Positions 1 through 64,000 of a DNA stretch of 64,000 bases are shown here, in pieces. The notes beneath the pieces are model-generated. The model saw only the letters and a list, made by a program, of their open reading frames with translations. It was not told where the DNA came from and ran no database searches. This stretch comes from an uncultured Gammaproteobacteria bacterium (GTDB lineage Bacteria; Patescibacteriota; Microgenomatia; Levybacterales; UBA12049), in assembly GCA_964474445.1 (NCBI GenBank), contig CAYYSJ010000007.1, forward strand, positions 3,112-67,111, given 5' to 3'. The translations under genes and the position numbers were made by a program. How positions within the stretch are numbered: position 1 is the first letter of the stretch; the number at the start of each line of letters is the position of its first letter.

Positions 1-354
1 AGCAGGTTGGGTCAGAAAGTAACTTAACAAGTGTTGCTTGCAGATAAAACCTTTTACTATCTGCGAGGTCGTTTTGGAATTTTTCTCTATCATTTTGCTT
101 CAACATAATTTCTTAATTGCGCAACTATTTAATAGTAGAGCAAGACTTTATGTCTGTCAAGAGAACATTTCGTCTACATATTGACCTATACGACTTGAAT
201 GTATTACCTAATTTTGTCTGCAAAATTTGATAGCTCTCCAGTTCACCCACTGCTGTTATCCTCTCCGTCGCAAAGTTTGAATCATGGAGCAGTCTTAAGC
301 GACGATAAACTTATAAAAGCTCTCAAAGAGGGAGAGAAAGACCTAGACAAATAG

Positions 355-1104
355 CTAGATTTTCTTTGCGATAATAGTGAGGAAAAGAGGAAATTCAGAA
401 CGTGCCCTATTTTCCATTTTAGCAGCTTTCCCAAGACTTTCTTTCTCTGATACCCATTCTTCCAAATCTTCAATAACAAAACTGTTGTCTTTCAATGCTT
501 TTGTGTAAAAAGACAGTGGATAATGAAAAGACCATGTTACCTCAGAGCTTTTTTCTCCCGGATGCATAGTTATAGGAATTTTAAGAGGTGAGAGATAAAG
601 GTTTTCATACCGATACTGTAATTTGTTTTCTCCCATTCCCCATCCTGATTGACGAGGAATTCTGAAGGAAGGGTGATTAAGAACAATCACAAATTTTCCA
701 TTCTGCACGAGATGTTCGGAAGCATTTCGTATGGCATTTTGTGGAAATTCCATATTTTGTAAAGACAACATAGCAACAGCGTGGGTAAAATCTTTTTCTG
801 AAATACTCATGCGCTTGGTGGCATCTGCAAAAACAAAAGTGTGTTTTGTATTTCTATCTTTGCTTTTTGCAGAATCAATAAGGCTTTTCGCCAAATCTAT
901 TCCAACATATGGAATATTCTGGTCTATTGAGCGAGCTAATATACCTTGTCCACAGCCTATATCCAAAAGTCTGCTGTGAGAATCTAATCCTAATAAACGC
1001 AGTACTCTAGGCAAGACAACAGACTGATGATAATAATGGCCTTTGTCACCAACAATCTTGTTGTACCACTTCCCTGATTTATTCCAAGAGGTATCCTTCT
1101 TCAT
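355..1104 (-). CDS. Class I SAM-dependent methyltransferase
   Basis: 249-aa ORF with glycine-rich SAM-binding motif 'LLDIGCGQGILA' followed by an acidic 'VGIDL' motif, the typical Rossmann methyltransferase layout. Confidence 0.75.
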   Translation of the reverse strand: MKKDTSWNKSGKWYNKIVGDKGHYYHQSVVLPRVLRLLGLDSHSRLLDIGCGQGILARSIDQNIPYVGIDLAKSLIDSAKSKDRNTKHTFVFADATKRMSISEKDFTHAVAMLSLQNMEFPQNAIRNASEHLVQNGKFVIVLNHPSFRIPRQSGWGMGENKLQYRYENLYLSPLKIPITMHPGEKSSEVTWSFHYPLSFYTKALKDNSFVIEDLEEWVSEKESLGKAAKMENRARSEFPLFLTIIAKKI

Positions 1105-1257
1105 AATACTTGTATTCTCTCAAACAATTTAACACTATAGCAAGAGAACAATTACGTATATAGTATTTTTCTTACAAACTTCTTTCAAGATAATACGGTT
1201 TCTGCTTACAAATTTCACCCTTGAACCATCGTACTCTTCTGTTATACTAGCCTCATT

Positions 1258-3072
1258 ATGTCAGCTTCAAACCCGTTACACCACCTTCCCGACCCATTTG
1301 ATGATATTAAAAAAGTGGATATGGGACATTGTTTTAGCGCTAGTAATAGCAATTTGTATGCAAGTGCAGAATTTGGGAGAGATGCAAGGCAACTTGCTGT
1401 TGATGCCCTTATTTTCGATCCCACTATTACCAAACGTGTTGTTATGTCATTGGTAAAACACCAGGCATGGAAACGCAATGATATCACAGAAGCACAACCG
1501 GGGAAATTTCATCATGAACATCGAGAGCTTTTTATTAATGGCCAAAAGATTCCTGAACATTCAGAAAAAATTCTCAGAGAATTATCTGCAAAATGGGGAG
1601 GAACTGATGAAAAAGTTACTTACTATGGAAGTTCTGATATTACTCCTGATGTAGTTAGCCTTATCGCAGAGCTTGCAAAGCAAGACCTTGCTATTTTAAA
1701 GGAAAAAGTTATCAATCACGACAGGAAGAAAAAAATTAGTATTAAAGATAGTGCTCGCCATGGGATTCAGTGGGTCATGGATAGGATTGTCTTTGGTCCA
1801 ACCGTTACGCCACATAATAATATTGTCCAAAAATTCTTGGAGAAAAACCATCTGACGCAATTTGTTCCGACATATCACAATTACGTTTTGCGAAACATTG
1901 ATTGGATGAATCAAAAAATCACCACTGTTGGACAACAGCTTCGACTGCCTCTCTCTCAAAAAAAGAAACGAGTCAAATTACTTGAATTCCAACGTATCAA
2001 TCAACAAGGTATAACGTATCAAGGATGGATGGACGGAGGAACTTCCCTTATCCACTCCTCAAAAGAGATGCAAGGAATTCTTGCAGACTACAGGCAACCG
2101 ATTGCAACCATTGAAATGCAAGGATCTGCAATTGATGCACTTGAAAAAGCTGCATTTCTTTTCCCTAAAAAGGGCAAACATTTTAGAAAATTGGCTGATG
2201 AAGTTCGTGCAAACGTTATCAAACACTTTTGGATGGAAGACAAACAGTTTTTTGCAATGGGAACTGACAGAGAAAACAAAGGAGCACTGAGAAAAATTGA
2301 CACACTCGGAGCAAATGTCGGCGAACTCCTTAACTCTACATTTTTTGATACGATGCTTTTGCATGAAAAACAAAAGTACATCTCAGCAATTTTAACAATG
2401 CTTTTTAGTGATGAATTTCTTACAGACGCAGGTCTTCGTACACGGGCTAAATCTTCTGCTCACCTCACAGACATGTCTGAGAATAAGAATCAACCAAATT
2501 CTCCTTTGGATTATTGGGATTATCAAGGAGCAGAAACATCCTGGATTGTTCAAACAGGAAGAATTGCTGAAGGTCTTCGCATGCAAGGGTTCTACAATTT
2601 GGCGGAGCAATTAGATAACAGAATAGTAAATACCGTCAATCTCTGCAATTTTAATTTGGAATATGTCTATGTTGGAGCAAGAGGACAGTTGGAAAATGTT
2701 GTTGCGTACAAGACAGTTTCAAAGCAAACAATGTATCCACGATCAAAAAATCTTGATGTTGTTACGATCTCTGCAACAAATGTTCCAGAAGCAACGCAAA
2801 CGTGGACTGCATCACGAGTTGCAACAATATTGCATAGGAAAAGCCATCCAGAACTTACTGGACAGACAGAAAAAGAATCTTGGCAGGATAAACTTGAGCA
2901 AACAATCCTTGCTGATTTGAAACAAAAAGGAGCATTTCTTCCGATTTTTGATGCAGAAAAAGTTTTGACACTTCGGGAAACTGCGCCATTATTCGTTGTT
3001 GATCAAGAGAAAGGCAGAAAATTGGAAGAAGACATAAAGGCACATTCTAAAAACTTTTACCTGAATTACTAA
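1258..3072 (+). CDS. Glycogen debranching enzyme-like glycoside hydrolase (amylo-alpha-1,6-glucosidase / GDE_C-type (alpha/alpha)6 barrel)
   Basis: 604-aa ORF. Shares blocks with the 16914..18599 paralog ('KLLEFQRINQQG', 'YPIATIEMQG..DAL', 'HFWMEDKQFFAMGTDREN', 'NSTFFD', 'FLTDAGLRTR', 'DYWDYQG'), the pattern of archaeal/bacterial-type GDE-like hydrolases. Confidence 0.6.
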   Translation: MSASNPLHHLPDPFDDIKKVDMGHCFSASNSNLYASAEFGRDARQLAVDALIFDPTITKRVVMSLVKHQAWKRNDITEAQPGKFHHEHRELFINGQKIPEHSEKILRELSAKWGGTDEKVTYYGSSDITPDVVSLIAELAKQDLAILKEKVINHDRKKKISIKDSARHGIQWVMDRIVFGPTVTPHNNIVQKFLEKNHLTQFVPTYHNYVLRNIDWMNQKITTVGQQLRLPLSQKKKRVKLLEFQRINQQGITYQGWMDGGTSLIHSSKEMQGILADYRQPIATIEMQGSAIDALEKAAFLFPKKGKHFRKLADEVRANVIKHFWMEDKQFFAMGTDRENKGALRKIDTLGANVGELLNSTFFDTMLLHEKQKYISAILTMLFSDEFLTDAGLRTRAKSSAHLTDMSENKNQPNSPLDYWDYQGAETSWIVQTGRIAEGLRMQGFYNLAEQLDNRIVNTVNLCNFNLEYVYVGARGQLENVVAYKTVSKQTMYPRSKNLDVVTISATNVPEATQTWTASRVATILHRKSHPELTGQTEKESWQDKLEQTILADLKQKGAFLPIFDAEKVLTLRETAPLFVVDQEKGRKLEEDIKAHSKNFYLNY

Positions 3073-3109
3073 GGAACGAAATTTCTGAAGAAGCACCTGT
3101 CTTTTACTG

Positions 3110-5479
3110 TTATGCAGAGATAGGATGGCTCACGACTCGGCCTGCTGGTTCTTTATCTTCTACTTTTTGAGCTTTCAAAGGCTTCACTAGCGCAACCGGT
3201 AACACCTCATCCATATGTCCTACAAAGACAAACTTTAAGTCATTAATAACTTCCTTTGGTAACTCTTCCAAATCCTTCTCATTTTCCTTTGGCAAAATAA
3301 CAGTCTTGATACCTGCTCTATGCGCAGCGATCACTTTTTCCTTTACCCCACCAATTTCTAGTGCTCTTCCTCGAAGTGTTACTTCACCGGTCATTGCAAC
3401 TGTTCGTTTGACTGGAATTTTTGTCAGTGCTGAAATAATTGCTGTTGTAATAGCAAGCCCTGCAGATGGACCATCCTTTGGTACTGCTCCTTCTGGAACA
3501 TGGACATGAATATCTGTTTTCTGGAAGGTTTTATCTGGAATACCAAACAGATTTGCACGAGAGCGAATATATGAAAGCGCAGCTTGAGCTGATTCTTTCA
3601 TGACATCACCCAACTGACCAGTCAGAATAAGTCCACCTTTTCCTGGCATCAAAGCAACTTCGATAAAGAGGATGTCTCCACCTGCTTCTGTCCAGGCCAT
3701 ACCAGTTGACATACCAACTTCATCTTTCTTCTCAATAAGATTCTCACTGAAGACAATTGGACCTAAGTACTTCGTTACTGTTTTATCTGTAACAATTGTT
3801 TTCTCAGGGGTCCCTTCAGCAACTTCTTTTGCTACTTTTCGATAGATTGCTGCAAGCCTTCGTTCTAAGTTACGTACTCCAGCCTCTCTTGTATAATGCT
3901 GAATGACAAATTTCACCGCATCATCAGTAATCTCTATTTGGTTTTCTTTGAGTCCATTTGCCTCAACGAGTTTCTTGAATAAGAAGTTCTTTGCAATTTT
4001 GAATTTTTCATCTTGTGTGTATCCTGCAAAGTTAATGATTTCAAGTCTATCCCTCAAAGCTGGCGGAATAGTATCTAAAACATTTGCCGTGGTAATAAAC
4101 ATCACATCAGATAAGTTAAATGGAACTTCCAAATAATGATCCGAAAATCCATGATTTTGTTCCGGATCTAATGCTTCTAACAATGCTGCAGTTGGATCTC
4201 CGCGGAAATCTGCACCAACTTTATCAATTTCATCAAGCATGAAGACAGGGTTCTTAGTTCTAGCATCTTTAATGCCCTGAATAATTCGACCTGGCATTGC
4301 TCCAACATATGTCCGTCTGTGTCCTCGAATTTCTGCCTCGTCACGGATACCTCCAAGAGATACTTTCACAAACTTTCGACCTAATGCTTTTGCAATTGAT
4401 TTTCCAATAGATGTTTTCCCAACACCAGGAGGCCCTGCAAAACAAAGAATTGGTCCTTTCATCTTGCCAGATAATTTTCTCACTGCTAGGTACTCAACAA
4501 TTCGTTCTTTTGCTTTCTTCAGACCAAAGTGCTCTTCATCTAAAATTTTCTCAGCGAGTTTAATATTAACATTATCTTTACTCTCTTGACTCCATGGCAA
4601 GTCTACTAACCATTCAACATAATTTCTAATATACCCTGCTTCTGGATTGAATTGATTCATTTGCCCAAGCTTTTTCACTTCTTTCTTTGCTTTTTCCTCT
4701 ACTTCCTCAGGCATTCCTGCTTTTTTAATCTTATCCAGTAACTCTTTCACTTCACCTGCATCATCTGTCTCTTGTCCTAATTCTTTTTCAATTGTCTTGA
4801 GTCTCTCTCTGAGTATTGCTTGTCTTGCGCCTTTTTCAAATTGTTCTTGAGTCTTGGATGCAATTCTTCTTTCAAGCTCGAGGATTTTAATCTCTCTTGA
4901 AAGCAGATCAGCAATTTTTTCAAGTCTTTCCTTTACATTGGTCATTTCTAATATATGTTGTCGCTCTTGTGGTTTTAGATCCAGTGCAGAAGCAACTAAA
5001 TCAGCAAGTTCTGAAGGAGAATTATCAGACATAATATTCATAAAGACGAGAAAGTCTGAAGACTTTCCTAAATTCATCGCTCTACGAAATTCGTTTGTAA
5101 TATGATTGCATAATGCTCGTACTTCTGGAGTATCTTCAACAACATCAGGAAGCTCTACAACATGTGCAAGAAGATATGCATCATGTTCTTCATAAGAAAC
5201 AATTTTGATACGAGTAAGTCCTCTCACTTGCGCGTTAATTTCACCATTTGTACGAATCATTCGCTCAATTCGTGAGAGTGTTCCAATTTCAAAAAGATCT
5301 TCTGTTGAGGGATCATTAATTCGTGCGTTTTTTTGTAGTACAAAACAGACAATACGTTCATTTTGGAAAGAGGATTCAAGTGCTGCTAAACTCTTCTGCC
5401 TTCCGAAAGTGAGGACTGCATCGGTATTGGGGAATATAATACCATCTCTAATTGGAATTACGGGTACTAATTTGTCCAT
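3110..5479 (-). CDS. lon: ATP-dependent Lon protease (La)
   Basis: 789 aa. N-terminal LON substrate-binding domain, AAA+ Walker A 'GPPGVGKTS', Walker B 'FMLDEIDK', C-terminal protease motif 'PKDGPSAG' with catalytic Ser. Confidence 0.95.
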   Translation of the reverse strand: MDKLVPVIPIRDGIIFPNTDAVLTFGRQKSLAALESSFQNERIVCFVLQKNARINDPSTEDLFEIGTLSRIERMIRTNGEINAQVRGLTRIKIVSYEEHDAYLLAHVVELPDVVEDTPEVRALCNHITNEFRRAMNLGKSSDFLVFMNIMSDNSPSELADLVASALDLKPQERQHILEMTNVKERLEKIADLLSREIKILELERRIASKTQEQFEKGARQAILRERLKTIEKELGQETDDAGEVKELLDKIKKAGMPEEVEEKAKKEVKKLGQMNQFNPEAGYIRNYVEWLVDLPWSQESKDNVNIKLAEKILDEEHFGLKKAKERIVEYLAVRKLSGKMKGPILCFAGPPGVGKTSIGKSIAKALGRKFVKVSLGGIRDEAEIRGHRRTYVGAMPGRIIQGIKDARTKNPVFMLDEIDKVGADFRGDPTAALLEALDPEQNHGFSDHYLEVPFNLSDVMFITTANVLDTIPPALRDRLEIINFAGYTQDEKFKIAKNFLFKKLVEANGLKENQIEITDDAVKFVIQHYTREAGVRNLERRLAAIYRKVAKEVAEGTPEKTIVTDKTVTKYLGPIVFSENLIEKKDEVGMSTGMAWTEAGGDILFIEVALMPGKGGLILTGQLGDVMKESAQAALSYIRSRANLFGIPDKTFQKTDIHVHVPEGAVPKDGPSAGLAITTAIISALTKIPVKRTVAMTGEVTLRGRALEIGGVKEKVIAAHRAGIKTVILPKENEKDLEELPKEVINDLKFVFVGHMDEVLPVALVKPLKAQKVEDKEPAGRVVSHPISA

Positions 5480-5656
5480 AAATATTTACCTATTTAGCAC
5501 TCTATCAGACATGTTGCTAACTGTCAACCCCCAAAAATACTCTAATCCCTCCTTATCCTCGTAAGAAAATACTATAACTGTATAATACAACTGAACTTAT
5601 GCAAATACGCCAATTTTTTTTCATTGTTCACACTAATAACGAACCTCTTTCTCTGG

Positions 5657-5686
5657 TTGACAGCCTCAATCTGACAGACCTACAAT
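5657..5686 (+). promoter_or_regulatory. Putative sigma70 promoter for the MgtE_N/CBS-Nramp gene pair
   Basis: TTGACA (5657-5662), 18-nt spacer, TACAAT (5681-5686); AGGAAG RBS 5688-5693 ahead of ATG 5696. Confidence 0.4.
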
Positions 5687-5695
5687 TAGGAAGCC

Positions 5696-6877
5696 ATGAT
5701 CTATTTAAGCCAACTTCTTAACAAACCAATTTACCAAAATGGCAAGCCTTTTGGAAAAATTGTTGACCTTGCAATCTTTGAGAATAGGCCAAATCCTCCT
5801 GTTTCAAAAGTAGAAATTAAACACGGTACAGAAAAATTGACCGTCTCCCCCCAAGCACTTACGTTGATGAATAATCATATTTCTTTGCCTGCACAACATA
5901 TTCCTATGCTTCCCTATGATCATAAGGATTTCTATCTCGTTGAAGATTTACTCGATAAACAGGTTATTGATACGGATGGGAGAAGATTGGTTCGAGTTAA
6001 TGATGTAATCCTTGAAAAGAACGGAGAATTTAAGGTGGTCGGCATTGATATTGGTTTTGCAGGTGTACTGAGGCGTTTAGGGTTAGGTATGTTTGCACAT
6101 CAAACGACAGTACTTCCCTGGAATGTTATTGAAGCATTTGATTATCAAACAGGAGATGTCAGAATAAAAATAAAACAAAGCAGTCTGAATACCCTCCACC
6201 CTGCTGATCTTGCAAATATTCTTGAGGATGCAGGAACAAAAGAGCGGATAGGAATTGTTGAAGCACTAGATGCAAAGCAAGCGGCAAGAGCCCTGGAAGA
6301 AGCAGATGAGGAGACACAAGTCTCAATTCTTGAAAACCTGAAGCCAGAGACAATAAAAGATGTTGTCAATAAAATGCATATTGCAGAAATCGCAGATGTC
6401 TTCAAAGACCTGAATCCCTCGAAGGCAAAAGAAGTCCAAAACGCATTAGGTACTGAAAGAACCCAAAAAGTGACTAAATTGCTCTCGTTCTCAGATGATG
6501 TTGCGGGAGGAATGATGCACTTAGGTTTTTTCCAAGCAGAAAGTAGTAAGACAGTAAAAGAAGTTATTAAGGAAATGGAAAATCAAGCAAATGTTCCAGA
6601 AACGATTATTGTTACAAATGAAGGCGGAAAAATAGCAGGAGTTATTAACACGAAAGAACTTCTTATCGCAGACAAATTGTCACTACTGGAGGATAATATT
6701 TCTGATAAAAAATTTGTATTCCCGGATACTCCCTTAGACGATATTATTGAGCTTTTTGCACAATACAACCTCCGAGTTGTTCCTGTTGTTGATCAAGAGA
6801 AAAAACCTGTTGGTATTATCCTTATTGATGATATTCTTAAAATAGTTGAAGAGGAAAATAGAAATGAAGACCTTTAA
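5696..6877 (+). CDS. Cytosolic PRC-barrel + MgtE_N + CBS-pair protein (MgtE-type Mg2+ sensor module with no membrane domain)
   Basis: 393 aa. N-terminal PRC-barrel-like region. The central helical block 'LEDAGTKERIGIVEALDAKQAARALEEADEETQVSILENLKPETIKDVVNKMHIAEIADVFKDL' matches the MgtE N-domain pattern. A C-terminal tandem CBS pair follows. The protein ends with no TM helices. Its 3' end overlaps the start of the Nramp-like gene by 32 nt. Confidence 0.7.
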   Translation: MIYLSQLLNKPIYQNGKPFGKIVDLAIFENRPNPPVSKVEIKHGTEKLTVSPQALTLMNNHISLPAQHIPMLPYDHKDFYLVEDLLDKQVIDTDGRRLVRVNDVILEKNGEFKVVGIDIGFAGVLRRLGLGMFAHQTTVLPWNVIEAFDYQTGDVRIKIKQSSLNTLHPADLANILEDAGTKERIGIVEALDAKQAARALEEADEETQVSILENLKPETIKDVVNKMHIAEIADVFKDLNPSKAKEVQNALGTERTQKVTKLLSFSDDVAGGMMHLGFFQAESSKTVKEVIKEMENQANVPETIIVTNEGGKIAGVINTKELLIADKLSLLEDNISDKKFVFPDTPLDDIIELFAQYNLRVVPVVDQEKKPVGIILIDDILKIVEEENRNEDL

Positions 6878-8102
6878 GAACGTATTTATCCGAATTCTTC
6901 CTCTTCTTGCAATCATTGGGCCTGGAATTATTTCCGGATCTGTCGATAATGATGCAGGAGGGATTACAACCTATTCTCTTGCAGGGGCTTCTTTTGGCTA
7001 CACCCAATTATGGGTATTAACAATTACAACGTTTTGTCTGATTATCACTCAAGAAATTGGCGCACGAATGGGACTTGTCACAGGAAAAGGATTGTCTTCA
7101 TTAATCCGTGAAAAATTTGGTGTGCGGTGGACAACATTTATTATGGGAGTTCTTCTTGCTGCAAATATTGGGACAATTGCTGCAGAATTTGCTGGAATTG
7201 CTGCTGCCTTGGAAATATTCCATATCAGCAAATTAATATCTGTTCCTATTGCAGCTGTTATTATTTATGCTCTTATGTTGAAAGGTAATTTTAAAAGACT
7301 AGAGAGAGTTTTTCTTGTCGCTTCCGCATTTTATCTTGTTTATATTGTTTCTGCTGTTCTTGCCAAACCTGATTGGGGTCTTTCTTTTAAAAGCCTTGTT
7401 GTCCCAACAATACAATTAAATAAAGGATATTTCCTTACCATGATTGCTGTTATTGGAACAACGATCACACCATGGGGGCAATTCTTTATTCAGGACTATG
7501 TGGTAGATAAAAAACTGAGTAAAGATGATTTATCTATTGAGCGAGGAGATGTCATGGTTGGCTCAATACTCACCAACGTTATTTCTTACTTTATTATTAT
7601 TGCGTGTGCTGCAACAATTTTTAGTCACGGTTTGGCTATAAATGATGCAAAAGATGCGGCAATTGCTCTTCAACCACTTGCCGGACATCTGGCTAGTTTT
7701 CTTTTTGCTTTTGGACTTTTGAACGCTTCCATTTTCGGTGCTGCATTAGTGCCAATTTCAACGTCCTATGTTGTCAGTGAAGCTTTTGGATTTGAATCAG
7801 GGCTTAATTTTAGTTTTGAAGAAGCACCTCAATTCTATGGATTATTTGCATTTCTACTGATAATGGGAAGTCTACTCGTTATTCTTCCGTTTGTTCCCCT
7901 CTTAACAATTCTTTTTGTTTCACAGGCAATTAATGCAGTTCTTCTTCTCCCAATTCTTATTTTTGTATACATTCTCTCGAACGATAAAAAATTACTTGGA
8001 GTATATGCAAATAATAGGATTGTTAATATTATTGTTTTGATCACCTTTTTTGGAATTGCAATTGCTTCAATTATTTACTTTGCCACACAGTTTATTCATT
8101 AA
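6846..8102 (+). CDS. Nramp-family transporter, NRMT-like (non-canonical metal site)
   Basis: 418 aa, about 11 TM helices. TM1 reads 'GPGIISGSVDNDAGGITTYSLAGASFGY', aligning to Nramp 'GPGFL..IDPGN..AGA' with DPGN replaced by DNDAGG. TM6 reads 'GTTITPW' in place of canonical 'GAxxMPH'. Confidence 0.75.
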   Translation: MKRKIEMKTFKNVFIRILPLLAIIGPGIISGSVDNDAGGITTYSLAGASFGYTQLWVLTITTFCLIITQEIGARMGLVTGKGLSSLIREKFGVRWTTFIMGVLLAANIGTIAAEFAGIAAALEIFHISKLISVPIAAVIIYALMLKGNFKRLERVFLVASAFYLVYIVSAVLAKPDWGLSFKSLVVPTIQLNKGYFLTMIAVIGTTITPWGQFFIQDYVVDKKLSKDDLSIERGDVMVGSILTNVISYFIIIACAATIFSHGLAINDAKDAAIALQPLAGHLASFLFAFGLLNASIFGAALVPISTSYVVSEAFGFESGLNFSFEEAPQFYGLFAFLLIMGSLLVILPFVPLLTILFVSQAINAVLLLPILIFVYILSNDKKLLGVYANNRIVNIIVLITFFGIAIASIIYFATQFIH

Positions 8103-8293
8103 GAAGTTTATTATCTTTGTTGTAACTTTTTCAATAGATACACTTTCAGTTTTATATAATCCTTACACTCTGTTTCAAGATATATGTAAGAATAAAGAGA
8201 TATTTTTCATCTTCTTCTTACAAAGATTACCTGTAATTTTTATCTTTATCATTTATTCTCCTCATTATATTTGCTCCCCTGACCCCCAAGATT

Positions 8294-10528
8294 ATGCAAA
8301 AACTATCAATTATCATTCCTGTTTTTAATGAAGAGGGAAATATAGAAAAGCTTGTTAAACGAATTGACAAGACATGTAAAGCAGGAAAAATTCTCTATGA
8401 GATTATTTTTGTAGACGATCATTCTACCGATAACACAAGAGAAATAATCAAACTCCTCTCTCCATTCTTCCCTCTTTCACTCCATATGAAACAAAGTAGG
8501 CAAGGTAAATCATATTCGCTTCTTGAAGGATTTTCTTACACAAAGTATGACATCCTCTGCATGATTGATGCCGACTTACAATATGCACCAGAATATATTC
8601 CTGAAATGTTACAAAAAATTTCATTTGCTGATATTGTCATTGCTCATAGGGTAGAACAATCAGTACCTTTGTCTCGAAAACTCCTCAGTAACACACAACA
8701 TCTTCTTTTTAATAAATTGTTACATCATATCGACTATGATGTACAATCAGGACTAAAAATATTTAAAAAGGAAATCATAGAACGTATAACCCTTAATCCG
8801 AAGCCGTGGACATTTGATTTGGAATTCCTATTAAAAGCACAGAATGCAGGATATACAATAATATCCCATGATATTATTTTTCATAAAAGAGTCCATGGTG
8901 TATCAAAAATACATATTCTGAAAGATTCATGGCAGATAGGGCTTGCTGCAATACAATTGCGATTTGCAAAATCTTCTGTTATTCCTTTCGATCCAACAAC
9001 CGCGTTTAAAAACGGAAAAGGATTTCATTACAAGGGACGTACTTTTATTCATCATTCTGAACTTTCTGTTCAGGAGACTGCTTTTTTCCGACTTACTCCT
9101 TCCCAACAGCTCGTCATACTCTTTACTTTCCTTGCCATACTTATGAGTTTTCTTACTGATTGGCATTTCACTATTATTGCATTACTTGCAATACTCACAG
9201 TTTTTTATTTTACTGATCTCTTGTTTAGTTTATTTCTTGTCCTCAGAAATTTTCAAAAACAAACAGAGATTGAGGTGGAGGATACCTATCTTACTTCTCA
9301 CAGAGCATGGCCAATATATACAATATTCTGCCCTTTGTATCAAGAAACCACCGTTATTCCACAATTTGTAGAGGCAATACAAAAACTTGACTATCCAAAA
9401 GACAAATTGCAAGTAATGCTTCTTTTGGAAGAGGATGACCTAGAGACAATCAAAAAAGCTCGTTCTCTTTCTCTCCCATTCTATTTTGAAATTGTTGTTG
9501 TTCCTCACTCGCTCCCTAAAACAAAACCGAAAGCACTTAATTATGGTCTGTCTCTTGCAAAAGGAAATTATGTAGTTATTTTTGATGCTGAAGATATGCC
9601 AGATCCATTACAGCTAAAAAAGGTCGTCGTTGCATTTGAAAAAAGTGACAACGATATCGCCTGTATGCAAGCAAAACTCAATTTTTATAATCCTCATCAA
9701 AATTTATTAACAAGAATATTTACTGCAGAATATTCTTTATGGTTTGATCTAGTACTGACAGGATTACAATCTCTTGAAGCACCTATTCCCTTAGGGGGAA
9801 CATCAAATCATTTCCGAAGACGGGAGTTAAAAAATTTAAAAGGATGGGATTCTTTTAATGTCACTGAAGATTGTGATTTAGGTTTACGGCTTGCTAAACA
9901 AGGATTTAAAACTGCTTTGGTTAACTCAACAACTCTTGAGGAAGCAAACAGTGATATCAAGAATTGGTTTCATCAAAGAGGTCGCTGGATTAAAGGATAT
10001 ATTCAAAGTTATTTTGTTCACATTAGAAATCCAAAAGAGTTTCTCAAACAAGCATCCCTGAAGGACTTTATTTTATTCCAAATTGTTGTTGGGGGCAAAA
10101 TAATGTCATTATTTGTTAACCCTCTTCTCTGGGCAATCACTATTATTTACTTTGCTTTTAGATCACATGTAGGAAATCTTATTGAATCCTTCTTCCCAGC
10201 ACCAGTGTATTATATTGGCACTCTTTCTCTCATTTTTGGAAACTTTCTCTACATGTATTACTACATGATTGCAACAATCAAACGAAGCCATTTTAGCATT
10301 ACAAAATATGCTCTCCTTGTTCCCCTTTATTGGCTCTTCATGAGTATATCCGCCTGGGATGCACTTTATAAGATGATTGTTTCTCCTCATCACTGGGCAA
10401 AAACTGTTCATGGCCTACATCTCAAATCACCTGTTGTTGCACACATGAAAACAGTACAAGAAACGAATACATCATCTCAGAATACTATCCCAAGCTTTCC
10501 TCAAGATATACAACCTGCCTTATCATAA
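8294..10528 (+). CDS. Dual-domain family-2 glycosyltransferase (Dpm1-like polyprenyl-phosphate sugar synthase domain + processive QxxRW synthase domain, membrane-embedded)
   Basis: 744 aa. N-terminal GT2 'IIIPVFNEEGNI...IIFVDDHSTD'. Central TM segments. Second GT2 domain with 'VIFDAEDMPD', 'TEDCDLGLR' and the processive-synthase signature 'QRGRW', followed by C-terminal TM helices. Confidence 0.7.
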   Translation: MQKLSIIIPVFNEEGNIEKLVKRIDKTCKAGKILYEIIFVDDHSTDNTREIIKLLSPFFPLSLHMKQSRQGKSYSLLEGFSYTKYDILCMIDADLQYAPEYIPEMLQKISFADIVIAHRVEQSVPLSRKLLSNTQHLLFNKLLHHIDYDVQSGLKIFKKEIIERITLNPKPWTFDLEFLLKAQNAGYTIISHDIIFHKRVHGVSKIHILKDSWQIGLAAIQLRFAKSSVIPFDPTTAFKNGKGFHYKGRTFIHHSELSVQETAFFRLTPSQQLVILFTFLAILMSFLTDWHFTIIALLAILTVFYFTDLLFSLFLVLRNFQKQTEIEVEDTYLTSHRAWPIYTIFCPLYQETTVIPQFVEAIQKLDYPKDKLQVMLLLEEDDLETIKKARSLSLPFYFEIVVVPHSLPKTKPKALNYGLSLAKGNYVVIFDAEDMPDPLQLKKVVVAFEKSDNDIACMQAKLNFYNPHQNLLTRIFTAEYSLWFDLVLTGLQSLEAPIPLGGTSNHFRRRELKNLKGWDSFNVTEDCDLGLRLAKQGFKTALVNSTTLEEANSDIKNWFHQRGRWIKGYIQSYFVHIRNPKEFLKQASLKDFILFQIVVGGKIMSLFVNPLLWAITIIYFAFRSHVGNLIESFFPAPVYYIGTLSLIFGNFLYMYYYMIATIKRSHFSITKYALLVPLYWLFMSISAWDALYKMIVSPHHWAKTVHGLHLKSPVVAHMKTVQETNTSSQNTIPSFPQDIQPALS

Positions 10529-10534
10529 ATAATC

Positions 10535-12106
10535 ATGAAGAACAAAATATATAAACTATTATTGAAAAGAAAAGAGGAATTCCTTCTTATTTGCATTGCG
10601 TTCATTTTTGCAGTTGCTAGTAGTGTGTTCTTTTTTATCCAAGGCGATATTTTAGCCTATGGAGACGCTGAATCTCATATTAATATTGCTAAGCGTGTCG
10701 TTGACAGCCTCACACCAGGTCTTGCTCAATTGGGTGGTATCTGGCTGCCACTTCCGCATGTTCTGATGTTACCTTTTGTCTATTTTAATATTCTTTGGCG
10801 AACTGGAATTGCAGGATCGATCGTTGGCGGAATATGTTATATAGGCGCAGCTCTCTATTTGTATAAACTTACCTTTTTGTTAACAAAAAATAAAGCTGCT
10901 TCCTTGCTCTCCTTTTTTGTTTTCGTCCTTAATCCAAACGTCTTGTATCTACAATCTACTCCAATGAGTGAATTACCCTTGATTGCATTTTTTGTTCTTT
11001 CAACCTACTACTTTATCCATTTCATTCAGGACGATAAGAGACTTTTTTCACTTATTCTATCTGCATTTTTTGCGTTTTGTGCAAGCTTGTCTCGTTATGA
11101 TGGATGGTTTCTAGTTGGGTTTGAAACCATCGCTCTTTTTCTTTTTTACATCCCTAAAAAACTTTTTCAACAACTAGAAGGGAAAACTGTTTTATTCGTA
11201 ACGCTTGCATTTTTCGGAATAGTCCTTTGGTTACTGTGGGACTTTTTAATTCTTGGTGATCCCTTCTATTTTAGTAATAGTCCATTCTCGGCAAAATCGC
11301 AGCAACAAGCATGGTTTACACGGGGAGAGCTTCCTACCTATAAGCATATGTTTCTCTCATTTGCCTACTATTTTGTAACATCCTTACATAATATTGGTTT
11401 ACTCATTTTCATTCCTACATTAGTGGGATTTATAATTTTTTTATTTCATAAAAAATATTCAAATAAAATCATCATTGTACTACTCCTTACTGTTCCTTTT
11501 ATTTTTTATTGGACGACGCTGTATTTAGGACAATCTGTTATCTTCATTCCAGACTTAACACCAACAACGTTTCATTGGAGGCTATTTAATGTGAGATATG
11601 GTGTTATGATGGTACCGTTTGCTGCGATTTTCTTAGGATATTTATTCACAAAAAAAATACGTCTTTTACAAGGCTTCCTCGTTGTCTGTTTGTTGCTCCA
11701 ATCATTACTTTTCTTTACGGGAAAAGATTCTATCATTTCATTGGAAGACGGAGTTTCTGGTTTATCAGCTGCAAAAAAAGTTGATGCTAGTTTATGGATG
11801 GAGCGTCATTATGATAGAGGTCTTATCCTTTTAGATGATTATGCGAGGACACTCAGTGTTATCAAAAGTGGGCTGCCTATTGAAGACGTTATTTATATCG
11901 GAAATAAACCCTATTGGGAAAATACATTACGAGAACCTGAGAAATATGCAACATGGATTGTTTTGCAAAAAGATGATGCTGTATGGAAAAAACTCTATCA
12001 AGATACAAACCAACGTGGCAGACTATTTAAATACTTCCAAAAAGTGTACACCTCTCCTGAAATTCTTATTTTCAAACGTAATCCTTCCATTGTTGCTTCT
12101 CGCTAA
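10535..12106 (+). CDS. GT-C fold membrane glycosyltransferase (PMT/ArnT-like, GT39/GT83 family)
   Basis: 523 aa polytopic membrane protein with an N-terminal 'YGDAESH' loop motif typical of dolichyl/undecaprenyl-phosphate-sugar dependent GT-C enzymes. The start codon overlaps the upstream GT2 stop region. Confidence 0.6.
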   Translation: MKNKIYKLLLKRKEEFLLICIAFIFAVASSVFFFIQGDILAYGDAESHINIAKRVVDSLTPGLAQLGGIWLPLPHVLMLPFVYFNILWRTGIAGSIVGGICYIGAALYLYKLTFLLTKNKAASLLSFFVFVLNPNVLYLQSTPMSELPLIAFFVLSTYYFIHFIQDDKRLFSLILSAFFAFCASLSRYDGWFLVGFETIALFLFYIPKKLFQQLEGKTVLFVTLAFFGIVLWLLWDFLILGDPFYFSNSPFSAKSQQQAWFTRGELPTYKHMFLSFAYYFVTSLHNIGLLIFIPTLVGFIIFLFHKKYSNKIIIVLLLTVPFIFYWTTLYLGQSVIFIPDLTPTTFHWRLFNVRYGVMMVPFAAIFLGYLFTKKIRLLQGFLVVCLLLQSLLFFTGKDSIISLEDGVSGLSAAKKVDASLWMERHYDRGLILLDDYARTLSVIKSGLPIEDVIYIGNKPYWENTLREPEKYATWIVLQKDDAVWKKLYQDTNQRGRLFKYFQKVYTSPEILIFKRNPSIVASR

Positions 12107-12227
12107 ACTAAACACTATCCAGTTACATGGATAAAACTCGACAACCTATCTTGCTCAACTATTACAGACTCTTACACGAAGTCTTAAACATACAAATTAG
12201 AGTAAAAGAAGAGAGGAGGTGTCTTGT

Positions 12228-12380
12228 ATGCTTAAGTCATCTATTATTATCATGAGTATCCTTGTATTTGCGCTTCTTATTATGCAAGGAGTTCGTGCAC
12301 AATCGCCATCAACAACAAATAATCCAACACCGACAAGAATGGTACCAAGTGGTGCTCCTTCTACAGGATTTGGAGACTAA
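12228..12380 (+). CDS. Small secreted peptide (50 aa) with signal peptide; hypothetical
   Basis: Absent from the ORF track because it is under 60 aa. Strong SD 'GAGGAGGTG' lies 7 nt upstream of the ATG. Sequence MLKSSIIIMSILVFALLIMQGVRA|QSPSTTNNPTPTRMVPSGAPSTGFGD. Sits immediately upstream of the sortase gene. Confidence 0.35.
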   Translation: MLKSSIIIMSILVFALLIMQGVRAQSPSTTNNPTPTRMVPSGAPSTGFGD

Positions 12381-12395
12381 CACAATTTGCTTTAT

Positions 12396-12437
12396 GGGAG
12401 AGAATGATGTAGAGTAATTACTCACTTACTCTCTCCC
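12396..12437 (+). terminator. Long nested hairpin (attenuator/terminator-like) between small peptide gene and sortase
   Basis: GGGAGAGA...TCTCTCCC outer 8-bp stem enclosing the perfect palindrome GAGTAATTACTC, followed by TTTATT. Confidence 0.4.
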
Positions 12438-12443
12438 TTTATT

Positions 12444-13013
12444 ATGAAAAAGTGGATTATTGTCGTAGTATTTTTCATCATTCTATTGATTAGTTCCATT
12501 TTTTATTATAAGTCACAAAAAACTACTTTCTCATTTAACTCACAATTTTCTCCTACACCCATAAAAGAAATCGTTGGCATTCCAATACTCCTCACCATTC
12601 CACGATTTCACATAAGCGTAAAAATAGAATCCGTGGGACTAGATAGTAAAAACAGAATGGATATACCAAAAGATTTTACCAATGTCGCCTGGTATAATTT
12701 GGGGTTTAAACCAGGGGAAAAAGGAAGTGCAGTTATTGATGGACATGTAGATACACCAACAGGAGCACCTGCTGTCTTTGCACAAATTTCTACTCTTCAA
12801 AAAGGTGACATTATTTCAATTCAAGACTCGTCTAGTAAAACACATTCCTTCACTGTAACAAATGTTATTACCTATCCTTATAACCAACTACCTCTTCAAA
12901 CTATTTTTAATAGTATAGATAAACCACGACTTAACTTGATAACATGTGCGGGAATCTGGGATAGCGTGAATAAAAACTATTCAGAAAGAACTGTTGTCTT
13001 TGCAGAAGAGTAA
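12444..13013 (+). CDS. Sortase family transpeptidase
   Basis: 189 aa. N-terminal membrane anchor, catalytic His in 'VIDGHVDT', Cys in 'LNLITCAG' (TLxTC motif), and C-terminal Arg in 'ERTVVFAEE'. Confidence 0.8.
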   Translation: MKKWIIVVVFFIILLISSIFYYKSQKTTFSFNSQFSPTPIKEIVGIPILLTIPRFHISVKIESVGLDSKNRMDIPKDFTNVAWYNLGFKPGEKGSAVIDGHVDTPTGAPAVFAQISTLQKGDIISIQDSSSKTHSFTVTNVITYPYNQLPLQTIFNSIDKPRLNLITCAGIWDSVNKNYSERTVVFAEE

Positions 13014-13020
13014 ACTTATT

Positions 13021-14031
13021 TTATTGTTCTATTGCTACATTGCTTACCACTTTGTTTGTCATATTCTTTTTGAGAACAGTAATCATCATAAGAATTACCA
13101 GGCTTACCAGCACTACGACAAATATTTCTAAAACATAAAACTTCCTTAGTCTTGTTGATTCCAAAAAATCTAATACAATGTAGTGAATAAAAAATAATGA
13201 GTAGGAATTTTTGCTAATGTGCTGTAAAAATTTTTGAATACTTTGAGGAAAAGAGAGCGAAGAAAAGAGTGAACTAAAAAACATCGTACAAACGATTCCA
13301 AATGAAAGATAATATAGCGTTGGTGGATATTTATTATCGTAAAAAAGAAGTGATTTATGAAAAAAGGTATAAAAAATATATATTCCACTAAAAATACCTA
13401 CACAGAAAAGAAAAAGTATTCTTTTATAAACCTCTCTTTGTTTTGAATAATACAAGCCAAGGAGAAAAATTAATGACCAAGGAATCCACATAACATATCG
13501 ATATAAGACATATGGAAAGGTGAAAATTGTAAAGAAACTTGTTATACAAAGAGCAAACAATATGTATAACCAAAGATATTTTACTCTTTGCAAGAAAAAC
13601 AAGAGTGGAGTAAGCACTGTTAATTCAATAAAAATAAGAGGCAGCCAATTCGTATTGGTACCACTAAACAGTGTTAATGACATAAGAAAAAACGTTATGT
13701 TTTTTTGCAGGCCAAAATGGGTGAAAAATCTAGGGAAAACAAAAAAAAGTGAAAAATGAATAACGAAATATACAAGAAATGGTAGGTACAATCGTCCTAA
13801 CCGTTTCTTATACCAAGAATAAATAGCTTGTGTATTCACAAAAGCGCTTTCATAATGAGCGGCTACAAGTCCTGAACAAAAAATAAATGCAACAACAACA
13901 AATTGCAATATATTCCAGAAAAATATAGTGGTTGTACTCGTTAGATGAAATGAAAGTGTATGAATGATCACGACTCCAAGAAGAGAAAAGGCACGAAGAG
14001 TATCAACAAATGCTATTCTATTTTTGTTCAT
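13021..14031 (-). CDS. Acyltransferase family 3 (OafA/YrhL-like membrane O-acyltransferase)
   Basis: 336 aa polytopic membrane protein. N-terminus 'IAFVDTLRAFSLLGVVIIH' is characteristic of the acyltransferase_3 family. Confidence 0.7.
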   Translation of the reverse strand: MNKNRIAFVDTLRAFSLLGVVIIHTLSFHLTSTTTIFFWNILQFVVVAFIFCSGLVAAHYESAFVNTQAIYSWYKKRLGRLYLPFLVYFVIHFSLFFVFPRFFTHFGLQKNITFFLMSLTLFSGTNTNWLPLIFIELTVLTPLLFFLQRVKYLWLYILFALCITSFFTIFTFPYVLYRYVMWIPWSLIFLLGLYYSKQREVYKRILFLFCVGIFSGIYIFYTFFHKSLLFYDNKYPPTLYYLSFGIVCTMFFSSLFSSLSFPQSIQKFLQHISKNSYSLFFIHYIVLDFLESTRLRKFYVLEIFVVVLVSLVILMMITVLKKNMTNKVVSNVAIEQ

Positions 14032-15223
14032 AAAATTTCTTCCCTTTTAGTTTATCAGGAAGAAATGATTTCTGATCAACAGGTCCAACATACTCTTCAC
14101 TCCACGTGTAATTCTTCCCATATCCAATCTCTTTCATAAACTTTGTAGGAGCATTGCGAAGATGAAGTGGGACAGGCTCTATTGGATACGCAAAAACTGC
14201 TTCTTGAGCCTTCCCTAATGCATTTGCAACAGCTCGAGATTTGGGAGCTCGTGCTAAATAAATGGTTATATGAGAAAGAATTAATTTTGCCTCAGGCATG
14301 CCGATTTTGTCAACAGCTTCAAAAGCCGAGTTTGCCTGAATAAGTGCTCCTCTATCTGCCATACCGATATCTTCTGATGCAAAGATAATCATGCGCCGAG
14401 CAATAAATGTCGGATCTTCTCCATTCTCAAGCATTCGGAGTAAATAATATAATGCAGCATCAGTATCAGATCCTCGAAGCGATTTGATGTATGCGCTAAT
14501 CAGGTTGTAATGTTCCTCTCCTTTTTTGTCATATAATGTGTTTGCTCTTTTTTGAAAAATTTCTTCAATAATGTTTTTTGTAATCTCTTTCTCTCTATAC
14601 CCTGTTACAGCAATTTCAAGTCCATTAAGAACAACTCTTCCATCTCCTCCTGCAAAAAGAATAAGGGCACCAATAGCATCTTCTTGGATTGTTTTTTTGT
14701 ATTTGCCTAGACCATACTCACCATTTGTCAGTGCTTTTTGAATCAATTTCTCCAAATCCTTTTTTTCTAGTTGCTGTAAGACAAATACCCGACACCTGGA
14801 CAAAAGAGCACTGTTAATCTCAAAAGAGGGATTTTCAGTTGTTGCCCCAATAAGAGTGATGAGGCCATTTTCAACAAAAGGAAGTAACACATCCTGCTGT
14901 GCTTTATTCCAACGGTGCACTTCATCTATAAATAGTATTGTCTTCTTCCCATCACTTTTGTTCTTTTCTGCCTGCTTTACAATTTGTTTGAGATCTTCTT
15001 TTCCAGCAGTAACACCAGAAAGTTGATAGAATTCTGAATGCGTTGCTTGAGCGATGATGTAGGCAAGCGTTGTTTTTCCAACACCTGGAGGACCCCAGAA
15101 GATCATTGAAAAAAGCTGATCTGATTCAATAAGGCTTCTGATAATTTTCCCTTTACCAACGAGATGCTCTTGGCCAATAAAATCATCAAGCGATTGAGGA
15201 CGCATTCGATATGCTAGATTCAT
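14018..15223 (-). CDS. rarA: Replication-associated recombination protein A (AAA+ ATPase)
   Basis: 401 aa. Walker A 'GPPGVGKTTLA', Walker B 'ILFIDEVHR', MgsA C-terminal helical domain. Confidence 0.9.
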   Translation of the reverse strand: MNLAYRMRPQSLDDFIGQEHLVGKGKIIRSLIESDQLFSMIFWGPPGVGKTTLAYIIAQATHSEFYQLSGVTAGKEDLKQIVKQAEKNKSDGKKTILFIDEVHRWNKAQQDVLLPFVENGLITLIGATTENPSFEINSALLSRCRVFVLQQLEKKDLEKLIQKALTNGEYGLGKYKKTIQEDAIGALILFAGGDGRVVLNGLEIAVTGYREKEITKNIIEEIFQKRANTLYDKKGEEHYNLISAYIKSLRGSDTDAALYYLLRMLENGEDPTFIARRMIIFASEDIGMADRGALIQANSAFEAVDKIGMPEAKLILSHITIYLARAPKSRAVANALGKAQEAVFAYPIEPVPLHLRNAPTKFMKEIGYGKNYTWSEEYVGPVDQKSFLPDKLKGKKFYEQK

Positions 15224-16706
15224 GAAGGTATTGTAACATACCTTGTTGTGATGCAGAATGTTCTAACTCATCTCGTAAGAAATATGCTGCATGGAGGTAT
15301 GATATTTTTTGCTTGTAAGTTGAACATGTCCATCCAAATCCTCCTTGCTTTTTATAGTGGAAAAAATTTTGTCCATTAACACTATTTTCTTCTGTAATAG
15401 TATCTGTTGTTCCAGTTACACCATTGTATTTTTCAGGGAAGTTTTTATCTATTTCAAAAATATTTGTGAGTGTCTCTATAGAATCCTCCATAATTTTGAT
15501 TGCAGTATTCAAGAAAAGCAAACGATCTTCTTTAGGTAAGGTTTCATTAGCGGATGCATCTAATATCCCTTTAATTGCCATAAATTCAATAGGAGGAAAT
15601 ACATATGGAGCATCCCATTGCTTAGGCTTTAGCATTTTTTGAACAGCTTTTAAATTTCTCCTCATAACCCCGATTTCTTCAAATGATTTATTTTCTACAG
15701 GAGGCTGTAGAGATTCTTGCGCATCAACAATAAGCCCGTGCCCTTTATCAAATTTAGGCAAGTGAGCCAACATTCTTTTTAATTGTTCAGGCGTTGCAAG
15801 ACCAGACCATGCAGTAGCAAAAGCTGCAAGTGAATAAAAATCATCACGTTCTTTCTCTACATAATTAAAATCAAAGAAAAATCCTTTCTCGTCATCCCAC
15901 ATTAACTCATTTATTCTTTGTTTTCTCTTTTCTGCTTCCTGATTCCAATATTTTGCTTCCTCTACATTTCCAGTTATTTCAGCAGCCTTAGCAAAATCCA
16001 TTTCGTATTTATAAAGAAAACAGTTGAGATCAATAGGCAGATATTCTTCTGCTCTTCCAGCAAAACGGGATGTAAAATCCCACCCTGATTCTCGCTCAGC
16101 ATTCCAACCATACCCAGTATCTCTATCTCCATAACGAGATAAACCATATTCATCCACATAATGATGATATCTTCCAATGCCTTCTTCACCATCAGATCTA
16201 TTTGTCCAAACTAAAGAATATTCTTTTTTAGCTTCTTCTATTGCAGTCTGTAACCATTCTTTCTCTGCTGGTGTATCTTTATCAGGAATTGCTTGATATG
16301 TTTCCATAATCATTGATGAAAGAAGTGGAGCCTGAGAGCTAATCAGGAACGATTCAAGAGAAGCATTTGGAATAATATGATGATCATCCAATTCTTTACA
16401 GAGTGCTGCAATTGTAGACTTTGCTATATCAATATCATTCGGCGTATTAAGATTACCTTGCATCATAAAGTAACTATCCCAATAGAAAAGCAAAGGGAAT
16501 CTTTCTGTATTAGGAATGCGAAACCGTCTATCACCCAAACCAATTGCGCCTATTTCTGGAATATAGGCAGGCTGAGTACGAACAGTTTTTGCAGTAAATT
16601 CATCTACATAAGCAAGTGCATGTTGAATTCGAGGCGAATGCAAATCAAGCTTAGGGCGCCTTGTTAATTCTCTCCCACTAATTCTTTCTATTACCATAAG
16701 ATACAA
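15186..16706 (-). CDS. Trehalase-like glycoside hydrolase (GH37-type (alpha/alpha)6 barrel)
   Basis: 506 aa. 'LLFYWDSYF' resembles trehalase signature 1 (ExYxWDxY) and 'KQWDAPYVFPP' resembles signature 2 (QWDxPxxWxP). Overlaps the rarA start by 38 nt, so the true start may be internal. Confidence 0.5.
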   Translation of the reverse strand: MYLMVIERISGRELTRRPKLDLHSPRIQHALAYVDEFTAKTVRTQPAYIPEIGAIGLGDRRFRIPNTERFPLLFYWDSYFMMQGNLNTPNDIDIAKSTIAALCKELDDHHIIPNASLESFLISSQAPLLSSMIMETYQAIPDKDTPAEKEWLQTAIEEAKKEYSLVWTNRSDGEEGIGRYHHYVDEYGLSRYGDRDTGYGWNAERESGWDFTSRFAGRAEEYLPIDLNCFLYKYEMDFAKAAEITGNVEEAKYWNQEAEKRKQRINELMWDDEKGFFFDFNYVEKERDDFYSLAAFATAWSGLATPEQLKRMLAHLPKFDKGHGLIVDAQESLQPPVENKSFEEIGVMRRNLKAVQKMLKPKQWDAPYVFPPIEFMAIKGILDASANETLPKEDRLLFLNTAIKIMEDSIETLTNIFEIDKNFPEKYNGVTGTTDTITEENSVNGQNFFHYKKQGGFGWTCSTYKQKISYLHAAYFLRDELEHSASQQGMLQYLHESSISNASSIA

Positions 16707-16913
16707 AAAACAAGCATATTCCTATGCTTATTGTGTTACTTGACACAAAGCTGACAGAAATTGTACCTGCAAGCCTGTAGTTTTACAATGTATATCAGAT
16801 ACGTATTGCCATTGTGTATGAGAAACGGTATTAAATGCTGACCTGTCTAGTTGATGTCAAGTAGGCTGCACTCTGCCGCTGTACCATAACCATTACTAGT
16901 ACAGAACACATAT

Positions 16914-18599
16914 ATGGGTACTGAAATTCGATCACAATTGAAGCAAGTGAGGCAAGATTTACCTCACAATTTTCAGGTGCGTACATTTCCTAATAAGGTA
17001 GGTCTGGTAAATAGATTACGACTTTGGAAAGAGATGTCGCGTGAGATGAGGCATTTTAGAGGTGAGGTGTGGCATAAAGATGAGATATGGGCAAGTAACA
17101 GTGAGAATTATAGTTATGCTTTTTTTGGAAGAGATAGTCTTGAAGCCTCGGAAGATACCCTTCCCTTTGATACCACATTTGCAAGAGACACTATTCGCAA
17201 TTTAAGTAGACTGCAAGGCCGCTCATATAATGCTGTGACAGAAGAAGAACCAGGGAAAATTGTTCATGAATTCAGACAAAAAAGTAATACCCACCCACAA
17301 GCAACGCAGGAAATCTTTCAAAAACTCCATGATATGTGGGGGGAAAAAGGAACAGATTTTGTTAGTTATTACGGTAGTGCAGATGCAACGCCACTCTACA
17401 TACGACTTGTTGCAGATTATTGCCAACAGGTAGGCAATACCAACATTCTTGATGAAATAATAATCCAGAAAGATGGAAAAGAAAAATCAATTAGAGAAGT
17501 CTTATGGAACAGTTTGGAATGGTTACAACGACGCGTTGAAGATGGTCCTCTAGGACCTGATGGATTATCTACTGAGCCTCATCCTGACAAAAGAATAAAA
17601 CTTCTTGAATTTAAGCGAATGAATGAAAAAGGAATCGAAAATCCCATTTGGAAAGATTCTCTTACTTCCGTCATGCACCCAGACGGAACATTAGCAAATC
17701 ATGATTATCCTATTGCAACAATTGAGCTGCAAGGTTTAGCTTATGATGCATTAACAAAGGGAACAGAACTTTTTAAAGAAGACTATACAAAGGCTCAAGC
17801 GAGAGCTGGTATGCTCCTCACTGCCTCTGAGGTTCAACTGAATACGTTGACTCATTTTTGGATGCCTGAGCGGAATTATTTTGCCGTTGGGTTAGATAGA
17901 GACGATAATGGTAATTATAGACAAATACGAACTATAGAATCAAACCCAGCAGAACTTCTGAATACGACATTTTTTGATAAGCTCCCTGAGCATATGAGAC
18001 AACCGTATATCACAGGTATTGTTAATACAATTTATAGTAAGAACTTTTTAACAGACGTTGGAGTTAGATGCAGATCATTAGAATACACAGGTATGATAGA
18101 TTTCTGGGATTATCATGGAGTTCACGCTGTGTGGCCAAAAGAAACATATGATATTGCAAAAGGACTTTTGAAGCAAGGATTTCCTCAATTAGCAGAACAA
18201 CTTTTTTTTCGTATGAGAAACGGTATGAAAGTTGAAAACTCATTTGCCGAATTATTTTACGTTGACGATGATGGTTCTGTAGCTTATAAACCAAAAAAAT
18301 TACTCGACACAAATGCACAACACGGCAAGGTTATTGTCACAACATCTGTTCCTGAAGACAAACAAACATGGTCTTGGAGTGCATACATTGCAAGTGTCCT
18401 TAATAGAAGGATAAAACCAAACATACTATCTTGGCAATATAAACTTGAAGAGCAACTTCTTCTTGCAAATCCGTTAGTAGAACCTCTTTCATTTAGAAAA
18501 GCCAGAGCTCTTATGCGAAGAGCATACGTCATTGATCAGCAAACTGCATTTGATAGAGAAAGAGTGTTCAAAGGAAAACTGAGACGAACTGCAGATTAA
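16914..18599 (+). CDS. Glycogen debranching enzyme-like glycoside hydrolase, paralog of 1258..3072
   Basis: 561 aa sharing collinear motif blocks with the first GDE-like ORF ('KLLEFKRMNEKG', 'YPIATIELQG..DAL', 'HFWMPERNYFAVGLDRDDNG', 'NTTFFD', 'FLTDVGVRCR', 'DFWDYHG'). Confidence 0.6.
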   Translation: MGTEIRSQLKQVRQDLPHNFQVRTFPNKVGLVNRLRLWKEMSREMRHFRGEVWHKDEIWASNSENYSYAFFGRDSLEASEDTLPFDTTFARDTIRNLSRLQGRSYNAVTEEEPGKIVHEFRQKSNTHPQATQEIFQKLHDMWGEKGTDFVSYYGSADATPLYIRLVADYCQQVGNTNILDEIIIQKDGKEKSIREVLWNSLEWLQRRVEDGPLGPDGLSTEPHPDKRIKLLEFKRMNEKGIENPIWKDSLTSVMHPDGTLANHDYPIATIELQGLAYDALTKGTELFKEDYTKAQARAGMLLTASEVQLNTLTHFWMPERNYFAVGLDRDDNGNYRQIRTIESNPAELLNTTFFDKLPEHMRQPYITGIVNTIYSKNFLTDVGVRCRSLEYTGMIDFWDYHGVHAVWPKETYDIAKGLLKQGFPQLAEQLFFRMRNGMKVENSFAELFYVDDDGSVAYKPKKLLDTNAQHGKVIVTTSVPEDKQTWSWSAYIASVLNRRIKPNILSWQYKLEEQLLLANPLVEPLSFRKARALMRRAYVIDQQTAFDRERVFKGKLRRTAD

Positions 18600-19051
18600 A
18601 ACGTGTTATTTCTCTTCATATTTTGCAAAAATTCTTTCTGTTCTTCCACAATATTTTGAGGAAAATCGGAAAAAAACTTTATAGTGCTTGCTTGCTCATC
18701 AAGAATAAATTTTTTAGACGTAGAGTTGCACAAGAAAGCAAGACCAACAGGATGATCAAATCCTCCTCCTGCTTCTTGATTAAGATATTCAATATATCCT
18801 AAAAATTTTCTTACAGTAACATCAACTCCTAACTCTTCTTTTGCAATTCTTTTTACTGCACCTTCAAGTGATTCCTTAAAATAAACAGTCCCTCCTGGTA
18901 AATGCCATATGTTGGCAAAAGGAGGTATGCCACGCAAGGTAAAAAGTATACCCTCCTTATCCTGTATCACTACTTCTACTGTTAAACGTGGCACTTGAGA
19001 ATAAATCTTTTTGTATTCTTCAAATGTGAACTGTTTATTCATTTCGATCAA
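18596..19051 (-). CDS. NUDIX hydrolase
   Basis: 151 aa with Nudix box 'GGTVYFKESLEGAVKRIAKEELGV' (GX5EX7REUXEEXGU). Confidence 0.75.
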   Translation of the reverse strand: MIEMNKQFTFEEYKKIYSQVPRLTVEVVIQDKEGILFTLRGIPPFANIWHLPGGTVYFKESLEGAVKRIAKEELGVDVTVRKFLGYIEYLNQEAGGGFDHPVGLAFLCNSTSKKFILDEQASTIKFFSDFPQNIVEEQKEFLQNMKRNNTF

Positions 19052-19156
19052 TCATATCATATCAGCATAACAATGTTTCTCACTTATTATTGATCCTTTT
19101 CTCTAAGAAGTTTCATATTACTCCTTCAAACTGAGATTGCTTACTCCATTAGAATA

Positions 19157-20203
19157 ATGAGACAGATAAAACCAGTAAACAAAACAGTACGAAAAATTGC
19201 AATTTTTCGGGCTCTTCAATTAGGAGATATGCTTTGCAGTATTCCGTCATTTCGTGCACTCAGAGCATATTATCCGGATACCAAAATTACGCTCATAGGG
19301 CTTCCTTGGGCGAGGGATTTTGCACAAAGATTTCCTCACTATATTAACGAATTTTTTGCATTTCCAGGATATCCCTCTTTGCCGGAAAGAAAATTTAATC
19401 TTGAAGCATTTCCACGATTTTTACAAAAAGTGCAAGACGAACAATTTGATCTCGTTTTTCAAATGCATGGATTAGGTACAATAACGAATCCACTCATCAC
19501 ACTCTTTCATGCAAAACAGTCTGCCGGATTTTATATAAAAAATACCTATTGCCCTAACAAGAAAATGTTTTTTATCTATCCAGAAGAACTCCATGAAACA
19601 CATAAATATTTATTCTTACTTAAACAACTTGGGATTCCCTCTCAAGGGAACTATTTAGAATTTCCTATATCAAAAACCGAAGAGTATCAAACAACAATAC
19701 TCATGCAAACATATGGCATAAAAAAGAAGAAATATATTATGTTGCATCCAGGAGGAAGAGATAAGAAAAGACAAAATGGTGTTACACTCTTCTCTACACT
19801 TGCAAATGTTCTTACTCATCAAGGGTATACTGTTGTTCTGACAGGAACTGCAAACGAACAGACTCTTTGTAAACAAATACTCAAAGAAACCACTTCAAAA
19901 AATATCATTGACCTTTCTGGAAAAACACAGTTAGGCCAACTTGCGTATATCATACAACATGCTTCACTTCTTGTTTCTAACGATACCGGCGCATCTCATC
20001 TTGCTGACGCACTTCATACACCAAGTGTTATTCTTTTTACACCTTACTCAAATCAAAATCGTTGGGCACCCTTAAATACGCAGCTCCATATATCACTCGC
20101 CCCACCCTACTCTCTTGACCAGATACTGAATACTGCAACTGCACTACTTTATCATGATATGGCAAGTCGCGTATCTCCAAGAAAGGAGCACTATGCAAAC
20201 TAA
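19157..20203 (+). CDS. GT9 family glycosyltransferase (ADP-heptose-dependent heptosyltransferase-like), copy 1
   Basis: 348 aa. N-terminal 'KIAIFRALQLGDMLCSIPSFRALRAYYPDTKITLIG' and C-terminal 'SNDTGASHLADAL' are the conserved GT9 (WaaC/WaaF/WaaQ-like) blocks. Confidence 0.75.
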   Translation: MRQIKPVNKTVRKIAIFRALQLGDMLCSIPSFRALRAYYPDTKITLIGLPWARDFAQRFPHYINEFFAFPGYPSLPERKFNLEAFPRFLQKVQDEQFDLVFQMHGLGTITNPLITLFHAKQSAGFYIKNTYCPNKKMFFIYPEELHETHKYLFLLKQLGIPSQGNYLEFPISKTEEYQTTILMQTYGIKKKKYIMLHPGGRDKKRQNGVTLFSTLANVLTHQGYTVVLTGTANEQTLCKQILKETTSKNIIDLSGKTQLGQLAYIIQHASLLVSNDTGASHLADALHTPSVILFTPYSNQNRWAPLNTQLHISLAPPYSLDQILNTATALLYHDMASRVSPRKEHYAN

Positions 20204-21203
20204 CAGACCTCGGATACTTACCTGGCATATTCATGGAAGTTATTTATATTACTTAACACAAACTGCATGCGAATTTTATATTCCGGTAAAAGAGGAACGA
20301 CCAGATCGCTATATTGGCTTGCCTGAAGGTGACTTCCCTTGGGGAGAGAATGCTCACGAAATTGCAGCTGAAAAAATAAAAGAGCTTGATTTTGATTGTA
20401 TCCTTTTTCAGTCTCAAGAAAATTATACCCAGGATCAGTATGAGGTTCTTTCAGCACAACAGCTTAGCCTGCCCAAAGTATATCTTGAGCATGATCCTCC
20501 TCGTGAAACACCGACAGATACCAAACACATTGTTGATGATCCAGATATCTTGCTAGTCCATGTCACGCATTTTAATAATGTATTTTGGGACAATAATCAA
20601 ACTCCGACAACTGTTATTGAACATGGTGTTTCCATTCCAAAAGATATCCAGTATGTGGGAAACTTGCGTAAAGGCATTGTTGTTGTTAATAACCTTCAGA
20701 CAAGAGGAAGAAGACTTGGACTCGATATTTTTGAATCAGTAAAAAAGCACATTCCAGTAGATATTATTGGTATAAACTCACAATATGTTGGAGGACTTGG
20801 GGAAATTTCTCATCAAAGACTTCCCTCATTTCTTGCTCACTATAGATTTTTCTTCCACCCCATCAGATATACCAGTTTAGGACTCGCCGCTTGTGAAGCA
20901 ATGATGATAGGACTTCCCATTGTTGGATTATCAACAACAGAGATGCCAGATGTGATTGAAAATGGTAAAGAAGGGTTTTTACACAACGATATCGCTACTT
21001 TAATACAACACATGCAAGAGTTACTCAATGATAAGGCATATGCGAAAAGATTGAGTCAAAATGCAAAGAATAAAGCATTGAAAAAGTTTCACATAAAGCG
21101 TTTTGTAGAAGATTGGGAAGATCTTTTTCAATCTGAAATACAAAAGCATAAGAGGAAAGCTCTACAACATACAATGAGAAAAAGTATAGGAGGAATTTTA
21201 TGA
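20193..21203 (+). CDS. GT4 family (GT-B, retaining) glycosyltransferase
   Basis: C-terminal 'EAMMIGLPIVGLSTTEMPDVIENGKEGFL' matches the GT4 E-x7-E region. I prefer the start at ATG 20193 (AGGAG RBS) over the track start 20154; it overlaps the upstream gene by 11 nt. Confidence 0.7.
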   Translation: MQTNRPRILTWHIHGSYLYYLTQTACEFYIPVKEERPDRYIGLPEGDFPWGENAHEIAAEKIKELDFDCILFQSQENYTQDQYEVLSAQQLSLPKVYLEHDPPRETPTDTKHIVDDPDILLVHVTHFNNVFWDNNQTPTTVIEHGVSIPKDIQYVGNLRKGIVVVNNLQTRGRRLGLDIFESVKKHIPVDIIGINSQYVGGLGEISHQRLPSFLAHYRFFFHPIRYTSLGLAACEAMMIGLPIVGLSTTEMPDVIENGKEGFLHNDIATLIQHMQELLNDKAYAKRLSQNAKNKALKKFHIKRFVEDWEDLFQSEIQKHKRKALQHTMRKSIGGIL

Positions 21204-23104
21204 AAAAAAGATTAGCTTTTATATCAGAGCATGCATCTCCCCTAGCCGCATTAGGAGGAGTTGATAGCGGAGGACAAAATTTATATGTAGACCAAGTAGC
21301 CAAGCATCTTTCAATGTTAGGGTATGAAATTGATATTTTTACGCGTTGGGATAATCACCAACTTCCTAAAGTGATTAATTATCAAAATGGCATACGTGTT
21401 ATTCATATAAAAGCAGGTCCTGTCCAATACATTAAGAAAGAACTGCTCCTTTCCTATATGCATGAGTTTACTATAGAGATGTTACGGTTTATTGAGGAAG
21501 AGGAACTTACCTATAAGTTAATCCATGCTAACTTTTTTATGTCAGCACTTGTTGCTTCAGAAATAAAAAAGGAACTTCGAATTCCCTTCGTTGTCACATT
21601 CCATGCATTAGGAAAAATACGACGTATGTATCAAGGTGACAAAGATACATTTCCCGATACGCGATTTACTATCGAAAAAGAAGTATGCAACAGTGCGGAT
21701 CAAATTATCGCAGAATGTCCCCAAGATAAAGAAGATCTCATGTATCACTATCATGCAAGCCAAGATAAAATAAGCATTATACCTTGTGGATTTGATCCAA
21801 ATGAGGTATACCCTCTTGATAAACATCTTGCAAAAATCACCATAGGACTTGATCCTCACAAGAAATATATTTTGCAACTAGGTCGTATTGTCCCCCGAAA
21901 AGGTATTGATACTGTTATTGCTTCATTTGCAAAACTTCGTAAAAAAACACAAGGACAAGTAAAACTACTCATTGTTGGAGGAGAATCTGATGAGCCAAAT
22001 TCTTCTATTACTCCCGAAATTGGAAGACTACAAAACATTGCGAAAGCATTACATGTTGCAACAGATGTCATCTTTTTAGGGAGACGATCACGTGAACAGT
22101 TAAAATATGTATATAATGCTGCTGATATCTTTATCAGTGTCCCGTGGTATGAGCCATTTGGTATCACTCCTCTTGAAGCAATGGCATGCGGAACACCAGT
22201 GATTGGTTCTCGTGTTGGAGGAATAAAATTTAGTGTTATCGATGGAAAAACCGGTTTTTTAGTAGAACCACATGATACAGAAATGCTTGCAACAAAAATG
22301 CAGGAATTGTTAACAAATGAAAAGCTTGGAAGATCTTTCTCAGAGAATTCGCTAAAAAGAGTTAATGAATTCTTTACATGGAAAACTGTTGCATCAATGC
22401 TTTCAACAATCTACGAAAAAATTCTTTACTCCCAAAAACTTTCTGTTCAACAATATAATGAACAATCAGATATTGTAGACAGAAACTTTGAAGTACTCAT
22501 AACAACTGTTCAACGGTCTCAACAAAAACTGCGACTGTCCATTGTTCATACAACCCGAATTTTGTATACGTGTTTACAAAATGATGGAAAGATACTGATT
22601 TGTGGAAACGGAGGAAGTGCGACAGATGCTCAACATTTTGCAGGAGAACTCGTTGGCAGATTTAAAATAGAAGATAGACTTGCCCTCCCTGTCCTTTCCT
22701 TAACAGCAGATTCATCAATATTAACAGCAATAGGCAATGACTATTCATTTGAGAATATTTTTGCAAGGCAAGTTGAAGCATATGGGAAACCGGGAGATGT
22801 CCTTATTGCAATTAGTACAAGTGGTAATTCAAAAAATATTATCAATGCTCTCAAGACAGCGAGAGAAAAGGACCTTATCTGTATCGGATTTACAGGCAGA
22901 AGCGGTGGAAAGATGATAGATGATTGTGATATTTCACTTGTTGTCCCTGCAGATCAAACTTCCCTCATCCAAGAAATTCATACGCACCTGATTCATTCGA
23001 TATGTGAACTTATTGAAAAACAACTGTTTTACTCTCATGAACAATCACTATCTAAATCTAAAAAAAATATAAACGATACAATGCCAGTGGCAAAAAATGG
23101 ATAA
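21200..23104 (+). CDS. Fusion protein: GT4 glycosyltransferase + SIS-domain sedoheptulose-7-phosphate isomerase (GmhA-like)
   Basis: 634 aa. Residues ~1-400 are a GT4 fold ('GGQNLYV', 'EPFGITPLEAMACGTPVIGS', 'E..NG..GFLVEP'). Residues ~440-620 are a SIS domain with GmhA hallmark 'ILICGNGGSATDAQHFAGELVGRF' and 'ISTSGNSKNI'. Confidence 0.7.
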   Translation: MKKRLAFISEHASPLAALGGVDSGGQNLYVDQVAKHLSMLGYEIDIFTRWDNHQLPKVINYQNGIRVIHIKAGPVQYIKKELLLSYMHEFTIEMLRFIEEEELTYKLIHANFFMSALVASEIKKELRIPFVVTFHALGKIRRMYQGDKDTFPDTRFTIEKEVCNSADQIIAECPQDKEDLMYHYHASQDKISIIPCGFDPNEVYPLDKHLAKITIGLDPHKKYILQLGRIVPRKGIDTVIASFAKLRKKTQGQVKLLIVGGESDEPNSSITPEIGRLQNIAKALHVATDVIFLGRRSREQLKYVYNAADIFISVPWYEPFGITPLEAMACGTPVIGSRVGGIKFSVIDGKTGFLVEPHDTEMLATKMQELLTNEKLGRSFSENSLKRVNEFFTWKTVASMLSTIYEKILYSQKLSVQQYNEQSDIVDRNFEVLITTVQRSQQKLRLSIVHTTRILYTCLQNDGKILICGNGGSATDAQHFAGELVGRFKIEDRLALPVLSLTADSSILTAIGNDYSFENIFARQVEAYGKPGDVLIAISTSGNSKNIINALKTAREKDLICIGFTGRSGGKMIDDCDISLVVPADQTSLIQEIHTHLIHSICELIEKQLFYSHEQSLSKSKKNINDTMPVAKNG

Positions 23105-23112
23105 ACAAACGA

Positions 23113-23835
23113 ATGGAAACGTTGAAAAATAAAATTATTCTTATTACAGGTGCAGGACAAGGACTTGGTGAAGCAACAAGTCGAGTACTAGCAAAAGAGG
23201 GTGCAATTATCCTGGCTGCTGATATTCAATATGAATTAGTTGTTTCACTCATTGAGGATCTTATTGCACAAGGGTATCAAGGTGAAGCGTTTCATCTTGA
23301 CGTAACAAACGATGACTCTATACAAAAAGTGCTTGACACTATTATGAATAGTTATGGACATATCGATGTTTTAATTAATAATGCGGGGATCGATGTAACC
23401 AAGCCTATTGAAGAAATAGCGATTGAAGAATTTGACCACATTCTTTCGGTCAATTTACGAGCACCATTTATATTATCAAAGTCTGTTCTTCCTTTTATGA
23501 AACACTCTGGAGGGAGTATTGTCAATATTATTTCTACAGCAGCAAAACGTGCATGGGTAAATGCTTCTGCTTATCATGCAAGTAAATGGGGATTATTAGG
23601 ACTCTCCTATGCATTACATGTTGAAGGAAGAAAAAAACATATTAGGGTTTCAGCTGTTGTTGCAGGAGGGATGAAGACACCTTTTATTTTAAACCGTTTT
23701 CCTGATACACCGCTTGAGGTGTTACAGAACCCTGAAAGAGTTGCTGAAATCATTAAGTGTGTGCTTTTGGTACCTGAAGAATCAGTCGTCCCTGAAGTAA
23801 TGGTGCTTCCTATGCAAGAAACATCATGGCCATGA
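23113..23835 (+). CDS. Classical short-chain dehydrogenase/reductase (SDR)
   Basis: 240 aa. 'ITGAGQGLGEA' cofactor motif, 'NNAG' motif, catalytic 'YHASKWG' (YxxxK). Confidence 0.8.
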   Translation: METLKNKIILITGAGQGLGEATSRVLAKEGAIILAADIQYELVVSLIEDLIAQGYQGEAFHLDVTNDDSIQKVLDTIMNSYGHIDVLINNAGIDVTKPIEEIAIEEFDHILSVNLRAPFILSKSVLPFMKHSGGSIVNIISTAAKRAWVNASAYHASKWGLLGLSYALHVEGRKKHIRVSAVVAGGMKTPFILNRFPDTPLEVLQNPERVAEIIKCVLLVPEESVVPEVMVLPMQETSWP

Positions 23836-24398
23836 TTATGAAAAAAGCAATTTTTATTGATAAGGATGGGACACTGATTACCAATGTTCCTTATAATGTA
23901 GACGTTAATAAAATACAACTCGTGAATGATGTTGGACCAAGTCTCCTGCGTCTTTCCCAACATGGATATCTGTTTGTTGTCATAACAAATCAGTCCGGCA
24001 TTGCAAAAGGATTATTTACCGAAGAACAGCTATCTCCTGTTTTTCAAACAATACAAGCACTTTTAGATGCATTTCATGTAACTCTTGCTGGGTTTTATTA
24101 TTGTCCACATCATCCTCAGGGGACTATCAGTTCGTATACAAAGACTTGTTTTTGTCGCAAACCTTTACCTGGTCTTCTTTTCCAAGCAGCATCTGATTTA
24201 CACATAGACATTTCTTCCTCATGGATGATTGGGGATATGCTAACAGACGTTGAAACTGGAAATAAGGCAGGGTGTAAAACGATATTGCTCCACAATAGTA
24301 ATGACATAGAAGAAGATATATCTCCTCATAATATTCCCTATTACATAGCACCAACCTTTCGCGACATCGTTGACGCAATACTTCTATCAGAGAAGTGA
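23826..24398 (+). CDS. gmhB: D-glycero-D-manno-heptose 1,7-bisphosphate phosphatase (HAD family)
   Basis: 190 aa. HAD motif I 'IFIDKDGTLI', 'VITNQSGIAKG', Zn-binding-like 'CPHHP...CFCRKP' loop, motif 'MIGDMLTDVETG'. Confidence 0.75.
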   Translation: MAMIMKKAIFIDKDGTLITNVPYNVDVNKIQLVNDVGPSLLRLSQHGYLFVVITNQSGIAKGLFTEEQLSPVFQTIQALLDAFHVTLAGFYYCPHHPQGTISSYTKTCFCRKPLPGLLFQAASDLHIDISSSWMIGDMLTDVETGNKAGCKTILLHNSNDIEEDISPHNIPYYIAPTFRDIVDAILLSEK

Positions 24399-24428
24399 CT
24401 ACAATCGATACACCCAATTATATACTGT

Positions 24429-25913
24429 ATGATTCGTGATTTTTCGACAATATTAAAAAAAATTGAAAACCTATCCTTTATTGTTATAGGAGATGCCATG
24501 TTAGATGTGTATATACGAGGACTTTCGCAAAGACTCTCTCGAGAAGCGCCAGTCCCCATTATCGCAGTTGAGGATAGGCAAGAGCGTGCAGGAGGAGCAG
24601 CAAATACAGCCATTAATGTGGCACAATTCGGCGCTCATTGCTATTTTATGTCTACAATTGGAGAAGATCCCGAAGGAGACAGTCTTATACAGATACTAGA
24701 TAGCAATGGTGTTCATACAGAAACTCTAATAAGGGAAAACAAAAGAACATTAAGCAAACAAAGAGTATGCGCTCAAGATCAACAACTCGTTCGATTTGAT
24801 TATGGAAATGATAAAAAAATTAACAAAAGCACAGAACACAAGTTGATTACAGCTCTTTCACAACTTCACCAGCAATGTGATGGTATTATTATTTCTGACT
24901 ATGAATATGGAACGATAACAGAAGCTATTAGAGAGGAACTCTACTCTCTCCAAAAAATATTAAAGAAAATTATTGTCGTCGATGCAAAACACCCTCAGAA
25001 ATATTCACTTCTCTCTCCAACACTCGTAAAACCAAATTTTGCTGAGACCATGGATCTTTTACAAATAAAGGACTATCCAACAACAAACAGAATAGCTTTT
25101 ATAGATTCCTATAAAGACCAAATCCTTGAAAAAACAGGAGCATGTATCGTAGCAGTAACACTTGATAAAGAAGGGAGCATTGTCTTTCAGCAAAAAAGTA
25201 ATTCATATCAAATACCAACCACTCCAATGGATAATGCAAAAGCTGCTGGCGCTGGTGATACATATACCGCAATGTTTGCACTTTCACTTGCGGCACAGGG
25301 AGAAATTTTTACTGCAGCGCATGTAGCAGCAGTAGCAGCAGGAATTGTTATCCAGAAAGATCTTACTGCAATTTGTACAAAATCAGATTTGTACTTTTAC
25401 TACTATTCACAACAAAAACAACTTCAGTATTCAGACATGCCACAATTTATACAGTCTATAAGAACACAGAAAAAACGGATTGTGTTCACAAATGGTTGTT
25501 TCGATATTATTCACAGCGGACATATTACCTATTTACAAGAAGCAAAAAATCTTGGCGATATATTAATTGTAGGACTCAACACTGATGAGAGTGTCAAAAG
25601 GCTCAAAGGAAAAGAACGACCAATTAATACATTACTAGATCGCATGCATGTCTTATCTGGGCTAGCAAGTGTTGATTATGTTATTCCATTTGCAGAAGAT
25701 ACTCCTATTGCTCTTATCAAAAAAATTTGTCCAGATATTTATGTAAAAGGGGGAGACTATACAAGAGAAACATTACCTGAAGTACCAATTGTAGAACGTT
25801 TGGGAGGACGACTCGAGATTATTCCTTATGTAAAAGACCATTCCACAACAAACATTATTCGACAGATACAAGAAAAAACATCTGGAAAATCTATGTTACA
25901 TTCTTATGAATAA
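24429..25913 (+). CDS. hldE: Bifunctional D-beta-D-heptose 7-phosphate kinase / D-beta-D-heptose 1-phosphate adenylyltransferase
   Basis: 494 aa. N-terminal pfkB-type sugar kinase ('VIGDAMLDVYI', 'GGAANTA', 'GAGDT'). C-terminal cytidylyltransferase-like domain ('FTNGCFDIIHSGHITYL', 'LIVGLNTDESV'). Confidence 0.85.
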   Translation: MIRDFSTILKKIENLSFIVIGDAMLDVYIRGLSQRLSREAPVPIIAVEDRQERAGGAANTAINVAQFGAHCYFMSTIGEDPEGDSLIQILDSNGVHTETLIRENKRTLSKQRVCAQDQQLVRFDYGNDKKINKSTEHKLITALSQLHQQCDGIIISDYEYGTITEAIREELYSLQKILKKIIVVDAKHPQKYSLLSPTLVKPNFAETMDLLQIKDYPTTNRIAFIDSYKDQILEKTGACIVAVTLDKEGSIVFQQKSNSYQIPTTPMDNAKAAGAGDTYTAMFALSLAAQGEIFTAAHVAAVAAGIVIQKDLTAICTKSDLYFYYYSQQKQLQYSDMPQFIQSIRTQKKRIVFTNGCFDIIHSGHITYLQEAKNLGDILIVGLNTDESVKRLKGKERPINTLLDRMHVLSGLASVDYVIPFAEDTPIALIKKICPDIYVKGGDYTRETLPEVPIVERLGGRLEIIPYVKDHSTTNIIRQIQEKTSGKSMLHSYE

Positions 25914-27000
25914 AGATTGGCGACTGGTTCGCAATATACTCTGTATTCGTCCTGACAATATGGGAGATGTCATTATGACTCAACCCGCACTTCGAGCACT
26001 TAAAGAATCACAACAAGAGGTACATATTACTCTGCTCACATCAGATATTGGAGCAAACATTACTCCATATATTCCAGAAATTGATAAAACAATTGCATAC
26101 AATGTCCCATGGGTAAAAGCTTCTGGTACCGACGTACCCCAATTATCTTCTCTTATCCAAACTCTTAGCAAAGAGCAATTTGATGCAGCTGTTATTTTTA
26201 CGAATTTCAGTCAAAGTGCACATCCTTCTGCTGCTATTTCTTTACTTGCTCATATCCCTAAGAGATTGGCATATTCACGCGAACGTGTGTATGATCTCCT
26301 GACAGATTGGGTAGCTGATACAGAACCCTTTACTCCTCTTATACATGGTGTAGAAAGAAACCTAAAATTAGTAGCGACGATAGGTGCAACAACAATAAAT
26401 ACCAATCTTTCCTTAAAAATTCTGTCAGAAGATTTTCAAAATCTTTTAACACTTCTTTTTCAGACGAGCCTTGACTTAACAAAACCGTGGGTCATTATTC
26501 ACCCGGGAGTAGAAGATAAAAAAAGACAATTCCCTGTTGGACGTCTTGCAGAAGTAGCGCGCCTACTCATCCATAAGGGATATCAAATACTTTTGACAGG
26601 CACTCAAAAAGAAGAACAACAAATACATCACATGCAACAGCTTCTCCAAAAAAGAGCAATTAACCTTGGTGGAAAACTATCATTAGGGGAATTCCTCGGT
26701 CTTTTAAGAATTTCTCCTTTAGTAATAGCGAATAATACTGGAGTCGTTCATATGGCTGCAGCACTCAACACACCAGTTATCGTTTTATATGCAAGAACAA
26801 ATCCAGAACATACTCCATGGAATGTTAAAAGTTATGTTTTTTATTTTGACACATCGTCGAGCCTAAAAAGTAAGGTTCCTCTACTCTCATACATCGCACC
26901 GCATGATCAAATCCCTTTGCCAAAAGCAATGGAAATTCTTGAAGCTGCTTTAGCGATATTAGCATCGTATACTCATTCACCGAACTTCCAATTTTTATGA
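25906..27000 (+). CDS. GT9 family glycosyltransferase (heptosyltransferase-like), copy 2
   Basis: 364 aa. 'ILCIRPDNMGDVIMTQPALRALK' N-terminal GT9 block and 'ANNTGVVHMAAAL' C-terminal block. The stop TGA overlaps the next ATG (ATGA). Confidence 0.75.
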   Translation: MNKDWRLVRNILCIRPDNMGDVIMTQPALRALKESQQEVHITLLTSDIGANITPYIPEIDKTIAYNVPWVKASGTDVPQLSSLIQTLSKEQFDAAVIFTNFSQSAHPSAAISLLAHIPKRLAYSRERVYDLLTDWVADTEPFTPLIHGVERNLKLVATIGATTINTNLSLKILSEDFQNLLTLLFQTSLDLTKPWVIIHPGVEDKKRQFPVGRLAEVARLLIHKGYQILLTGTQKEEQQIHHMQQLLQKRAINLGGKLSLGEFLGLLRISPLVIANNTGVVHMAAALNTPVIVLYARTNPEHTPWNVKSYVFYFDTSSSLKSKVPLLSYIAPHDQIPLPKAMEILEAALAILASYTHSPNFQFL

Positions 27001-27800
27001 AAAACGTAACTGTCCTTATACCTACACTCAATAGAACAACATCACTTGCAGTAATGCTGATGAGTATTGTTTTTCAAACCTACACTAACTTTGATGTAGT
27101 GATTTCAGATCAAAGTGACACGAACAGTCCTTTTGAAGACCCTACTATCCAAACAGTTATTCGTCTTTTCAGGCAAAAAAATCATACAGTACATACTCTT
27201 GTTAACCTCCCGAAATATGGAATAGCACAACAACGGCAATTTCTTCTGGATCATGCTCATACGTCATATAGTCTTTTTCTTGATGATGATCTTATTCTCG
27301 AGCCATATGTCTTAGAAGGCATGGTGAAAGTTATTGAAAAGGAAAACTGCGGTTTTGTAGGACGTGCTCCTATTGGATTAAGTTTCTATAATGATGTTCG
27401 TTGTCAAGAAGAACATATTCGCTTTTGGAAAGGGAAAGTGAAACCTGAAACAGTATCACCAAATACCTCAAAGTGGAACCGGCATCGTATTCATAATGCA
27501 GCAAACATTCTGCACATCGAAGAGAAACTGGGCATTACCTATGAGAAGCAAAAGACATATAAGATTGCATGGATTGGTGCTTGTGTATTATATGATACAG
27601 AAAAATTAAAAAAAACGGGAGGATTTTCTTTTTGGAAAAAACTACCTTCAGCTCATTGCGGAGAAGATGTCTTGGCTCAACTTAGGGTGATGAAAAAGTA
27701 CGGCGGATGTGGCATACTTCCTTCAGGAGTCTATCATCAAGAAGTACCAACAACACTTCCTTCCAGGGATATTAATGCTCCTGAATTTATCAGCGTATGA
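26997..27800 (+). CDS. GT2 family glycosyltransferase
   Basis: 267 aa. 'VLIPTLNR' start of a GT-A fold, 'FLDDD' DxD motif. Confidence 0.7.
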   Translation: MKNVTVLIPTLNRTTSLAVMLMSIVFQTYTNFDVVISDQSDTNSPFEDPTIQTVIRLFRQKNHTVHTLVNLPKYGIAQQRQFLLDHAHTSYSLFLDDDLILEPYVLEGMVKVIEKENCGFVGRAPIGLSFYNDVRCQEEHIRFWKGKVKPETVSPNTSKWNRHRIHNAANILHIEEKLGITYEKQKTYKIAWIGACVLYDTEKLKKTGGFSFWKKLPSAHCGEDVLAQLRVMKKYGGCGILPSGVYHQEVPTTLPSRDINAPEFISV

Positions 27801-28519
27801 AATTTGTACCCTATACAATTATTGATAAACAGCAAGAATTGGAAGATACCTATATTATTCGTTTAGCGCCTTTGTATAAAAATATTTTTGATTTTTTAGC
27901 AGGGCAATATTGTTATCTTCTTAATCCTACCTACAAAGATCCAAAAGATCCTCATCCTTTCTCCATTGCATCATCTCCATTCCAACGAGACTATTTAGAA
28001 TTTTGCGTTAAAACATATGGAGAGTGGACTACGTCATTTGTCAAAAAATCAGTAGGAAAAGAAGTCCTTGTCTCAGACCCTTTAGGAGAATTTACTTGGT
28101 CACGTGATATCTCATATGCTGTATTTCTTTTAGGAGGCATCGGTATCGCGCCTATTATGTCTATACTCAGAACTCTCGCAACATCTCACAGTTCCATTCC
28201 ACTAACGATACTTTATGGAAACCGAAACCCAGGAACAATTGCATATAAGAAAGAACTGGAGGAGCTTACGAAGCACCTTGCCTTAAACATCATCCACATT
28301 TTTTCAGATAGTGATATCCATTCTTTGGGGAATGAATATCAAGGCTTTATTACAAAAGAGATACTTCTCAAAGAAGTTAACTTTACAAACAAATCTACTT
28401 TTTTTATTGTCGGTCCACCGATCTTTGTTGAGAAAATGAATACCATTCTTTCTGACATGCACATTACAAAACAGCAACAAAGACAAGAGCTGCTTGCCGT
28501 TCTTTCTGTACCTGTATGA
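27797..28519 (+). CDS. FNR-like FAD/NAD(P)-binding oxidoreductase (ferredoxin reductase-type, no Fe-S domain)
   Basis: 240 aa. FAD motif 'HPFSIASSP' (RxYS-type), NAD(P) motif 'LLGGIGIAPIMS' (GGxGxxP), C-terminal 'FIVGPP'. Confidence 0.6.
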   Translation: MKFVPYTIIDKQQELEDTYIIRLAPLYKNIFDFLAGQYCYLLNPTYKDPKDPHPFSIASSPFQRDYLEFCVKTYGEWTTSFVKKSVGKEVLVSDPLGEFTWSRDISYAVFLLGGIGIAPIMSILRTLATSHSSIPLTILYGNRNPGTIAYKKELEELTKHLALNIIHIFSDSDIHSLGNEYQGFITKEILLKEVNFTNKSTFFIVGPPIFVEKMNTILSDMHITKQQQRQELLAVLSVPV

Positions 28520-28537
28520 GTAAAAAGCCAATATTGC

Positions 28538-29587
28538 ATGCCAAAACATACTCTTCATGATGTTAAAAAAATCGCTTTGTTGCGAGCAAATGCATTAGGT
28601 GACTTTTTTTTCGCTTACCCTGCACTGTGCGCATTAAGAAATGCCTATACAGATGCAGAAATTGTCTATTTAGGCAAACCTTGGCATAAAGAATTTCTCG
28701 AGTCACGAATATCTCCTATTAATCGTGTTATTGTTGTTCCTCCTAGCATAGGTGTGCGAGAAGAAAAAGACTATCTATGTAGCAAAGAAGAACTAGATAT
28801 CTTTTTTGCTGAGATGAAAAAAGAACATTTTGATCTTGCCATACAAATGCATGGAGGGGGAAAGTACTCAAATCCATTTATTTTGAAACTTGGAGCAAAA
28901 ACCACCGTAGGACTGAAAACACCTGATGCATCACCCCTTGATATATCGATCCCCTATGATTTGTATCAAAATGAATTTCTAAAATATTTAGAAGTTGTTG
29001 GATGCATTGGGGCAGTAACAAAAAATCTTCATCCTCTGCTTTCTGTTACCAAAACAGATCTCTCCCTCGCAAAAGACTATGTCCCTTCGAAACCTTTTAT
29101 TGTTATGCATCCTGGTGCATCCGATCCTCGAAGGAGATGGCCGGAAAAATACTTTATTGAAATAGGAGATATCCTTTCAAGAAAGGGGTTCAGCATCATC
29201 ATAACTGGCACAGAAGCTGAAAAAGAGATTGCTGCACATATTATTTCTCGTATGCAAAAAAACGCAATTAACTTATGTGGAGCTAGTAACCTCAGTACTC
29301 TTACTGGAATTTTGGCTCTTTCACAGCTTGTCATTTCCAATGATAGCGGCCCCCTGCACCTTGCTGATGCTGTGGGAGCAAGAACCGTTGGAATATATTG
29401 GGTTGGAAATGCGATGAACAGTTCTCCTCTTATTCGTGCTGGTAAAAAAGTCTTGTTTTCCTGGACGCTGTTGTGTCCTTTCTGTCATACAAACTGTATT
29501 GAGAAAAATTGTGGACATGAAGTTTCTTTTGTAGAAGATATCAAACCAAAACAAGTCATCGAAGCTGCATACCAATTGTTACAGTAA
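28538..29587 (+). CDS. GT9 family glycosyltransferase (heptosyltransferase-like), copy 3, with C-terminal Cys4 cluster
   Basis: 349 aa. 'KIALLRANALGDFFFAYPAL', 'ISNDSGPLHLADAVG', and a C-terminal 'LLCPFCHTNCIEKNCGHE' four-Cys motif absent from copies 1 and 2. Confidence 0.7.
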   Translation: MPKHTLHDVKKIALLRANALGDFFFAYPALCALRNAYTDAEIVYLGKPWHKEFLESRISPINRVIVVPPSIGVREEKDYLCSKEELDIFFAEMKKEHFDLAIQMHGGGKYSNPFILKLGAKTTVGLKTPDASPLDISIPYDLYQNEFLKYLEVVGCIGAVTKNLHPLLSVTKTDLSLAKDYVPSKPFIVMHPGASDPRRRWPEKYFIEIGDILSRKGFSIIITGTEAEKEIAAHIISRMQKNAINLCGASNLSTLTGILALSQLVISNDSGPLHLADAVGARTVGIYWVGNAMNSSPLIRAGKKVLFSWTLLCPFCHTNCIEKNCGHEVSFVEDIKPKQVIEAAYQLLQ

Positions 29588-29591
29588 GTAC

Positions 29592-31541
29592 TTACTCATA
29601 TCCTCTTTTTTGCAGCTGAAAAAATTGAGCATATAATCCGTACTTGTCTAAAAGTTCTTGGTGAGAACCTTGTTCGATAAGTTCTCCTTTCTCTAACACA
29701 TAAATTTTATGCGCCATTCTTACGTTTGAAAATCTATGTGAAATAAAAAGAAGGTTTTTTGTTTTGTAAAGCTCTTTCAGCTTATCAAAGATTTTCACTT
29801 CTCCATCCGGATCTATTGCGCTCGTTGGCTCATCGACGATCAGTATTGGAGCATCTCGAAAAATTGCTCTTGCAATTGCAACCTTTTGCCACTGTCCACC
29901 AGATAATTCAACACCACTATCAAACCATCTTCCAAGAACTTGTTGATATCCTTTTGGCAAAAATCGTAGAAGATCTTCACTATGAGAATGTTTGAGAGCG
30001 TTTTCTACTTCTTCTCGTTTTTGCTCTCTACTTTCCATTCCCTTTAATTTTTCAAGATTTCCAAACCAAATATTTTCTTCAAGACTCAAATAATACTTTG
30101 CAAAGTCCTGAAATAACACGCCAATATGCTGGTACCAATGTTCTATATCAATATGTTTTAAATCAACCCCATCAACAAGAATTCTTCCATCTGTTGGATC
30201 ATAGAATCGAAAAAGCAATTTAATCAGTGTACTTTTCCCTGCTCCATTATGACCAACAATTGCAGTATCTTGTCCTTTTTCGATAACCAAATTGATATTC
30301 TTTAATGAGTAAGCTTCTGCTCCTGGGTACTTAAAACTAACATTGTCAAAAATAATTTGACGAGGTCCAATCGTATCAAAATATTTTGGGTTATCTGGAA
30401 TAAATGTTGTATTTTTTATATCAAGTAAATTGAAGTAATCTTCTAAATAAAGGCTGTTTTCGCTGACGGCTCCAATATTAATAAGAATACTGGAAATTTG
30501 TCCAGAAAATGTAAAAAGGATATTAAGGAAAAAGGTAAAATCACCGATAGAATACGCTTTTGTATCAACACCGGAGATAAAATGAGTCAAAGCAAAATAA
30601 ATAGCAATAGGAATAAGAATAAAACTTACGGTAGAAAGAAGAGAATAAAGAGCAATTGGTTTTTGATAATCTGCAACCATCTTTTTTTGAAGCTCCTCAG
30701 TTTTTTGAATAAAGTGATCCCCTAATCCATAGATTTTCATTTCTGAAAGTGTTTGAAAATTTGTGAAGAGAGATTTCAAATACCAAACATAGTTTGCTCC
30801 TGACGCATTTTTTGTTTGTGCAGACCAAGCGATATTTCCATATTTCGCGCGAAGATAATAGACAGGTGTACAAATAACTGCAAGCATAACAAAATATATC
30901 GGACTAAATTTTAATGCAATAAGTAAAGAAAATACTAATGCAGCAATGTTATACACAATTGCATTTAATGTATGAAGAATTTCTGGAAGTCTCACTGTGT
31001 AATTATTCTCAACCTTTGCAATAAGATTACGTACTTCTCCTTTTTCAAGATTAGTAAAATCCATATCCCCCAGTTTTTTCATAAAAAGGCGTGTAAGTGC
31101 ATCTTGCAGCTTTGCCTTAACAAAATAATCAAAATAATACTGATTGAAGGTAAAGTTAACAAATCGGGATAAATATTCAAAGAAAAGATACGTCCCTATG
31201 ATAATAAATAATGAATTTCCAGGTATAACACCAGCATTATGCGCAACCTGATCGATCATCAACTTATAGAGAAAATACACACCAAAAAGAAGTGATGCAC
31301 CCAAAGCGGCTGTACTAAAATATGAAATAAAAAGAATCTTGTCTTCTTTAAAAGAAATGAGGAGTAAACGCCAGATATTTGAGATAAATTTTCTTGACGA
31401 GTGTTTCTTCTTTGAGAAATGTTCTTTTTTTTTCCTCAGCGTATTATAAAGGATGGGCAGGACAGACATACGTTTTGTATTTTGGATGGCCATTGTAACA
31501 ACGAATTTTGGTAATTGCAAGCAAGCACCAAACCATTTCAA
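29592..31541 (-). CDS. ABC exporter, fused permease-ATPase (MsbA/type I exporter-like)
   Basis: 649 aa. N-terminal 6-TM domain. C-terminal NBD with Walker A 'GHNGAGKST', signature 'LSGGQWQKVAIARA', Walker B 'ILIVDEPTS'. The true start may be internal (M17 or M26). Confidence 0.85.
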   Translation of the reverse strand: MKWFGACLQLPKFVVTMAIQNTKRMSVLPILYNTLRKKKEHFSKKKHSSRKFISNIWRLLLISFKEDKILFISYFSTAALGASLLFGVYFLYKLMIDQVAHNAGVIPGNSLFIIIGTYLFFEYLSRFVNFTFNQYYFDYFVKAKLQDALTRLFMKKLGDMDFTNLEKGEVRNLIAKVENNYTVRLPEILHTLNAIVYNIAALVFSLLIALKFSPIYFVMLAVICTPVYYLRAKYGNIAWSAQTKNASGANYVWYLKSLFTNFQTLSEMKIYGLGDHFIQKTEELQKKMVADYQKPIALYSLLSTVSFILIPIAIYFALTHFISGVDTKAYSIGDFTFFLNILFTFSGQISSILINIGAVSENSLYLEDYFNLLDIKNTTFIPDNPKYFDTIGPRQIIFDNVSFKYPGAEAYSLKNINLVIEKGQDTAIVGHNGAGKSTLIKLLFRFYDPTDGRILVDGVDLKHIDIEHWYQHIGVLFQDFAKYYLSLEENIWFGNLEKLKGMESREQKREEVENALKHSHSEDLLRFLPKGYQQVLGRWFDSGVELSGGQWQKVAIARAIFRDAPILIVDEPTSAIDPDGEVKIFDKLKELYKTKNLLFISHRFSNVRMAHKIYVLEKGELIEQGSHQELLDKYGLYAQFFQLQKRGYE

Positions 31542-31564
31542 AAAGCAGTCTCTTCAAAAAATGT

Positions 31565-31801
31565 CTACATTTTTAACAGCTCAAATACCCTATACATAAG
31601 GAAAGCAGGCCAAAAAATTGCTTTAAAAATCCCTATAATTCCAAGCAAAAAAGATGTTGCATGTTGTAAGTAGTATACGAGCACTCCAAAAAAAGCAATG
31701 CCATATATCCCTCCTCCTATTGCACTATTCTGTTTCATGCATATCACCTCCTCTCCTTGAGATAATATATCATATATCTCACTCTGTTCTTCTTTACTCA
31801 T
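31565..31801 (-). CDS. Small membrane protein, hypothetical
   Basis: 78 aa with two predicted TM helices; codirectional with and 23 nt upstream of the ABC exporter. Confidence 0.3.
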   Translation of the reverse strand: MSKEEQSEIYDILSQGEEVICMKQNSAIGGGIYGIAFFGVLVYYLQHATSFLLGIIGIFKAIFWPAFLMYRVFELLKM

Positions 31802-32080
31802 GATTTTTCTTTCACCTTCTTTACATCTTTACTAACTCTAGCTGTTACTAAGTAACAGCATAGAAACATGGCAAAGTATTGACCAAAGACGAAACAACTA
31901 GTCGAAGAAGAACTACACGAACACAAAACCAAGGGAAAGTGGAAAAGTAGAAAACAAGCAATTGCTGTCGCACTCAATGTAGCCCGTGAAGAAGGAGATA
32001 AAGTTCTTCCTCCTAAGAAAAGAAAGTCATGAAGACCACGATTAACTGAATTTTATCTCAGCAAATGATACACTATTGAT

Positions 32081-32611
32081 ATGAAATACCTTGCTTTATT
32101 ACGAGGAATAAATGTTGGTGGAAAAAGCACAGTAAGAATGGCGGAGCTTCAAGAATCAATGAGAAAAGCAGGATTTCGTAACGTATCAACATTTATTAAC
32201 AGTGGAAACGTTCTCTTTGAGTCTGATGAAACTGACATACAACAACTCACAAAACAAATCGATGCATTATTATTAAAAACTTTTTTTGCCATTAAAACTG
32301 TTGTTATCTCTGATAAAAACTTAGAAGATATCATCAAACATATACCAGACAGTTGGACAAAGAATGATTTGCAAAAATACATTGCATTTATAAAAAGTCC
32401 GTCTGTTCCAGAAGATATTATCCAAGAAGTGCAGTTGAAGGAAGGAATTGATTTTATTGAAAAAGGACCAGGGGTTGTCTTTATGTCTACAAAAATGGAT
32501 GGACTGACCAAGAGCGGCTTTCCTAAATTAATTACAAAAAAAGTCTATCAAGATATAACGATACGAAATTACAATACTGTTGAGAAACTAGCTTTAATGA
32601 TGAGAAAATAA
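32081..32611 (+). CDS. DUF1697 family protein
   Basis: 176 aa. N-terminal 'MKYLALLRGINVGGK' is the hallmark of the DUF1697 family. Confidence 0.7.
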   Translation: MKYLALLRGINVGGKSTVRMAELQESMRKAGFRNVSTFINSGNVLFESDETDIQQLTKQIDALLLKTFFAIKTVVISDKNLEDIIKHIPDSWTKNDLQKYIAFIKSPSVPEDIIQEVQLKEGIDFIEKGPGVVFMSTKMDGLTKSGFPKLITKKVYQDITIRNYNTVEKLALMMRK

Positions 32612-32636
32612 CATGGATTTCGTGGAGCTTTTTGTA

Positions 32637-33305
32637 TTATTTGGCAGCCTCATCTAACCTTTTTGCAACATCATCCCAATTAACGACATTCCACCATGCT
32701 TCTACGTAATCCGGTCGTTTATTGTAATACTGAAGATAATATGCGTGTTCCCATACATCAAGTCCAAGAAGTGGAATTTTCCCTTGCGTTAATGGTGAAT
32801 CCTGATTGGGAGTACTCATCATCTTTACCTCCCCATTGTCCCATACAAGCCACTCCCATCCACTTCCAAAGATCTTTACCGCAGCTTGGCTAAATTGTTC
32901 TTTGAATGTCTTAAGATCACCAAATGTATGCTGTATTTTATCTAAGAGTGTCCCTGATGGTTCTTGGCCTGTTCCTTTTTTTGGTGCCATCATCTTCCAA
33001 AACATAGAGTGATTATAATGACCTCCTCCATGATTTCGTACAGTCGTTCTTACATCTTCAGGTATCTGATCTAACGATTTGATAATTTCTCCAATACTTT
33101 TTTCTTGCCATTCTGGATATTTTTCTAGCGCTTTATTGAGATTATCTATGTAAGCCCTATGGTGTTTATCATGATGGAGATATTGAATATCTTTACTAAT
33201 AAAAGGAGCAAGGGCATCATAATCGTATGGGAGATCTGGAAGAGTAAACATATCTTCAATGTACTTAATATGACCTGTTTTGTCAACCGTCTGGTAGAAA
33301 GTCAA
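32637..33305 (-). CDS. sodA: Fe/Mn superoxide dismutase
   Basis: 222 aa. 'HHDKHH', 'DVWEHAYY' and metal-ligand His/Asp positions typical of Fe/Mn SOD. Confidence 0.9.
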   Translation of the reverse strand: MTFYQTVDKTGHIKYIEDMFTLPDLPYDYDALAPFISKDIQYLHHDKHHRAYIDNLNKALEKYPEWQEKSIGEIIKSLDQIPEDVRTTVRNHGGGHYNHSMFWKMMAPKKGTGQEPSGTLLDKIQHTFGDLKTFKEQFSQAAVKIFGSGWEWLVWDNGEVKMMSTPNQDSPLTQGKIPLLGLDVWEHAYYLQYYNKRPDYVEAWWNVVNWDDVAKRLDEAAK

Positions 33306-33657
33306 GCGTGAAAATTAAAAAAAACACACGTTGTCACGTCATTATAGCTATACTTACAGGTCTCTATTCTAATATATATTATTTATTAAAATAATGAAAT
33401 AGACTCAACTGATGGGATATATATACATATGACGACTAAAATTATCCTCATCTATCGACATTCACTTAAAAATAGCCTATAATATATACCGCGTGAGAGC
33501 AATCCTTATTTGCTACAAATGTGGAAAGAAATTTGAGATACATTCTCGCGATGTTCTTAAATTCTTAAGGCTCTCTTATAGAGAGGAATAATCAGTTACT
33601 TGAGCATATAGAAATGCAACTGATAACGCAAAGATTCTACTTAAGTTTATTTAATGT

Positions 33658-34563
33658 ATGAAGGTAGAAATTACTAGAACAATTCAATATCAACCTGAAA
33701 GAGCCTGTGTTTATGTTGGAATGTTAGATAATCAACAGGTACTTATAAAAGACAGTGGAAGACCGGCTAGATTTCAACATGAGGCAGAAGTTTATCGTAG
33801 ATTGTCAAGCTCTGTAAGAGGTAAAGCTCGAAATAAACCTCTTGTGTTTCCAAAGTTAGTGGACATCAATGACGCTGAGCATCGTTTGATAATAGAGTAT
33901 GTCAATGGCGTAAGTTTAAAGGAACTACTAAACAATCAGGATAGGTCATTATCATCAATTGAGAAATATACAATTTCAAAAAAACTATTAGAAGCAACTG
34001 GTTTTTTTAATAAAAGCGGAATTGCACATTTAGACGGCCATCCTGATAATGTAATTTATGATTCAAACAGTGAAAGATTGGTATTGTTTGATTATGATCT
34101 CTCTCTATTAGGCAACCCATCCCTGAAAAAAGTCAAAAACGATTATGCTCGAGCAGCAACAACGAAGAGTACATTTTATTTACCGAACGTTCCTGGGGTA
34201 ACGATACATGCTCCTGAATTAATGCAAGTTGGCACAATAGATGGAGAAGCAGCTGATAGATACTCTACAGCATGTACTGTTATACAAGTTTGTTGGGGAT
34301 TTCAGCCACTTCTAGAATCTACAAAAAATGACCAAACTAGACTTAATATTGGAGAGTTAAGACAAGCAGTGCAAATGTCTCCACAGTATAGACCAGAACA
34401 ATCTCCTTTACTAGAACAATTATTAGTTAATCTTTCATTTGATCCTAAAAAAAGGAACAGTTCTTATAAAAGATTGATCTCGACATTGGATACATTAATT
34501 TCATATGATAGTAAAGGTCTAAAATCAAAACCTTTCTCTTCCTCCAGAAGACCGGGTTTATGA
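33658..34563 (+). CDS. Protein kinase-like fold protein (atypical ePK)
   Basis: 301 aa. 'VLIKD' (beta3 Lys), 'HEAEVYRRL' (alphaC Glu), catalytic-loop-like 'HLDGHPDNV', 'LFDYDLS' (DFG-like), 'HAPE' (APE motif). Confidence 0.45.
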   Translation: MKVEITRTIQYQPERACVYVGMLDNQQVLIKDSGRPARFQHEAEVYRRLSSSVRGKARNKPLVFPKLVDINDAEHRLIIEYVNGVSLKELLNNQDRSLSSIEKYTISKKLLEATGFFNKSGIAHLDGHPDNVIYDSNSERLVLFDYDLSLLGNPSLKKVKNDYARAATTKSTFYLPNVPGVTIHAPELMQVGTIDGEAADRYSTACTVIQVCWGFQPLLESTKNDQTRLNIGELRQAVQMSPQYRPEQSPLLEQLLVNLSFDPKKRNSSYKRLISTLDTLISYDSKGLKSKPFSSSRRPGL

Positions 34564-34582
34564 GGGTACTATTGATTTTATT

Positions 34583-35215
34583 ATGTTAGCATCTATTTCT
34601 CAAAACAAATATACAACATTTTACATTGTGCGTCACGGAGAAACCGATTGGAACACTACAAAAAAAATACAAGGTAGTAGCGATATTCACCTTAATGAAA
34701 GGGGCATAAAACAAGCTGAAGCATTATCTCTGAAACTAAACTCTATTATATTTTCCTCAGCTTTCTCTTCAAACTTAAGTCGAGCAAAGGATACTGGAAA
34801 CATACTTCTTGCAAAGAAAAATGTCCAACTTCAAGCAACAAACAGCCTAAAAGAAAGAGAGTTTGGCTCTCTAGAAGGAAAAAGTACAGATTACTTGCAC
34901 AAAATGCATACACTTTTTGCTACTTTCACGGACAAACAGATACTAGAATATAAGTATGATCAGAGTTTTGAAAGTAATCAAGAAGTTATGAAAAGAGTTA
35001 CTCGCTTTCTAAGAAAAGTTGGAAAAGAGTTTTTTGGACAGAATATACTTGTCGTTACACATTCTGGTGTTATAAGACCTCTTCTTGTTGAACTTGGAGC
35101 AGGAAGATATACAGACTTTCCTTCGGGATCAATCGATAATGGAGCATATCTAAAAATTCTTTTTGATGGAAAAAACTTTTTTTTGGCTGAAACAGATGGG
35201 ATTCACAAAAGGTAA
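34583..35215 (+). CDS. Histidine phosphatase superfamily (phosphoglycerate mutase-like)
   Basis: 210 aa. 'FYIVRHGETDWN' RHG catalytic motif and second His in 'VVTHSGVI'. Confidence 0.75.
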   Translation: MLASISQNKYTTFYIVRHGETDWNTTKKIQGSSDIHLNERGIKQAEALSLKLNSIIFSSAFSSNLSRAKDTGNILLAKKNVQLQATNSLKEREFGSLEGKSTDYLHKMHTLFATFTDKQILEYKYDQSFESNQEVMKRVTRFLRKVGKEFFGQNILVVTHSGVIRPLLVELGAGRYTDFPSGSIDNGAYLKILFDGKNFFLAETDGIHKR

Positions 35216-35339
35216 TAGGTTGATCTAGAGGCTTGTTGCAAAAGCACAGCTCGAGAAAAAGCAACAGAGGAGTGACATTTCTATTGTCATCCGACACCAT
35301 CTGGTAGAGAAAAGACTCTGATTTCTTTTGATATATCTA

Positions 35340-36524
35340 TTATTTCGTTATTTTCTGTCGAAATAGGAAGAGAACAACAAATGCAAAAAGTGCCATGATA
35401 CTTCCATAAAAAAACGTAGCTGAAGGATTTATCCTACTCCATAGTATTCCGCCAATAACTGAAGCGAAAAATGTTCCAACAGCAGTAAGGGTATAATAAG
35501 CACCAAAGAACGTACCAGACTCTTTTTGAGTAATAAACTCTGAAATATATGCCTTCGATACCCCATCAGTTGCTGCGATATAGACACCATAAAGAGGAAA
35601 TAGTATCCAAAGCCATACTGGATTGTTCACTAATCCAAAGAGAGCATATACGAGTGCAAAAACAAGAAGTCCTCCAGAAAAAATTTTTCGTGCTCCTAGT
35701 GTATCTGATAAATATCCAGCAGGTGTTGCAAATATCGTTTGGGAGAGGTTGTAGAGCACATACGCTAAAACAACAGAGATTGTACTTAACCCCAAATTTT
35801 TTGCATATAACAGAAGGAAAGTATCTGAGCTGTTCCCTAAAGCAAATATGAAGCTTATAACAAGAAACAGTTTGAGTTTTGGTTGCAATAGTTTCCAGTC
35901 AATTTTGACAAACTCTCTTTTCTCCTCTACCAATACTTGTCTTTTCTCTTTGACAAGAACTACTAAAATGCAAACAGCAATCACTCCTGGAATAAATGCG
36001 AGAAAAAAAGTAAGACGAAGGTTATCTTTTAATAAATACAAGGCAACAAGAGCAAGGAGTGGTCCAATCACTGCCCCAAGACTATCAAACGCTCTATGAA
36101 ATCCAAAAATGAATCCTTTATTCTCTGGTGTGGTGTTCTCCAAAAGTAAACTATCCCGTGGTGCAGTACGCAGTCCTTTTCCAAGTCTGTCAATAAAGCG
36201 AGCAAAGAGAACAAAGGGCCATGCATAAGCTAAACCAATAAGCAGTTTTGAGACAGCCCCAAATGAATACCCAAGAGTCACAAAGATTTTTCTTTTTTTT
36301 AGATAATCTGAGTATGTTCCAAAAAAGTATTTTGTAATGCTTGCAGTTGCCTCAGCAAACCCTTCAATAAAACCAAGGATAGGAATTGATGTGTGAAGAA
36401 CAGTCGTAAGGAAAATCGGAACAATTGGATAAATCATCTCTGAAGCAATATCATTGAAAAAGCTCACGAGTCCAAGCACAAAAACGGGAATAGGTATTTT
36501 TCTTTTCAATGGCAAAAATTTCAT
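35340..36524 (-). CDS. MFS transporter
   Basis: 394 aa, 12 predicted TM helices; loop motif 'DRLGKGLRTAPRD' between TM2 and TM3 is typical of MFS. Confidence 0.75.
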   Translation of the reverse strand: MKFLPLKRKIPIPVFVLGLVSFFNDIASEMIYPIVPIFLTTVLHTSIPILGFIEGFAEATASITKYFFGTYSDYLKKRKIFVTLGYSFGAVSKLLIGLAYAWPFVLFARFIDRLGKGLRTAPRDSLLLENTTPENKGFIFGFHRAFDSLGAVIGPLLALVALYLLKDNLRLTFFLAFIPGVIAVCILVVLVKEKRQVLVEEKREFVKIDWKLLQPKLKLFLVISFIFALGNSSDTFLLLYAKNLGLSTISVVLAYVLYNLSQTIFATPAGYLSDTLGARKIFSGGLLVFALVYALFGLVNNPVWLWILFPLYGVYIAATDGVSKAYISEFITQKESGTFFGAYYTLTAVGTFFASVIGGILWSRINPSATFFYGSIMALFAFVVLFLFRQKITK

Positions 36525-36622
36525 AGGTCTAGCTTATTGTAAAAAAGTTTTGAATTATTGTGAAGTACCTCAAGACTAATGAAGAATTATTTGTCCTGTT
36601 TGAATTTTTCTTCTTACACGCA

Positions 36623-37405
36623 CTATTTCTTCGTATCCGTACTATTTAATACAGATGCAGGCTTTGTCGGTACTGGTGAAAGTGATGGTGCTAGAGCGCT
36701 ATTTAGCCTGTCCTTTCCAAGAATAATAAGGATATCCACCCCATCTTGAGGACTCTCTGTACTTGGGAGATTGGTAACTGTTGCGTTATAGAAAGTTGCT
36801 AACGCTTGTCCGGCACTTTTTGCAAGAGGATTAAATACGACGACTATTGTTTTTGCATAATCAGTATTATTTGCAGTCCCTGTTTTGACAATACTTGCCC
36901 CTGGAAATGTACTTTGAAGACTCGTCTGTTCTTTTCCAGCTAATCCATCAGTTACAGTCCCATTAAGAATTGCAATTTTTGCTTGAGGAGCTTGATTTGG
37001 TTGTGCTCCTACATTAACTGGACCAACATTGATAATTTTGTGAGCACTTGGACTATAGAGAATTGCCATTTGTGATTTTGTAAAGATAAGTACCTTATCC
37101 CCATTTTTTGCAAATTTAAAAAAGATTTGATTATTTAATTTTGAGACATCTGTCACCGTTGCAATCGTTGGAAGCTCATCATTTGGCAAAAGCATGAATT
37201 TTCCTACTTCAGCTGCTAATCTTTTTGCTTCTTCTTGATTTCTTTGCATAACATTTTTTGGTAAGTTTTGTTGATATTGATAATAGAAATATCCACCCGC
37301 TCCGAGACCTATCAACGTAAGAATTACTGCAACAATATAATATATCTTTGCAGAAACCAGAAACTTTACTTTTCTATTACTAAGGTGTGGAATCGTATCG
37401 TTCAT
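36623..37405 (-). CDS. Membrane-anchored LytR_C-domain protein
   Basis: 260 aa. N-terminal TM anchor. C-terminal region 'IAILNGTVTDGLAGK...VKTGTANNTDYAKTIVVVFNP' resembles the LytR/CpsA/Psr C-terminal (LytR_C) domain. Confidence 0.45.
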   Translation of the reverse strand: MNDTIPHLSNRKVKFLVSAKIYYIVAVILTLIGLGAGGYFYYQYQQNLPKNVMQRNQEEAKRLAAEVGKFMLLPNDELPTIATVTDVSKLNNQIFFKFAKNGDKVLIFTKSQMAILYSPSAHKIINVGPVNVGAQPNQAPQAKIAILNGTVTDGLAGKEQTSLQSTFPGASIVKTGTANNTDYAKTIVVVFNPLAKSAGQALATFYNATVTNLPSTESPQDGVDILIILGKDRLNSALAPSLSPVPTKPASVLNSTDTKK

Positions 37406-37542
37406 AACCTTTACTTTATCATAAATTGTATTGCATTACCATTAATACTGCTCTCGAAGTAGCAGTTTATAGTCTATTAAATTCTTCTATTAATAGAGCA
37501 ATAACTAAATAAATTATATTCCAAGTACTGTTAAGCACTAAC

Positions 37543-40500
37543 TTAGTTGCTGGATCCTTTAACAACAGTATAATTTATCACAGGAGCATCCACTGCAGTT
37601 CCTCCGGTTGTGAGAAAAGTAATCTGGAAACTTCCTGCTGCTATATTTGTTACAAATAGCTCATACAGATTAGTTCCTGAATTTTGATTCAAAAGGATCG
37701 TATCTGTTGCTGCAACTGTACTGTTTGTAACAGTAAATGAAGTTGCTGTAGCTGACCCTGCTGCTGAAAAGAGAGTTATTTGACCTGTTGTCTTATTAAG
37801 CGTAACGCCTGTTGATCTACTAGTAAGTTGTGTAACAGTACCTCCTGCTCCTGCTCCATAACCGATTCCAGTTGATCCAGTTGATTTAATAAATCCTGTT
37901 GCAGTCAATGGACCATTAACCGTTGCTCCTGCATTAGATGTTGAATTACCAATGGTAACAAGACCAGAAGTTGCGGAAATAGTATTAATACCTACTGTAC
38001 CTGTTCCTTTTCCATCTAAAGTAAGATTCGTATTGGCACCTGAATCAATTGCAGCAAGGGCTGTCGTGCCTCCTGTCGCGGCTCCTGTTACTGATAAACC
38101 AGTCGCAACAGAAGCTGTACTAGCATTAACTTGAAGTACAGGATTCAATGATCCACCCGCTCCAACTGTTAATGCATTCGCACTAGTTGATGTAACCGTA
38201 ATTGCACCTGATCCAATGGTTCCAGCGCCTGTTATATTACCCGCTGATGTAATTGTAATGTTTGGTGATGTGAGAAAGTTCGTATATCCAGTACCAAAGG
38301 TAAGTGCGTTAAAGTTATTATTTGCAACTGCACTTACATTGGCAAAATTAATACCAGTATTGGTATTGGTTCCACTTGATGGTGCAGTACCAACCATTGC
38401 CACAGAAAGTCCATTCACACTTGTTCCCGCTGCTGCGTTACTGTTTGTCACATTAAATGTTGTTGCTGTACCAGTGGTGTTTGAATAATTTTGAGTAACT
38501 GTTCCCGTTCCAGAAGCCAGTGTTAATGTCTTATTTGCTGATACTGTAGTATTTGCACCTAAGGTAATAGCATTTGCATTGGTAGTACCAATATTAACAC
38601 CCGCCGCTCCTCCGGTATCAAGCGTTACTGCATTTGCACCTGTTGATTGGAATGTAAATGCTCCCGCAACTGCTGGCTGTACAGCAGTCGAGGAGAGAGT
38701 CACGCCGTTATAACTTCCTGCGCCAGTAATAACACCACCTGAGGTAACATTAATGTTTGGTGATGTGACAAAGTTTGTATACCCAGTACCAAAGGTAAGC
38801 GCATTAAATGTATTATTTGCAACTGCACTTACATTGGCAAAATTAATACCAGTATTGGTATTGGTTCCACTTGATGGTGCAGTACCAACCATTGCAACAG
38901 AAAGCCCATTCACACTTGTTCCTGCTGCTGCATTACTGTTTGTCACATTAAATGTTGTTGCCGTACCTGTGGTGTTTGAATAATTTTGGGTAATTGTTCC
39001 CGTTCCAGAAGTAAGTGTTAATGTTCTATTTGCAGCAATTGTTGTATTCCCATTAAGATTGTTCGCTCCAGTTGATGTTGAGAAGGTACCTGTACCGTTA
39101 AAGGTATAATTTGGATTATTTGTACCATTACCGAAATTAAGAGCATTTGCATTGGTATTACCAACGTTGACAGCAGCTGCTCCTCCTGCATCTAATGTCA
39201 AAGCATTAGCACCATTTGATTGGACTGCAAGCACTCCAGCAGATGTTGGCTGAATAGTACTACCAACTGTAATGTTTGCACCAGTAACGGTTAATGTTCT
39301 GGATGTTGTACCTCCTGCAACGGTAAAACCATCTGCTGCAGAGGTTAAGGTTAACCCATTGACGGTACTGGATGTCGCAAGCGGACCACTCACGGTTGTT
39401 GTCACGCCTGATCGTCCGATTGTCACACCATTTGCATTTGTTGTCCCAATATTGATTCCTGCTGCTCCTCCTGCATCAAGGGTGAGGGCTGTTGCTCCTC
39501 CGGAAGTAACTGACAGTGCTCCAGATCCCGTAATATTCCCGCCAGCAGTAAAGGCAGGCAGGGTTAACCCAGTCGTTGTTACTGTTCCATTGATGGCTGG
39601 AGCTGTTAATGTCTTATTTGTTAATGTCTGGGTTGCTCCGATACCAACAACCGTATCGGTTGCCGTTGGGAATGTCATGGTTGTTCCATCGGTACCTGCT
39701 AAGGTTAAGGTATTGCTGACTGTTAATGTTTTAGCTGTTGTTCCACCAGCAATCCCAAACCCTGTTGCATTTGCCGTAAGGGTAAGACCATTAATTGCAC
39801 CGAAACTTGAAATGGTTGGAGAACCTGAACCAGTAATATTGCCACTGGCAGTAAAGGCAGGCAGTGTTAATCCTGTCGTTGCGACTGTTCCATTGATTGT
39901 TGGAGCTGTTAGTGTTTTGTTTGTTAATGTTTGTGTCGCCCCGGTACCAACAACGGTATCGTTCGCAGTTGGGAACGTCATGGTTGTACCATCAGTGCCT
40001 GAAAGGGTAAGTGAGTTATTTGCAGTTAATGTTTTTCCACTCGCTACAGTTAATCCGTTCACTGTTGTTGCATTAATTGTTCCAGAACCAGAAGTCGTAA
40101 GTGATGCCCCTGTTCCAACTATCATAGCTGCGCCTGTATTTGTACCCCCACTGAGTGTTGAGAAAGATGCGCCAGAGCCTGAACTTGCTGCAATGGTAAT
40201 ACCTCCTGCAGCATTTGTAATAGTTACTCCAGATCCAGCAGTAAGAGTTCCTAGACTGTATCCACTACCATTTCCAATTAATACCTGTCCATTTGTTGGT
40301 GTTGTCGTTACTCCGGTTCCACCATTACCAACAGGAAGCGTCCCTGTGACATCTGAAGAAGCAAGATTTGTTGCTGAGGAGGTAATACTACCAGAGCCAT
40401 TACTATGTAATATTCCCGATCCTAATGCACCAATTGTTAATCCACCTGAAAGATTGAGATTACCATTATTATCTATAGTAGCCTTTGTTAAGTTAAGGGC

Positions 40501-41487
40501 TGACCATCTATTACTTGATGTACCAAGTTGACCAACGCCTGATTGAGCAGGATACAAATCACCACCCGTAGAACCCAAAACTGCCCCATCTCCAAGTGCA
40601 CTTGAGTTTGTCCCAGCATTCGCTTGAGCAGAATTATACGTAGTTAACACACTACCTTCTGTTAACATAACATCATCAAGATATACAGCTCCACTTGTTA
40701 GTCCTTGAACCTGGAACATTGGATAATAATTTTTGCTATCAGTAATAAGTCCTCCCGTAGTCACTGTTGTTGAAATCCTATACCAATCTTTTGTTCCAGA
40801 TATTGTTATATTTTTAAATGAACCCTCTTTATTATTTTGTTCATCCCAAAACCCAATACGGAAGGTTGCATTAGAAGCATTGACATTTTTTACCCATGCA
40901 GAAAGTGTATATGTTCTCTGTGGAGTTGTTTTTGTGTTAGGTTGAGAAATACCAAAATTACCTGTTCCTCCACCAACAAACTTAAGTCCATAGCTTCCTG
41001 AATGAATTCCCTCTTGAGAAATAAAGGTATTCCCAGAATTTGAATCAAGCTGAGTATTCCATTGTGAGGGAATACTTCCAGTTCCGCCTGCCTCAAAAGA
41101 AGAATTTCGAAGAAGATTTACTCCGGCTGTATCTACAACTAAGGCATTTTGAGAAGGTGCTTGATTGAGGGAGCTTATTTGTAATGACAGATTCCCTACT
41201 TTTTGTTGAAGTGCTGCAAACGCGTCTGGATCAATACTTATTCCTTCTACCGCTCTTGTTTGAGGTTTTGACGCATTCACTACCAATGTATTTGTACTCT
41301 CATAAGGAGTCTTCCCTTGAAAGACAACGTTCATCACAGAACCCAAAAAATTTCGCATATCTTGTCCGCCAAAAGCTTGTGCACTTGGGACCTGAGAGAG
41401 GACAAGAATCACGATAAACGACGTTGCAATCAGAAACTTTCGTAAGGAAACCTTTGCTCTTTTTCTTTCTTTTTTGTTTTCTTTCAT
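37543..41487 (-). CDS. Giant secreted Thr/Gly/Asn/Ala-rich repeat protein with N-terminal CBM4/9-like carbohydrate-binding module and beta-helix-like repeats (surface adhesin/fibre candidate)
   Basis: 1314 aa. Signal peptide/anchor 'FLIATSFIVILVLSQVPSAQA'. CBM4_9-like block 'NLLRNSSFEAGGTGSIPSQW...GSYGLKF...YTLSAWVKN'. Then ~1000 aa of low-complexity T/G/N/A repeats with recurring 'TQTLTNKTLTAPxINGT' and 'TLTL(S/A)GTDGTTMTFPTA' units. Confidence 0.7.
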   Translation of the reverse strand: MKENKKERKRAKVSLRKFLIATSFIVILVLSQVPSAQAFGGQDMRNFLGSVMNVVFQGKTPYESTNTLVVNASKPQTRAVEGISIDPDAFAALQQKVGNLSLQISSLNQAPSQNALVVDTAGVNLLRNSSFEAGGTGSIPSQWNTQLDSNSGNTFISQEGIHSGSYGLKFVGGGTGNFGISQPNTKTTPQRTYTLSAWVKNVNASNATFRIGFWDEQNNKEGSFKNITISGTKDWYRISTTVTTGGLITDSKNYYPMFQVQGLTSGAVYLDDVMLTEGSVLTTYNSAQANAGTNSSALGDGAVLGSTGGDLYPAQSGVGQLGTSSNRWSALNLTKATIDNNGNLNLSGGLTIGALGSGILHSNGSGSITSSATNLASSDVTGTLPVGNGGTGVTTTPTNGQVLIGNGSGYSLGTLTAGSGVTITNAAGGITIAASSGSGASFSTLSGGTNTGAAMIVGTGASLTTSGSGTINATTVNGLTVASGKTLTANNSLTLSGTDGTTMTFPTANDTVVGTGATQTLTNKTLTAPTINGTVATTGLTLPAFTASGNITGSGSPTISSFGAINGLTLTANATGFGIAGGTTAKTLTVSNTLTLAGTDGTTMTFPTATDTVVGIGATQTLTNKTLTAPAINGTVTTTGLTLPAFTAGGNITGSGALSVTSGGATALTLDAGGAAGINIGTTNANGVTIGRSGVTTTVSGPLATSSTVNGLTLTSAADGFTVAGGTTSRTLTVTGANITVGSTIQPTSAGVLAVQSNGANALTLDAGGAAAVNVGNTNANALNFGNGTNNPNYTFNGTGTFSTSTGANNLNGNTTIAANRTLTLTSGTGTITQNYSNTTGTATTFNVTNSNAAAGTSVNGLSVAMVGTAPSSGTNTNTGINFANVSAVANNTFNALTFGTGYTNFVTSPNINVTSGGVITGAGSYNGVTLSSTAVQPAVAGAFTFQSTGANAVTLDTGGAAGVNIGTTNANAITLGANTTVSANKTLTLASGTGTVTQNYSNTTGTATTFNVTNSNAAAGTSVNGLSVAMVGTAPSSGTNTNTGINFANVSAVANNNFNALTFGTGYTNFLTSPNITITSAGNITGAGTIGSGAITVTSTSANALTVGAGGSLNPVLQVNASTASVATGLSVTGAATGGTTALAAIDSGANTNLTLDGKGTGTVGINTISATSGLVTIGNSTSNAGATVNGPLTATGFIKSTGSTGIGYGAGAGGTVTQLTSRSTGVTLNKTTGQITLFSAAGSATATSFTVTNSTVAATDTILLNQNSGTNLYELFVTNIAAGSFQITFLTTGGTAVDAPVINYTVVKGSSN
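38258..39030. repeat. Near-identical 495-bp (165-codon) tandem duplication inside the giant protein gene
   Basis: Antisense ORFs 38216..38488 and 38753..38983 translate to near-identical peptides, giving a period of exactly 495 bp. On the coding strand this duplicates 'TLTL(T/A)SGTGT(I/V)TQNYSNTTGTATTFNVTNSNAAAGTSVNGLSVAMVGTAPSSGTNTNTGINFANVSAVANN'. Confidence 0.7.
39540..40010. repeat. Diverged ~303-bp (101-codon) tandem repeat inside the giant protein gene
   Basis: Two ~85% identical nucleotide blocks starting near 39547 and 39850, coding 'TLTL(S/A)GTDGTTMTFPTA(N/T)DTVVG(T/I)GATQTLTNKTLTAP(T/A)INGTV..TGLTLPAFTA(S/G)GNITGSG'. Confidence 0.55.
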
Positions 41488-41546
41488 AGAAATAGCATTA
41501 CATATTCATGATGAAGATTATGTGAAGAAAATACTGTATTTCTTGT

Positions 41547-42620
41547 TTAATTTGAAGGTAAAGCTTGTGCAGATGTATGAAGAGGTAGTTTTATAGTTAC
41601 CGTTGTTCCTTTCCCGAGCTCACTTGCTATGTGAATGTTTCCATTATGTTTTTCTAAAATCATTTTTGTTATGGTAAGCCCTAACCCTATACCTTCCGTC
41701 TGCTTACCTTTATTATTTCCACGAAAGAATCTTTGATACAGATAGGGGAGATCTTCTTTTGAAATTCCTACACCTGTATCCGAAATTACAATGCTTACAT
41801 TATTTTTTTCTCTTCTACTACTGACTATTATTTTCCCCCCCTTATTTGTGTATTTAATTGCGTTTTTTAATATATTAACTATAGCCTGTTCCATACGTAT
41901 CGAATCTCCTAATAAAGAGACTTTTGGCAACTTTTTAACAATAAGTTCTATTTCCTTTCTATCTGCTATATAACGCATCCGTATAATTGCCTGATCTATG
42001 ACACTATCCAGAAGGAAAGGAATAGTAATAAATGTTTCTTGGTATGTATCGTTACGAGATAAAAAGAGTAAATTGTCTAAAATAAGCTGAATTCTCTCGA
42101 TTTCATTACGATTAGCTCTTCCAGCAGCTTGTCTTTGCAGTAAAAGATCTTTTTGACTCTTAAAATCTTTGATATTTTGTTGTAAAAATATTTCTAAATC
42201 TGCTTTGATGATAGAAAGAGGAGTACGAAGCTCATGAGAAGCTTCTGCTAAAAAATTTTTTTGATTCTCAACAATTTTTTTGAGAGGCCTGATTCCAAAA
42301 CCAGCAAGGACATAACTAATACCAATTACTACAAAAAACATGAATACATCTTCAGGCTGGATACTATATAATGTTAATGTTGCTAATCTTGTTGCTCTGT
42401 TTATAAACCTTTGCCTTCGAGAATCAGTAGGATTGGATATTTCATTTGAAATTATCACTGCTTCCTCTGTAAACTCTCTGTGAAGAAGGGTGAGATAGAA
42501 TAAGATCCCACTTACAATAACGAGCGTATAAATAATTGTTAGTTGTAATTGCGTCGATGTGAAAGGATTATTTTTTAAGTTGATAACCCACACCACGAAT
42601 CGTTTCCAAAATGTTTTCAT
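41547..42620 (-). CDS. Sensor histidine kinase
   Basis: 357 aa. Two N-terminal TM helices, HisKA H-box 'EASHELRTPLSII', HATPase_c G-boxes 'DTGVGI' and 'GIGLGLTI'. Confidence 0.85.
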   Translation of the reverse strand: MKTFWKRFVVWVINLKNNPFTSTQLQLTIIYTLVIVSGILFYLTLLHREFTEEAVIISNEISNPTDSRRQRFINRATRLATLTLYSIQPEDVFMFFVVIGISYVLAGFGIRPLKKIVENQKNFLAEASHELRTPLSIIKADLEIFLQQNIKDFKSQKDLLLQRQAAGRANRNEIERIQLILDNLLFLSRNDTYQETFITIPFLLDSVIDQAIIRMRYIADRKEIELIVKKLPKVSLLGDSIRMEQAIVNILKNAIKYTNKGGKIIVSSRREKNNVSIVISDTGVGISKEDLPYLYQRFFRGNNKGKQTEGIGLGLTITKMILEKHNGNIHIASELGKGTTVTIKLPLHTSAQALPSN

Positions 42621-43254
42621 ATCCTACCTCCTTTAACTTCTTTCTAATATTTTTAACATGTACATCTACCACATTAGAAAATGAGTCAAAATTAATGTCC
42701 CAAATTTTTTCTAATATCTGTTCTCTTTCTAAAACAGTATTTGGATGTTCCATAAGGTATTGAAGAAGATTAAATTCTTTAAGCGTTAATATAAGTTCTT
42801 TTTCTTGATAGAGAACTTTTCTCATTGCTGTATTAAGGATAAGGTCACCAATACGCAATTCTGAAGTAATATTTTGTGCTTTATGAGATCTACGCACCAA
42901 TGCACGTATACGAGCAAAAAGAATATCAAATGAAAAGGGCTTTGTGAGGTAATCATCAACACCAGCATCAAGACTTGTAATGATATCTTCAGGTGTATCT
43001 TTTGCGGTGAGCATAAGAACAGGTATCGTTAATCCTTGCCTCCGTAACATTTTGCATAGTTCTACTCCGCTCTTACCTGGAAGCATAAAATCAAGCAAAA
43101 GCATATCGATACTATCCTGATTTCGAGAGATAAAAAGCTCTGCATCCTCGGCAGAAGAAAAACTGTACGCTGTATAGCCTTGTTGTTTGAATCCTTTTTT
43201 AAGATTTTTTGCCAGTCTTTCTTCGTCCTCAATAATCAAAATTTTCATATTCAT
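42568..43254 (-). CDS. OmpR-family response regulator
   Basis: Receiver domain ('KILIIEDEE', 'LLLDFMLPGKSG', 'LTAKD') plus C-terminal winged-helix trans_reg_C. I prefer the start at 'MNMKILIIED' over the track start 43284. Overlaps the kinase gene. Confidence 0.85.
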   Translation of the reverse strand: MNMKILIIEDEERLAKNLKKGFKQQGYTAYSFSSAEDAELFISRNQDSIDMLLLDFMLPGKSGVELCKMLRRQGLTIPVLMLTAKDTPEDIITSLDAGVDDYLTKPFSFDILFARIRALVRRSHKAQNITSELRIGDLILNTAMRKVLYQEKELILTLKEFNLLQYLMEHPNTVLEREQILEKIWDINFDSFSNVVDVHVKNIRKKLKEVGYENILETIRGVGYQLKK

Positions 43255-43427
43255 AGTATGCACCGTCCATAATGAAGATTTCATGAAGAGTTAATGCTTT
43301 TGCTTACTATAACATAACTTTAGTTTTTTTAGTAGGGAAATGATCATGTAAGATATACAATTCAACGGTTCTTATCACAAGCAAAGAGGGTGTACTGAAT
43401 GAATGTGGATCTTAATCTAAAGTAATA

Positions 43428-44423
43428 TTATTCTTTTTTAAGAATTGCATACGATGAGTTACCAAGCAATATATTACCTGAGACTACTGTTTGTATATTG
43501 CTGAGTTTATTGTTTTGTATTGTTGCATTCATTAAGTTATATCCACTATTTCCTTGTGCTTGCAAATAATAAATGACGTTTTTCGTGTTAGAAAATGCTG
43601 GATACGCAAGATCGCCTGATAGTAATGTACGGATATTTGAAAGCCCACTTGTACTATCAAAATCAGCAATATATAGTGTCACGCTAGTTGATCCATCATT
43701 CCTTCCTAAAAACAGAAGCTGCTTCCCATCAGGTGAGAATGCTGCTTGATATGCATTTTGATTTTCAAAGGTTAAGGTTGTTATCAGTCCCGTTGTATTA
43801 TCAAACTGTTCGATCGTTGAATATGGCATTAATGTTTGAGGATCATATTGATAATAATCATAAAGGATAATATTGCTATTAACTGGATTAAACAAAGGAT
43901 GAGCAAGTCCTCCCGAGTACGGACTGGGTTTTGCGACATTGGTTGATTTTCCAGTTGCTAGGTTTAATACATACAACGCATTGTCTGGCACATTGGTTTG
44001 TGCTTTATCTTTATCAGATACGTAGGCAATTCTGTTTTGAGCAGGACTCGCAGCAGGATCTGTGATCCAACTCATCGTATCGATAGTATCGTTATTTCCG
44101 CTAAAAAGTGTTTTTATGATATTCCCTTGTTGATCAAACATCAGTAAAGAAGCATAGTTTGTTGTTTTTTCAATGGCTGCAAAGGTATTTCCAATTTTTA
44201 CGGGCTCGATGAGATGTTGCCCATGGGTAATTTGTGCACTACCTTGATGTGATACTTGATAGATATCTCCTTGGTTACTAAGAACAATGACATCTGTTGG
44301 AGGAATATTTTTTGTGCTAAAAGTAGCCATTGTTTGGCCTCCTTGGTGCGTTTGGAAAAACGCAACAAGAAAACCAAGAACACATGACACAATACTTAAG
44401 AAGAGTAATCTTCGTTTTCTCAT
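43428..44423 (-). CDS. Secreted beta-propeller protein (TolB-like repeats)
   Basis: 331 aa. N-terminal signal anchor. Repeated 'SPDGKQLLF..DGSTS.LYI'-type blades typical of TolB/WD40-like beta-propellers. Confidence 0.5.
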   Translation of the reverse strand: MRKRRLLFLSIVSCVLGFLVAFFQTHQGGQTMATFSTKNIPPTDVIVLSNQGDIYQVSHQGSAQITHGQHLIEPVKIGNTFAAIEKTTNYASLLMFDQQGNIIKTLFSGNNDTIDTMSWITDPAASPAQNRIAYVSDKDKAQTNVPDNALYVLNLATGKSTNVAKPSPYSGGLAHPLFNPVNSNIILYDYYQYDPQTLMPYSTIEQFDNTTGLITTLTFENQNAYQAAFSPDGKQLLFLGRNDGSTSVTLYIADFDSTSGLSNIRTLLSGDLAYPAFSNTKNVIYYLQAQGNSGYNLMNATIQNNKLSNIQTVVSGNILLGNSSYAILKKE

Positions 44424-45454
44424 TGCGCTATTCCCTCCTCATTCGATAGACTCTTCAGGGTTACTTCTCCAGCATTTTCCCCAAAAATTTGTGTCACTAA
44501 TGTTGCTGATTGAGAAGCGTCTGCAATAACAATGCTTTGTCCATCAGTAGAATTCCCTACTGTCGAATAGGTTGGAGGAGAAAGCGTCAGTTGTTTTACT
44601 GTTACATTCTTATTGGTCAAAAAGAACAAACCAAGTTGTGCCCCATAAGCTGGAGAAATATCAGTTTTCATCTGTCCATTCAGACTTTGTAAAATGCTTG
44701 GCAGTTTCGCAAAGGATGATTTTGAGTGAAGGAGTGTATCTTTCAACGTTAAGAGCAACTGTCTTTGTCGTTGTGTGCGTCCAAAATCCCCAATAAGATC
44801 TTCATGCCGAGAACGCACGTACTGAAGCGCTTGTTCCCCTGTCATATGTTGCATGCCAGCTTGGATATCAAGGCGTTGATATCCGTACGGATTTGAGCTA
44901 TTGATATCTGTTGGATAGGAGTTATCCAAAACCGGATGAACTACCTGCAAATTTATTCCTCCAATCATATCAATACTTTGAATGAAACCATAGAGGCCTA
45001 CCCAACCATAATGATCAATAGGGACGCCAAAGGTTTGCTCAACCACTTTAATTGCACTTGGAATCCCATCATACTCAGCAGCTTGGTCTATCTTACCATA
45101 CGTTTGCCTATCAGGCATTTTCACCCAAAGATCTCGTGGGATAGAGAACATATCTACTTCTTTTTTAGCGTAATCGATATGGACTACCATCATGGTTTGC
45201 GTTAAGGGATTACCCGTAAATTTCTGATCGTTATCGCTTCCCAGCAAAAGGATATTCGTCTGGTTAGGCAACGATGTGACATTGGCTACATTTTTCACCG
45301 AAACACGTTGGTTCATTGCTGCTGTAATAAATTGCTGGAGTGAATTCAAATAATAGACTCCATATCCCAAGAAAAAACAAACAATGATAACAAGAGCAGC
45401 AAAAATCAAACGGACAATGAATGGCTTTTGTTTCTTTTCGGGAACATCATGCAT
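44420..45454 (-). CDS. LytR-CpsA-Psr (LCP) family cell-envelope polymer transferase
   Basis: 344 aa. N-terminal TM anchor, LCP core 'NILLLGSDND...TQTMMVVHID...MFSIPRDLWV' plus downstream conserved Arg residues. Confidence 0.8.
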   Translation of the reverse strand: MHDVPEKKQKPFIVRLIFAALVIIVCFFLGYGVYYLNSLQQFITAAMNQRVSVKNVANVTSLPNQTNILLLGSDNDQKFTGNPLTQTMMVVHIDYAKKEVDMFSIPRDLWVKMPDRQTYGKIDQAAEYDGIPSAIKVVEQTFGVPIDHYGWVGLYGFIQSIDMIGGINLQVVHPVLDNSYPTDINSSNPYGYQRLDIQAGMQHMTGEQALQYVRSRHEDLIGDFGRTQRQRQLLLTLKDTLLHSKSSFAKLPSILQSLNGQMKTDISPAYGAQLGLFFLTNKNVTVKQLTLSPPTYSTVGNSTDGQSIVIADASQSATLVTQIFGENAGEVTLKSLSNEEGIAQ

Positions 45455-45466
45455 ATAGCTTTTCTA

Positions 45467-46762
45467 TTATACAAGGGAAATCAGCTTCTTTGAGCGATGA
45501 TTATAGGAGAAAAGTTGGGTATAGGAACCGATATCGATTGCTGCTCTAAACTGAAGCATTGCATCTTCTGTAGGGAAATATTGCTCTAAGTGTTCTATAA
45601 CCTCTCTTTCCTCCATAGTATGATGTGGGCTTTCTTGTAAACGTTTTATAATATATTGGATAAGGACGATATTTCCTTCTGCTTGTGTACGAAGAATTTC
45701 TCTTGCTTTCTCTTGCAACGCATTAGCAAATGCAAGACCAACTTCTGTTAAAAGTATTTTATTTCCCTCAATGCCACCAAAGCCTAGAATATCAATAAGG
45801 CTGGTTAAATGAAGCATTTCTGCAACTGAAACAGTGTTTTGAACCGAATGGAGATCTACTTTACCACCAAACGCAGCAATACCCTTTAAGAATCCTTTCA
45901 TTGTATGAATGCTTACCAGCGGTAATACTTGATACGCAGATTTTTCTTCTGCAACCGAAAGTTCTTGCACTCCATGAATAAGCTTTGCAGGACTGACATG
46001 TGGATTTGTCATGATTTGATAAATACTATCAACAAGCTGTAACCTCTCTGGAGTTTTCGTTTTTCGTTTTTCAACTGATAAGCCTGGTACTTCCACCCGA
46101 AACCTTCCCGGATTTGCTGAAAGAACAAACATTCGATCAGCCATACTAACTGCCTCATCAATATTGTGTGTTACCATCACAATTGTTTTGGTTGGAATCT
46201 TTTTCTCAAGCCATAAAGAAAGCAACTCATGGCGTAAATTTTCTGCGGTTAAGACATCAAGAGCAGAAAAAGGCTCATCCATGAATAGTATCTCAGGCTG
46301 AACAACAAGTGCTCGCGCAAAGCCAACTCGCTGTTTCATACCCCCTGAAATCTCTTTTGGAAATGCTTCCTCAAATCCTTTCAAGCCAATAATCTCAATA
46401 ACTTCTTTTATTCTTTTTTCTTTTTCGTCTTTTGAAATATTTTTTGCAATAAGACCAAGAGAAACATTTTCGCGAACAGTAAGCCACGGATAAAGCGCAA
46501 AGTTTTGAAAAACAATTGCAGCATAGTGGTTCGGTCCAGCAAGAGACTTTCCATTCACCATAACATGTCCTGTAGAAGGAGGAATAAGACCGGCAAGGAT
46601 GCGAAGAAATGTTGACTTTCCGCAACCTGATGGACCTAAGAGTGCAACAAATTCACCTTCATGAACAGAAAGGTTTAGATTATCAAGTACTACTTTTTTT
46701 GTTTTTCCATCTCCATACCATTTATGGATATGCTTTGCTTGTAATAAACTGTTTGACTCCAT
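45467..46762 (-). CDS. ABC transporter ATP-binding protein (NitT/TauT-type) with ~200-aa C-terminal extension
   Basis: Walker A 'LGPSGCGKSTFL', signature 'ISGGMKQRVGFARAL', Walker B 'ILFMDEPFSALD', H-loop 'VMVTHNIDEA'. I prefer the start at 'MESNSLLQAKHIHKWYG'. The C-terminal half has no recognised motif. Confidence 0.8.
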   Translation of the reverse strand: MESNSLLQAKHIHKWYGDGKTKKVVLDNLNLSVHEGEFVALLGPSGCGKSTFLRILAGLIPPSTGHVMVNGKSLAGPNHYAAIVFQNFALYPWLTVRENVSLGLIAKNISKDEKEKRIKEVIEIIGLKGFEEAFPKEISGGMKQRVGFARALVVQPEILFMDEPFSALDVLTAENLRHELLSLWLEKKIPTKTIVMVTHNIDEAVSMADRMFVLSANPGRFRVEVPGLSVEKRKTKTPERLQLVDSIYQIMTNPHVSPAKLIHGVQELSVAEEKSAYQVLPLVSIHTMKGFLKGIAAFGGKVDLHSVQNTVSVAEMLHLTSLIDILGFGGIEGNKILLTEVGLAFANALQEKAREILRTQAEGNIVLIQYIIKRLQESPHHTMEEREVIEHLEQYFPTEDAMLQFRAAIDIGSYTQLFSYNHRSKKLISLV

Positions 46763-46769
46763 ATATAGA

Positions 46770-48524
46770 TTATTCAAAATGATACTTGCTTTCCGCAAGA
46801 CGGTAAATTCTCTGCCAGAAAAAACGATTAATGGTAAAAACAAGAATAGCCATGGTTATGGTACTAATAAGTAGTAGATGAAAATTATTCGTATTTGCAG
46901 CTTCAGCAATAGTCGCTCCAAGCCCTACTGTTTGATGTACTTTCCCTGCAAAAGTGACATACTCAGAGACAATACTTGCATTCCACGCTCCACCTGTTGC
47001 AGTAATCATTCCGGTAACAAGATAAGGGAAAATAGAAGGGAGAATTAAGTATCGCCATCTGTTCCATCCTCTAATTTGATAGATTGTCGTTGCTTCCCGA
47101 AGGTCATTAGGAATTGCCATTGCCCCTGCAATCACATTAAATAGTACATACCACTGCGTTCCCAGAAGCATTAAGACGACAGCAGCAATATTTAATCCAC
47201 TTGGAAGAAACAAAAGAAGCAAGAGTAATGCAGGGAAAAGTGCTGTTGCAGGAACTGAGGCTGTCATTTGGATAATTGGCTGCACCCTTTTTGCCCATTT
47301 TGGATTCAGGCCAACCGTAACTCCAACAGGAACAGTCCAGAGGAGAGATATCAGGAGAGCTGACATAGTCCGAAGGAGAGTCACCACAGCTCCTGTTCCA
47401 ATCATTTTCCATTCAAGTGAGCTAATTTGTTTGACAATACCCAATGTCACAATAACCCCTATAACAAATAACACGACACATACGAATAGCAAGAATGCAG
47501 TGGCAATAGATTTTGTTGGAACCGTTTGTTTCCTTATATGCATTGGTTCTACCAATTCCTGTTTGTTGTCTCCACTACTAAACACCAAATCGATAAGTGT
47601 CACAAGAGGTATAAAAAGTACCTTTTCCAAAAAAGTCAAAATCCGTGATTGCAGAAGAAGTGATAAAAACCACGAATGAGGCTTTTCATCGGACTCATTT
47701 TGTTCTAATTTGAATCGATCTCCCCACGCAACAAGTGGACGCCACAGGAGCTGATCCAGAAGCACAATAACACAGATAAGAGTCCCGAGTCCCAACAGCA
47801 ACGCAATGATATTCCCTTGATTTGCAGCAGCTTGTAGATATGATCCAATGCCGGGGAGTTGGAAACTTTTCGTCCCTAAGGTAAATTGTTCTGATGCCAT
47901 CAGAAAAAACCACCCTCCTGCCCAACTCATCATTGAATTCCAAATAATAGAAATTGTTCCTGAAGGAATTTCTAAACGAGTAAATCGTTGCCAAAAGTTT
48001 AAATGGTTTATGAAAGCTACTTCTTTTAACTCCTCTGGAATAGTAAGAAGCGTTTGATAAAAGCCAAACGTAATATTCCACGCTTGGGAAGTAAAGATAA
48101 GAATAACTGCTGCAAGTTCCAAACCAAGGTTCGTGTGAGGAAATAATGCAACCAACCCAAGAACAACTCCTGGCATAAACGAAAGGATCGGAATACTTTG
48201 CAACACATCAAGTATTGGAATCATGATTCCTTCTGTTCTTCGACTCATGACTGCAATACGAGCATAGAGAAAACTAAAAAGAAGAGCTATCACATAGGCA
48301 ATTGCCATTCTTCCTGTTGAGAGCACTGCATAATATGGGAGTTTTGTTGGTGAAAGATCAATACTAAAGTTTTGGTTAACAGGAGCATGCCATTGTACTG
48401 AAAGTATGATAATAAAATAGAGAAGGGAGAAAAGAACTCCGAACACCAATAGATCTGAAACAAAAGAATGTTTCTTCGGAAGGATTATATTATGAAATCC
48501 TTGTCTAGTATATGTGTGTGCCAT
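46770..48524 (-). CDS. ABC transporter permease with duplicated transmembrane domain
   Basis: 584 aa with two consecutive BPD-type permease units (~12 TM); NitT/TauT-like. Immediately upstream of its ATPase. Confidence 0.7.
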   Translation of the reverse strand: MAHTYTRQGFHNIILPKKHSFVSDLLVFGVLFSLLYFIIILSVQWHAPVNQNFSIDLSPTKLPYYAVLSTGRMAIAYVIALLFSFLYARIAVMSRRTEGIMIPILDVLQSIPILSFMPGVVLGLVALFPHTNLGLELAAVILIFTSQAWNITFGFYQTLLTIPEELKEVAFINHLNFWQRFTRLEIPSGTISIIWNSMMSWAGGWFFLMASEQFTLGTKSFQLPGIGSYLQAAANQGNIIALLLGLGTLICVIVLLDQLLWRPLVAWGDRFKLEQNESDEKPHSWFLSLLLQSRILTFLEKVLFIPLVTLIDLVFSSGDNKQELVEPMHIRKQTVPTKSIATAFLLFVCVVLFVIGVIVTLGIVKQISSLEWKMIGTGAVVTLLRTMSALLISLLWTVPVGVTVGLNPKWAKRVQPIIQMTASVPATALFPALLLLLLFLPSGLNIAAVVLMLLGTQWYVLFNVIAGAMAIPNDLREATTIYQIRGWNRWRYLILPSIFPYLVTGMITATGGAWNASIVSEYVTFAGKVHQTVGLGATIAEAANTNNFHLLLISTITMAILVFTINRFFWQRIYRLAESKYHFE

Positions 48525-48590
48525 ATGTGTATATTACCGTCTTCTGCCTTTCAACAGACGGGTAGTCTCTTGTCTAGTAGGCATCTCCTT

Positions 48591-49892
48591 TTAGTGTCCT
48601 AACGTGAAAATCATCGCAACTGCCGCAGCACCCATTGAAATAAAGGTTATCCAAACTACTACTTGGGAAAGCCATCCACTAGCATACTCTCCCATAATTT
48701 TTTTATTTGCTGCTATTTTTGCAATAAGGAAAATTAGCGGTACCGCAACAACCCCATTAATCACTGCCGTTACAACAAGCGCTTTAATTGGATCAAGACC
48801 AATAAAGTTAATCATTAAGCCAATGAGTGTAGCAATAGTGATAACGCCATAAAATCCATGTGCACGTTTGAGCTTTAAATTGAGTCCTTCCTTCCAGCTA
48901 AATGCTTCAGAGAATGCATACGAAGCAGAGCATGATAAGACAGGAATAGCAAGAAGTCCTAATCCGATAATGCCAATAGAGAAAATGAGTTTTGCAAGAT
49001 ATCCAGAGTTAGGAAAGGTATGTACCAATGGTTCTAATGCTTTTGCTGCATCTGCCGAGGTTGCAATATTTGTAACTCCATGGGAATTCAGTACTGTTGC
49101 AGTGACGACAATAATACACCAGGTGACAGCCTCTGAAGCAAACATACCAAACGCATTATCAATACGCATGTTTTTCACTATTCTCCATACATTTTTTGGT
49201 TCTCCATCTGCATTCAGTTCATGATGTGCTTTCTCTTCTTCAACTTCTTGGTTCGCTTCCCAGAAAAATAAGTAAGGAGAAATTGTTGTCCCAAGAACAC
49301 CTGTGATAATAAAAAGAAATGCAAAGCTAAATTCAAAGTGAGGAAGAATCGTTGCTTTTACAATAGTCTGAAATGGAAGATGAATAATAAGAAGAGTTAA
49401 TGGGTATGCAAGAAGAGCTATGGCTAACCATTTGAGGATACGAGAATAAACATAATAGTTAGTAAATATTTCAAGGGTAAGAATAAAGGCCGTAAAAAAG
49501 AGTGTCCAGATCACAAAATGAAATGGAAGAATTAAATTTGCAGCAGCAGCTAATGCCCCAATGTCTGCTCCAATGTTGATTGTGTTTGCAATTAAAACAA
49601 GAACGACGACACCATATAGTACCTTTTTACTATAGTTGTCTCGTACTACAGCAGCAATCCCTTTTCCTGTGACAATACCTATTCTTGCACAAGCTTCTTG
49701 AACTGCAATCATTAAAGGAAGCATCGCAATTGCTGTCCATAGTTGTCCATATCCAAATTGAGCACCTGTTTGAGAATACGTTGCAATACCAGATGGATCA
49801 TCATCTGCCGCTCCAGTAACTAATCCTGGCCCTAATACGCGAAAAAATTTGCGAGAATTCTTCTTTGTGTTATGCAGTAGTTCTTTTATCAT
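48591..49892 (-). CDS. Nramp-family transporter, NRMT-like paralog 2
   Basis: 433 aa. TM1 'GPGLVTGAADDDPSGIATYSQTGAQFGYGQLW' has DDDPSG in place of DPGN. TM6 'GTTISPY' replaces 'GAxxMPH'. Confidence 0.75.
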   Translation of the reverse strand: MIKELLHNTKKNSRKFFRVLGPGLVTGAADDDPSGIATYSQTGAQFGYGQLWTAIAMLPLMIAVQEACARIGIVTGKGIAAVVRDNYSKKVLYGVVVLVLIANTINIGADIGALAAAANLILPFHFVIWTLFFTAFILTLEIFTNYYVYSRILKWLAIALLAYPLTLLIIHLPFQTIVKATILPHFEFSFAFLFIITGVLGTTISPYLFFWEANQEVEEEKAHHELNADGEPKNVWRIVKNMRIDNAFGMFASEAVTWCIIVVTATVLNSHGVTNIATSADAAKALEPLVHTFPNSGYLAKLIFSIGIIGLGLLAIPVLSCSASYAFSEAFSWKEGLNLKLKRAHGFYGVITIATLIGLMINFIGLDPIKALVVTAVINGVVAVPLIFLIAKIAANKKIMGEYASGWLSQVVVWITFISMGAAAVAMIFTLGH

Positions 49893-49976
49893 GCCTTATT
49901 TATCTTCCTTATCTATTTTGCTCCTATTTTTTCATATATTGCAATAGCTAAGAGGATTTATATGTTGAAGTGATGT

Positions 49977-50201
49977 TTATTCGTTATCTCCCATACTTTT
50001 TTGTAATTCTTGGTGTGCTTTTTCTGTTAGTTCCATTGCTTGTTTACCTAATTCATAAGCTTTTTGTGTATGTTCTACCTCTTTTTCTTTATTTCCTAAC
50101 GCTCTATGAATTGCAGCTCGCTGATGATGTTCTTCCACTTTTTCGTGAAGCGTTGCAGCATCTAAATGAAGTGATAATGTATCGTCCATAAAATACTTCA
50201 T
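49977..50201 (-). CDS. Small His/Glu-rich helical protein, hypothetical
   Basis: 74 aa, hydrophilic, His-rich ('HLDAATLHEKVEEHHQRAAIHRALGNKEKEVEH'). Codirectional between the two Nramp-like genes. I prefer it to the antisense ORF 49970..50191. Confidence 0.3.
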   Translation of the reverse strand: MKYFMDDTLSLHLDAATLHEKVEEHHQRAAIHRALGNKEKEVEHTQKAYELGKQAMELTEKAHQELQKSMGDNE

Positions 50202-50247
50202 GCGACTTCTCTTTTTTATTCAAAAAACACAATAAGAGATTCCTAAC

Positions 50248-51930
50248 TTAATGTCCCGTTGCAAGTTGTACAACTTTGATAATCATTAGTAATGCAGCAA
50301 CAACTAAGTATCCTCGAAGCGTATACATACCGATTTTTCTTGTTAATGACCATTCAGGTTTTGGTAATGTCTCTAATGGTTGCATTCTCCAATTCATTTT
50401 TTCCTCAAGAGACATCAATTCTTTTTTCTCTGTCTTTTTCTTACTAAATAGATAGAATCCTCCTGTTATCAGAAGCCCGGCAATAAGAGCACTTCCGGTC
50501 CAAACAGTTACTTGAGTTCCATCAAGATTTGGGAAAAGCGTTGTCGCAGCAAGAATAAAGGAGAGCATAACTAACACTCCAATAATGATACCTGCAATTG
50601 CATTAAGCCATTTTGTATTTACCCAAGGGCCAAGCACATGTTTATCGTTGCACAAAAGGACAAGAAATACAGTGGCCGATGGAAGAAGAATGCCAGCTAA
50701 AGCTTGTACAGCAAGGTTAATAAGCCCAAGAGGAGCATGAGGAATAAGCACTATTGCTGCTGCAAGAACAACAAGGACTGAATAAGAAATGTAGAAGAAT
50801 TTTGCATCTTTAAATGATCTATGGAGTGAATGATGCATTCGAAATACATCTCCAAATGCATATGAAGTTGAAAGGGTAACTGCAGCAGCACCAATCACTG
50901 CAGCATCTATAAGAATTATTGCCCCCATAGCTCCTGCTTGATGTCCAAATGTTGTAGCAAGACCACTAATGACTCCTGTCATATCTGAAAACTGTCCTGT
51001 AAGTTTTGTTCCTGCAAATGCAAAAGCAGTTACGATGATCATGGCAGCAGCACCAAATTCGGTAACAAATGATCCAAAAATGGTATCCATTACTTCATAT
51101 TTAAGCCAGCGAGGAGTAATTCTCTTGTCAATAACGTTTGACTGTTGGAAAAACAATTGCCATGGAGCAACAGTAGTCCCAACAATACTCACAATAAGAA
51201 GGAGTACGGTGGAGTTAAGTCCTCCTGCTATTCCAGGAATAAACGTATCATGGAGAACTGGCATCCAGTGAGGGTGAACCATGAGAGCTAATGGATAAAC
51301 CAGAAATGAGAAGACAATAAAGCCGTACATAAATTGCTCCCAACGTTTGAAGCTTCCAGTAAGTGCAGTTGCAATAAGGATTGTGGCAAATAAGGGAACA
51401 GACAGGTATGGAGGAATTCCAAAGTAAAGTGCACCTTGAGAAATACCAATAAATTCAGTGACAATAGTAAGAAAGTTTAAAATAAATAAATCCCCTGCTG
51501 AGAAAAATCCCCAGAATTTTCCAAACCGTTCAATAATCATGCGAGCATGTCCGACACCTGTCACAGCACCAAGACGAGCAACCATTTCTTGATTCACAAT
51601 AAGAACAGGTATAAGAAGGAAGAGCGTCCACATAAGAGAAGTGCCGTAATTTTGTCCTGCTTGCATGTATGTAGCAACTCCTCCCGCATCGTTATCACCA
51701 ACCATAACAATGAGCCCTGGACCCATGATCACTAAAAACGCAAGAAGTTTTTTTAATAGTCCTTTATGCTGATATGGATGTTCATCTTTTCGGATAGTAC
51801 CCCATGCGCCATAGATATCACCCAAGTGGGCTGGATCTAACACAGCACTCCCCGCATGAGAGTCAACCTCATGTGGATGAGGTAAATATTTATAATAAAC
51901 GTTTTTGAAAAATTCTTTCATCACAAACAC
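50248..51930 (-). CDS. Nramp-family transporter, NRMT-like paralog 3 (extended C-terminus)
   Basis: 560 aa. TM1 'MGPGLIVMVGDNDAGGVATYMQAGQNYGTSLMW'. TM6 'GTTVAPW'. Extra C-terminal TM helices and a ~60-aa tail. Confidence 0.75.
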   Translation of the reverse strand: MFVMKEFFKNVYYKYLPHPHEVDSHAGSAVLDPAHLGDIYGAWGTIRKDEHPYQHKGLLKKLLAFLVIMGPGLIVMVGDNDAGGVATYMQAGQNYGTSLMWTLFLLIPVLIVNQEMVARLGAVTGVGHARMIIERFGKFWGFFSAGDLFILNFLTIVTEFIGISQGALYFGIPPYLSVPLFATILIATALTGSFKRWEQFMYGFIVFSFLVYPLALMVHPHWMPVLHDTFIPGIAGGLNSTVLLLIVSIVGTTVAPWQLFFQQSNVIDKRITPRWLKYEVMDTIFGSFVTEFGAAAMIIVTAFAFAGTKLTGQFSDMTGVISGLATTFGHQAGAMGAIILIDAAVIGAAAVTLSTSYAFGDVFRMHHSLHRSFKDAKFFYISYSVLVVLAAAIVLIPHAPLGLINLAVQALAGILLPSATVFLVLLCNDKHVLGPWVNTKWLNAIAGIIIGVLVMLSFILAATTLFPNLDGTQVTVWTGSALIAGLLITGGFYLFSKKKTEKKELMSLEEKMNWRMQPLETLPKPEWSLTRKIGMYTLRGYLVVAALLMIIKVVQLATGH

Positions 51931-52094
51931 CTCCTATGTAAAAGGTAATATTGGAAAGTTCGCCTGAAAGAAGAGGATTATCTAAGAGGAACCATACAAA
52001 AATAATCTACAATCTCTTATAAACTCTTTTTGTTTAGCGACGTCTTAACACCTCTTCTCGTTGAGCTTCGACTATTGCTGAAAGACGTATGCGT

Positions 52095-52268
52095 ACTACT
52101 CTATTCGTTCTAACCTAATCTAAATCAATGAAATTAAGCTATTGCAAGCTACTTTGGATTAATCCTTACTCCGGAAAAATCTGTCCTGACCTTGACCGTC
52201 TCTCGACGTGGGGGGTCAGCAGCTTGTATTCTTTCAGCAGTCTCACCTAACGAGGTGCAACTAACTAT
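52095..52268 (-). ncRNA. Candidate M-box (ykoK) Mg2+-sensing riboswitch in the leader of the Nramp-like operon
   Basis: Minus-strand leader reads ...CGTTAGGTGAGACTGCTGAAAGAATACAAGCTGCTGACCCCCCACGTCGAGAGACGGTCAAGGTCAGGACAG... This aligns with the Bacillus mgtE M-box core 'CGUUAGGUGAGGCUCCUGUAUGGAGAUACGCUGCUGCCCAAAAAUGUCCAAAGACG' as I recall it, with conserved GUUAGGUGAG, GCUGCUG.CCC, AGACG and CAGGACA boxes. About 330 nt of leader lie upstream of the Nramp ATG. Confidence 0.55.
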
Positions 52269-52276
52269 CTGTGGAA

Positions 52277-52306
52277 ATTATAAAACTTTAAATTTTAGTT
52301 TGTCAA
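52277..52306 (-). promoter_or_regulatory. Strong sigma70-type promoter driving the M-box/Nramp-like operon
   Basis: Minus-strand TTGACA (plus-strand 52301-52306), 18-nt spacer, TATAAT (plus-strand 52277-52282); perfect consensus hexamers. Confidence 0.5.
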
Positions 52307-52366
52307 CCCCTCAAAAAGTATTTACTATTTTTCCAATATTGACAATCTAAACTACATAAGTATAGA

Positions 52367-52780
52367 ATGTCAATATCTGAGCAACTGCTCATATATACAT
52401 ATATCACAATGGATCCAATTAACAAAGAACATATCCATAAAGGAGAAAAAGCAATACCACCAAAACCTCTTCTTGAGGTAGTAGTACAAGTATTTGAAGC
52501 ACTTGGTGATGAAACTCGAGCAAAGATTCTTTACGCAGTGAGGAAACAAGAAATGTCAGTTCGAGATTTAGCAATCATTATCGATATTTCTGAATCTGCA
52601 ATTTCCCACCAATTAAAATATTTAAAAACAAGACATTTAGTAAAATCACGAAGAGATGGAAATGTCATCTACTACAAAGTAAGTTTTAGACATTTATCAG
52701 CACTCCTTAAAGAAGCAGAGTATTATGCGGATCACCTGAAAAGTAAATTACCTGACCACCCCTATAGAGAAGATGAATAA
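52367..52780 (+). CDS. ArsR/SmtB-family metalloregulatory transcriptional repressor
   Basis: 137 aa. 'ALGDETRAKILYAV..EMSVRDLAIIIDISESAISHQLKYLKTRHLVKSRRDGNVIYY' winged-HTH of ArsR type. The start may be the internal 'MDPINK'. Confidence 0.75.
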   Translation: MSISEQLLIYTYITMDPINKEHIHKGEKAIPPKPLLEVVVQVFEALGDETRAKILYAVRKQEMSVRDLAIIIDISESAISHQLKYLKTRHLVKSRRDGNVIYYKVSFRHLSALLKEAEYYADHLKSKLPDHPYREDE

Positions 52781-52782
52781 CT

Positions 52783-53718
52783 ATGCATAAACAGCTGCCA
52801 CACAACCATATGAAAGGCCACTCTGAGGAACACACTCATGGAACGATTGATCCGTCAATCACAACAAGTGACAAAGGATTATGGGCACTGAAATGGTCTA
52901 TGGTAGGCTTTATTATTACCTCTGGTATTCAATTTCTTATTGTTTTATTCTCAGGGAGTGTTGCATTGCTCACTGATGCAATTCATAATTTTGGTGATGC
53001 TGGAACAGCTATTCCTTTATGGTTTGCATTCCAAGTATCCAAGCGTAAACCAAATCAGAAATTTGCCTATGGATTAGGACGAGCAGAAGACTTGGCAGGA
53101 CTTTTTATCCTCGTTGTTATTTTATTCACAACAATTATTGCAGGATATCAAGCAACATACCGGCTTATCCATCCCCAACATTTACAAAACTTGTGGATTG
53201 TATTATTCGCTGCTCTTATTGGTTTTGTTGGAAATGAGACTATTGGACTCCTTCGTATTAAGGTAGGTAAAGAAATCCATAGTGCAGCCTTGGTTGCCGA
53301 TGGACAACATGCTCGTATTGATGGACTGGCAAGCCTTTCAGTTATTATTGGTGTTATCGGCGCTTGGCTGGGATATACAATTGTTGACCCACTCGTTGGT
53401 ATCGGTATTATCCTCATTGTATTACATACCCTTTGGGAAGCTGGAAAAGAAATACTTGTGAGACTCCTGGATGGTGTTGATGAAGAAGTGATTCATCAAA
53501 TACAACATACAGCAGACCATATAGATGGAGTCGGAAAATTTACTGACATAAGAGCAAGGTGGAGTGGCCACTTTTTGTTTGTTGAATTGACAATTTTAGT
53601 ACAACATAACCTGACTGTTGAAAAGGGACACACAATTGCAAGCAATGTTAGACACGAACTTCTTCATCATATGCCTCACATTGCAGACGTTACTGTTCAT
53701 GTAGAGCCCGTGAAATAG
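52783..53718 (+). CDS. Cation diffusion facilitator (CDF) family divalent-metal efflux transporter (CzcD/ZitB-like)
   Basis: 311 aa. His-rich N-terminus 'HNHMKGHSEEHTHG'. TM2 'LLTDAIHNFGDAGTAI' and TM5 'HARIDGLASLSVIIG' metal-site motifs. C-terminal cytoplasmic domain. Confidence 0.85.
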   Translation: MHKQLPHNHMKGHSEEHTHGTIDPSITTSDKGLWALKWSMVGFIITSGIQFLIVLFSGSVALLTDAIHNFGDAGTAIPLWFAFQVSKRKPNQKFAYGLGRAEDLAGLFILVVILFTTIIAGYQATYRLIHPQHLQNLWIVLFAALIGFVGNETIGLLRIKVGKEIHSAALVADGQHARIDGLASLSVIIGVIGAWLGYTIVDPLVGIGIILIVLHTLWEAGKEILVRLLDGVDEEVIHQIQHTADHIDGVGKFTDIRARWSGHFLFVELTILVQHNLTVEKGHTIASNVRHELLHHMPHIADVTVHVEPVK

Positions 53719-53924
53719 CAAGAGAACACGAAGAGAAACCACCATTGTTGAAATTTATTGACAAGCACATGAAATAGGTATAGCATATGCGCATGAACCA
53801 AAACATAAAGCCAAATCTTCCAACAACGCTTATTTTTCTTCCAGATCCAGGAGTATCCTATGCTGATTTTCTAGACAATATGCTCATTTTGAGAAAATAA
53901 ACGAAGTAACTAGAAAATCAGCAC

Positions 53925-53948
53925 GACCAGCCAAAAGGCTGGTTTTTT
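53925..53948 (+). terminator. Rho-independent terminator after the CDF gene
   Basis: ACCAGCC-AAAA-GGCTGGT 7-bp stem followed by TTTTTTT. Confidence 0.55.
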
Positions 53949-54473
53949 TGTGGCAAAAATAAATATATGAAAGAACATAATTTTTTTGATTCAGATATAT
54001 TGTTCACAATATCACTTGTCCTGCTCGCACTTATAATCAGTGTTCCTTTTATCTTAGGGAAAGCATCTCCTTTTTTTGGAGGAATAATTTTTGCAGCAGT
54101 TTCATATTTTGTTATTGCGGCTCTATAAGTATGTAGAACTAAGGAGAAGTCTTTATGTGGGGAAATAGCTGGTATTATCTTCTCAATGAAGAACTTGCAG
54201 AAGAAAATAATATAAATCTTAGTGAGGAAACAAGTAAGATGTATCACTCCTGTTTTCTGTTATTAGGGGTGTCTCTTGTAACAATGATGAAAAAATTATT
54301 TTTACTTAGTAAAAAAACTCTCTCTATTGTTATTATCCTATTATCCATAGTGCTGATTACAGTACTTTATTGGAACCTTGTTAATAATCTCATGAAACGA
54401 AGTCACAACGAGACATTTAGTGGTCGAGGTCCAATTCTGCATAAAGTACCCGTAAACACAAAATAGCTGTTTC

Positions 54474-55247
54474 CTATTCTTGAAAAAATTCTAGAAGCAC
54501 AGGGAGGAGAAGGTTTGGTTTGATCATATGGGACATACCTTCTATGTCCACTTGTTTTGCATTTGGAATTATTTTTGTTACTGCCGCTACAGCTTTTCTT
54601 AAGCTTTCAGCGCTTTTTACTCCAGTAATAACAATTGTTGGCACAGTAATAGATGCTGCAGCTTTAGGAACGCTATTGTCCCCCATAATGGCAATATCGT
54701 AAGGTAAAGTATGTGCTACTGACATATTTTTTGCCCATACTCCTGGTATTAACCGCATGATATAAGTAAAGAAGGCGGGCATTCCCATAATTTTTGTTAG
54801 GAAATAGGTGACTGCATCACTTCGTTTATTATCCACAATCATCTGGTTCAGTTGCTGTATTAGATTTGCAGGTGGTTTCGTACCAACATAGGGAGGCTCA
54901 AAAAGAGCAAGTTTTTTTACCTTTACTCCCTTTGCAACAGCTTGCAGTGCTAACGCAGCACCAGAAGAAAATCCAACCATGTATGTTGGCTCGGCAATAG
55001 CCTTGACAACAGCTTGCAAATCTTCTATTTCTTTCTCAACAAGATATGGTTGTGTATTCCCACTCTCCCCACGACCTCGACGATCGTATGAATACACAGT
55101 AAAATGTTGTAAAAGCAATGGCATCATCATTGGCGTGGTTCCGGAGTCTCGAAAACAAAACGCACCATCAACTAGTATCAGGTTAGGACCCTTTCCTCTT
55201 TTTTCATAAATAATTTCCGTACCGTCTTTTGAAATTACTTTAGGCAT
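54474..55247 (-). CDS. Alpha/beta hydrolase fold protein
   Basis: 257 aa. Nucleophile elbow 'VGFSSGAALAL' (GxSxG), oxyanion region 'LILVDGAF'. Confidence 0.75.
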   Translation of the reverse strand: MPKVISKDGTEIIYEKRGKGPNLILVDGAFCFRDSGTTPMMMPLLLQHFTVYSYDRRGRGESGNTQPYLVEKEIEDLQAVVKAIAEPTYMVGFSSGAALALQAVAKGVKVKKLALFEPPYVGTKPPANLIQQLNQMIVDNKRSDAVTYFLTKIMGMPAFFTYIMRLIPGVWAKNMSVAHTLPYDIAIMGDNSVPKAAASITVPTIVITGVKSAESLRKAVAAVTKIIPNAKQVDIEGMSHMIKPNLLLPVLLEFFQE

Positions 55248-55329
55248 ATCTTTTACCAGAGTATCATACTACAGATGTTTTTTAAAAGGTATATGAAGAG
55301 ATATATATTCTACCACCTACCAGAGTGGT

Positions 55330-56889
55330 TTAATGATTACTCGCTGCAGTTGTCGCTGTTGCTGCCACAGGTGTGGTTGTGGAAGTAGGGGTTGTATTTG
55401 TTCCTTTCAGTGGAAAAGCTACTTTTACTTTGCTAACTCGTGGAACACGAATAGTGATATCCGTTGCTGTTCCAGTTGTGTCAGTTGGATTTCCATAATA
55501 CCATACAGTAACCATCTGATTTACTGCTAAATCTGCTGAAGAATCAGGTTGACCATTCTTTTGAACGATTGTGTTGCCTGTGAGAGTAAATGTATATGAG
55601 CTCTGGTTCTTTGCTACAACAGTAATTGTTGATCCTTGAATTGCAGTTACCATTCCCGTTCTTGATAGTTTTTTAGGTAGTACTACATCAATAGTTTTTG
55701 CAAGGTAAGTATTTGCTGCAGTTTGAGGAACTGCATATACTCTCACCATTGTTCCATTTTGGATTGCATGAGCAGTCGCATCATCTCTATTGCTATGGAA
55801 CACTGTTTGCATATTCACTTGGATAGTGTAAACTCCCCCAGTTGCTGTCTGCAAGGTAAAACTATCTTGAGCAAAGTTAGCAATTGTTCCTGTTAATGGA
55901 ACAATGAGACTTTGTGGAACACCAATCAGTACCTCTTTTGCAAGAGGGGTTGTTGTTGATGGAGTTGGGGTAGATGTTACACTTGGTGTAGGAGTACCAG
56001 AAGTAGTTGCTGTTTGTCTTGGAAAAACAACATGAACAAATGTACCTACAGCAAGGTTTGTAAATGAGGCAGAACCAGAAGAACCATATTGTTTAAATAC
56101 TGTTGTATTATCTGTTGCAAAGGTAAAGATCTTATTATTTGGAGTCTGCACAGTAAAGTTTGGTGTACTTACTACAGTCACTTGTCCTGAAATTGTTTGG
56201 TTTGCACCTGGCTTGTAGCTAGGTGCATTGGTCAATGCGTTAACAAGTCTATTGATATTTGTTTGAGATTGACGAGTAGTAAAGTTAATTGCATTCTGAA
56301 TTTGCTGTCTTTTTGTTGAATCAACTGTCGTCGTAAGTTCTTTATTGAGTACAGCAAGACGGGTCTGTTCTCTGTCTTTCACAGTATCAATAAGACTTGT
56401 TACTTCTTTTCCTTCTGCAGCTAATTTTTGCGTTGCATTACTTACCGCTTGAATATTTTTATTATAATCAGAGAGCATTTGATCTGTTAAATTTGTGTTA
56501 TTTTTTTGGAGTTCTGCTTTTGCCTCTGATAAACGAACCTGTGCAAAATGCAGTTGCAATTGAGCTCTTTGGTAATCATCAATGGTAAAAAATGTTTGGA
56601 CATTTTCTCCCCACCGTTTAAGAAAGTAAAACGGTGAATCAGGAAGGAGTCCAGGGTTTGAAAGATTATCATAGTTTTGTTGGTTAGGAGTGAGAAGTGT
56701 TGTTTGGGTAGGAGCATCCGTTTGTGAACTTGAACTATCCTGAGCAACAGTTGTTGCTTGAGGAGCATCCTGAGAAGGTGTAACAGTTTGTGCGAAAGAA
56801 AAAGCTGGAGAAACTGTTAAGAGTACCAAACTTGCAAATATGCCAAAAAGACTAATAAAAATTTTTCTCATACTTTTATGATAGAGCAC
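55330..56889 (-). CDS. Secreted Thr/Gln-rich protein with N-terminal helical region and repeated beta domains; hypothetical
   Basis: 519 aa. Signal peptide 'IFISLFGIFASLVLLTVSPAFSFA'. Thr/Pro/Ser-rich linkers. Three related ~100-aa segments ('..TVQTPNNKIFTFATDNTTVF..', '..YTIQVNMQTVFHSN..', '..YTFTLTGNTIVQKNG..'). Confidence 0.4.
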   Translation of the reverse strand: MLYHKSMRKIFISLFGIFASLVLLTVSPAFSFAQTVTPSQDAPQATTVAQDSSSSQTDAPTQTTLLTPNQQNYDNLSNPGLLPDSPFYFLKRWGENVQTFFTIDDYQRAQLQLHFAQVRLSEAKAELQKNNTNLTDQMLSDYNKNIQAVSNATQKLAAEGKEVTSLIDTVKDREQTRLAVLNKELTTTVDSTKRQQIQNAINFTTRQSQTNINRLVNALTNAPSYKPGANQTISGQVTVVSTPNFTVQTPNNKIFTFATDNTTVFKQYGSSGSASFTNLAVGTFVHVVFPRQTATTSGTPTPSVTSTPTPSTTTPLAKEVLIGVPQSLIVPLTGTIANFAQDSFTLQTATGGVYTIQVNMQTVFHSNRDDATAHAIQNGTMVRVYAVPQTAANTYLAKTIDVVLPKKLSRTGMVTAIQGSTITVVAKNQSSYTFTLTGNTIVQKNGQPDSSADLAVNQMVTVWYYGNPTDTTGTATDITIRVPRVSKVKVAFPLKGTNTTPTSTTTPVAATATTAASNH

Positions 56890-56996
56890 CTACTATTATT
56901 GTCAAGGATTATGAACAGAAAATGAAAATATCGAGATATCTTTATCTTTAGAATGAGGATAAATGAGACACAAGCAATGGAATATGCAGGATTTCC

Positions 56997-57404
56997 CTAT
57001 CTGTTTTTAGCCGAGGGTTGTAGCATACCTACAACATTATTTTCACTATCGCGAAAAGAGATATACATTCCTACTTCAGGAATATTCATTTTCTCACCTT
57101 CAACTTTTCCACCTGCTTCTTCAACCGCTTTTATGCTTTCGTCTAAATTATCAACGGAGATAACAAGATGGGGAGATCGGTTAAGATCATCATCTTGATA
57201 ATCAAAAAATCCACCATTTATTGCCCCTGGAGTTTTAACCATCCCTTCTTGGTCAGTTTCAGTCGTATGCGCAAGGACGTAATTTGCCATATCAGGACCC
57301 AACTGTATCATATTCCATCCAAATGCCTTTGAGTAAAATTCGGCAACACGCTTTTTATCCTTTGCAGGCATTTCAAAATGAGTTACTGGATTTGGTTTCG
57401 TCAT
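56997..57404 (-). CDS. VOC family protein (glyoxalase/bleomycin-resistance fold)
   Basis: 135 aa. 'VTHFEMPAKDKKRVAEFYSKAFGWNM' N-terminal VOC signature. Confidence 0.75.
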   Translation of the reverse strand: MTKPNPVTHFEMPAKDKKRVAEFYSKAFGWNMIQLGPDMANYVLAHTTETDQEGMVKTPGAINGGFFDYQDDDLNRSPHLVISVDNLDESIKAVEEAGGKVEGEKMNIPEVGMYISFRDSENNVVGMLQPSAKNR

Positions 57405-57571
57405 AAATTTATTTTAGCAGCTGTTTTCCAAAATACAAGAGTCTTTGTCTGTACTTGCTGCAAAAAAGCATTTCTATCCTCCCCCTCATTATCTAGAAAA
57501 GTTCGAAAATAATAACATTACTTAGTTTGAATTTTACATAGAAGTCTTAACTATGTTATACAATATGAAAG

Positions 57572-57967
57572 ATGAAATTCATTAATAAGGATCAACGAAT
57601 TGACGATTACATTGAGACACTTCCAATTTGGCAACAGGATATTTGTCAAAAAATTCGAGAATTAGTGCATCTTGCAGACCCAGAAATTGTTGAAACAATT
57701 AAGCGAACAAACCAACCATATTTCACTTTAAATGGTAATGTTTGTGCACTTCTTGCTACAAAAGATCACATGAATGTCTTTATTTATGATCCTATTGCTC
57801 CTGACCCAGAAAAAATAATTAATCAGGGTCAAGGTAATTTAACTGCACGAGCAATACAAATCTACCAGAGAGATACAATAAAAGAGAAAGCTTTTATAGA
57901 TCTCATTAAAGCAGTAATCGCAAATAATCGTGCAGGAGGCTGGAGAAAATTACAAAAAAATCGATAG
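57572..57967 (+). CDS. DUF1801 (YdhG-like) domain protein
   Basis: 131 aa. 'IDDYIETLPIWQQDICQKIRELV...PEIVETIKRTNQPYFTLNGNVCAL' matches the DUF1801 pattern. Confidence 0.6.
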   Translation: MKFINKDQRIDDYIETLPIWQQDICQKIRELVHLADPEIVETIKRTNQPYFTLNGNVCALLATKDHMNVFIYDPIAPDPEKIINQGQGNLTARAIQIYQRDTIKEKAFIDLIKAVIANNRAGGWRKLQKNR

Positions 57968-58057
57968 CACTTATTGGATAAGAGTTTTGATATAGTCTAG
58001 TAGTACATACTAAACCGTATTCTTGTCTATATACGTCTCCTTTACTATAATGGGCAT

Positions 58058-58426
58058 ATGTCAGATAAAAAGTTTTCCTCGATTGATGACTACATTCGTA
58101 CTTTTCCTCATGATGTAGTCGCTATTCTTGAAAAGATAAGACAAACAATTCGCAAAGCAGTACCAGACGCCGTAGAAACGATTAGCTATAATATGCCAAC
58201 CTTTGATTTGGAAGGTGAACATTTAGTCTTTTTTGCTGGATGGAAAAATTATGTTTCACTTTATCCCTTACCAGCAGGAGATAGTGCTTTCCAACAAAAA
58301 GTAGCACCCTACAAAAAAGAAAAAAGCACACTACGGTTTCCACTTAATGAACCTATCCCTTACGACCTCATAGAAGAAATTGTTACTCTCTTAATCAAAG
58401 AAAGGCAAACAGTTCTACAGATATAA
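58058..58426 (+). CDS. DUF1801 (YdhG-like) domain protein, tandem paralog
   Basis: 122 aa. 'IDDYIRTFPHDVVAILEKIRQTI...VETISYNMPTFDLEGEHLVFFAGWKNYVSLYP'. Confidence 0.6.
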   Translation: MSDKKFSSIDDYIRTFPHDVVAILEKIRQTIRKAVPDAVETISYNMPTFDLEGEHLVFFAGWKNYVSLYPLPAGDSAFQQKVAPYKKEKSTLRFPLNEPIPYDLIEEIVTLLIKERQTVLQI

Positions 58427-58562
58427 ACCCATAAAAATATATTGACACAGGTTAGTAATCCTTCTGATGCCAATGCTCTTCTTGTCAAAGAGCGAGATTG
58501 GCAATATATGCATTTGCTTGAGTTAGGGGAAAAATTATAATGTAACGTGTATACTATACATA

Positions 58563-59417
58563 ATGGGAAAAAACTACACGATACTTTATCTACTTATCGC
58601 TGCCCTTCTTTTAACTATTTTCTTCATAAGACCAGCAACCCATCCACTCCCTAAAATTTCAACGCCAACTCCCATACCAACTGCTACCCCAACCCCATTT
58701 ATCTTTACATCATATACCTTGCCTGTCATTGAAAGAAAAGACGTATATAAAATTGTTATGGTTGGTGATTCAATGACAGCTGCATTAGGCCCGCACGGAG
58801 GAGGTTTGAGTGAATATATGAATTCATTATATAAAAAGAACCCACAAGACCCTCAAAGGATTATCATTGATAATTATGCGAAATCAAGCAATATTTTAGC
58901 TATAAATGATGAGTTAACAAAAAAAATTACTATTAGTGAATACACCTTTGGACCATTACTTTCTGATAATTTTGATCTGATTCTTGTTGAATCATTTGGC
59001 TACAATCCCTTATCACAATTTGGACTAGAGGAGGGTTTAAAACAACAAAACATTGCATTAGATAAACTCATGCAAACGTTGATGACAACGCACCCCCACG
59101 CCGACATTGTATTTGTTGCAACTATTGCACCCAATCAGACAAACTATGCAAAAGGAGTACAACCAAATTATTCGCCAACAGATAGGGCAAATTTAGCACA
59201 GGAACGTATGACATATATTAAAAATCATATTGACTATGCAAAAAAACATTCTATACCACTTATTAATATTTATGAAAAATCATTAACAAAAGAGGGAGAA
59301 GGGAATATGCTCTATATTAATCAAACCGACGATATTCATCCTTCTTTTGTGGGAGTTGATTTTATTGGGCACGAAATTGGAAATTTTATCTCTGATAATA
59401 AAATGCTACAACAATGA
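58563..59417 (+). CDS. Membrane-anchored SGNH/GDSL-type hydrolase (putative)
   Basis: 284 aa. N-terminal TM anchor, Pro/Thr linker, then 'KIVMVGDSMTAAL' GDS(L)-like block. Confidence 0.45.
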   Translation: MGKNYTILYLLIAALLLTIFFIRPATHPLPKISTPTPIPTATPTPFIFTSYTLPVIERKDVYKIVMVGDSMTAALGPHGGGLSEYMNSLYKKNPQDPQRIIIDNYAKSSNILAINDELTKKITISEYTFGPLLSDNFDLILVESFGYNPLSQFGLEEGLKQQNIALDKLMQTLMTTHPHADIVFVATIAPNQTNYAKGVQPNYSPTDRANLAQERMTYIKNHIDYAKKHSIPLINIYEKSLTKEGEGNMLYINQTDDIHPSFVGVDFIGHEIGNFISDNKMLQQ

Positions 59418-59552
59418 AGATATCTTAATGTGCTGGGGAACCAAAACGACTGCTTTGATCTGTAATGTAACAGGTCCAGAAACTCAGTCAGGGCATTAGA
59501 ACGATTCGCAATAAAAGGAATTAGGACCTGCTCTTGAGGTTATAATAAAGTT

Positions 59553-60179
59553 ATGAAGAAATTTCTAATCATTCTTTCGATAATTGCTACATTTGTCCTG
59601 CTTTCATATGCTGCATTGCTAATCTATATTGGCAACAAGGCAAAACAAGATACGAAAGTGAAATCAGATGTTATCCTAGTCTTGGGTGAAGGAGCCTATG
59701 GGGGTACTTCCTGCTACGGTCCCATATGCCAGCATGGCTTTGTCCCACATCCTCAATATAGTCCTTGTCTGGTCGCCCGAATAAATCAAGCAGTTTCTCT
59801 TTACAAAAACCATTATGCTCCAAAAATTCTTATGTCTGGGGGAACCGATAAAGAAGATCATGTAAATGAATCTGAAACCATGAAAAAAATCGCTATCGAA
59901 TCCGGTGTTCCCCAAGGGGATATTTTAATGGAAAAAGAATCAACTTCAACTTATGAAAACTTGCTACTCTCTCAAAAAATACTTAATAAAGTCGGTTTAC
60001 ATTCAGTCATCATAATTACGGACCCTTATACTAACGCCAGAGCTGGACTTGTGGCCTCAAAATTACGTTATAAATACTCTTTGTCTCCTGCTATAAATAC
60101 TCCCTGTTCGCATCCAAATGAATATTTTCACAGAGAACCTTTAGCAATAATTGCCTATATACTCTTAGGTAAAATATAA
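59553..60179 (+). CDS. DUF218 (YdcF/ElyC/SanA-like) domain protein
   Basis: 208 aa. N-terminal TM anchor. 'DVILVLGEG' and 'KILMSGGT' motifs of DUF218. Confidence 0.7.
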   Translation: MKKFLIILSIIATFVLLSYAALLIYIGNKAKQDTKVKSDVILVLGEGAYGGTSCYGPICQHGFVPHPQYSPCLVARINQAVSLYKNHYAPKILMSGGTDKEDHVNESETMKKIAIESGVPQGDILMEKESTSTYENLLLSQKILNKVGLHSVIIITDPYTNARAGLVASKLRYKYSLSPAINTPCSHPNEYFHREPLAIIAYILLGKI

Positions 60180-60395
60180 AAGCATTCATCAACCTAAACT
60201 AGAATTTCAAGCTAAAATTAGTATATCCGCACCCTTTGATCAAAGAGGATTGGTTTGGTGTTTCACACTTTACTGCATGGTTTTAGTAATGTTCAGGAGT
60301 GCATTTTTGCGATCCAAATGTTTTGAAGAAGAATGATGGGTTTATAAAACCTTTACAAACGAAATGGACACCCCGGTCAGTTAGGGGTACCCGTC

Positions 60396-60430
60396 TTGGC
60401 TGGCGGATATCAACGCTATTCGAACTTTTT
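60396..60430. repeat. Intergenic ~35-nt motif, copy 1 (TTGGCTGGCGGATATCAACGCTATTCGAACTTTTT)
   Basis: 30/35 identical to copy 4 and clearly related to copies 2 and 3; lies ~100 nt upstream of the ArsR-like gene 60537. Confidence 0.6.
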
Positions 60431-60536
60431 GGCAAACCTCACGAGAACAACTTTACATTCCTAACTATCTATAATTAACTAAACTTATTGACAGAAGTAA
60501 ATTATTCAAATATACTTAACTTATAAGTTAAGTATT

Positions 60537-60902
60537 ATGCCCAACTCCCATATACCACATGATTTAGATAAAGTTTTTGAATCTCTTGCCAACCAACACA
60601 GGAGAGAAATTGTTTACGTTTTAGGCTTACAACCATATTCAATAAGCCAGTTAGCTTCTATGCGAAACCTTTCCCTTCCTGCAATTCATAAGCATATAAA
60701 AATACTTGAAGACGCGGATATGATAGTCCGTAAGAAAATCGGAAAAAGTAATGTACTTACCCTCAACCGAGAATCATTACGAGAGCTTCAGGATTGGCTT
60801 ATGCAATATCATGCTTACTGGGGTAACAGCAAAGAGACATTAGAGAATTATGCTAAACATTTAGAGCAAGCAAAACGTCGAAAGGAGGTGAAGAAAAAAT
60901 GA
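60537..60902 (+). CDS. ArsR-like winged-helix transcriptional regulator
   Basis: 121 aa. 'HRREIVYVLGLQPYSISQLASMRNLSLPAIHKHIKILEDADMIVRKKIGKSNVLTL' HTH_20/ArsR-type wHTH. Overlaps the next gene by 4 nt. Confidence 0.65.
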   Translation: MPNSHIPHDLDKVFESLANQHRREIVYVLGLQPYSISQLASMRNLSLPAIHKHIKILEDADMIVRKKIGKSNVLTLNRESLRELQDWLMQYHAYWGNSKETLENYAKHLEQAKRRKEVKKK

Positions 60903-61228
60903 AAAAATTTGTACTCATCTTCTATGGCAAAGTTAGACCAGAAGATATAAGTAAAGAAGAAATGAAAAGTACAATGGACAAGTGGATGGCCTGGTTTGAC
61001 ACATTCAAAGATAATATGATCGACGGAGGTAATCCATTTGCTGCTGGCGCAAAGTCTGTGACAGCAAAAGGCGTTGAAACGATTCCAGCAGATATGTGGC
61101 CTGCTCAAGGTTACACTATTATTAATGCAAAAGACATGGATGAAGCGACAGAAATTGCTAAAGGGTGCCCTGCACTTGAAAATGATAATGAAGGAGCCGT
61201 ACGTGTCTATGAAGCACAGGTAATGTAA
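60899..61228 (+). CDS. YCII-related/DGPF-like small protein (putative)
   Basis: 109 aa. 'KKFVLIFYGK...STMDKWMAWFDTF' resembles the YciI-like family often paired with ArsR-type regulators. Assignment is tentative. Confidence 0.4.
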   Translation: MKKFVLIFYGKVRPEDISKEEMKSTMDKWMAWFDTFKDNMIDGGNPFAAGAKSVTAKGVETIPADMWPAQGYTIINAKDMDEATEIAKGCPALENDNEGAVRVYEAQVM

Positions 61229-61241
61229 ACAGTTTATTTAT

Positions 61242-61276
61242 GAAGAGGTATCCTATCTCGGGATACCTCTTCTTTG
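61242..61276 (+). terminator. Hairpin terminator after the YCII-like gene
   Basis: Perfect 12-bp stem GAAGAGGTATCC/GGATACCTCTTC with 7-nt loop, followed by TTTG. Confidence 0.5.
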
Positions 61277-61306
61277 TGAGCGAAAGGTTCGAATCCGAGT
61301 TTGTCT

Positions 61307-61342
61307 ATTTGCTGCGGATACTATAGCACATTAGAACTACTC
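61307..61342. repeat. Intergenic ~35-nt motif, copy 2 (ATTTGCTGCGGATACTATAGCACATTAGAACTACTC), preceded by AGGTTCGAATCC box at 61285-61296
   Basis: Shares TTGCTG(G)CGGATA...GC.(C/T)ATT.GAAC core with the other copies; ~60 nt upstream of the ADH gene. Confidence 0.55.
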
Positions 61343-61400
61343 TAACCTTACAAAACTTCATATCCATATAATTTTAACTTTGATATAATCAAAATATAGT

Positions 61401-62411
61401 ATGAAAATTAACACATATGCTGCATATGCCCCAAAAGAAGAATTAAAAAGTTTTTCCTATGAAAGAACTCCCAGAGAAAATGAAATAGTCGTGTCTATAA
61501 ACTCATGTAGTTTAACCAGAGGGGATATTAGGTTTATTGATAATTACTGGAATGATACTCAGTATCCCATGGTACCAGGTCTTGAGATAGTCGGAAGAGT
61601 TACTGAGATTGGTAAAGATGTGAAAGAAATTAAAATAGGAGACGTAGTTGGGATTGGTTACCAAATAGAATCATGTTTTACATGTGAATATTGTTTGGTT
61701 GGAAAAGAACAGTTTTGTCTCAAGCAAAAACTTATTCCTGTTCATGGGTATGGAGGATTGGCAGACACTATAATAGTTGATTATAGATTTGCTTTTAGGA
61801 TGCCAGAAAATTTACAATCTCCTGAGTCAACGCCACTTCTATGTGCTGGTCTCACACCGTATGCAGCAATTAAAAAATGCAATGTAAAATCTGGCATGAA
61901 TGTAGGTGTTATAGGAATTGGTAGTCTTGGGCACTTTGCAATTCAATTCCTAAGCAAAATGGGATGCAAGGTAACAGCCTTTTCTCACACAATGGATAAA
62001 TCAGAAGACCTTAAAAAATTAGGTGCGAGTAGTATTATTCTTTCAACTGATGAACACGCATTGCAAAAATTGGAAAGACAATATGATTTCATCATTTCAA
62101 CATCAGCTGGTAATTTATCCTGGGAAAAATTTATTAAGATACTCAAGCCAGAAGGTATTTTGTGCTTTGTAGGATTACCTCCAGAACCCATTTCTTTCAA
62201 AGCGGAGTTACTCGCTGACTTTGCACAAAAGAGTATCGTAGGTAATTACATAGGTAGCAGAGAAGACATGAAAGATATGCTTACCTTTGCTTCGAAACAT
62301 AGCATTAAATCCATGGCTGAAATATTCCCAATGGAAAAAGTTAATGATGCTATTGCAAAAATGAGAAAATATGAAATCCCATTTAGCTTAGTTCTCACAA
62401 GAGACTCCTAG
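61401..62411 (+). CDS. Zinc-dependent alcohol dehydrogenase (MDR superfamily, CAD-like)
   Basis: 336 aa. Catalytic-Zn ligand region 'GDIRFID...', structural-Zn motif 'CFTCEYC..GKEQFC', Rossmann 'GVIGIGSLGH'. Confidence 0.85.
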   Translation: MKINTYAAYAPKEELKSFSYERTPRENEIVVSINSCSLTRGDIRFIDNYWNDTQYPMVPGLEIVGRVTEIGKDVKEIKIGDVVGIGYQIESCFTCEYCLVGKEQFCLKQKLIPVHGYGGLADTIIVDYRFAFRMPENLQSPESTPLLCAGLTPYAAIKKCNVKSGMNVGVIGIGSLGHFAIQFLSKMGCKVTAFSHTMDKSEDLKKLGASSIILSTDEHALQKLERQYDFIISTSAGNLSWEKFIKILKPEGILCFVGLPPEPISFKAELLADFAQKSIVGNYIGSREDMKDMLTFASKHSIKSMAEIFPMEKVNDAIAKMRKYEIPFSLVLTRDS

Positions 62412-62438
62412 ATAGGTTCGAATCCACGAGGCTGAAGA

Positions 62439-62474
62439 TTTTGCTGGGGATAATGGAGTACAGTAGAACCACTC
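62439..62474. repeat. Intergenic ~35-nt motif, copy 3 (TTTTGCTGGGGATAATGGAGTACAGTAGAACCACTC), preceded by AGGTTCGAATCC box at 62414-62425
   Basis: Same core as the other copies; box 1 overlaps the ADH stop codon. Confidence 0.55.
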
Positions 62475-62537
62475 TTGCCTCCAATTCTAGTCAAACAAAT
62501 TAGTTCTCTGCGGAATTTTTCATGATATAATACTCTC

Positions 62538-62607
62538 GATGCGGTCGCCGAGTTGTCAGGCATCTGTCCGCAAGACAGAGGACACAGGTTCAGCGCCTGT
62601 CCGCATC
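62538..62607 (+). ncRNA. GC-rich tRNA-like/structured leader element (candidate cis-regulatory RNA)
   Basis: 70-nt GC-rich island in an AT-rich genome, directly after a TATAAT box (62524-62529). Outer 7-bp stem GATGCGG/CCGCATC. Internal hairpins CTGTC-CGCAA-GACAG and ACAGG-TTCAGCG-CCTGT (T-arm-like). Direct repeat CTGTCCGCA occurs twice. Confidence 0.4.
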
Positions 62608-62616
62608 TCAAGTTTT

Positions 62617-63594
62617 ATGACACCACAAGAATATATTCTTTCAACACTAGAAGCACTAAAAGCCCCTGTCCAAATAGAAGATATTGGCAATACTTCCTTT
62701 GAGGATGCAATTTATTCGAAAGTTATGTCGAAAAAATTTCGTAAACTCAAACCAGGCGAAGATGCAGTAAGACTTACCAAACAAGCAATCCAACGTCTCG
62801 TTAAAGACAATAAGCCAATCAGAATTTTTGAGATGTTTGGCGGTAACAAACTTTGGCGATTTGAAGAAGCACCTGAAATTGACTGGGCAGAACTTTTTAG
62901 CTTTACCTACTTTGCACAATGGGCAAGACTTATTGCAAGCGTGTATAAACCAGGAGTCATTTTTGAATATTTTTCTCAGGATATTTCTGTTGAAAGACTT
63001 AATAATATTCCACGAATTGAAACAGATAAATATAGCGAAACATTTCGCTCAATGCTTAAGTTTGTTAAACCATATCTACCAGAAAATGTACAATTTATTT
63101 ATACCCGTCATTATGATTTATTTAAAAACCCTAACGATTACTATAAAGAGATAGAGGAAGCTAAGCAAGAACTTCTTAAACAGAATAATGGCAAACTTCC
63201 AGAAATGACAGACGCTATGAAAGCTGCAACTGAATTAAACGTAAAATTAAAGCCTGGACAAAACAATGATCCACAATGGCGGGAAAAGGTCGAATTGGAA
63301 CATCAAGCAATCTTTATAACACCAACTTTAAAGAAAGTTTCTGATGATCCAGCGAAGATTTGGACATGCCCCACATATTATTCTGATTCTGTAGTAACAG
63401 GAAGCACCAAAAGATCTTATGCCAAATTTTGGGCAGGCATTGGTGCGTTACAAAAAGAAGGAAATAGTTTTGCAGAGTTAGTTTTAACTCCTAGACAGTT
63501 AGAATCTGCAGAATTTGATTGGGAAGAAGTTAGTATACCAGGACTTGAAGGTAAAAATTTTAAAAGAGTACGGATGTTAAAAAAGCCTCTATAA
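62617..63594 (+). CDS. Hypothetical protein (no recognised domain)
   Basis: Track ORF 62539..63594. I prefer the start at 'MTPQEYIL' (62617) because the first 26 codons coincide with the structured GC-rich leader. No motif recognised. Confidence 0.4.
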   Translation: MTPQEYILSTLEALKAPVQIEDIGNTSFEDAIYSKVMSKKFRKLKPGEDAVRLTKQAIQRLVKDNKPIRIFEMFGGNKLWRFEEAPEIDWAELFSFTYFAQWARLIASVYKPGVIFEYFSQDISVERLNNIPRIETDKYSETFRSMLKFVKPYLPENVQFIYTRHYDLFKNPNDYYKEIEEAKQELLKQNNGKLPEMTDAMKAATELNVKLKPGQNNDPQWREKVELEHQAIFITPTLKKVSDDPAKIWTCPTYYSDSVVTGSTKRSYAKFWAGIGALQKEGNSFAELVLTPRQLESAEFDWEEVSIPGLEGKNFKRVRMLKKPL

Positions 63595-63662
63595 ATTTAC
63601 CTCAGGTTCTAACCAGTCTATGAAAGGTACTTGAGATTAGGCTGTCTTATTAGACTAAATTC

Positions 63663-63697
63663 AATTGCTGGCGGACATAGATGCTATTCGAACTTTT
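63663..63697. repeat. Intergenic ~35-nt motif, copy 4 (ATTGCTGGCGGACATAGATGCTATTCGAACTTTTT)
   Basis: 30/35 identical to copy 1; lies in the convergent spacer between 62617..63594(+) and the partial HAD gene(-). Confidence 0.6.
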
Positions 63698-63738
63698 TAT
63701 ATAACTACTCAAGAGCAATTCTATATACCGAATTATGT

Positions 63739-64000
63739 TTAATTAATGTTTTTTAAATCTTCTTGTGTGCTAATAAAACCAGCAATTGGAGTGTCAGTAA
63801 ATTCATCTTTACTATTGAACCCATTTATTAAAACGAAACAACTCATATTTGCGTTGAGTGCCGACTGTACCCCAACCATTGTATCCTCAATAACAACACA
63901 TTCTGATGGTTCTACTTGTAGTTCTTCTGCAGATTTGAGGTATATCTCTGGGTCAGGTTTATGATGAGCTACATCTTCCTTGCAAATTATTGATTTGAAT
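63739..64000 (-). CDS. HAD-superfamily hydrolase (beta-phosphoglucomutase-like), C-terminal part; 5' end beyond window
   Basis: Minus-strand translation '...KEDVAHHKPDPEIYLKSAEELQVEPSECVVIEDTMVGVQSALNANMSCFVLINGF...' ends at TAA 63739-63741. The KPDPE and (I)EDT..G motifs are HAD motifs III/IV. Confidence 0.6.
   Translation of the reverse strand, partial: FKSIICKEDVAHHKPDPEIYLKSAEELQVEPSECVVIEDTMVGVQSALNANMSCFVLINGFNSKDEFTDTPIAGFISTQEDLKNIN

Follow-up and report, generated by a model that had tools for sequence, protein, structure and literature searches.

Background

M-box riboswitches gate Mg2+ importers (mgtE, mgtA, corA), and the type member of Rfam family RF00380, the ykoK/mgtE M-box of Bacillus subtilis, follows a sigma-A-type promoter, precedes the gene of a Mg2+ importer and has a classical intrinsic terminator. 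M-boxes are also found upstream of Nramp-related genes, which were named NrmT by Shin et al. 2014, and a gene of this kind under M-box control transports Mg2+ (PMC4072509). In Clostridium acetobutylicum the nrmT genes Ca_c0685 and Ca_c3329 carry the M-box in the leader, belong to a branch apart from the Mn2+/Fe2+ Nramps and are Mg2+ importers repressed by Mg2+; a neighbouring gene resembling the MgtE N-domain is common, but not universal, beside nrmT (PMC4072509). In EleNRMT of Eggerthella lenta (PDB 7QIA; Ramanadane et al. 2022, PMC8806188) the NRMT motif consists of DxxG and TxxA/T, replacing DPGN and AxxM, with Gln379 on alpha-10, and mutation of the Thr abolished transport of Mg2+ but not of Mn2+.

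The locus described here very probably represents an M-box-class, Mg2+-responsive off switch in the 5' leader of a Mg2+ uptake operon. It shares with C. acetobutylicum nrmT the M-box in the leader of an Nramp-related gene that is not MntH, the separate branch and the expected repression of a Mg2+ importer by Mg2+, but its host is a low-GC uncultured bacterium and not a Clostridium or Deltaproteobacterium. The pairing of M-box and Nramp-related gene has been known since 2014 and the finding is correct and largely ordinary; no part of the locus overturns current understanding, and it adds a clean, high-scoring case which extends the M-box-NRMT link to a long-form NRMT subfamily.

Promoter and M-box aptamer

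A search of the window (the whole 64-kb stretch of DNA that was analysed) with the covariance model RF00380 revealed a complete M-box (ykoK-type) Mg2+ riboswitch aptamer at 52261..52045 on the minus strand, with a score of 117.3 bits (E 1.5e-25) and an alignment covering the whole model, positions 1-169 of 169, in which two non-canonical pairs were flagged. No further Rfam match was found in the window, nor in the related loci L081 and L083. The earlier note had described an apparent M-box in this leader and had named the lack of a significant RF00380 match as the outcome that would speak against it; as the gathering score is 44 bits and the match reaches 117 bits over the full model, that claim stands. 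Its description of the M-box core holds for the presence of the core but not for the length, which is 217 nt and not about 170 nt. The excess is an insert of 48 nt in the aptamer's final hairpin loop (about 52093..52140, minus strand, from the RF00380 alignment), predicted to fold into a hairpin of its own and ranging from 0 to 48 nt among relatives. Helices P1 to P6 can form, as expected, according to the model alignment, the minimum-free-energy fold of the leader, which reproduces the aptamer helices, and covariation, with compensatory changes in 22 of 44 consensus pairs among 11 NRMT-linked M-boxes.

Upstream of the aptamer the perfect sigma-70-type promoter already pointed out, TTGACA-18 nt-TATAAT, was confirmed with a 12/12 match. 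This exact sequence occurs once in the 64-kb window, where 0.04 sites are expected from shuffles and at least one site appeared in 4 of 100 shuffled sequences. The transcript start would be at ~52270, roughly 9 nt ahead of the aptamer. The order on the minus strand, promoter (52306..52277), aptamer (52261..52045) and start of the NRMT gene (51921), is that of the B. subtilis ykoK/mgtE M-box, a member of the same aptamer family to which the match is full-length, and establishes, as judged from sequence, that a consensus promoter would drive a transcript beginning with a complete M-box aptamer.

The arrangement of M-box and A-type gene was found in every close relative (81-84% identity; L081-L086 and L167) and likewise in L002, L003, L006, L011, L039, L048, L067, L091, L168 and L169, while among more distant A-type loci an upstream M-box is present in just 7 of 79.

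Gene A, a long-form NRMT

The first gene of the transcript, gene A (50248..51921, minus strand), encodes a putative long-form Nramp-related Mg2+ transporter of the NRMT type. The open reading frame 50248..51930 matches Pfam Nramp with E 1.7e-71, but position 51930, taken earlier for an ATG, is a GTG within the Shine-Dalgarno sequence AGGAGGTG. The start is likely the ATG at 51921, 8 nt past GGAGG, which gives a product of 557 aa and agrees with the N-termini of homologues and with the database copy of the protein, also 557 aa.

The best solved relative of gene A is EleNRMT (7qia, E 1.3e-55; best MntH chains 9e-12), and the same structure is the top Foldseek match of the predicted fold, with a TM-score of 0.86 (target). 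The two proteins are about 31% identical over the aligned fold, gene A having an N-terminal extension of ~55 aa and two additional helices. These two C-terminal transmembrane helices (residues 468-492 and 526-554) also set gene A apart from C. acetobutylicum nrmT, the form here being long, about 550 aa. The site residues DAGG, TTVAPW and the alpha-10 Gln agree with the published NRMT signature, DxxG in alpha-1 and TxxA/T in alpha-6 (PMC8806188). Sixteen family members all have D78-A-G-G81 and T249-T-V-A252; GTTVAPWQ and Q406, which aligns to Gln379 of EleNRMT, are invariant in the family as well. With EleNRMT gene A shares Asp55/Gly58, Thr224/Ala227, Glu133, Gln379 and the Trp in place of the first alpha-6b His, and APWQLFFQ aligns to APWMMFFN, with the proton-pathway histidines of alpha-6b lost.

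Both gene A and a second Nramp-related gene further downstream (gene B, below) match Pfam Nramp, so that the two paralogs proposed earlier are present. With the NCBIfam MntH model they score 103 and 98 bits against a cut-off of 430, and with the other MntH/Nramp models 47 and 51 against 272, and 38 and 37 against 50 bits. At the positions of the DPGN and MPH motifs the Asn, Met and His are missing in both proteins. By motifs and cut-offs the two proteins are thus placed outside MntH and the canonical Mn2+/Fe2+ Nramps. Sequence, fold, the MntH cut-offs and the DxxG/TxxA residues of gene A bear out the NRMT-like rather than MntH-like character without recourse to the riboswitch, and identify gene A as an NRMT-type SLC11 transporter with a predicted Mg2+-type binding site. 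The earlier argument that an M-box ahead of Nramp-family genes implies Mg2+ importers gains support from this affinity to EleNRMT, which points in the same direction.

The leader downstream of the aptamer

Between the aptamer and the start codon a consensus scan identified no canonical intrinsic terminator, in which the leader differs from that of C. acetobutylicum nrmT. The scan also found none in the leaders of L168 and L169. In the Alicyclobacillus leader L067 there is a clear terminator/antiterminator, with GGGGG of the P1 3' strand opposite the CCCCC of a GC-rich hairpin that has UUUU after it, and this terminator was missed by the scan because its tail has four U only.

When analysing the possible pairings, a candidate switch with the same topology as that of L067 appeared. 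The P1 3' strand ACGAGAAGAGGUG (52049..52061, minus strand), paired in the model alignment, contains a proposed switch strand GAGAAGAGG (52059..52051) and the segment CCUCUUCUUUCA (51965..51976, minus strand) has two alternative predicted partners; its part CCUCUUCU (51976..51969) can pair with the P1 3' strand, and its part UUCUUUCA (51972..51965) with the first codons, the predicted pair being UUCUUUCA:UGAAAGAA. The duplex of the P1 3' strand with CCUCUUCU is predicted at -13.3 kcal/mol. This switch helix is predicted in all six leaders examined, with one compensatory change from A:U to G:C in L086 and L167. Its statistics are modest, as it is equalled by 2-3% of shuffles in three leaders (3% in the window, 2% in L002 and 2.6% in L083) and by 10-21% in the others.

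The second pairing closes a long hairpin (51972..51913), directly followed by UUUUU (51912..51908), the whole spanning 51908..51972 on the minus strand. Its predicted stability is -17.2 kcal/mol (z -2.48; 4 of 200 shuffles were as stable), it encloses both the Shine-Dalgarno AGGAGG (51935..51930) and the ATG (51921..51919), and L081, L083 and L002 are predicted to form it too. The hairpin is proposed to act as an off-state sequestrator and possibly as a weak terminator. The B. subtilis element has a classical terminator; the predicted alternative pairing here would close a hairpin holding the ribosome-binding site and the start codon.

An A/U-rich hairpin (51982..52048, minus strand) is located in the spacer between P1 and the switch partner and is predicted in every state. 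It is present in the window, L081, L083 (with the shape kept and the sequence changed) and L002 and absent in L086 and L167. As a terminator it was rejected, having almost no G-C pairs and the U run within its stem, and in L083 there is no U tract there.

From established M-box behaviour, high cytoplasmic Mg2+ is expected to compact the aptamer and close helix P1, and the folding suggests that the 3' strand of P1 would then be unavailable. The segment CCUCUUCUUUCA could then pair with the first codons, so that the long hairpin forms and takes in both the Shine-Dalgarno sequence and the ATG, and as this hairpin ends in U5, initiation would be blocked and/or transcription would stop there. At low Mg2+ the freed strand GAGAAGAGG would capture CCUCUUCU, opening the base of the hairpin so that gene A may be expressed. 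Downstream genes would share the regulation if control is transcriptional or acts through polarity.

A mechanism relying on nothing but the masking of the Shine-Dalgarno sequence was rejected, as the accessibility of this site in the partition function, with P1 forced or freed, barely changes and is too similar in the two states to carry the switch alone; a local anti-Shine-Dalgarno pairing persists in both. At the other extreme, the switch might, like classical M-boxes, work by premature termination at U5 only, the sequestration being incidental. This is somewhat unlikely, although the hairpin with its -17.2 kcal/mol stands directly before UUUUU, U5-U6 follows it in L081, L083 and L002, the topology equals the terminator/antiterminator of L067 and coordinated control of the whole operon would be explained. 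The stem beside the U tract is however A/U-rich, with G-C pairs in two of eight positions, the hairpin has an apical loop of 18 nt and is not called a terminator in the consensus scan, and L167 lacks the U tract (GAAUUUAUC). Moreover, a translational M-box platform together with Rho-dependent termination is reported for Mycobacterium tuberculosis (PMC12810186). That Mbox, as presented there, likewise lacks a classical terminator and control is proposed at translation initiation, but it controls a small upstream ORF, of which none was seen in the present leader, where the hairpin covers the transporter's own start.

The preferred reading, in which the long hairpin acts on initiation and possibly on termination, makes the leader a candidate non-classical M-box expression platform. 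This model does not generalise to all relatives, since for the segment that P1 closure sets free no partner is evident in the start region of L086 and L167. Covariation support for the platform is thin because a metagenome scan gave no further close leaders above 65% identity.

Downstream genes and probable extent of the operon

Directly 3' of gene A is a small ORF (49977..50189, minus strand) for a His/Glu-rich helical protein of 70 aa, found in the same position in L081/82, L083-85 and L002. The ORF had been given as 49977..50201; it exists and is conserved in relatives, but its start is probably the second ATG (50189), as in homologues. A Pfam search assigned it to no curated family and gave one weak, sub-threshold TPR_12 match. 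A word-indexed search retrieved four relatives and an exhaustive profile search 322, the latter being TPR proteins mixed with unannotated small His-rich proteins without a Pfam family. No MgtE N-domain was found in any protein within 45467..53718, and the locus differs from C. acetobutylicum nrmT in having this small protein instead of an MgtE-N-domain-like companion. By analogy with the MgtE-N fragment beside clostridial NrmT, the small His-rich helical-hairpin protein could be an accessory or regulatory subunit.

Gene B (48591..49892, minus strand) encodes the second Nramp-related transporter, of 433 aa (Pfam Nramp, E 7e-71), with 25% identity to gene A. EleNRMT is again the best match in both sequence and fold (7qia, E 1.9e-45; best MntH chains about 4e-14; Foldseek TM-scores 0.80 for the query and 0.86 for the target). 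The NRMT-like character suggested earlier is therefore right as to the closest relative, but the site is a different one. Its motifs are DDDPSG and TTISPY, with Ala at the position of the alpha-10 Gln, and compared with EleNRMT there is Ser for Ala227, Tyr for Trp229, Glu for Asn234 and Ala for Gln379. Among 29 homologues, at least 90% have the Ser of the alpha-6 T-T-I-S, and the Ala376 that replaces Gln379 is invariant. Gene B, with its TxxS and without the alpha-10 Gln, thus departs from the published signature (DxxG, TxxA/T, alpha-10 Gln), DPSG being present, and by sequence it is an NRMT-like relative in a separate, highly conserved subfamily outside that signature. The subfamily, about 70% conserved across phyla and represented in some Saccharimonadales genomes by the sole Nramp-like gene, could form a class of its own of cation, possibly Mg2+, transporters.

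Further downstream are possible distal operon members, recognised by domains and gene order, which encode a NitT/TauT-like ABC transporter (45467..48524, minus strand). According to domain searches the permease is a fused double one (46770..48524) and the ATPase (45467..46843) carries an AAA_assoc_C domain; both genes are on the minus strand, and there is no binding-protein gene nearby. An orthologous ABC pair lies downstream of an M-box and A-type gene in L169, an unrelated high-GC genome. Neither the 25%-identical second paralog nor the ABC transporter has its counterpart following C. acetobutylicum nrmT.

The gene order suggests that gene A shares its transcript with the small ORF and gene B, and probably with the ABC transporter. 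A second riboswitch or promoter ahead of gene B was considered and rejected, Rfam and the search for promoter-like sites giving none. Gene order and the lack of a detectable terminator or promoter are what suggests that gene B, too, would be regulated by the M-box. The riboswitch might instead govern gene A alone, the rest being independent of Mg2+ and gene B carrying another cation. B-type genes do stand alone without an M-box in L170-L174, Saccharimonadales genomes included, the close relatives L086 and L167 carry A alone, gene B departs from the NRMT site in its TxxS and in having Ala for the Gln379 that is essential in EleNRMT, and a platform acting only on translation of gene A need not reach the downstream genes. 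Against this, the gaps between A, the small ORF, B and the ABC genes are short (46, 84 and 66 nt) and contain no terminator-like sites or stable structures, neither the small ORF nor B is preceded by a promoter-like site, and the module of A, small ORF and B is kept in three lineages, reaching in L081 from A, small ORFs and a B-type gene to mgtA (TIGR01524, 940 bits against a cut-off of 611). Control restricted to gene A is hence rather doubtful, and an operon-wide Mg2+ response is preferred. On that reading the B-type paralog, the small His-rich protein and the ABC transporter without binding protein are candidate new players in Mg2+ homeostasis; it is possible, at a fairly low likelihood, that the M-box operon marks the B-type subfamily, the small protein and the ABC transporter as parts of a Mg2+-starvation response.

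Cation specificity and annotation

In the window an ArsR-type metalloregulator and a CDF exporter are located divergently beside the promoter, and genes of these two types also flank A-type genes in L081/82, L002, L083/84, L087, L090 and L003. An alternative would be a transition-metal homeostasis island, in which the main substrate of the transporters is Mn2+ or another such metal and the M-box supplies no more than a general divalent-cation input. It could draw on this recurrent neighbourhood, on the transport of Mn2+ also by EleNRMT (PMC8806188), on the Acidobacterium capsulatum NrmT-like protein that behaved as a Mn2+ transporter (PMC4072509) and on the absence of an M-box from most A-type loci, but is very unlikely. 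Through its riboswitch, Ca_c0685 was expressed in dependence on intracellular Mg2+, and Mg2+ transport was seen with both of the M-box-linked Nramp-related genes that were assayed (PMC4072509). The site of gene A is of the Mg2+ type and includes the Thr (PMC8806188), and mgtA lies within the module in L081.

Under the Mg2+ reading, the locus also bears on the naming of related genes. Chloroflexota, Actinomycetota and low-GC uncultured bacteria have many members of the gene A subfamily, nearly always annotated as Mn2+/Fe2+ transporters, and the riboswitch together with the site residues permits an improved annotation of these long-form NRMTs.

Promoter and M-box aptamer

The leader of gene A, the long-form Nramp-related gene, carries on the minus strand a TTGACA-18 nt-TATAAT promoter (52306..52277, 12/12 match), which is the sole exact copy in the 64-kb window (mean 0.04 in shuffles), and an M-box aptamer (52261..52045, minus) matching the Rfam model RF00380 over its whole length (positions 1-169/169, 117.3 bits, E 1.5e-25, gathering score 44). 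Both elements had been proposed in an earlier note, together with the RF00380 scan, and both are borne out. The match begins 9 bases 3' of the expected transcript start, just two pairs of the alignment are flagged as non-canonical, and no other Rfam family was detected in the window. Its length of 217 nt is due to a 48-nt insertion in the loop of the last hairpin (about 52140..52093, minus, by the RF00380 alignment), which folds on itself in the folded leader; in relatives this insertion measures 0 to 48 nt. Based on the score, the full-model match and the unique promoter, the promoter and M-box are real and far beyond chance.

The pairing of an M-box with an Nramp-related gene is already known. 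In an Infernal search for M-boxes in front of non-Mg transporters, Shin et al. (2014, PMC4072509) came upon them before Nramp-related genes; they demonstrated that expression responds to Mg2+ and that Mg2+ is transported, gave the class its name, NrmT, and suggested that the riboswitch can serve to mark Mg2+ specificity. The window is a further case, and the inference of the earlier note, that an M-box before Nramp genes denotes Mg2+ importers, repeats their result; its observation is confirmed and its interpretation supported. The window differs from the published NrmT systems in its long-form transporter A, a small His-rich protein, a second, divergent paralog, a linked ABC system, a non-classical expression platform and the lack of an MgtE-N-like companion gene.

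Two Nramp-related transporters

Gene A (50248..51921, minus) and gene B (48591..49892, minus) both match Pfam Nramp, as had been claimed. The ATG formerly placed at 51930 is a GTG within the Shine-Dalgarno sequence AGGAGGTG, and the likely start is ATG 51921, giving the 557-aa product found in the protein collection. The small ORF described at 49977..50201 holds as a conserved ORF, although probably not with that start; a comparison of homologue starts makes the second ATG, 50189, most likely.

With the NCBIfam model for MntH (Mn2+/Fe2+ Nramp) A and B score 103 and 98 bits, where the cut-off is 430, and they also fall far under the cut-offs of the NCBIfam Nramp family models. The best solved-structure match by sequence is EleNRMT, the Mg2+ transporter of Eggerthella lenta (PDB 7qia; E 1.3e-55 for A, 1.9e-45 for B), the best MntH chains reaching about 1e-11 to 1e-14. 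7qia is likewise the top structural match of both AlphaFold models (pTM 0.75 each; TM-score 0.86, normalised on target). The best matches and the MntH scores support the earlier suggestion of NRMT-like proteins rather than MntH.

NRMTs are defined by DxxG on alpha-1 and TxxA/T on alpha-6 and have lost both alpha-6b histidines of the proton pathway, and in EleNRMT Thr224 and Gln379 matter for transport (PMC8806188). In gene A the motifs read D-A-G-G and T-T-V-A-P-W, Gln occupies the second-histidine position and Gln406 aligns with Gln379; none of these residues varies among 16 family members. Gene B reads D-P-S-G at the first motif, but the second is T-T-I-S-P-Y; Glu occupies the second-histidine position and Ala376 aligns with Gln379, and across 29 homologues these residues show little or no variation. 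A and B share only 25% identity; they represent two different large subfamilies and are not recent duplicates. Members of the A subfamily, about 550 aa long, carry an extension at the N-terminus and two additional predicted helices at the C-terminus; they are numerous in Chloroflexota, Actinomycetota, Dormibacterota and Alicyclobacillus. The B subfamily (about 430 aa, 69-77% identity across phyla) is present in Pedobacter, Mucilaginibacter and Saccharimonadales. The extension (residues 1-55) is conserved as SAVLD.AH.GDI.GA.GTIR, and within residues 465-557 the predicted helices 468-492 and 526-554 are connected by a conserved W-R-M-P-P-L..L-P-K-P motif; neither extension nor helices are found in EleNRMT.

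Distribution of the M-box

Every close relative recovered (loci L081/82, L083-85, L086 and L167; 81-84% protein identity) has an M-box before its A-type gene, and so, by Rfam, do L002, L003, L067 (Alicyclobacillus ferrooxydans), L091, L168 and L169. A covariance model was made from 11 NRMT-linked aptamers, in which 22/44 pairs show compensatory changes. Of 79 more distant A-type loci scanned with it, 7 had an M-box upstream; about 70 short relatives (about 40% identity) and five B-only loci had none. Thus only part of the A family carries the riboswitch, in line with what Shin et al. observed across NrmT genes. Three actinobacterial loci (L072, 9666-9836; L060, 9547-9717; L054, 7991-8161; all minus strand) have an M-box 2-4 kb downstream of, and on the strand opposite to, the A-type gene; there it presumably serves a different, convergent gene.

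Proposed expression platform

The earlier note had also proposed inspecting the leader for an expression platform; a consensus scan from aptamer to start codon found no canonical intrinsic terminator, and instead an alternative pairing coupled to the aptamer helix P1 was predicted. Folding of the leader gave two consistent alternative structures. With P1 closed, UUCUUUCA (51972..51965) pairs with UGAAAGAA (51920..51913), the last two start-codon bases and the next two codons, closing a hairpin (-17.2 kcal/mol, z -2.48) that contains AGGAGG and the ATG, with UUUUU (51912..51908) directly after it. With the 3' strand of P1 free, GAGAAGAGG (52059..52051) pairs with CCUCUUCUU (51976..51968), so that the base of the start-codon hairpin is lost. 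All six distinct leaders are predicted to form this second pairing, which in three of them outdoes 97-98% of shuffles; it shows one compensatory change (A:U to G:C, in L086 and L167), and its topology is that of the unmistakable terminator/antiterminator in the Alicyclobacillus leader. The start-codon pairing was absent on folding the L086 and L167 leaders, which counts against the model, as does the small difference in computed ribosome-binding-site accessibility between P1 forced and P1 freed.

The favoured explanation, a P1-coupled helix swap closing a hairpin over the translation start, is inferred and only moderately likely. When P1 is closed, 51972..51965 would pair over the start codon and the hairpin would hide AGGAGG and ATG; a free P1 3' strand would capture 51976..51968 and open the hairpin base. 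The hairpin possibly doubles as a weak terminator. For a translational M-box platform there is a precedent in Mycobacterium tuberculosis (PMC12810186).

Probable operon content and neighbouring genes

The module of A, small His-rich ORF and B-type gene is kept in the window, L081/82 and L083-85, and at least A and the small ORF in L002. In L081 it continues into the gene of a magnesium-translocating P-type ATPase (940 bits with TIGR01524, cut-off 611), which favours Mg2+ as the theme of the entire unit. This MgtA (11774-14305) directly follows A, small ORFs and the B-type gene. In L170 a convergent 843-aa P-type ATPase (8308-10839; Pfam domains as in L081 MgtA, 47% identity to it) adjoins a B-type gene with 86% identity to B and without an M-box. 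In the Saccharimonadales (candidate phyla radiation) contigs L171-L173 the B-type gene (7001-8302) is the only Nramp-like gene seen and adjoins prfB and ftsEX, with no riboswitch.

In the window, an ABC transporter locus (45467-48524, minus) begins 66 nt after gene B. It encodes a fused double permease and an ATPase bearing AAA_assoc_C as its C-terminal domain; the vicinity holds no gene for a binding protein. The unrelated, high-GC genome of L169 has an orthologous pair (9480-13053; permease 64-65%, ATPase 51.5% identity) downstream of an M-box and A-type gene. L083 and L085 have a shorter permease and an ATPase after the module. The three intergenic gaps of the window show neither terminator-like nor promoter-like sites, nor any structure of unusual stability; co-transcription would be the simplest reading. 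As a tentative idea of rather low probability, a Mg2+-limitation response may include three uncharacterised parts: the B-type subfamily, the small His-rich protein and the ABC transporter lacking a binding protein.

Divergent from the M-box promoter lie an ArsR/SmtB-type regulator (52367..52780, plus) and a CDF exporter (52783..53718, plus), with their promoter-like site, TTGACA-18-TAGAAT (52339..52368, plus), overlapped by an inverted repeat with 18-nt arms (52336-52353/52359-52376) that looks like a candidate operator of the repressor. ArsR and/or CDF genes beside an A-type NRMT gene recur in L081/82, L002, L083/84, L087, L090 and L003. Further along the minus strand, a 1314-aa ORF (37543-41487) without a Pfam match at E 0.001 or better has upstream of it a two-component system (41547..43284), a beta-propeller-like protein (43428..44423) and a LytR-CpsA-Psr protein (44420..45454).

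Follow-up and report, generated by a model that had tools for sequence, protein, structure and literature searches.

In the window, by which we mean the whole stretch of 64,000 nucleotides analyzed here, four copies of a motif lie among a series of genes, and the first-pass annotation had placed all four correctly (copies 1 to 4, at 60396–60430, 61307–61342, 62439–62474, and 63663–63697). A tRNA-Gln(CTG) gene lies on the minus strand just past the window end, 720 bp beyond copy 4 (64416–64487 of the extended sequence, equal to 4462–4533 of L001, which is identical to the window across a 4046-nt overlap). Read outward from this gene, the order is tRNA-Gln, cassette A (HAD), copy 4, cassette B (DIT1-like), copy 3, cassette C (ADH), copy 2, cassette D (ArsR-YCII), copy 1, and the native tRNA trailer.

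Cassette A (749 bp) carries a minus-strand gene for a HAD-family hydrolase (gene call, Pfam) that occupies 63739–64000 and runs off the window, to 64374 in the extended sequence; beyond it come a short P′ arm with a box and then the tRNA gene. Cassette B (1224 bp; cargo 62538–63594, plus strand; ARAGORN, Pfam) opens with a leader (62538–62609) that ARAGORN reads as a tRNA-like cloverleaf, with an RNA-folding z score of −2.2 and no Rfam match. The leader is followed by a gene for 325 aa (62617–63594), whose weak DIT1/PvcA match (Pfam E 3.8e-4) falls below the family cut-off. Cassette C (1132 bp) carries a zinc-type alcohol dehydrogenase gene (61401–62411, plus strand; Pfam ADH_N, ADH_zinc_N). 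Cassette D, which measures 912 bp between CAGC cores (cargo 60488–61228, plus strand; Pfam, promoter scan), encodes an ArsR-family protein (60537–60902; Pfam HTH_5) and a YCII-like protein (60899–61228; Pfam YCII). The promoter scan gave TTGACA-17-TATACT for this cassette, and the −10 box of the ArsR promoter is covered by a perfect 24-bp palindrome (60512–60535).

On the tRNA strand, every copy reads GTTC[G/T]A[A/C]T-N15-CAGC, and the GCTG-to-GAAC spacing is exactly 27 nt in all four. The annotation had described one family of ~35-nt units; the shared core stands, but the copies form two pairs, and the true units are larger, ~70 nt in copies 1 and 4 and ~60 nt including the box in copies 2 and 3. 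Copy 1 is a minus-strand block (60399–60468; block profile, alignment with 32 metagenome copies) made up of a P-type half-site, GTTCGAATAGC-N8-CCGCCAGC (60399–60425), and a −35/−10-like segment. Copy 4, the A/B cassette junction, has the same conserved ~70-nt block (63667–63737, minus strand; block profile) that begins 2 nt past the HAD stop codon. The likeness of these two copies was rightly noted, although they agree at 29 rather than 30 of 35 positions in the correct register (60396–60430 vs 63664–63698); they share an ungapped 80-nt repeat with 74% identity (60399–60478 vs 63667–63746). Copy 2 is an internal junction (61283–61342, minus strand) with a diverged P-type half-site (61311–61337) that has a TAGAAC motif at P distance and then the CAGC core, together with a short P′ arm whose box, GGATTCGAACCT, lies at 61286–61297 on the plus strand. 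Copy 3 (62412–62474, minus strand) is built in the same way, with its box at 62414–62425 and its core and P half-site at 62443–62469. The box preceding copies 2 and 3 is identical, as had been reported: the exact 11-mer GGTTCGAATCC occurs in the 64-kb window only at 61286 and 62415, directly before the two copies, compared with ~0.03 copies expected from the window size. On the other hand, the AGGTTCTAACC box said to precede copy 4 has no statistical support.

We searched the 72-kb extended sequence (the window plus 8.4 kb beyond) with profiles built solely from other genomes. The block profile, built without copies 1 and 4, matched copy 4 (E 5.6e-19) and copy 1 (E 2.3e-17) and found no match in copies 2 and 3 outside their ~27-nt core. 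A tRNA/box junction profile from five other loci matched the tRNA junction (E 2.5e-8), copy 2 (E 2.1e-6, at 61283–61318), and copy 3 (E 5.4e-5, at 62412–62450). Matches fell at the named sites and nowhere else, and the distal side of copy 4 matched no P′ profile. The motifs are real and not random. The sites do adjoin −10-like boxes, as had been claimed: the cassette promoters abut them, and the block itself has a −35/−10-like pattern. As DNA, no copy forms a better fold on either strand than shuffled sequence does, no consensus structure or covariation was found across 34 block copies on either strand, and the block has no Rfam match.

What, then, do the motifs copy? A fifth copy, missed in the first reading, consists of the tRNA-Gln 3′ end and the same box in its flank (64384–64487 of the extended sequence). 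The plus strand of this junction is AGGTTCGAATCCGAGGTTGGTGTTTTTGCTGCGGGACTTGGATTCGAACC, in which box and motif agree with those of copy 2, and the GGATTCGAACC box, an inverted T-loop motif, is carried by copies 2 and 3 and by the tRNA gene's own flank. The four copies mimic the tRNA T-loop and acceptor end, with the T-loop-like motif 5 nt further from CAGC, and the CAGC core corresponds to the last acceptor-stem bases plus the discriminator. The native tRNA-Gln trailer (60331–60398, minus strand), the B′ arm of attB, forms the distal end of the array and is now displaced ~4 kb from its tRNA gene. Its profile, built from L127, L151, and L109 only, matched the 72-kb sequence once, next to copy 1 (60331–60402, minus strand, E 7e-14); in L127, the same trailer sequence directly follows tRNA-Gln. 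An earlier suggestion, remnants of repeated tRNA-targeted integration, is thus supported, as the motifs copy the tRNA-Gln 3′ end and flank in one orientation and the native trailer comes after copy 1.

Each junction keeps the 4-nt core CAGC. On its tRNA-proximal side lies a P arm with a T-loop-like TCGAAC or TAGAAC; the distal arm is the GGATTCGAACC inverted motif in copies 2 and 3 and the native trailer B′ in copy 1. Copy 1 plus the trailer makes up an attR-type junction (P + B′), and the distal arms of copies 2 and 3 are the P′ arms of the next cassette. The P arms of cassettes A and D (copies 4 and 1) resemble each other, as do their P′ arms (tRNA flank and copy 2); such agreement of arm types across junctions is predicted by the att-junction model and counts in its favor. 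The spacing of the motif also agrees. It lies 13–19 from CAGC in the tRNA and B′ and 18–25 in the P and most P′ arms, with the P′ arm of copy 3 (22–28) as an exception. In serine integrases, the zinc-ribbon-domain motif is 5 bp closer to the center in attB than in attP, and attB is ~10 bp shorter (PMC3783163). The offset found here matches this 5-bp rule, which argues for an att-site reading.

A scan for GTTCGAATAGC-N8-CCGCCAGC returned 56 metagenome loci, ~45 of them low-GC. The low-GC loci share ~70 nt that end exactly at CAGC, and the sequence beyond is unrelated. Wherever a tRNA-Gln is in view (18 loci, without exception), it lies 0.35–10 kb upstream of the block and is oriented like it, and five loci (L108, L110, L114, L127, and L146) have two blocks 0.85–2.3 kb apart. 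The cargo is varied (racemase, GT2, MazF-like toxin, CAAX protease, GIY-YIG, RibD_C, Nudix, MOSC, Na/Ca exchanger, and IMPase). An 815-bp cassette occurs in both L120 and L143, with a single mismatch between them (99.9% identical); a tRNA-Gln(CTG) gene neighbors one of the two copies and a tRNA-Gln(TTG) gene the other. The identity breaks off precisely at CAGC at either end, and the distal flanks of the two contigs show no relationship. By this comparison, the recombinase-less cassettes are discrete mobile units bounded by CAGC. A search for a free circular form of a cassette or a copy on a viral contig found none.

In L104 and L109, the interval from the tRNA gene to the block is a 7.5–10 kb element with a large serine recombinase (LSR) of 590 and 573 aa, respectively, that has a Resolvase domain. 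The 3′ end of the LSR gene overlaps tRNA-Gln, and a DnaG-like primase gene lies nearby. The two LSRs are 61% identical and distantly similar to SPbeta integrase, TnpX, XisF, and CcrA/B/C. A second, unrelated LSR is found at the same tRNA-Gln end in L090 and L089, and a flank of the same kind as at this tRNA end occurs in L093. Within the window and the 8.4 kb beyond, tblastn with both LSR types found no recombinase gene, and Pfam found no recombinase domain among the 29 ORFs.

The tRNA mimicry, the co-orientation, the trailer after copy 1, the LSR elements, and the CAGC-bounded mobile cassette together make it probable that the motifs are hybrid att junctions of four tandem cargo cassettes at the 3′ end of tRNA-Gln(CTG). 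Related bacteria show such cassettes, which lack their own recombinase, moving between genomes alongside LSR-encoding elements. We infer both the recombinase that would act on the window's array and the mode in which the array would have grown; the whole evidence base is comparative sequence from metagenome assemblies. A cassette would circularize to give an attP of ~54 bp (P-CAGC-P′), and a helper element would supply the LSR in trans, inserting the cassette into a ~42-bp attB (tRNA T-arm-CAGC-B′) by a crossover within CAGC. Repeated insertion at the tRNA-proximal site would push older junctions outward. Canonical serine integrases, however, recombine attP only with attB (PMC3783163), and insertion at an occupied site needs attP × attL; the formation of an array therefore counts against the model. 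Also on the opposing side are the lack of a local recombinase, the P arms of copies 2 and 3, whose match to the block family is confined to the ~27-nt core, and the unmatched distal side of copy 4.

Could the motifs instead be operators through which the ArsR-like protein of cassette D controls a local regulon, as the annotation had also proposed? Its HTH domain is confirmed, copy 1 lies ~70–140 nt upstream of its gene, and three copies lie upstream of plus-strand genes. Copy 4, however, has no plus-strand gene downstream, tblastn found no ArsR homologue in the ~45 contigs with the block, and the cargo beside the block is unrelated between contigs. The position of the block is fixed relative to tRNA-Gln, always downstream of it, and not relative to a regulator gene; the motif lacks a dyad of the usual operator size, and the palindrome over the ArsR −10 box is a better operator candidate. 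We therefore regard this proposal as extremely unlikely. A REP/MITE family, likewise suggested, does not fit either, as there are no copies elsewhere in the 72 kb, the strand is fixed relative to the tRNA, and nothing folds above the shuffled level. The same lack of folding as DNA, on either strand, and of a consensus structure in 34 copies leaves next to no credence for integron-type attC sites, which act as single-stranded hairpins with the IntI tyrosine recombinase and promoterless cassettes, even though single-gene modules ~1 kb apart with varied accessory cargo and a ~60–70 nt site after each would suit them. The box order is GTT...AAC vs RYYYAAC...GTTRRRY in attC, the 72 kb contain no integrase of any kind, and in full elements the block is accompanied by a recombinase of the serine type. 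Moreover, the array begins at a tRNA gene, not at an attI beside intI, and the cassettes have their own promoters.

Another reading makes the block a promoter cassette or a gene for a small RNA that moves along with tRNA-Gln and resembles the tRNA end only incidentally. It has a TATAAT-like box on the tRNA strand and, on the other, a conserved −35 (TTGGCA), a spacer of variable sequence fixed at 17–18 nt, and a −10 (TATATT); an operon that begins next to it in L104 and L109 reads away from the core. Yet its folding energies equal those of shuffled sequence, without conserved structure, covariation, or an Rfam match, its conservation breaks off right at CAGC, the very 4 nt at which cassettes cease to be identical on the tRNA side, and the 27 nt that are conserved best are not within the promoter-like part, which makes this account very improbable. 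Since a P arm can be both promoter and att half-site, a promoter role complements the att-junction reading: the AT-rich part of the copy 1/copy 4 block may be a promoter reading away from the core, and block conservation could partly reflect it rather than recombinase binding. A somewhat better, though still unlikely, alternative is that the motifs are only what decay has left of a few large islands integrated at tRNA genes, the recombinase and most genes having been lost by deletion and the ~1-kb modules never having been mobile alone. The array has no recombinase nearby, copies 2 and 3 are degenerate, and full 7.5–10 kb elements with the same distal block exist. This is opposed by the 815-bp single-gene module with its exact CAGC ends beside two different tRNA-Gln genes, and by the recurrence of short modules and two-block arrays across many contigs. 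In addition, the modules have P′ arms of their own, conserved and with the inverted T-loop box, that are not remnants of the LSR gene 3′ end, and a P-CAGC-P′ junction between every module pair is not expected from random deletion.

Read as att junctions of tandem cassettes, the array recalls the SCC/SCCmec composite islands, in which large serine recombinases (CcrAB/CcrC) use a fixed site at the 3′ end of orfX (rlmH), and tandem elements, some without their own recombinase, are separated by short direct repeats. Both systems have an LSR, a fixed site at the 3′ end of a conserved gene, a tandem array, and recombinase-less units. The L104 and L109 recombinases match the CcrA/B/C models weakly, far below the family cut-offs, and thus are not Ccr members. 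The target here is tRNA-Gln rather than rlmH, the host bacteria belong to Patescibacteria, each unit is a single-gene cassette of ~0.4–1.2 kb compared with SCC elements of 10–60 kb, and the sites show a clear 5-bp attP/attB offset built on a T-loop mimic.

The att sites of serine integrases (A118/LI, Bxb1, phiC31, and SPbeta) are similar in their length of ~40–55 bp and imperfect dyad around a central crossover, and in an outer motif 5 bp closer to the center in an attB that is ~10 bp shorter (PMC3783163). As in those systems, the integrase gene adjoins attL. The attB half-site here, on the other hand, is a tRNA T-arm, the cassettes carry attP without an integrase, and arrays exist, whereas the canonical enzymes do not join attP with attL. 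Most of the known serine-integrase systems insert into protein-coding genes.

In its outcome, the array resembles an integron: ~1-kb single-gene cassettes of diverse accessory functions have built up at a single fixed place in the chromosome, and a conserved ~60–70 nt site closes each of them. It differs in having no IntI tyrosine recombinase, attC hairpin, or R boxes, and in its own cassette promoters, its entry site at a tRNA gene, and its linked serine recombinase. CIMEs (cis-mobilizable elements) are recombinase-less elements whose att sites are related to those of a self-mobile element using the same target; they lie in tandem, and the 3′ end of the target is directly repeated among them. 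Such tandem accretion of islands at the 3′ ends of tRNA or other genes shares with our array the recombinase-less tandem units, the related att sites, and the target 3′-end repeats; the described cases, however, involve tyrosine integrases and much larger elements, whereas here single genes are combined with an LSR.

Four copies of the intergenic motif were confirmed on the sequence exactly where the first-pass annotation had placed them (60396–60430, 61307–61342, 62439–62474 and 63663–63697), with a GCTG-to-GAAC spacing of exactly 27 nt on the + strand in every one. They form two pairs. Copies 1 and 4 share an 80-nt ungapped repeat with 74% identity (60399–60478 versus 63667–63746), and copies 2 and 3 share an exact AGGTTCGAATCC box and, by manual count, 21 of 27 core positions; the 11-mer GGTTCGAATCC occurs exactly at window positions 61286 and 62415 only. 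When a profile of the four cores was run against the window, no further convincing copy was found, and one weak match appeared just beyond the window end, at 64413–64438 of the extended coordinates. The extension comes from contig L001 of the same organism, which overlaps the window by 4046 nt with 0 mismatches and adds 8.4 kb (72 kb overall).

ARAGORN placed a tRNA-Gln(CTG) gene at L001 4462–4533 (extended 64416–64487, − strand). Read on the + strand, this region, AGGTTCGAATCCGAGGTTGGTGTTTTTGCTGCGGGACTTGGATTCGAACC, carries the box and the TTGCTGCGG...TTCGAAC motif as in copy 2. Because the tRNA region shares these elements with copy 2, the motifs are the reverse complements of the acceptor end, T-loop region and 3′ flank of the tRNA. 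Anchored at CAGC, the tRNA and the four copies, all of which lie on the same strand, could be aligned on the tRNA strand. The T-loop motif lies 10 nt from CAGC in the tRNA versus 15 nt for the T-loop-like motif in all four copies (TCGAAC in copies 1 and 4, TAGAAC in copies 2 and 3).

Could the copies be tRNA genes or pseudogenes? Neither ARAGORN nor the Rfam tRNA model found a cloverleaf at any of the four, and we rejected this reading because identity with tRNA-Gln is confined to CAGC and the T-loop-like motif is shifted by 5 nt. The motifs instead mirror the 3′ end of tRNA-Gln together with its flank, and of the explanations offered initially, repeated tRNA-targeted integration proved right.

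We scanned metagenomes with the half-site of copies 1 and 4, GTTCGAATAGC-N8-CCGCCAGC, and retrieved 56 loci, ~45 of them low in GC. The low-GC loci have in common a ~70-nt block that ends exactly at CAGC, with unrelated sequence beyond. At all 18 loci with a tRNA-Gln in view, the tRNA precedes the block by 0.35–10 kb and shares its strand. Five loci carry two blocks 0.85–2.3 kb apart. In contigs L104 and L109, the tRNA-to-block interval is a complete element (7.4 and 10.1 kb, respectively) encoding a Resolvase-domain protein (590 and 573 aa) antisense to the tRNA, with the 3′ end of its gene overlapping the tRNA, as well as a DnaG-like primase and other genes, and with the block at its end. 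The two recombinases share 61% identity, match the SPbeta integrase, TnpX, XisF and CcrA/B/C weakly, and are unrelated by BLAST to the enzyme of L090. The latter contig and L089 encode a different large serine recombinase (LSR) of 564 aa, whose gene runs into the 3′ end of tRNA-Gln; L093 has the same flank. Since the block ends LSR elements at tRNA-Gln, it represents the element-side arm (P) of their distal junction. L109 contains two tRNA-Gln(CTG) genes (1853–1924 and 12263–12334, both − strand), one heading the 10-kb LSR element and the second ~140 nt past the distal block and trailer. Unlike these relatives (L104, L109 and L090/L089), the window and the 8.4 kb beyond it have no LSR gene beside a junction, and no serine or tyrosine recombinase was found among the ORFs tested across 72 kb. 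Viral contigs, scanned for three DNA patterns and for the LSR of L104, yielded nothing useful.

The opposite arm, B′, is the native trailer of tRNA-Gln. A conserved stretch of ~72 nt comes directly after the tRNA in L127 and after the block in both L109 and L151; a profile of these three sequences has a single match in the extended window, at 60331–60402 (−), right after copy 1 (E = 7e-14). Because the trailer adjoins copy 1, this copy is an attR-type junction (P + B′), at which the array ends. The native trailer (window 60331–60398 (−), L127 3904–3976, L151 3357–3429, L109 1995–2067) shows a hairpin, ACCCC-N9-GGGGT, and then TATTTNGTTTGTAAAGG; besides providing the B′ arm, it might act as a terminator, a processing signal or a small RNA. 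As the array end is set there by the native trailer, we rejected four stretches upstream of copy 1 as older remnants (57437–57466, 58440–58530, 59427–59510 and 60240–60275), which are similar by eye and without profile support.

On the tRNA-proximal side, the box GGATTCGAACC(T) lies 14–15 nt past the tRNA CAGC in five other loci (L103, L120, L143, L136 and L153) and in the flank of the window's own tRNA; downstream of it come, in this order, a TATAAT-type −10, which in the window reads TGnTATAAT, and the cargo gene's start codon. A junction profile built from five tRNA/box junctions of other loci matched only the window's tRNA junction, copy 2 and copy 3. These matches indicate that copies 2 and 3 are internal junctions, in which the P arm of one cassette is followed by CAGC and by the other element-derived arm (P′) of the next cassette. 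A block profile, from which copies 1 and 4 had been left out, matched only copy 4 (E = 5.6e-19) and copy 1 (E = 2.3e-17). A P arm of the copy 2/copy 3 type was found nowhere else, its profile retrieving only tRNA/box junctions. The distal side of copy 4, with the AGGTTCTAACC box noted ahead of that copy in the first-pass annotation, found no support in the profile test as a long P′ arm.

Outward from tRNA-Gln, the array consists of cassette A (HAD; 749 bp from CAGC to CAGC), copy 4, cassette B (a tRNA-like leader and a DIT1-like gene; 1224 bp), copy 3, cassette C (ADH; 1132 bp), copy 2, cassette D (ArsR-YCII; 912 bp), copy 1 and the trailer. P arms are alike in cassettes A and D (copies 4 and 1), as are their P′ arms (the tRNA flank and copy 2), and this agreement of arm types across junctions is what the tandem-insertion model requires. 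The reconstructed attP is GTTCGAAT-N15-CAGC-N16-ATTCGAAC (~54 bp) and the reconstructed attB, formed by the tRNA T-arm and B′, is GGTTCGAATCCC-N7-CAGC-N6-GGGCACCCCAACC (~42 bp); as expected of att sites, they fall within ~40–55 bp, and imperfect inverted half-sites flank a small crossover sequence at the centre. Counted outward from CAGC in the aligned site sequences, the TCGAACC-type motif occupies positions 13–19 in the tRNA, with CC(C/T)AAC at the same positions in B′, and positions 18–25 in the P arm of each of the four copies and in the majority of P′ arms (22–28 in the P′ arm of copy 3). According to Rutherford et al., the zinc-ribbon-domain motif of serine integrase sites is 5 bp farther from the centre in attP than it is in attB, and the minimal attB is ~10 bp shorter than attP (PMC3783163). 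The same inward shift of the outer motif, by ~5 bp in attB versus attP, was observed here. Judged from the aligned sequences, the site geometry fits serine integrases, and these comparisons indicate that a cassette array lies at tRNA-Gln, with the four motifs as its att junctions.

Furthermore, two other loci point to movement of such units. L120 and L143 have 815 bp in common with one mismatch. The shared unit, an Asp/Glu racemase gene placed between a short, box-bearing P′ arm and the block, has no recombinase gene. The identity starts at the CAGC/AAAAG boundary and stops at the end of CCGCCAGC, i.e., inside or at CAGC on both sides; the left flanks are different tRNA-Gln genes, with anticodon CTG in one and TTG in the other, and the right flanks are unrelated. 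This unit, with the same block on the LSR elements of L104 and L109, has the properties of recombinase-less mobilisable cassettes (CIME-like or pseudo-SCC-like). The alignments argue that the cassettes are mobile units.

Cargo at other loci includes GT2, a MazF-like toxin, a CAAX protease, GIY-YIG, RibD_C, Nudix, MOSC, a Na/Ca exchanger and IMPase; HAD as a constant neighbour of the block was dismissed, as tblastn found different cargo elsewhere. Between the tRNA-Gln and two blocks of L127 (4711–7944, −) lie a TOTE conflict-system-type AEP primase-helicase and a Fic/DOC protein, so defence-type cargo also lands at this tRNA-Gln hotspot. The called gene for the 325-aa protein of cassette B has an upstream start. 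Between the TGATATAAT promoter and the DIT1/PvcA-like ATG (62617), ARAGORN called a 72-nt tRNA-Cys(GCA) at 62538–62609 (+), whose computed fold is a clean four-way cloverleaf (−29.3 kcal/mol, z = −2.2) and which lacks the conserved D-loop GG, U33 and T-loop A58; relaxing the Rfam tRNA model to E ≤ 10 gave no match either. Rather than a working tRNA, this may be a tRNA-like leader that serves, for instance, in processing or regulation.

The organism belongs to the Patescibacteria. Public homologues of the window's diacylglycerol kinase (DAGK) are labelled Levybacteria, and in relatives whose DAGK is 76–84% identical to it the order RecJ-AspRS-peptidase S11-x-GltX-DAGK-tRNA-Gln is retained. The sequence 3′ of tRNA-Gln is different in every such relative. 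Four contigs (L092, L093, L097 and L099) end within or just past tRNA-Gln, and assembly breaks there are expected if the site is variable or repeated in those populations. GTDB relatives identified through GltX are too distant to help (≤57% identity). L008 retains the GltX-DAGK-tRNA-Gln order and no motif remnants were found in it. In L098 (DAGK 84% identical), the tRNA-Gln has its own CTCGGCAGCAAGAC end, and ~95 nt farther downstream, at 4100–4150, lies a CTCCCCAGCAAAAC remnant, perhaps a scar left by a very short or deleted insert.

An array of single-gene cassettes brings integrons to mind. An integron attC reading was rejected because single-stranded DNA folds of the four copies, computed for both strands, did not outperform shuffled sequence (z = −0.9 to +0.7), the boxes stand in the opposite order to RYYYAAC (5′)...GTTRRRY (3′), and the array is headed by a tRNA-Gln gene rather than intI/attI, with no integrase among the ORFs checked. 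The RNA structure and covariation check proposed at first reading was run: RNAalifold found no consensus structure or covariation on either strand of 34 block copies, and Rfam gave no match at the four copies at the gathering threshold or at E ≤ 10. Spacing or pairing was unsuited, on inspection, to a sigma-54 promoter, a dif/Xer-like site or a permuted or split tRNA. A REP/MITE-like family, another of the initial suggestions, was not supported: the profiles match only the tRNA-Gln array in 72 kb, the copies are one-stranded rather than dispersed in both orientations, and elsewhere the block is always downstream of tRNA-Gln.

The suggestion that the motifs are operators of the ArsR-like regulator fared no better, since none of the 56 block loci encodes an ArsR homologue. 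The −10-like boxes that had been noted beside the motifs are real, and are accounted for by the block itself: on the strand opposite the tRNA, its AT-rich half reads TTGGCA, a 17–18-nt spacer of variable sequence, and TATATT, a promoter-like pattern of conservation, and in L104 and L109 an operon heading away from the core begins beside the block. A perfect 24-bp palindrome, ATACTTAACTTATAAGTTAAGTAT, at 60512–60535 (+) ends 1 nt before the ArsR start codon and overlaps the −10 (TATACT) of a near-consensus ArsR promoter, TTGACA-17-TATACT (60488–60516); it is a better operator candidate than the four motifs. Elsewhere in the window, an M-box (magnesium) riboswitch at 52045–52261 (−; 117 bits, far above the Rfam gathering threshold) lies upstream of a 560-aa ORF (50248–51930, −). 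Near it are an ArsR-like gene and a cation-efflux gene (52367–53718) and, farther away, two Nramp genes and an MgtE-N/CBS gene, which make the window rich in metal-ion homeostasis genes.

How would an array of att junctions at tRNA-Gln be built? The cassettes would be acted on in trans by an LSR, with crossover at a dinucleotide within CAGC, and the array would grow by insertion at its tRNA-proximal site. Growth of this kind is at odds with the strict attP × attB rule that canonical serine integrases obey. For cassette A, the predicted circle junction is ...GTTCGAATAGCATCTATGTCCGCCAGC joined to AAAAACACCAACCTCGGATTCGAACC..., and the predicted empty site is tRNA-Gln ...TCCCGCAGC joined to CAAGACGGGTACCCC....

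More broadly, we tentatively propose, with somewhat less than even confidence, that a gene-cassette system run by a serine recombinase, and integron-like in outcome, operates in Patescibacteria of the Microgenomates/Levybacteria type. Single-gene cassettes of ~0.4–1.2 kb, with their own promoter and a complete ~54-bp attP mimicking the tRNA T-arm, would be captured and released in trans by the LSR of 7–10-kb helper elements and stacked at the 3′ end of tRNA-Gln. For such stacking, the LSR would have to accept an occupied, attL-type site as the partner of attP. What were four puzzling intergenic motifs now form a clear map, in which the 4-kb end of the window is a tandem array of acquired cassettes with base-exact boundaries, and the tRNA-Gln 3′ end appears to be a landing pad for LSR-linked single-gene cassettes in many ultra-small Patescibacteria genomes. 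If the cassettes are indeed moved in trans, the sites would be natural attP/attB pairs with a tRNA T-arm as the recognition motif, relevant both to the serine-integrase mechanism (array formation under the attP × attB rule) and to integrase-based genome engineering.

Our literature searches found no description of tRNA-Gln cassette arrays tied to LSRs. Direct repeats of a target gene's 3′ end bounding integrated elements are of a well-known kind; what is new is the use of a tRNA T-arm by LSRs, the attP-bearing single-gene cassettes without a recombinase, and their stacking across many Patescibacteria. If the cassettes are moved in trans, they would represent a second route to cassette arrays, independent of integrons.
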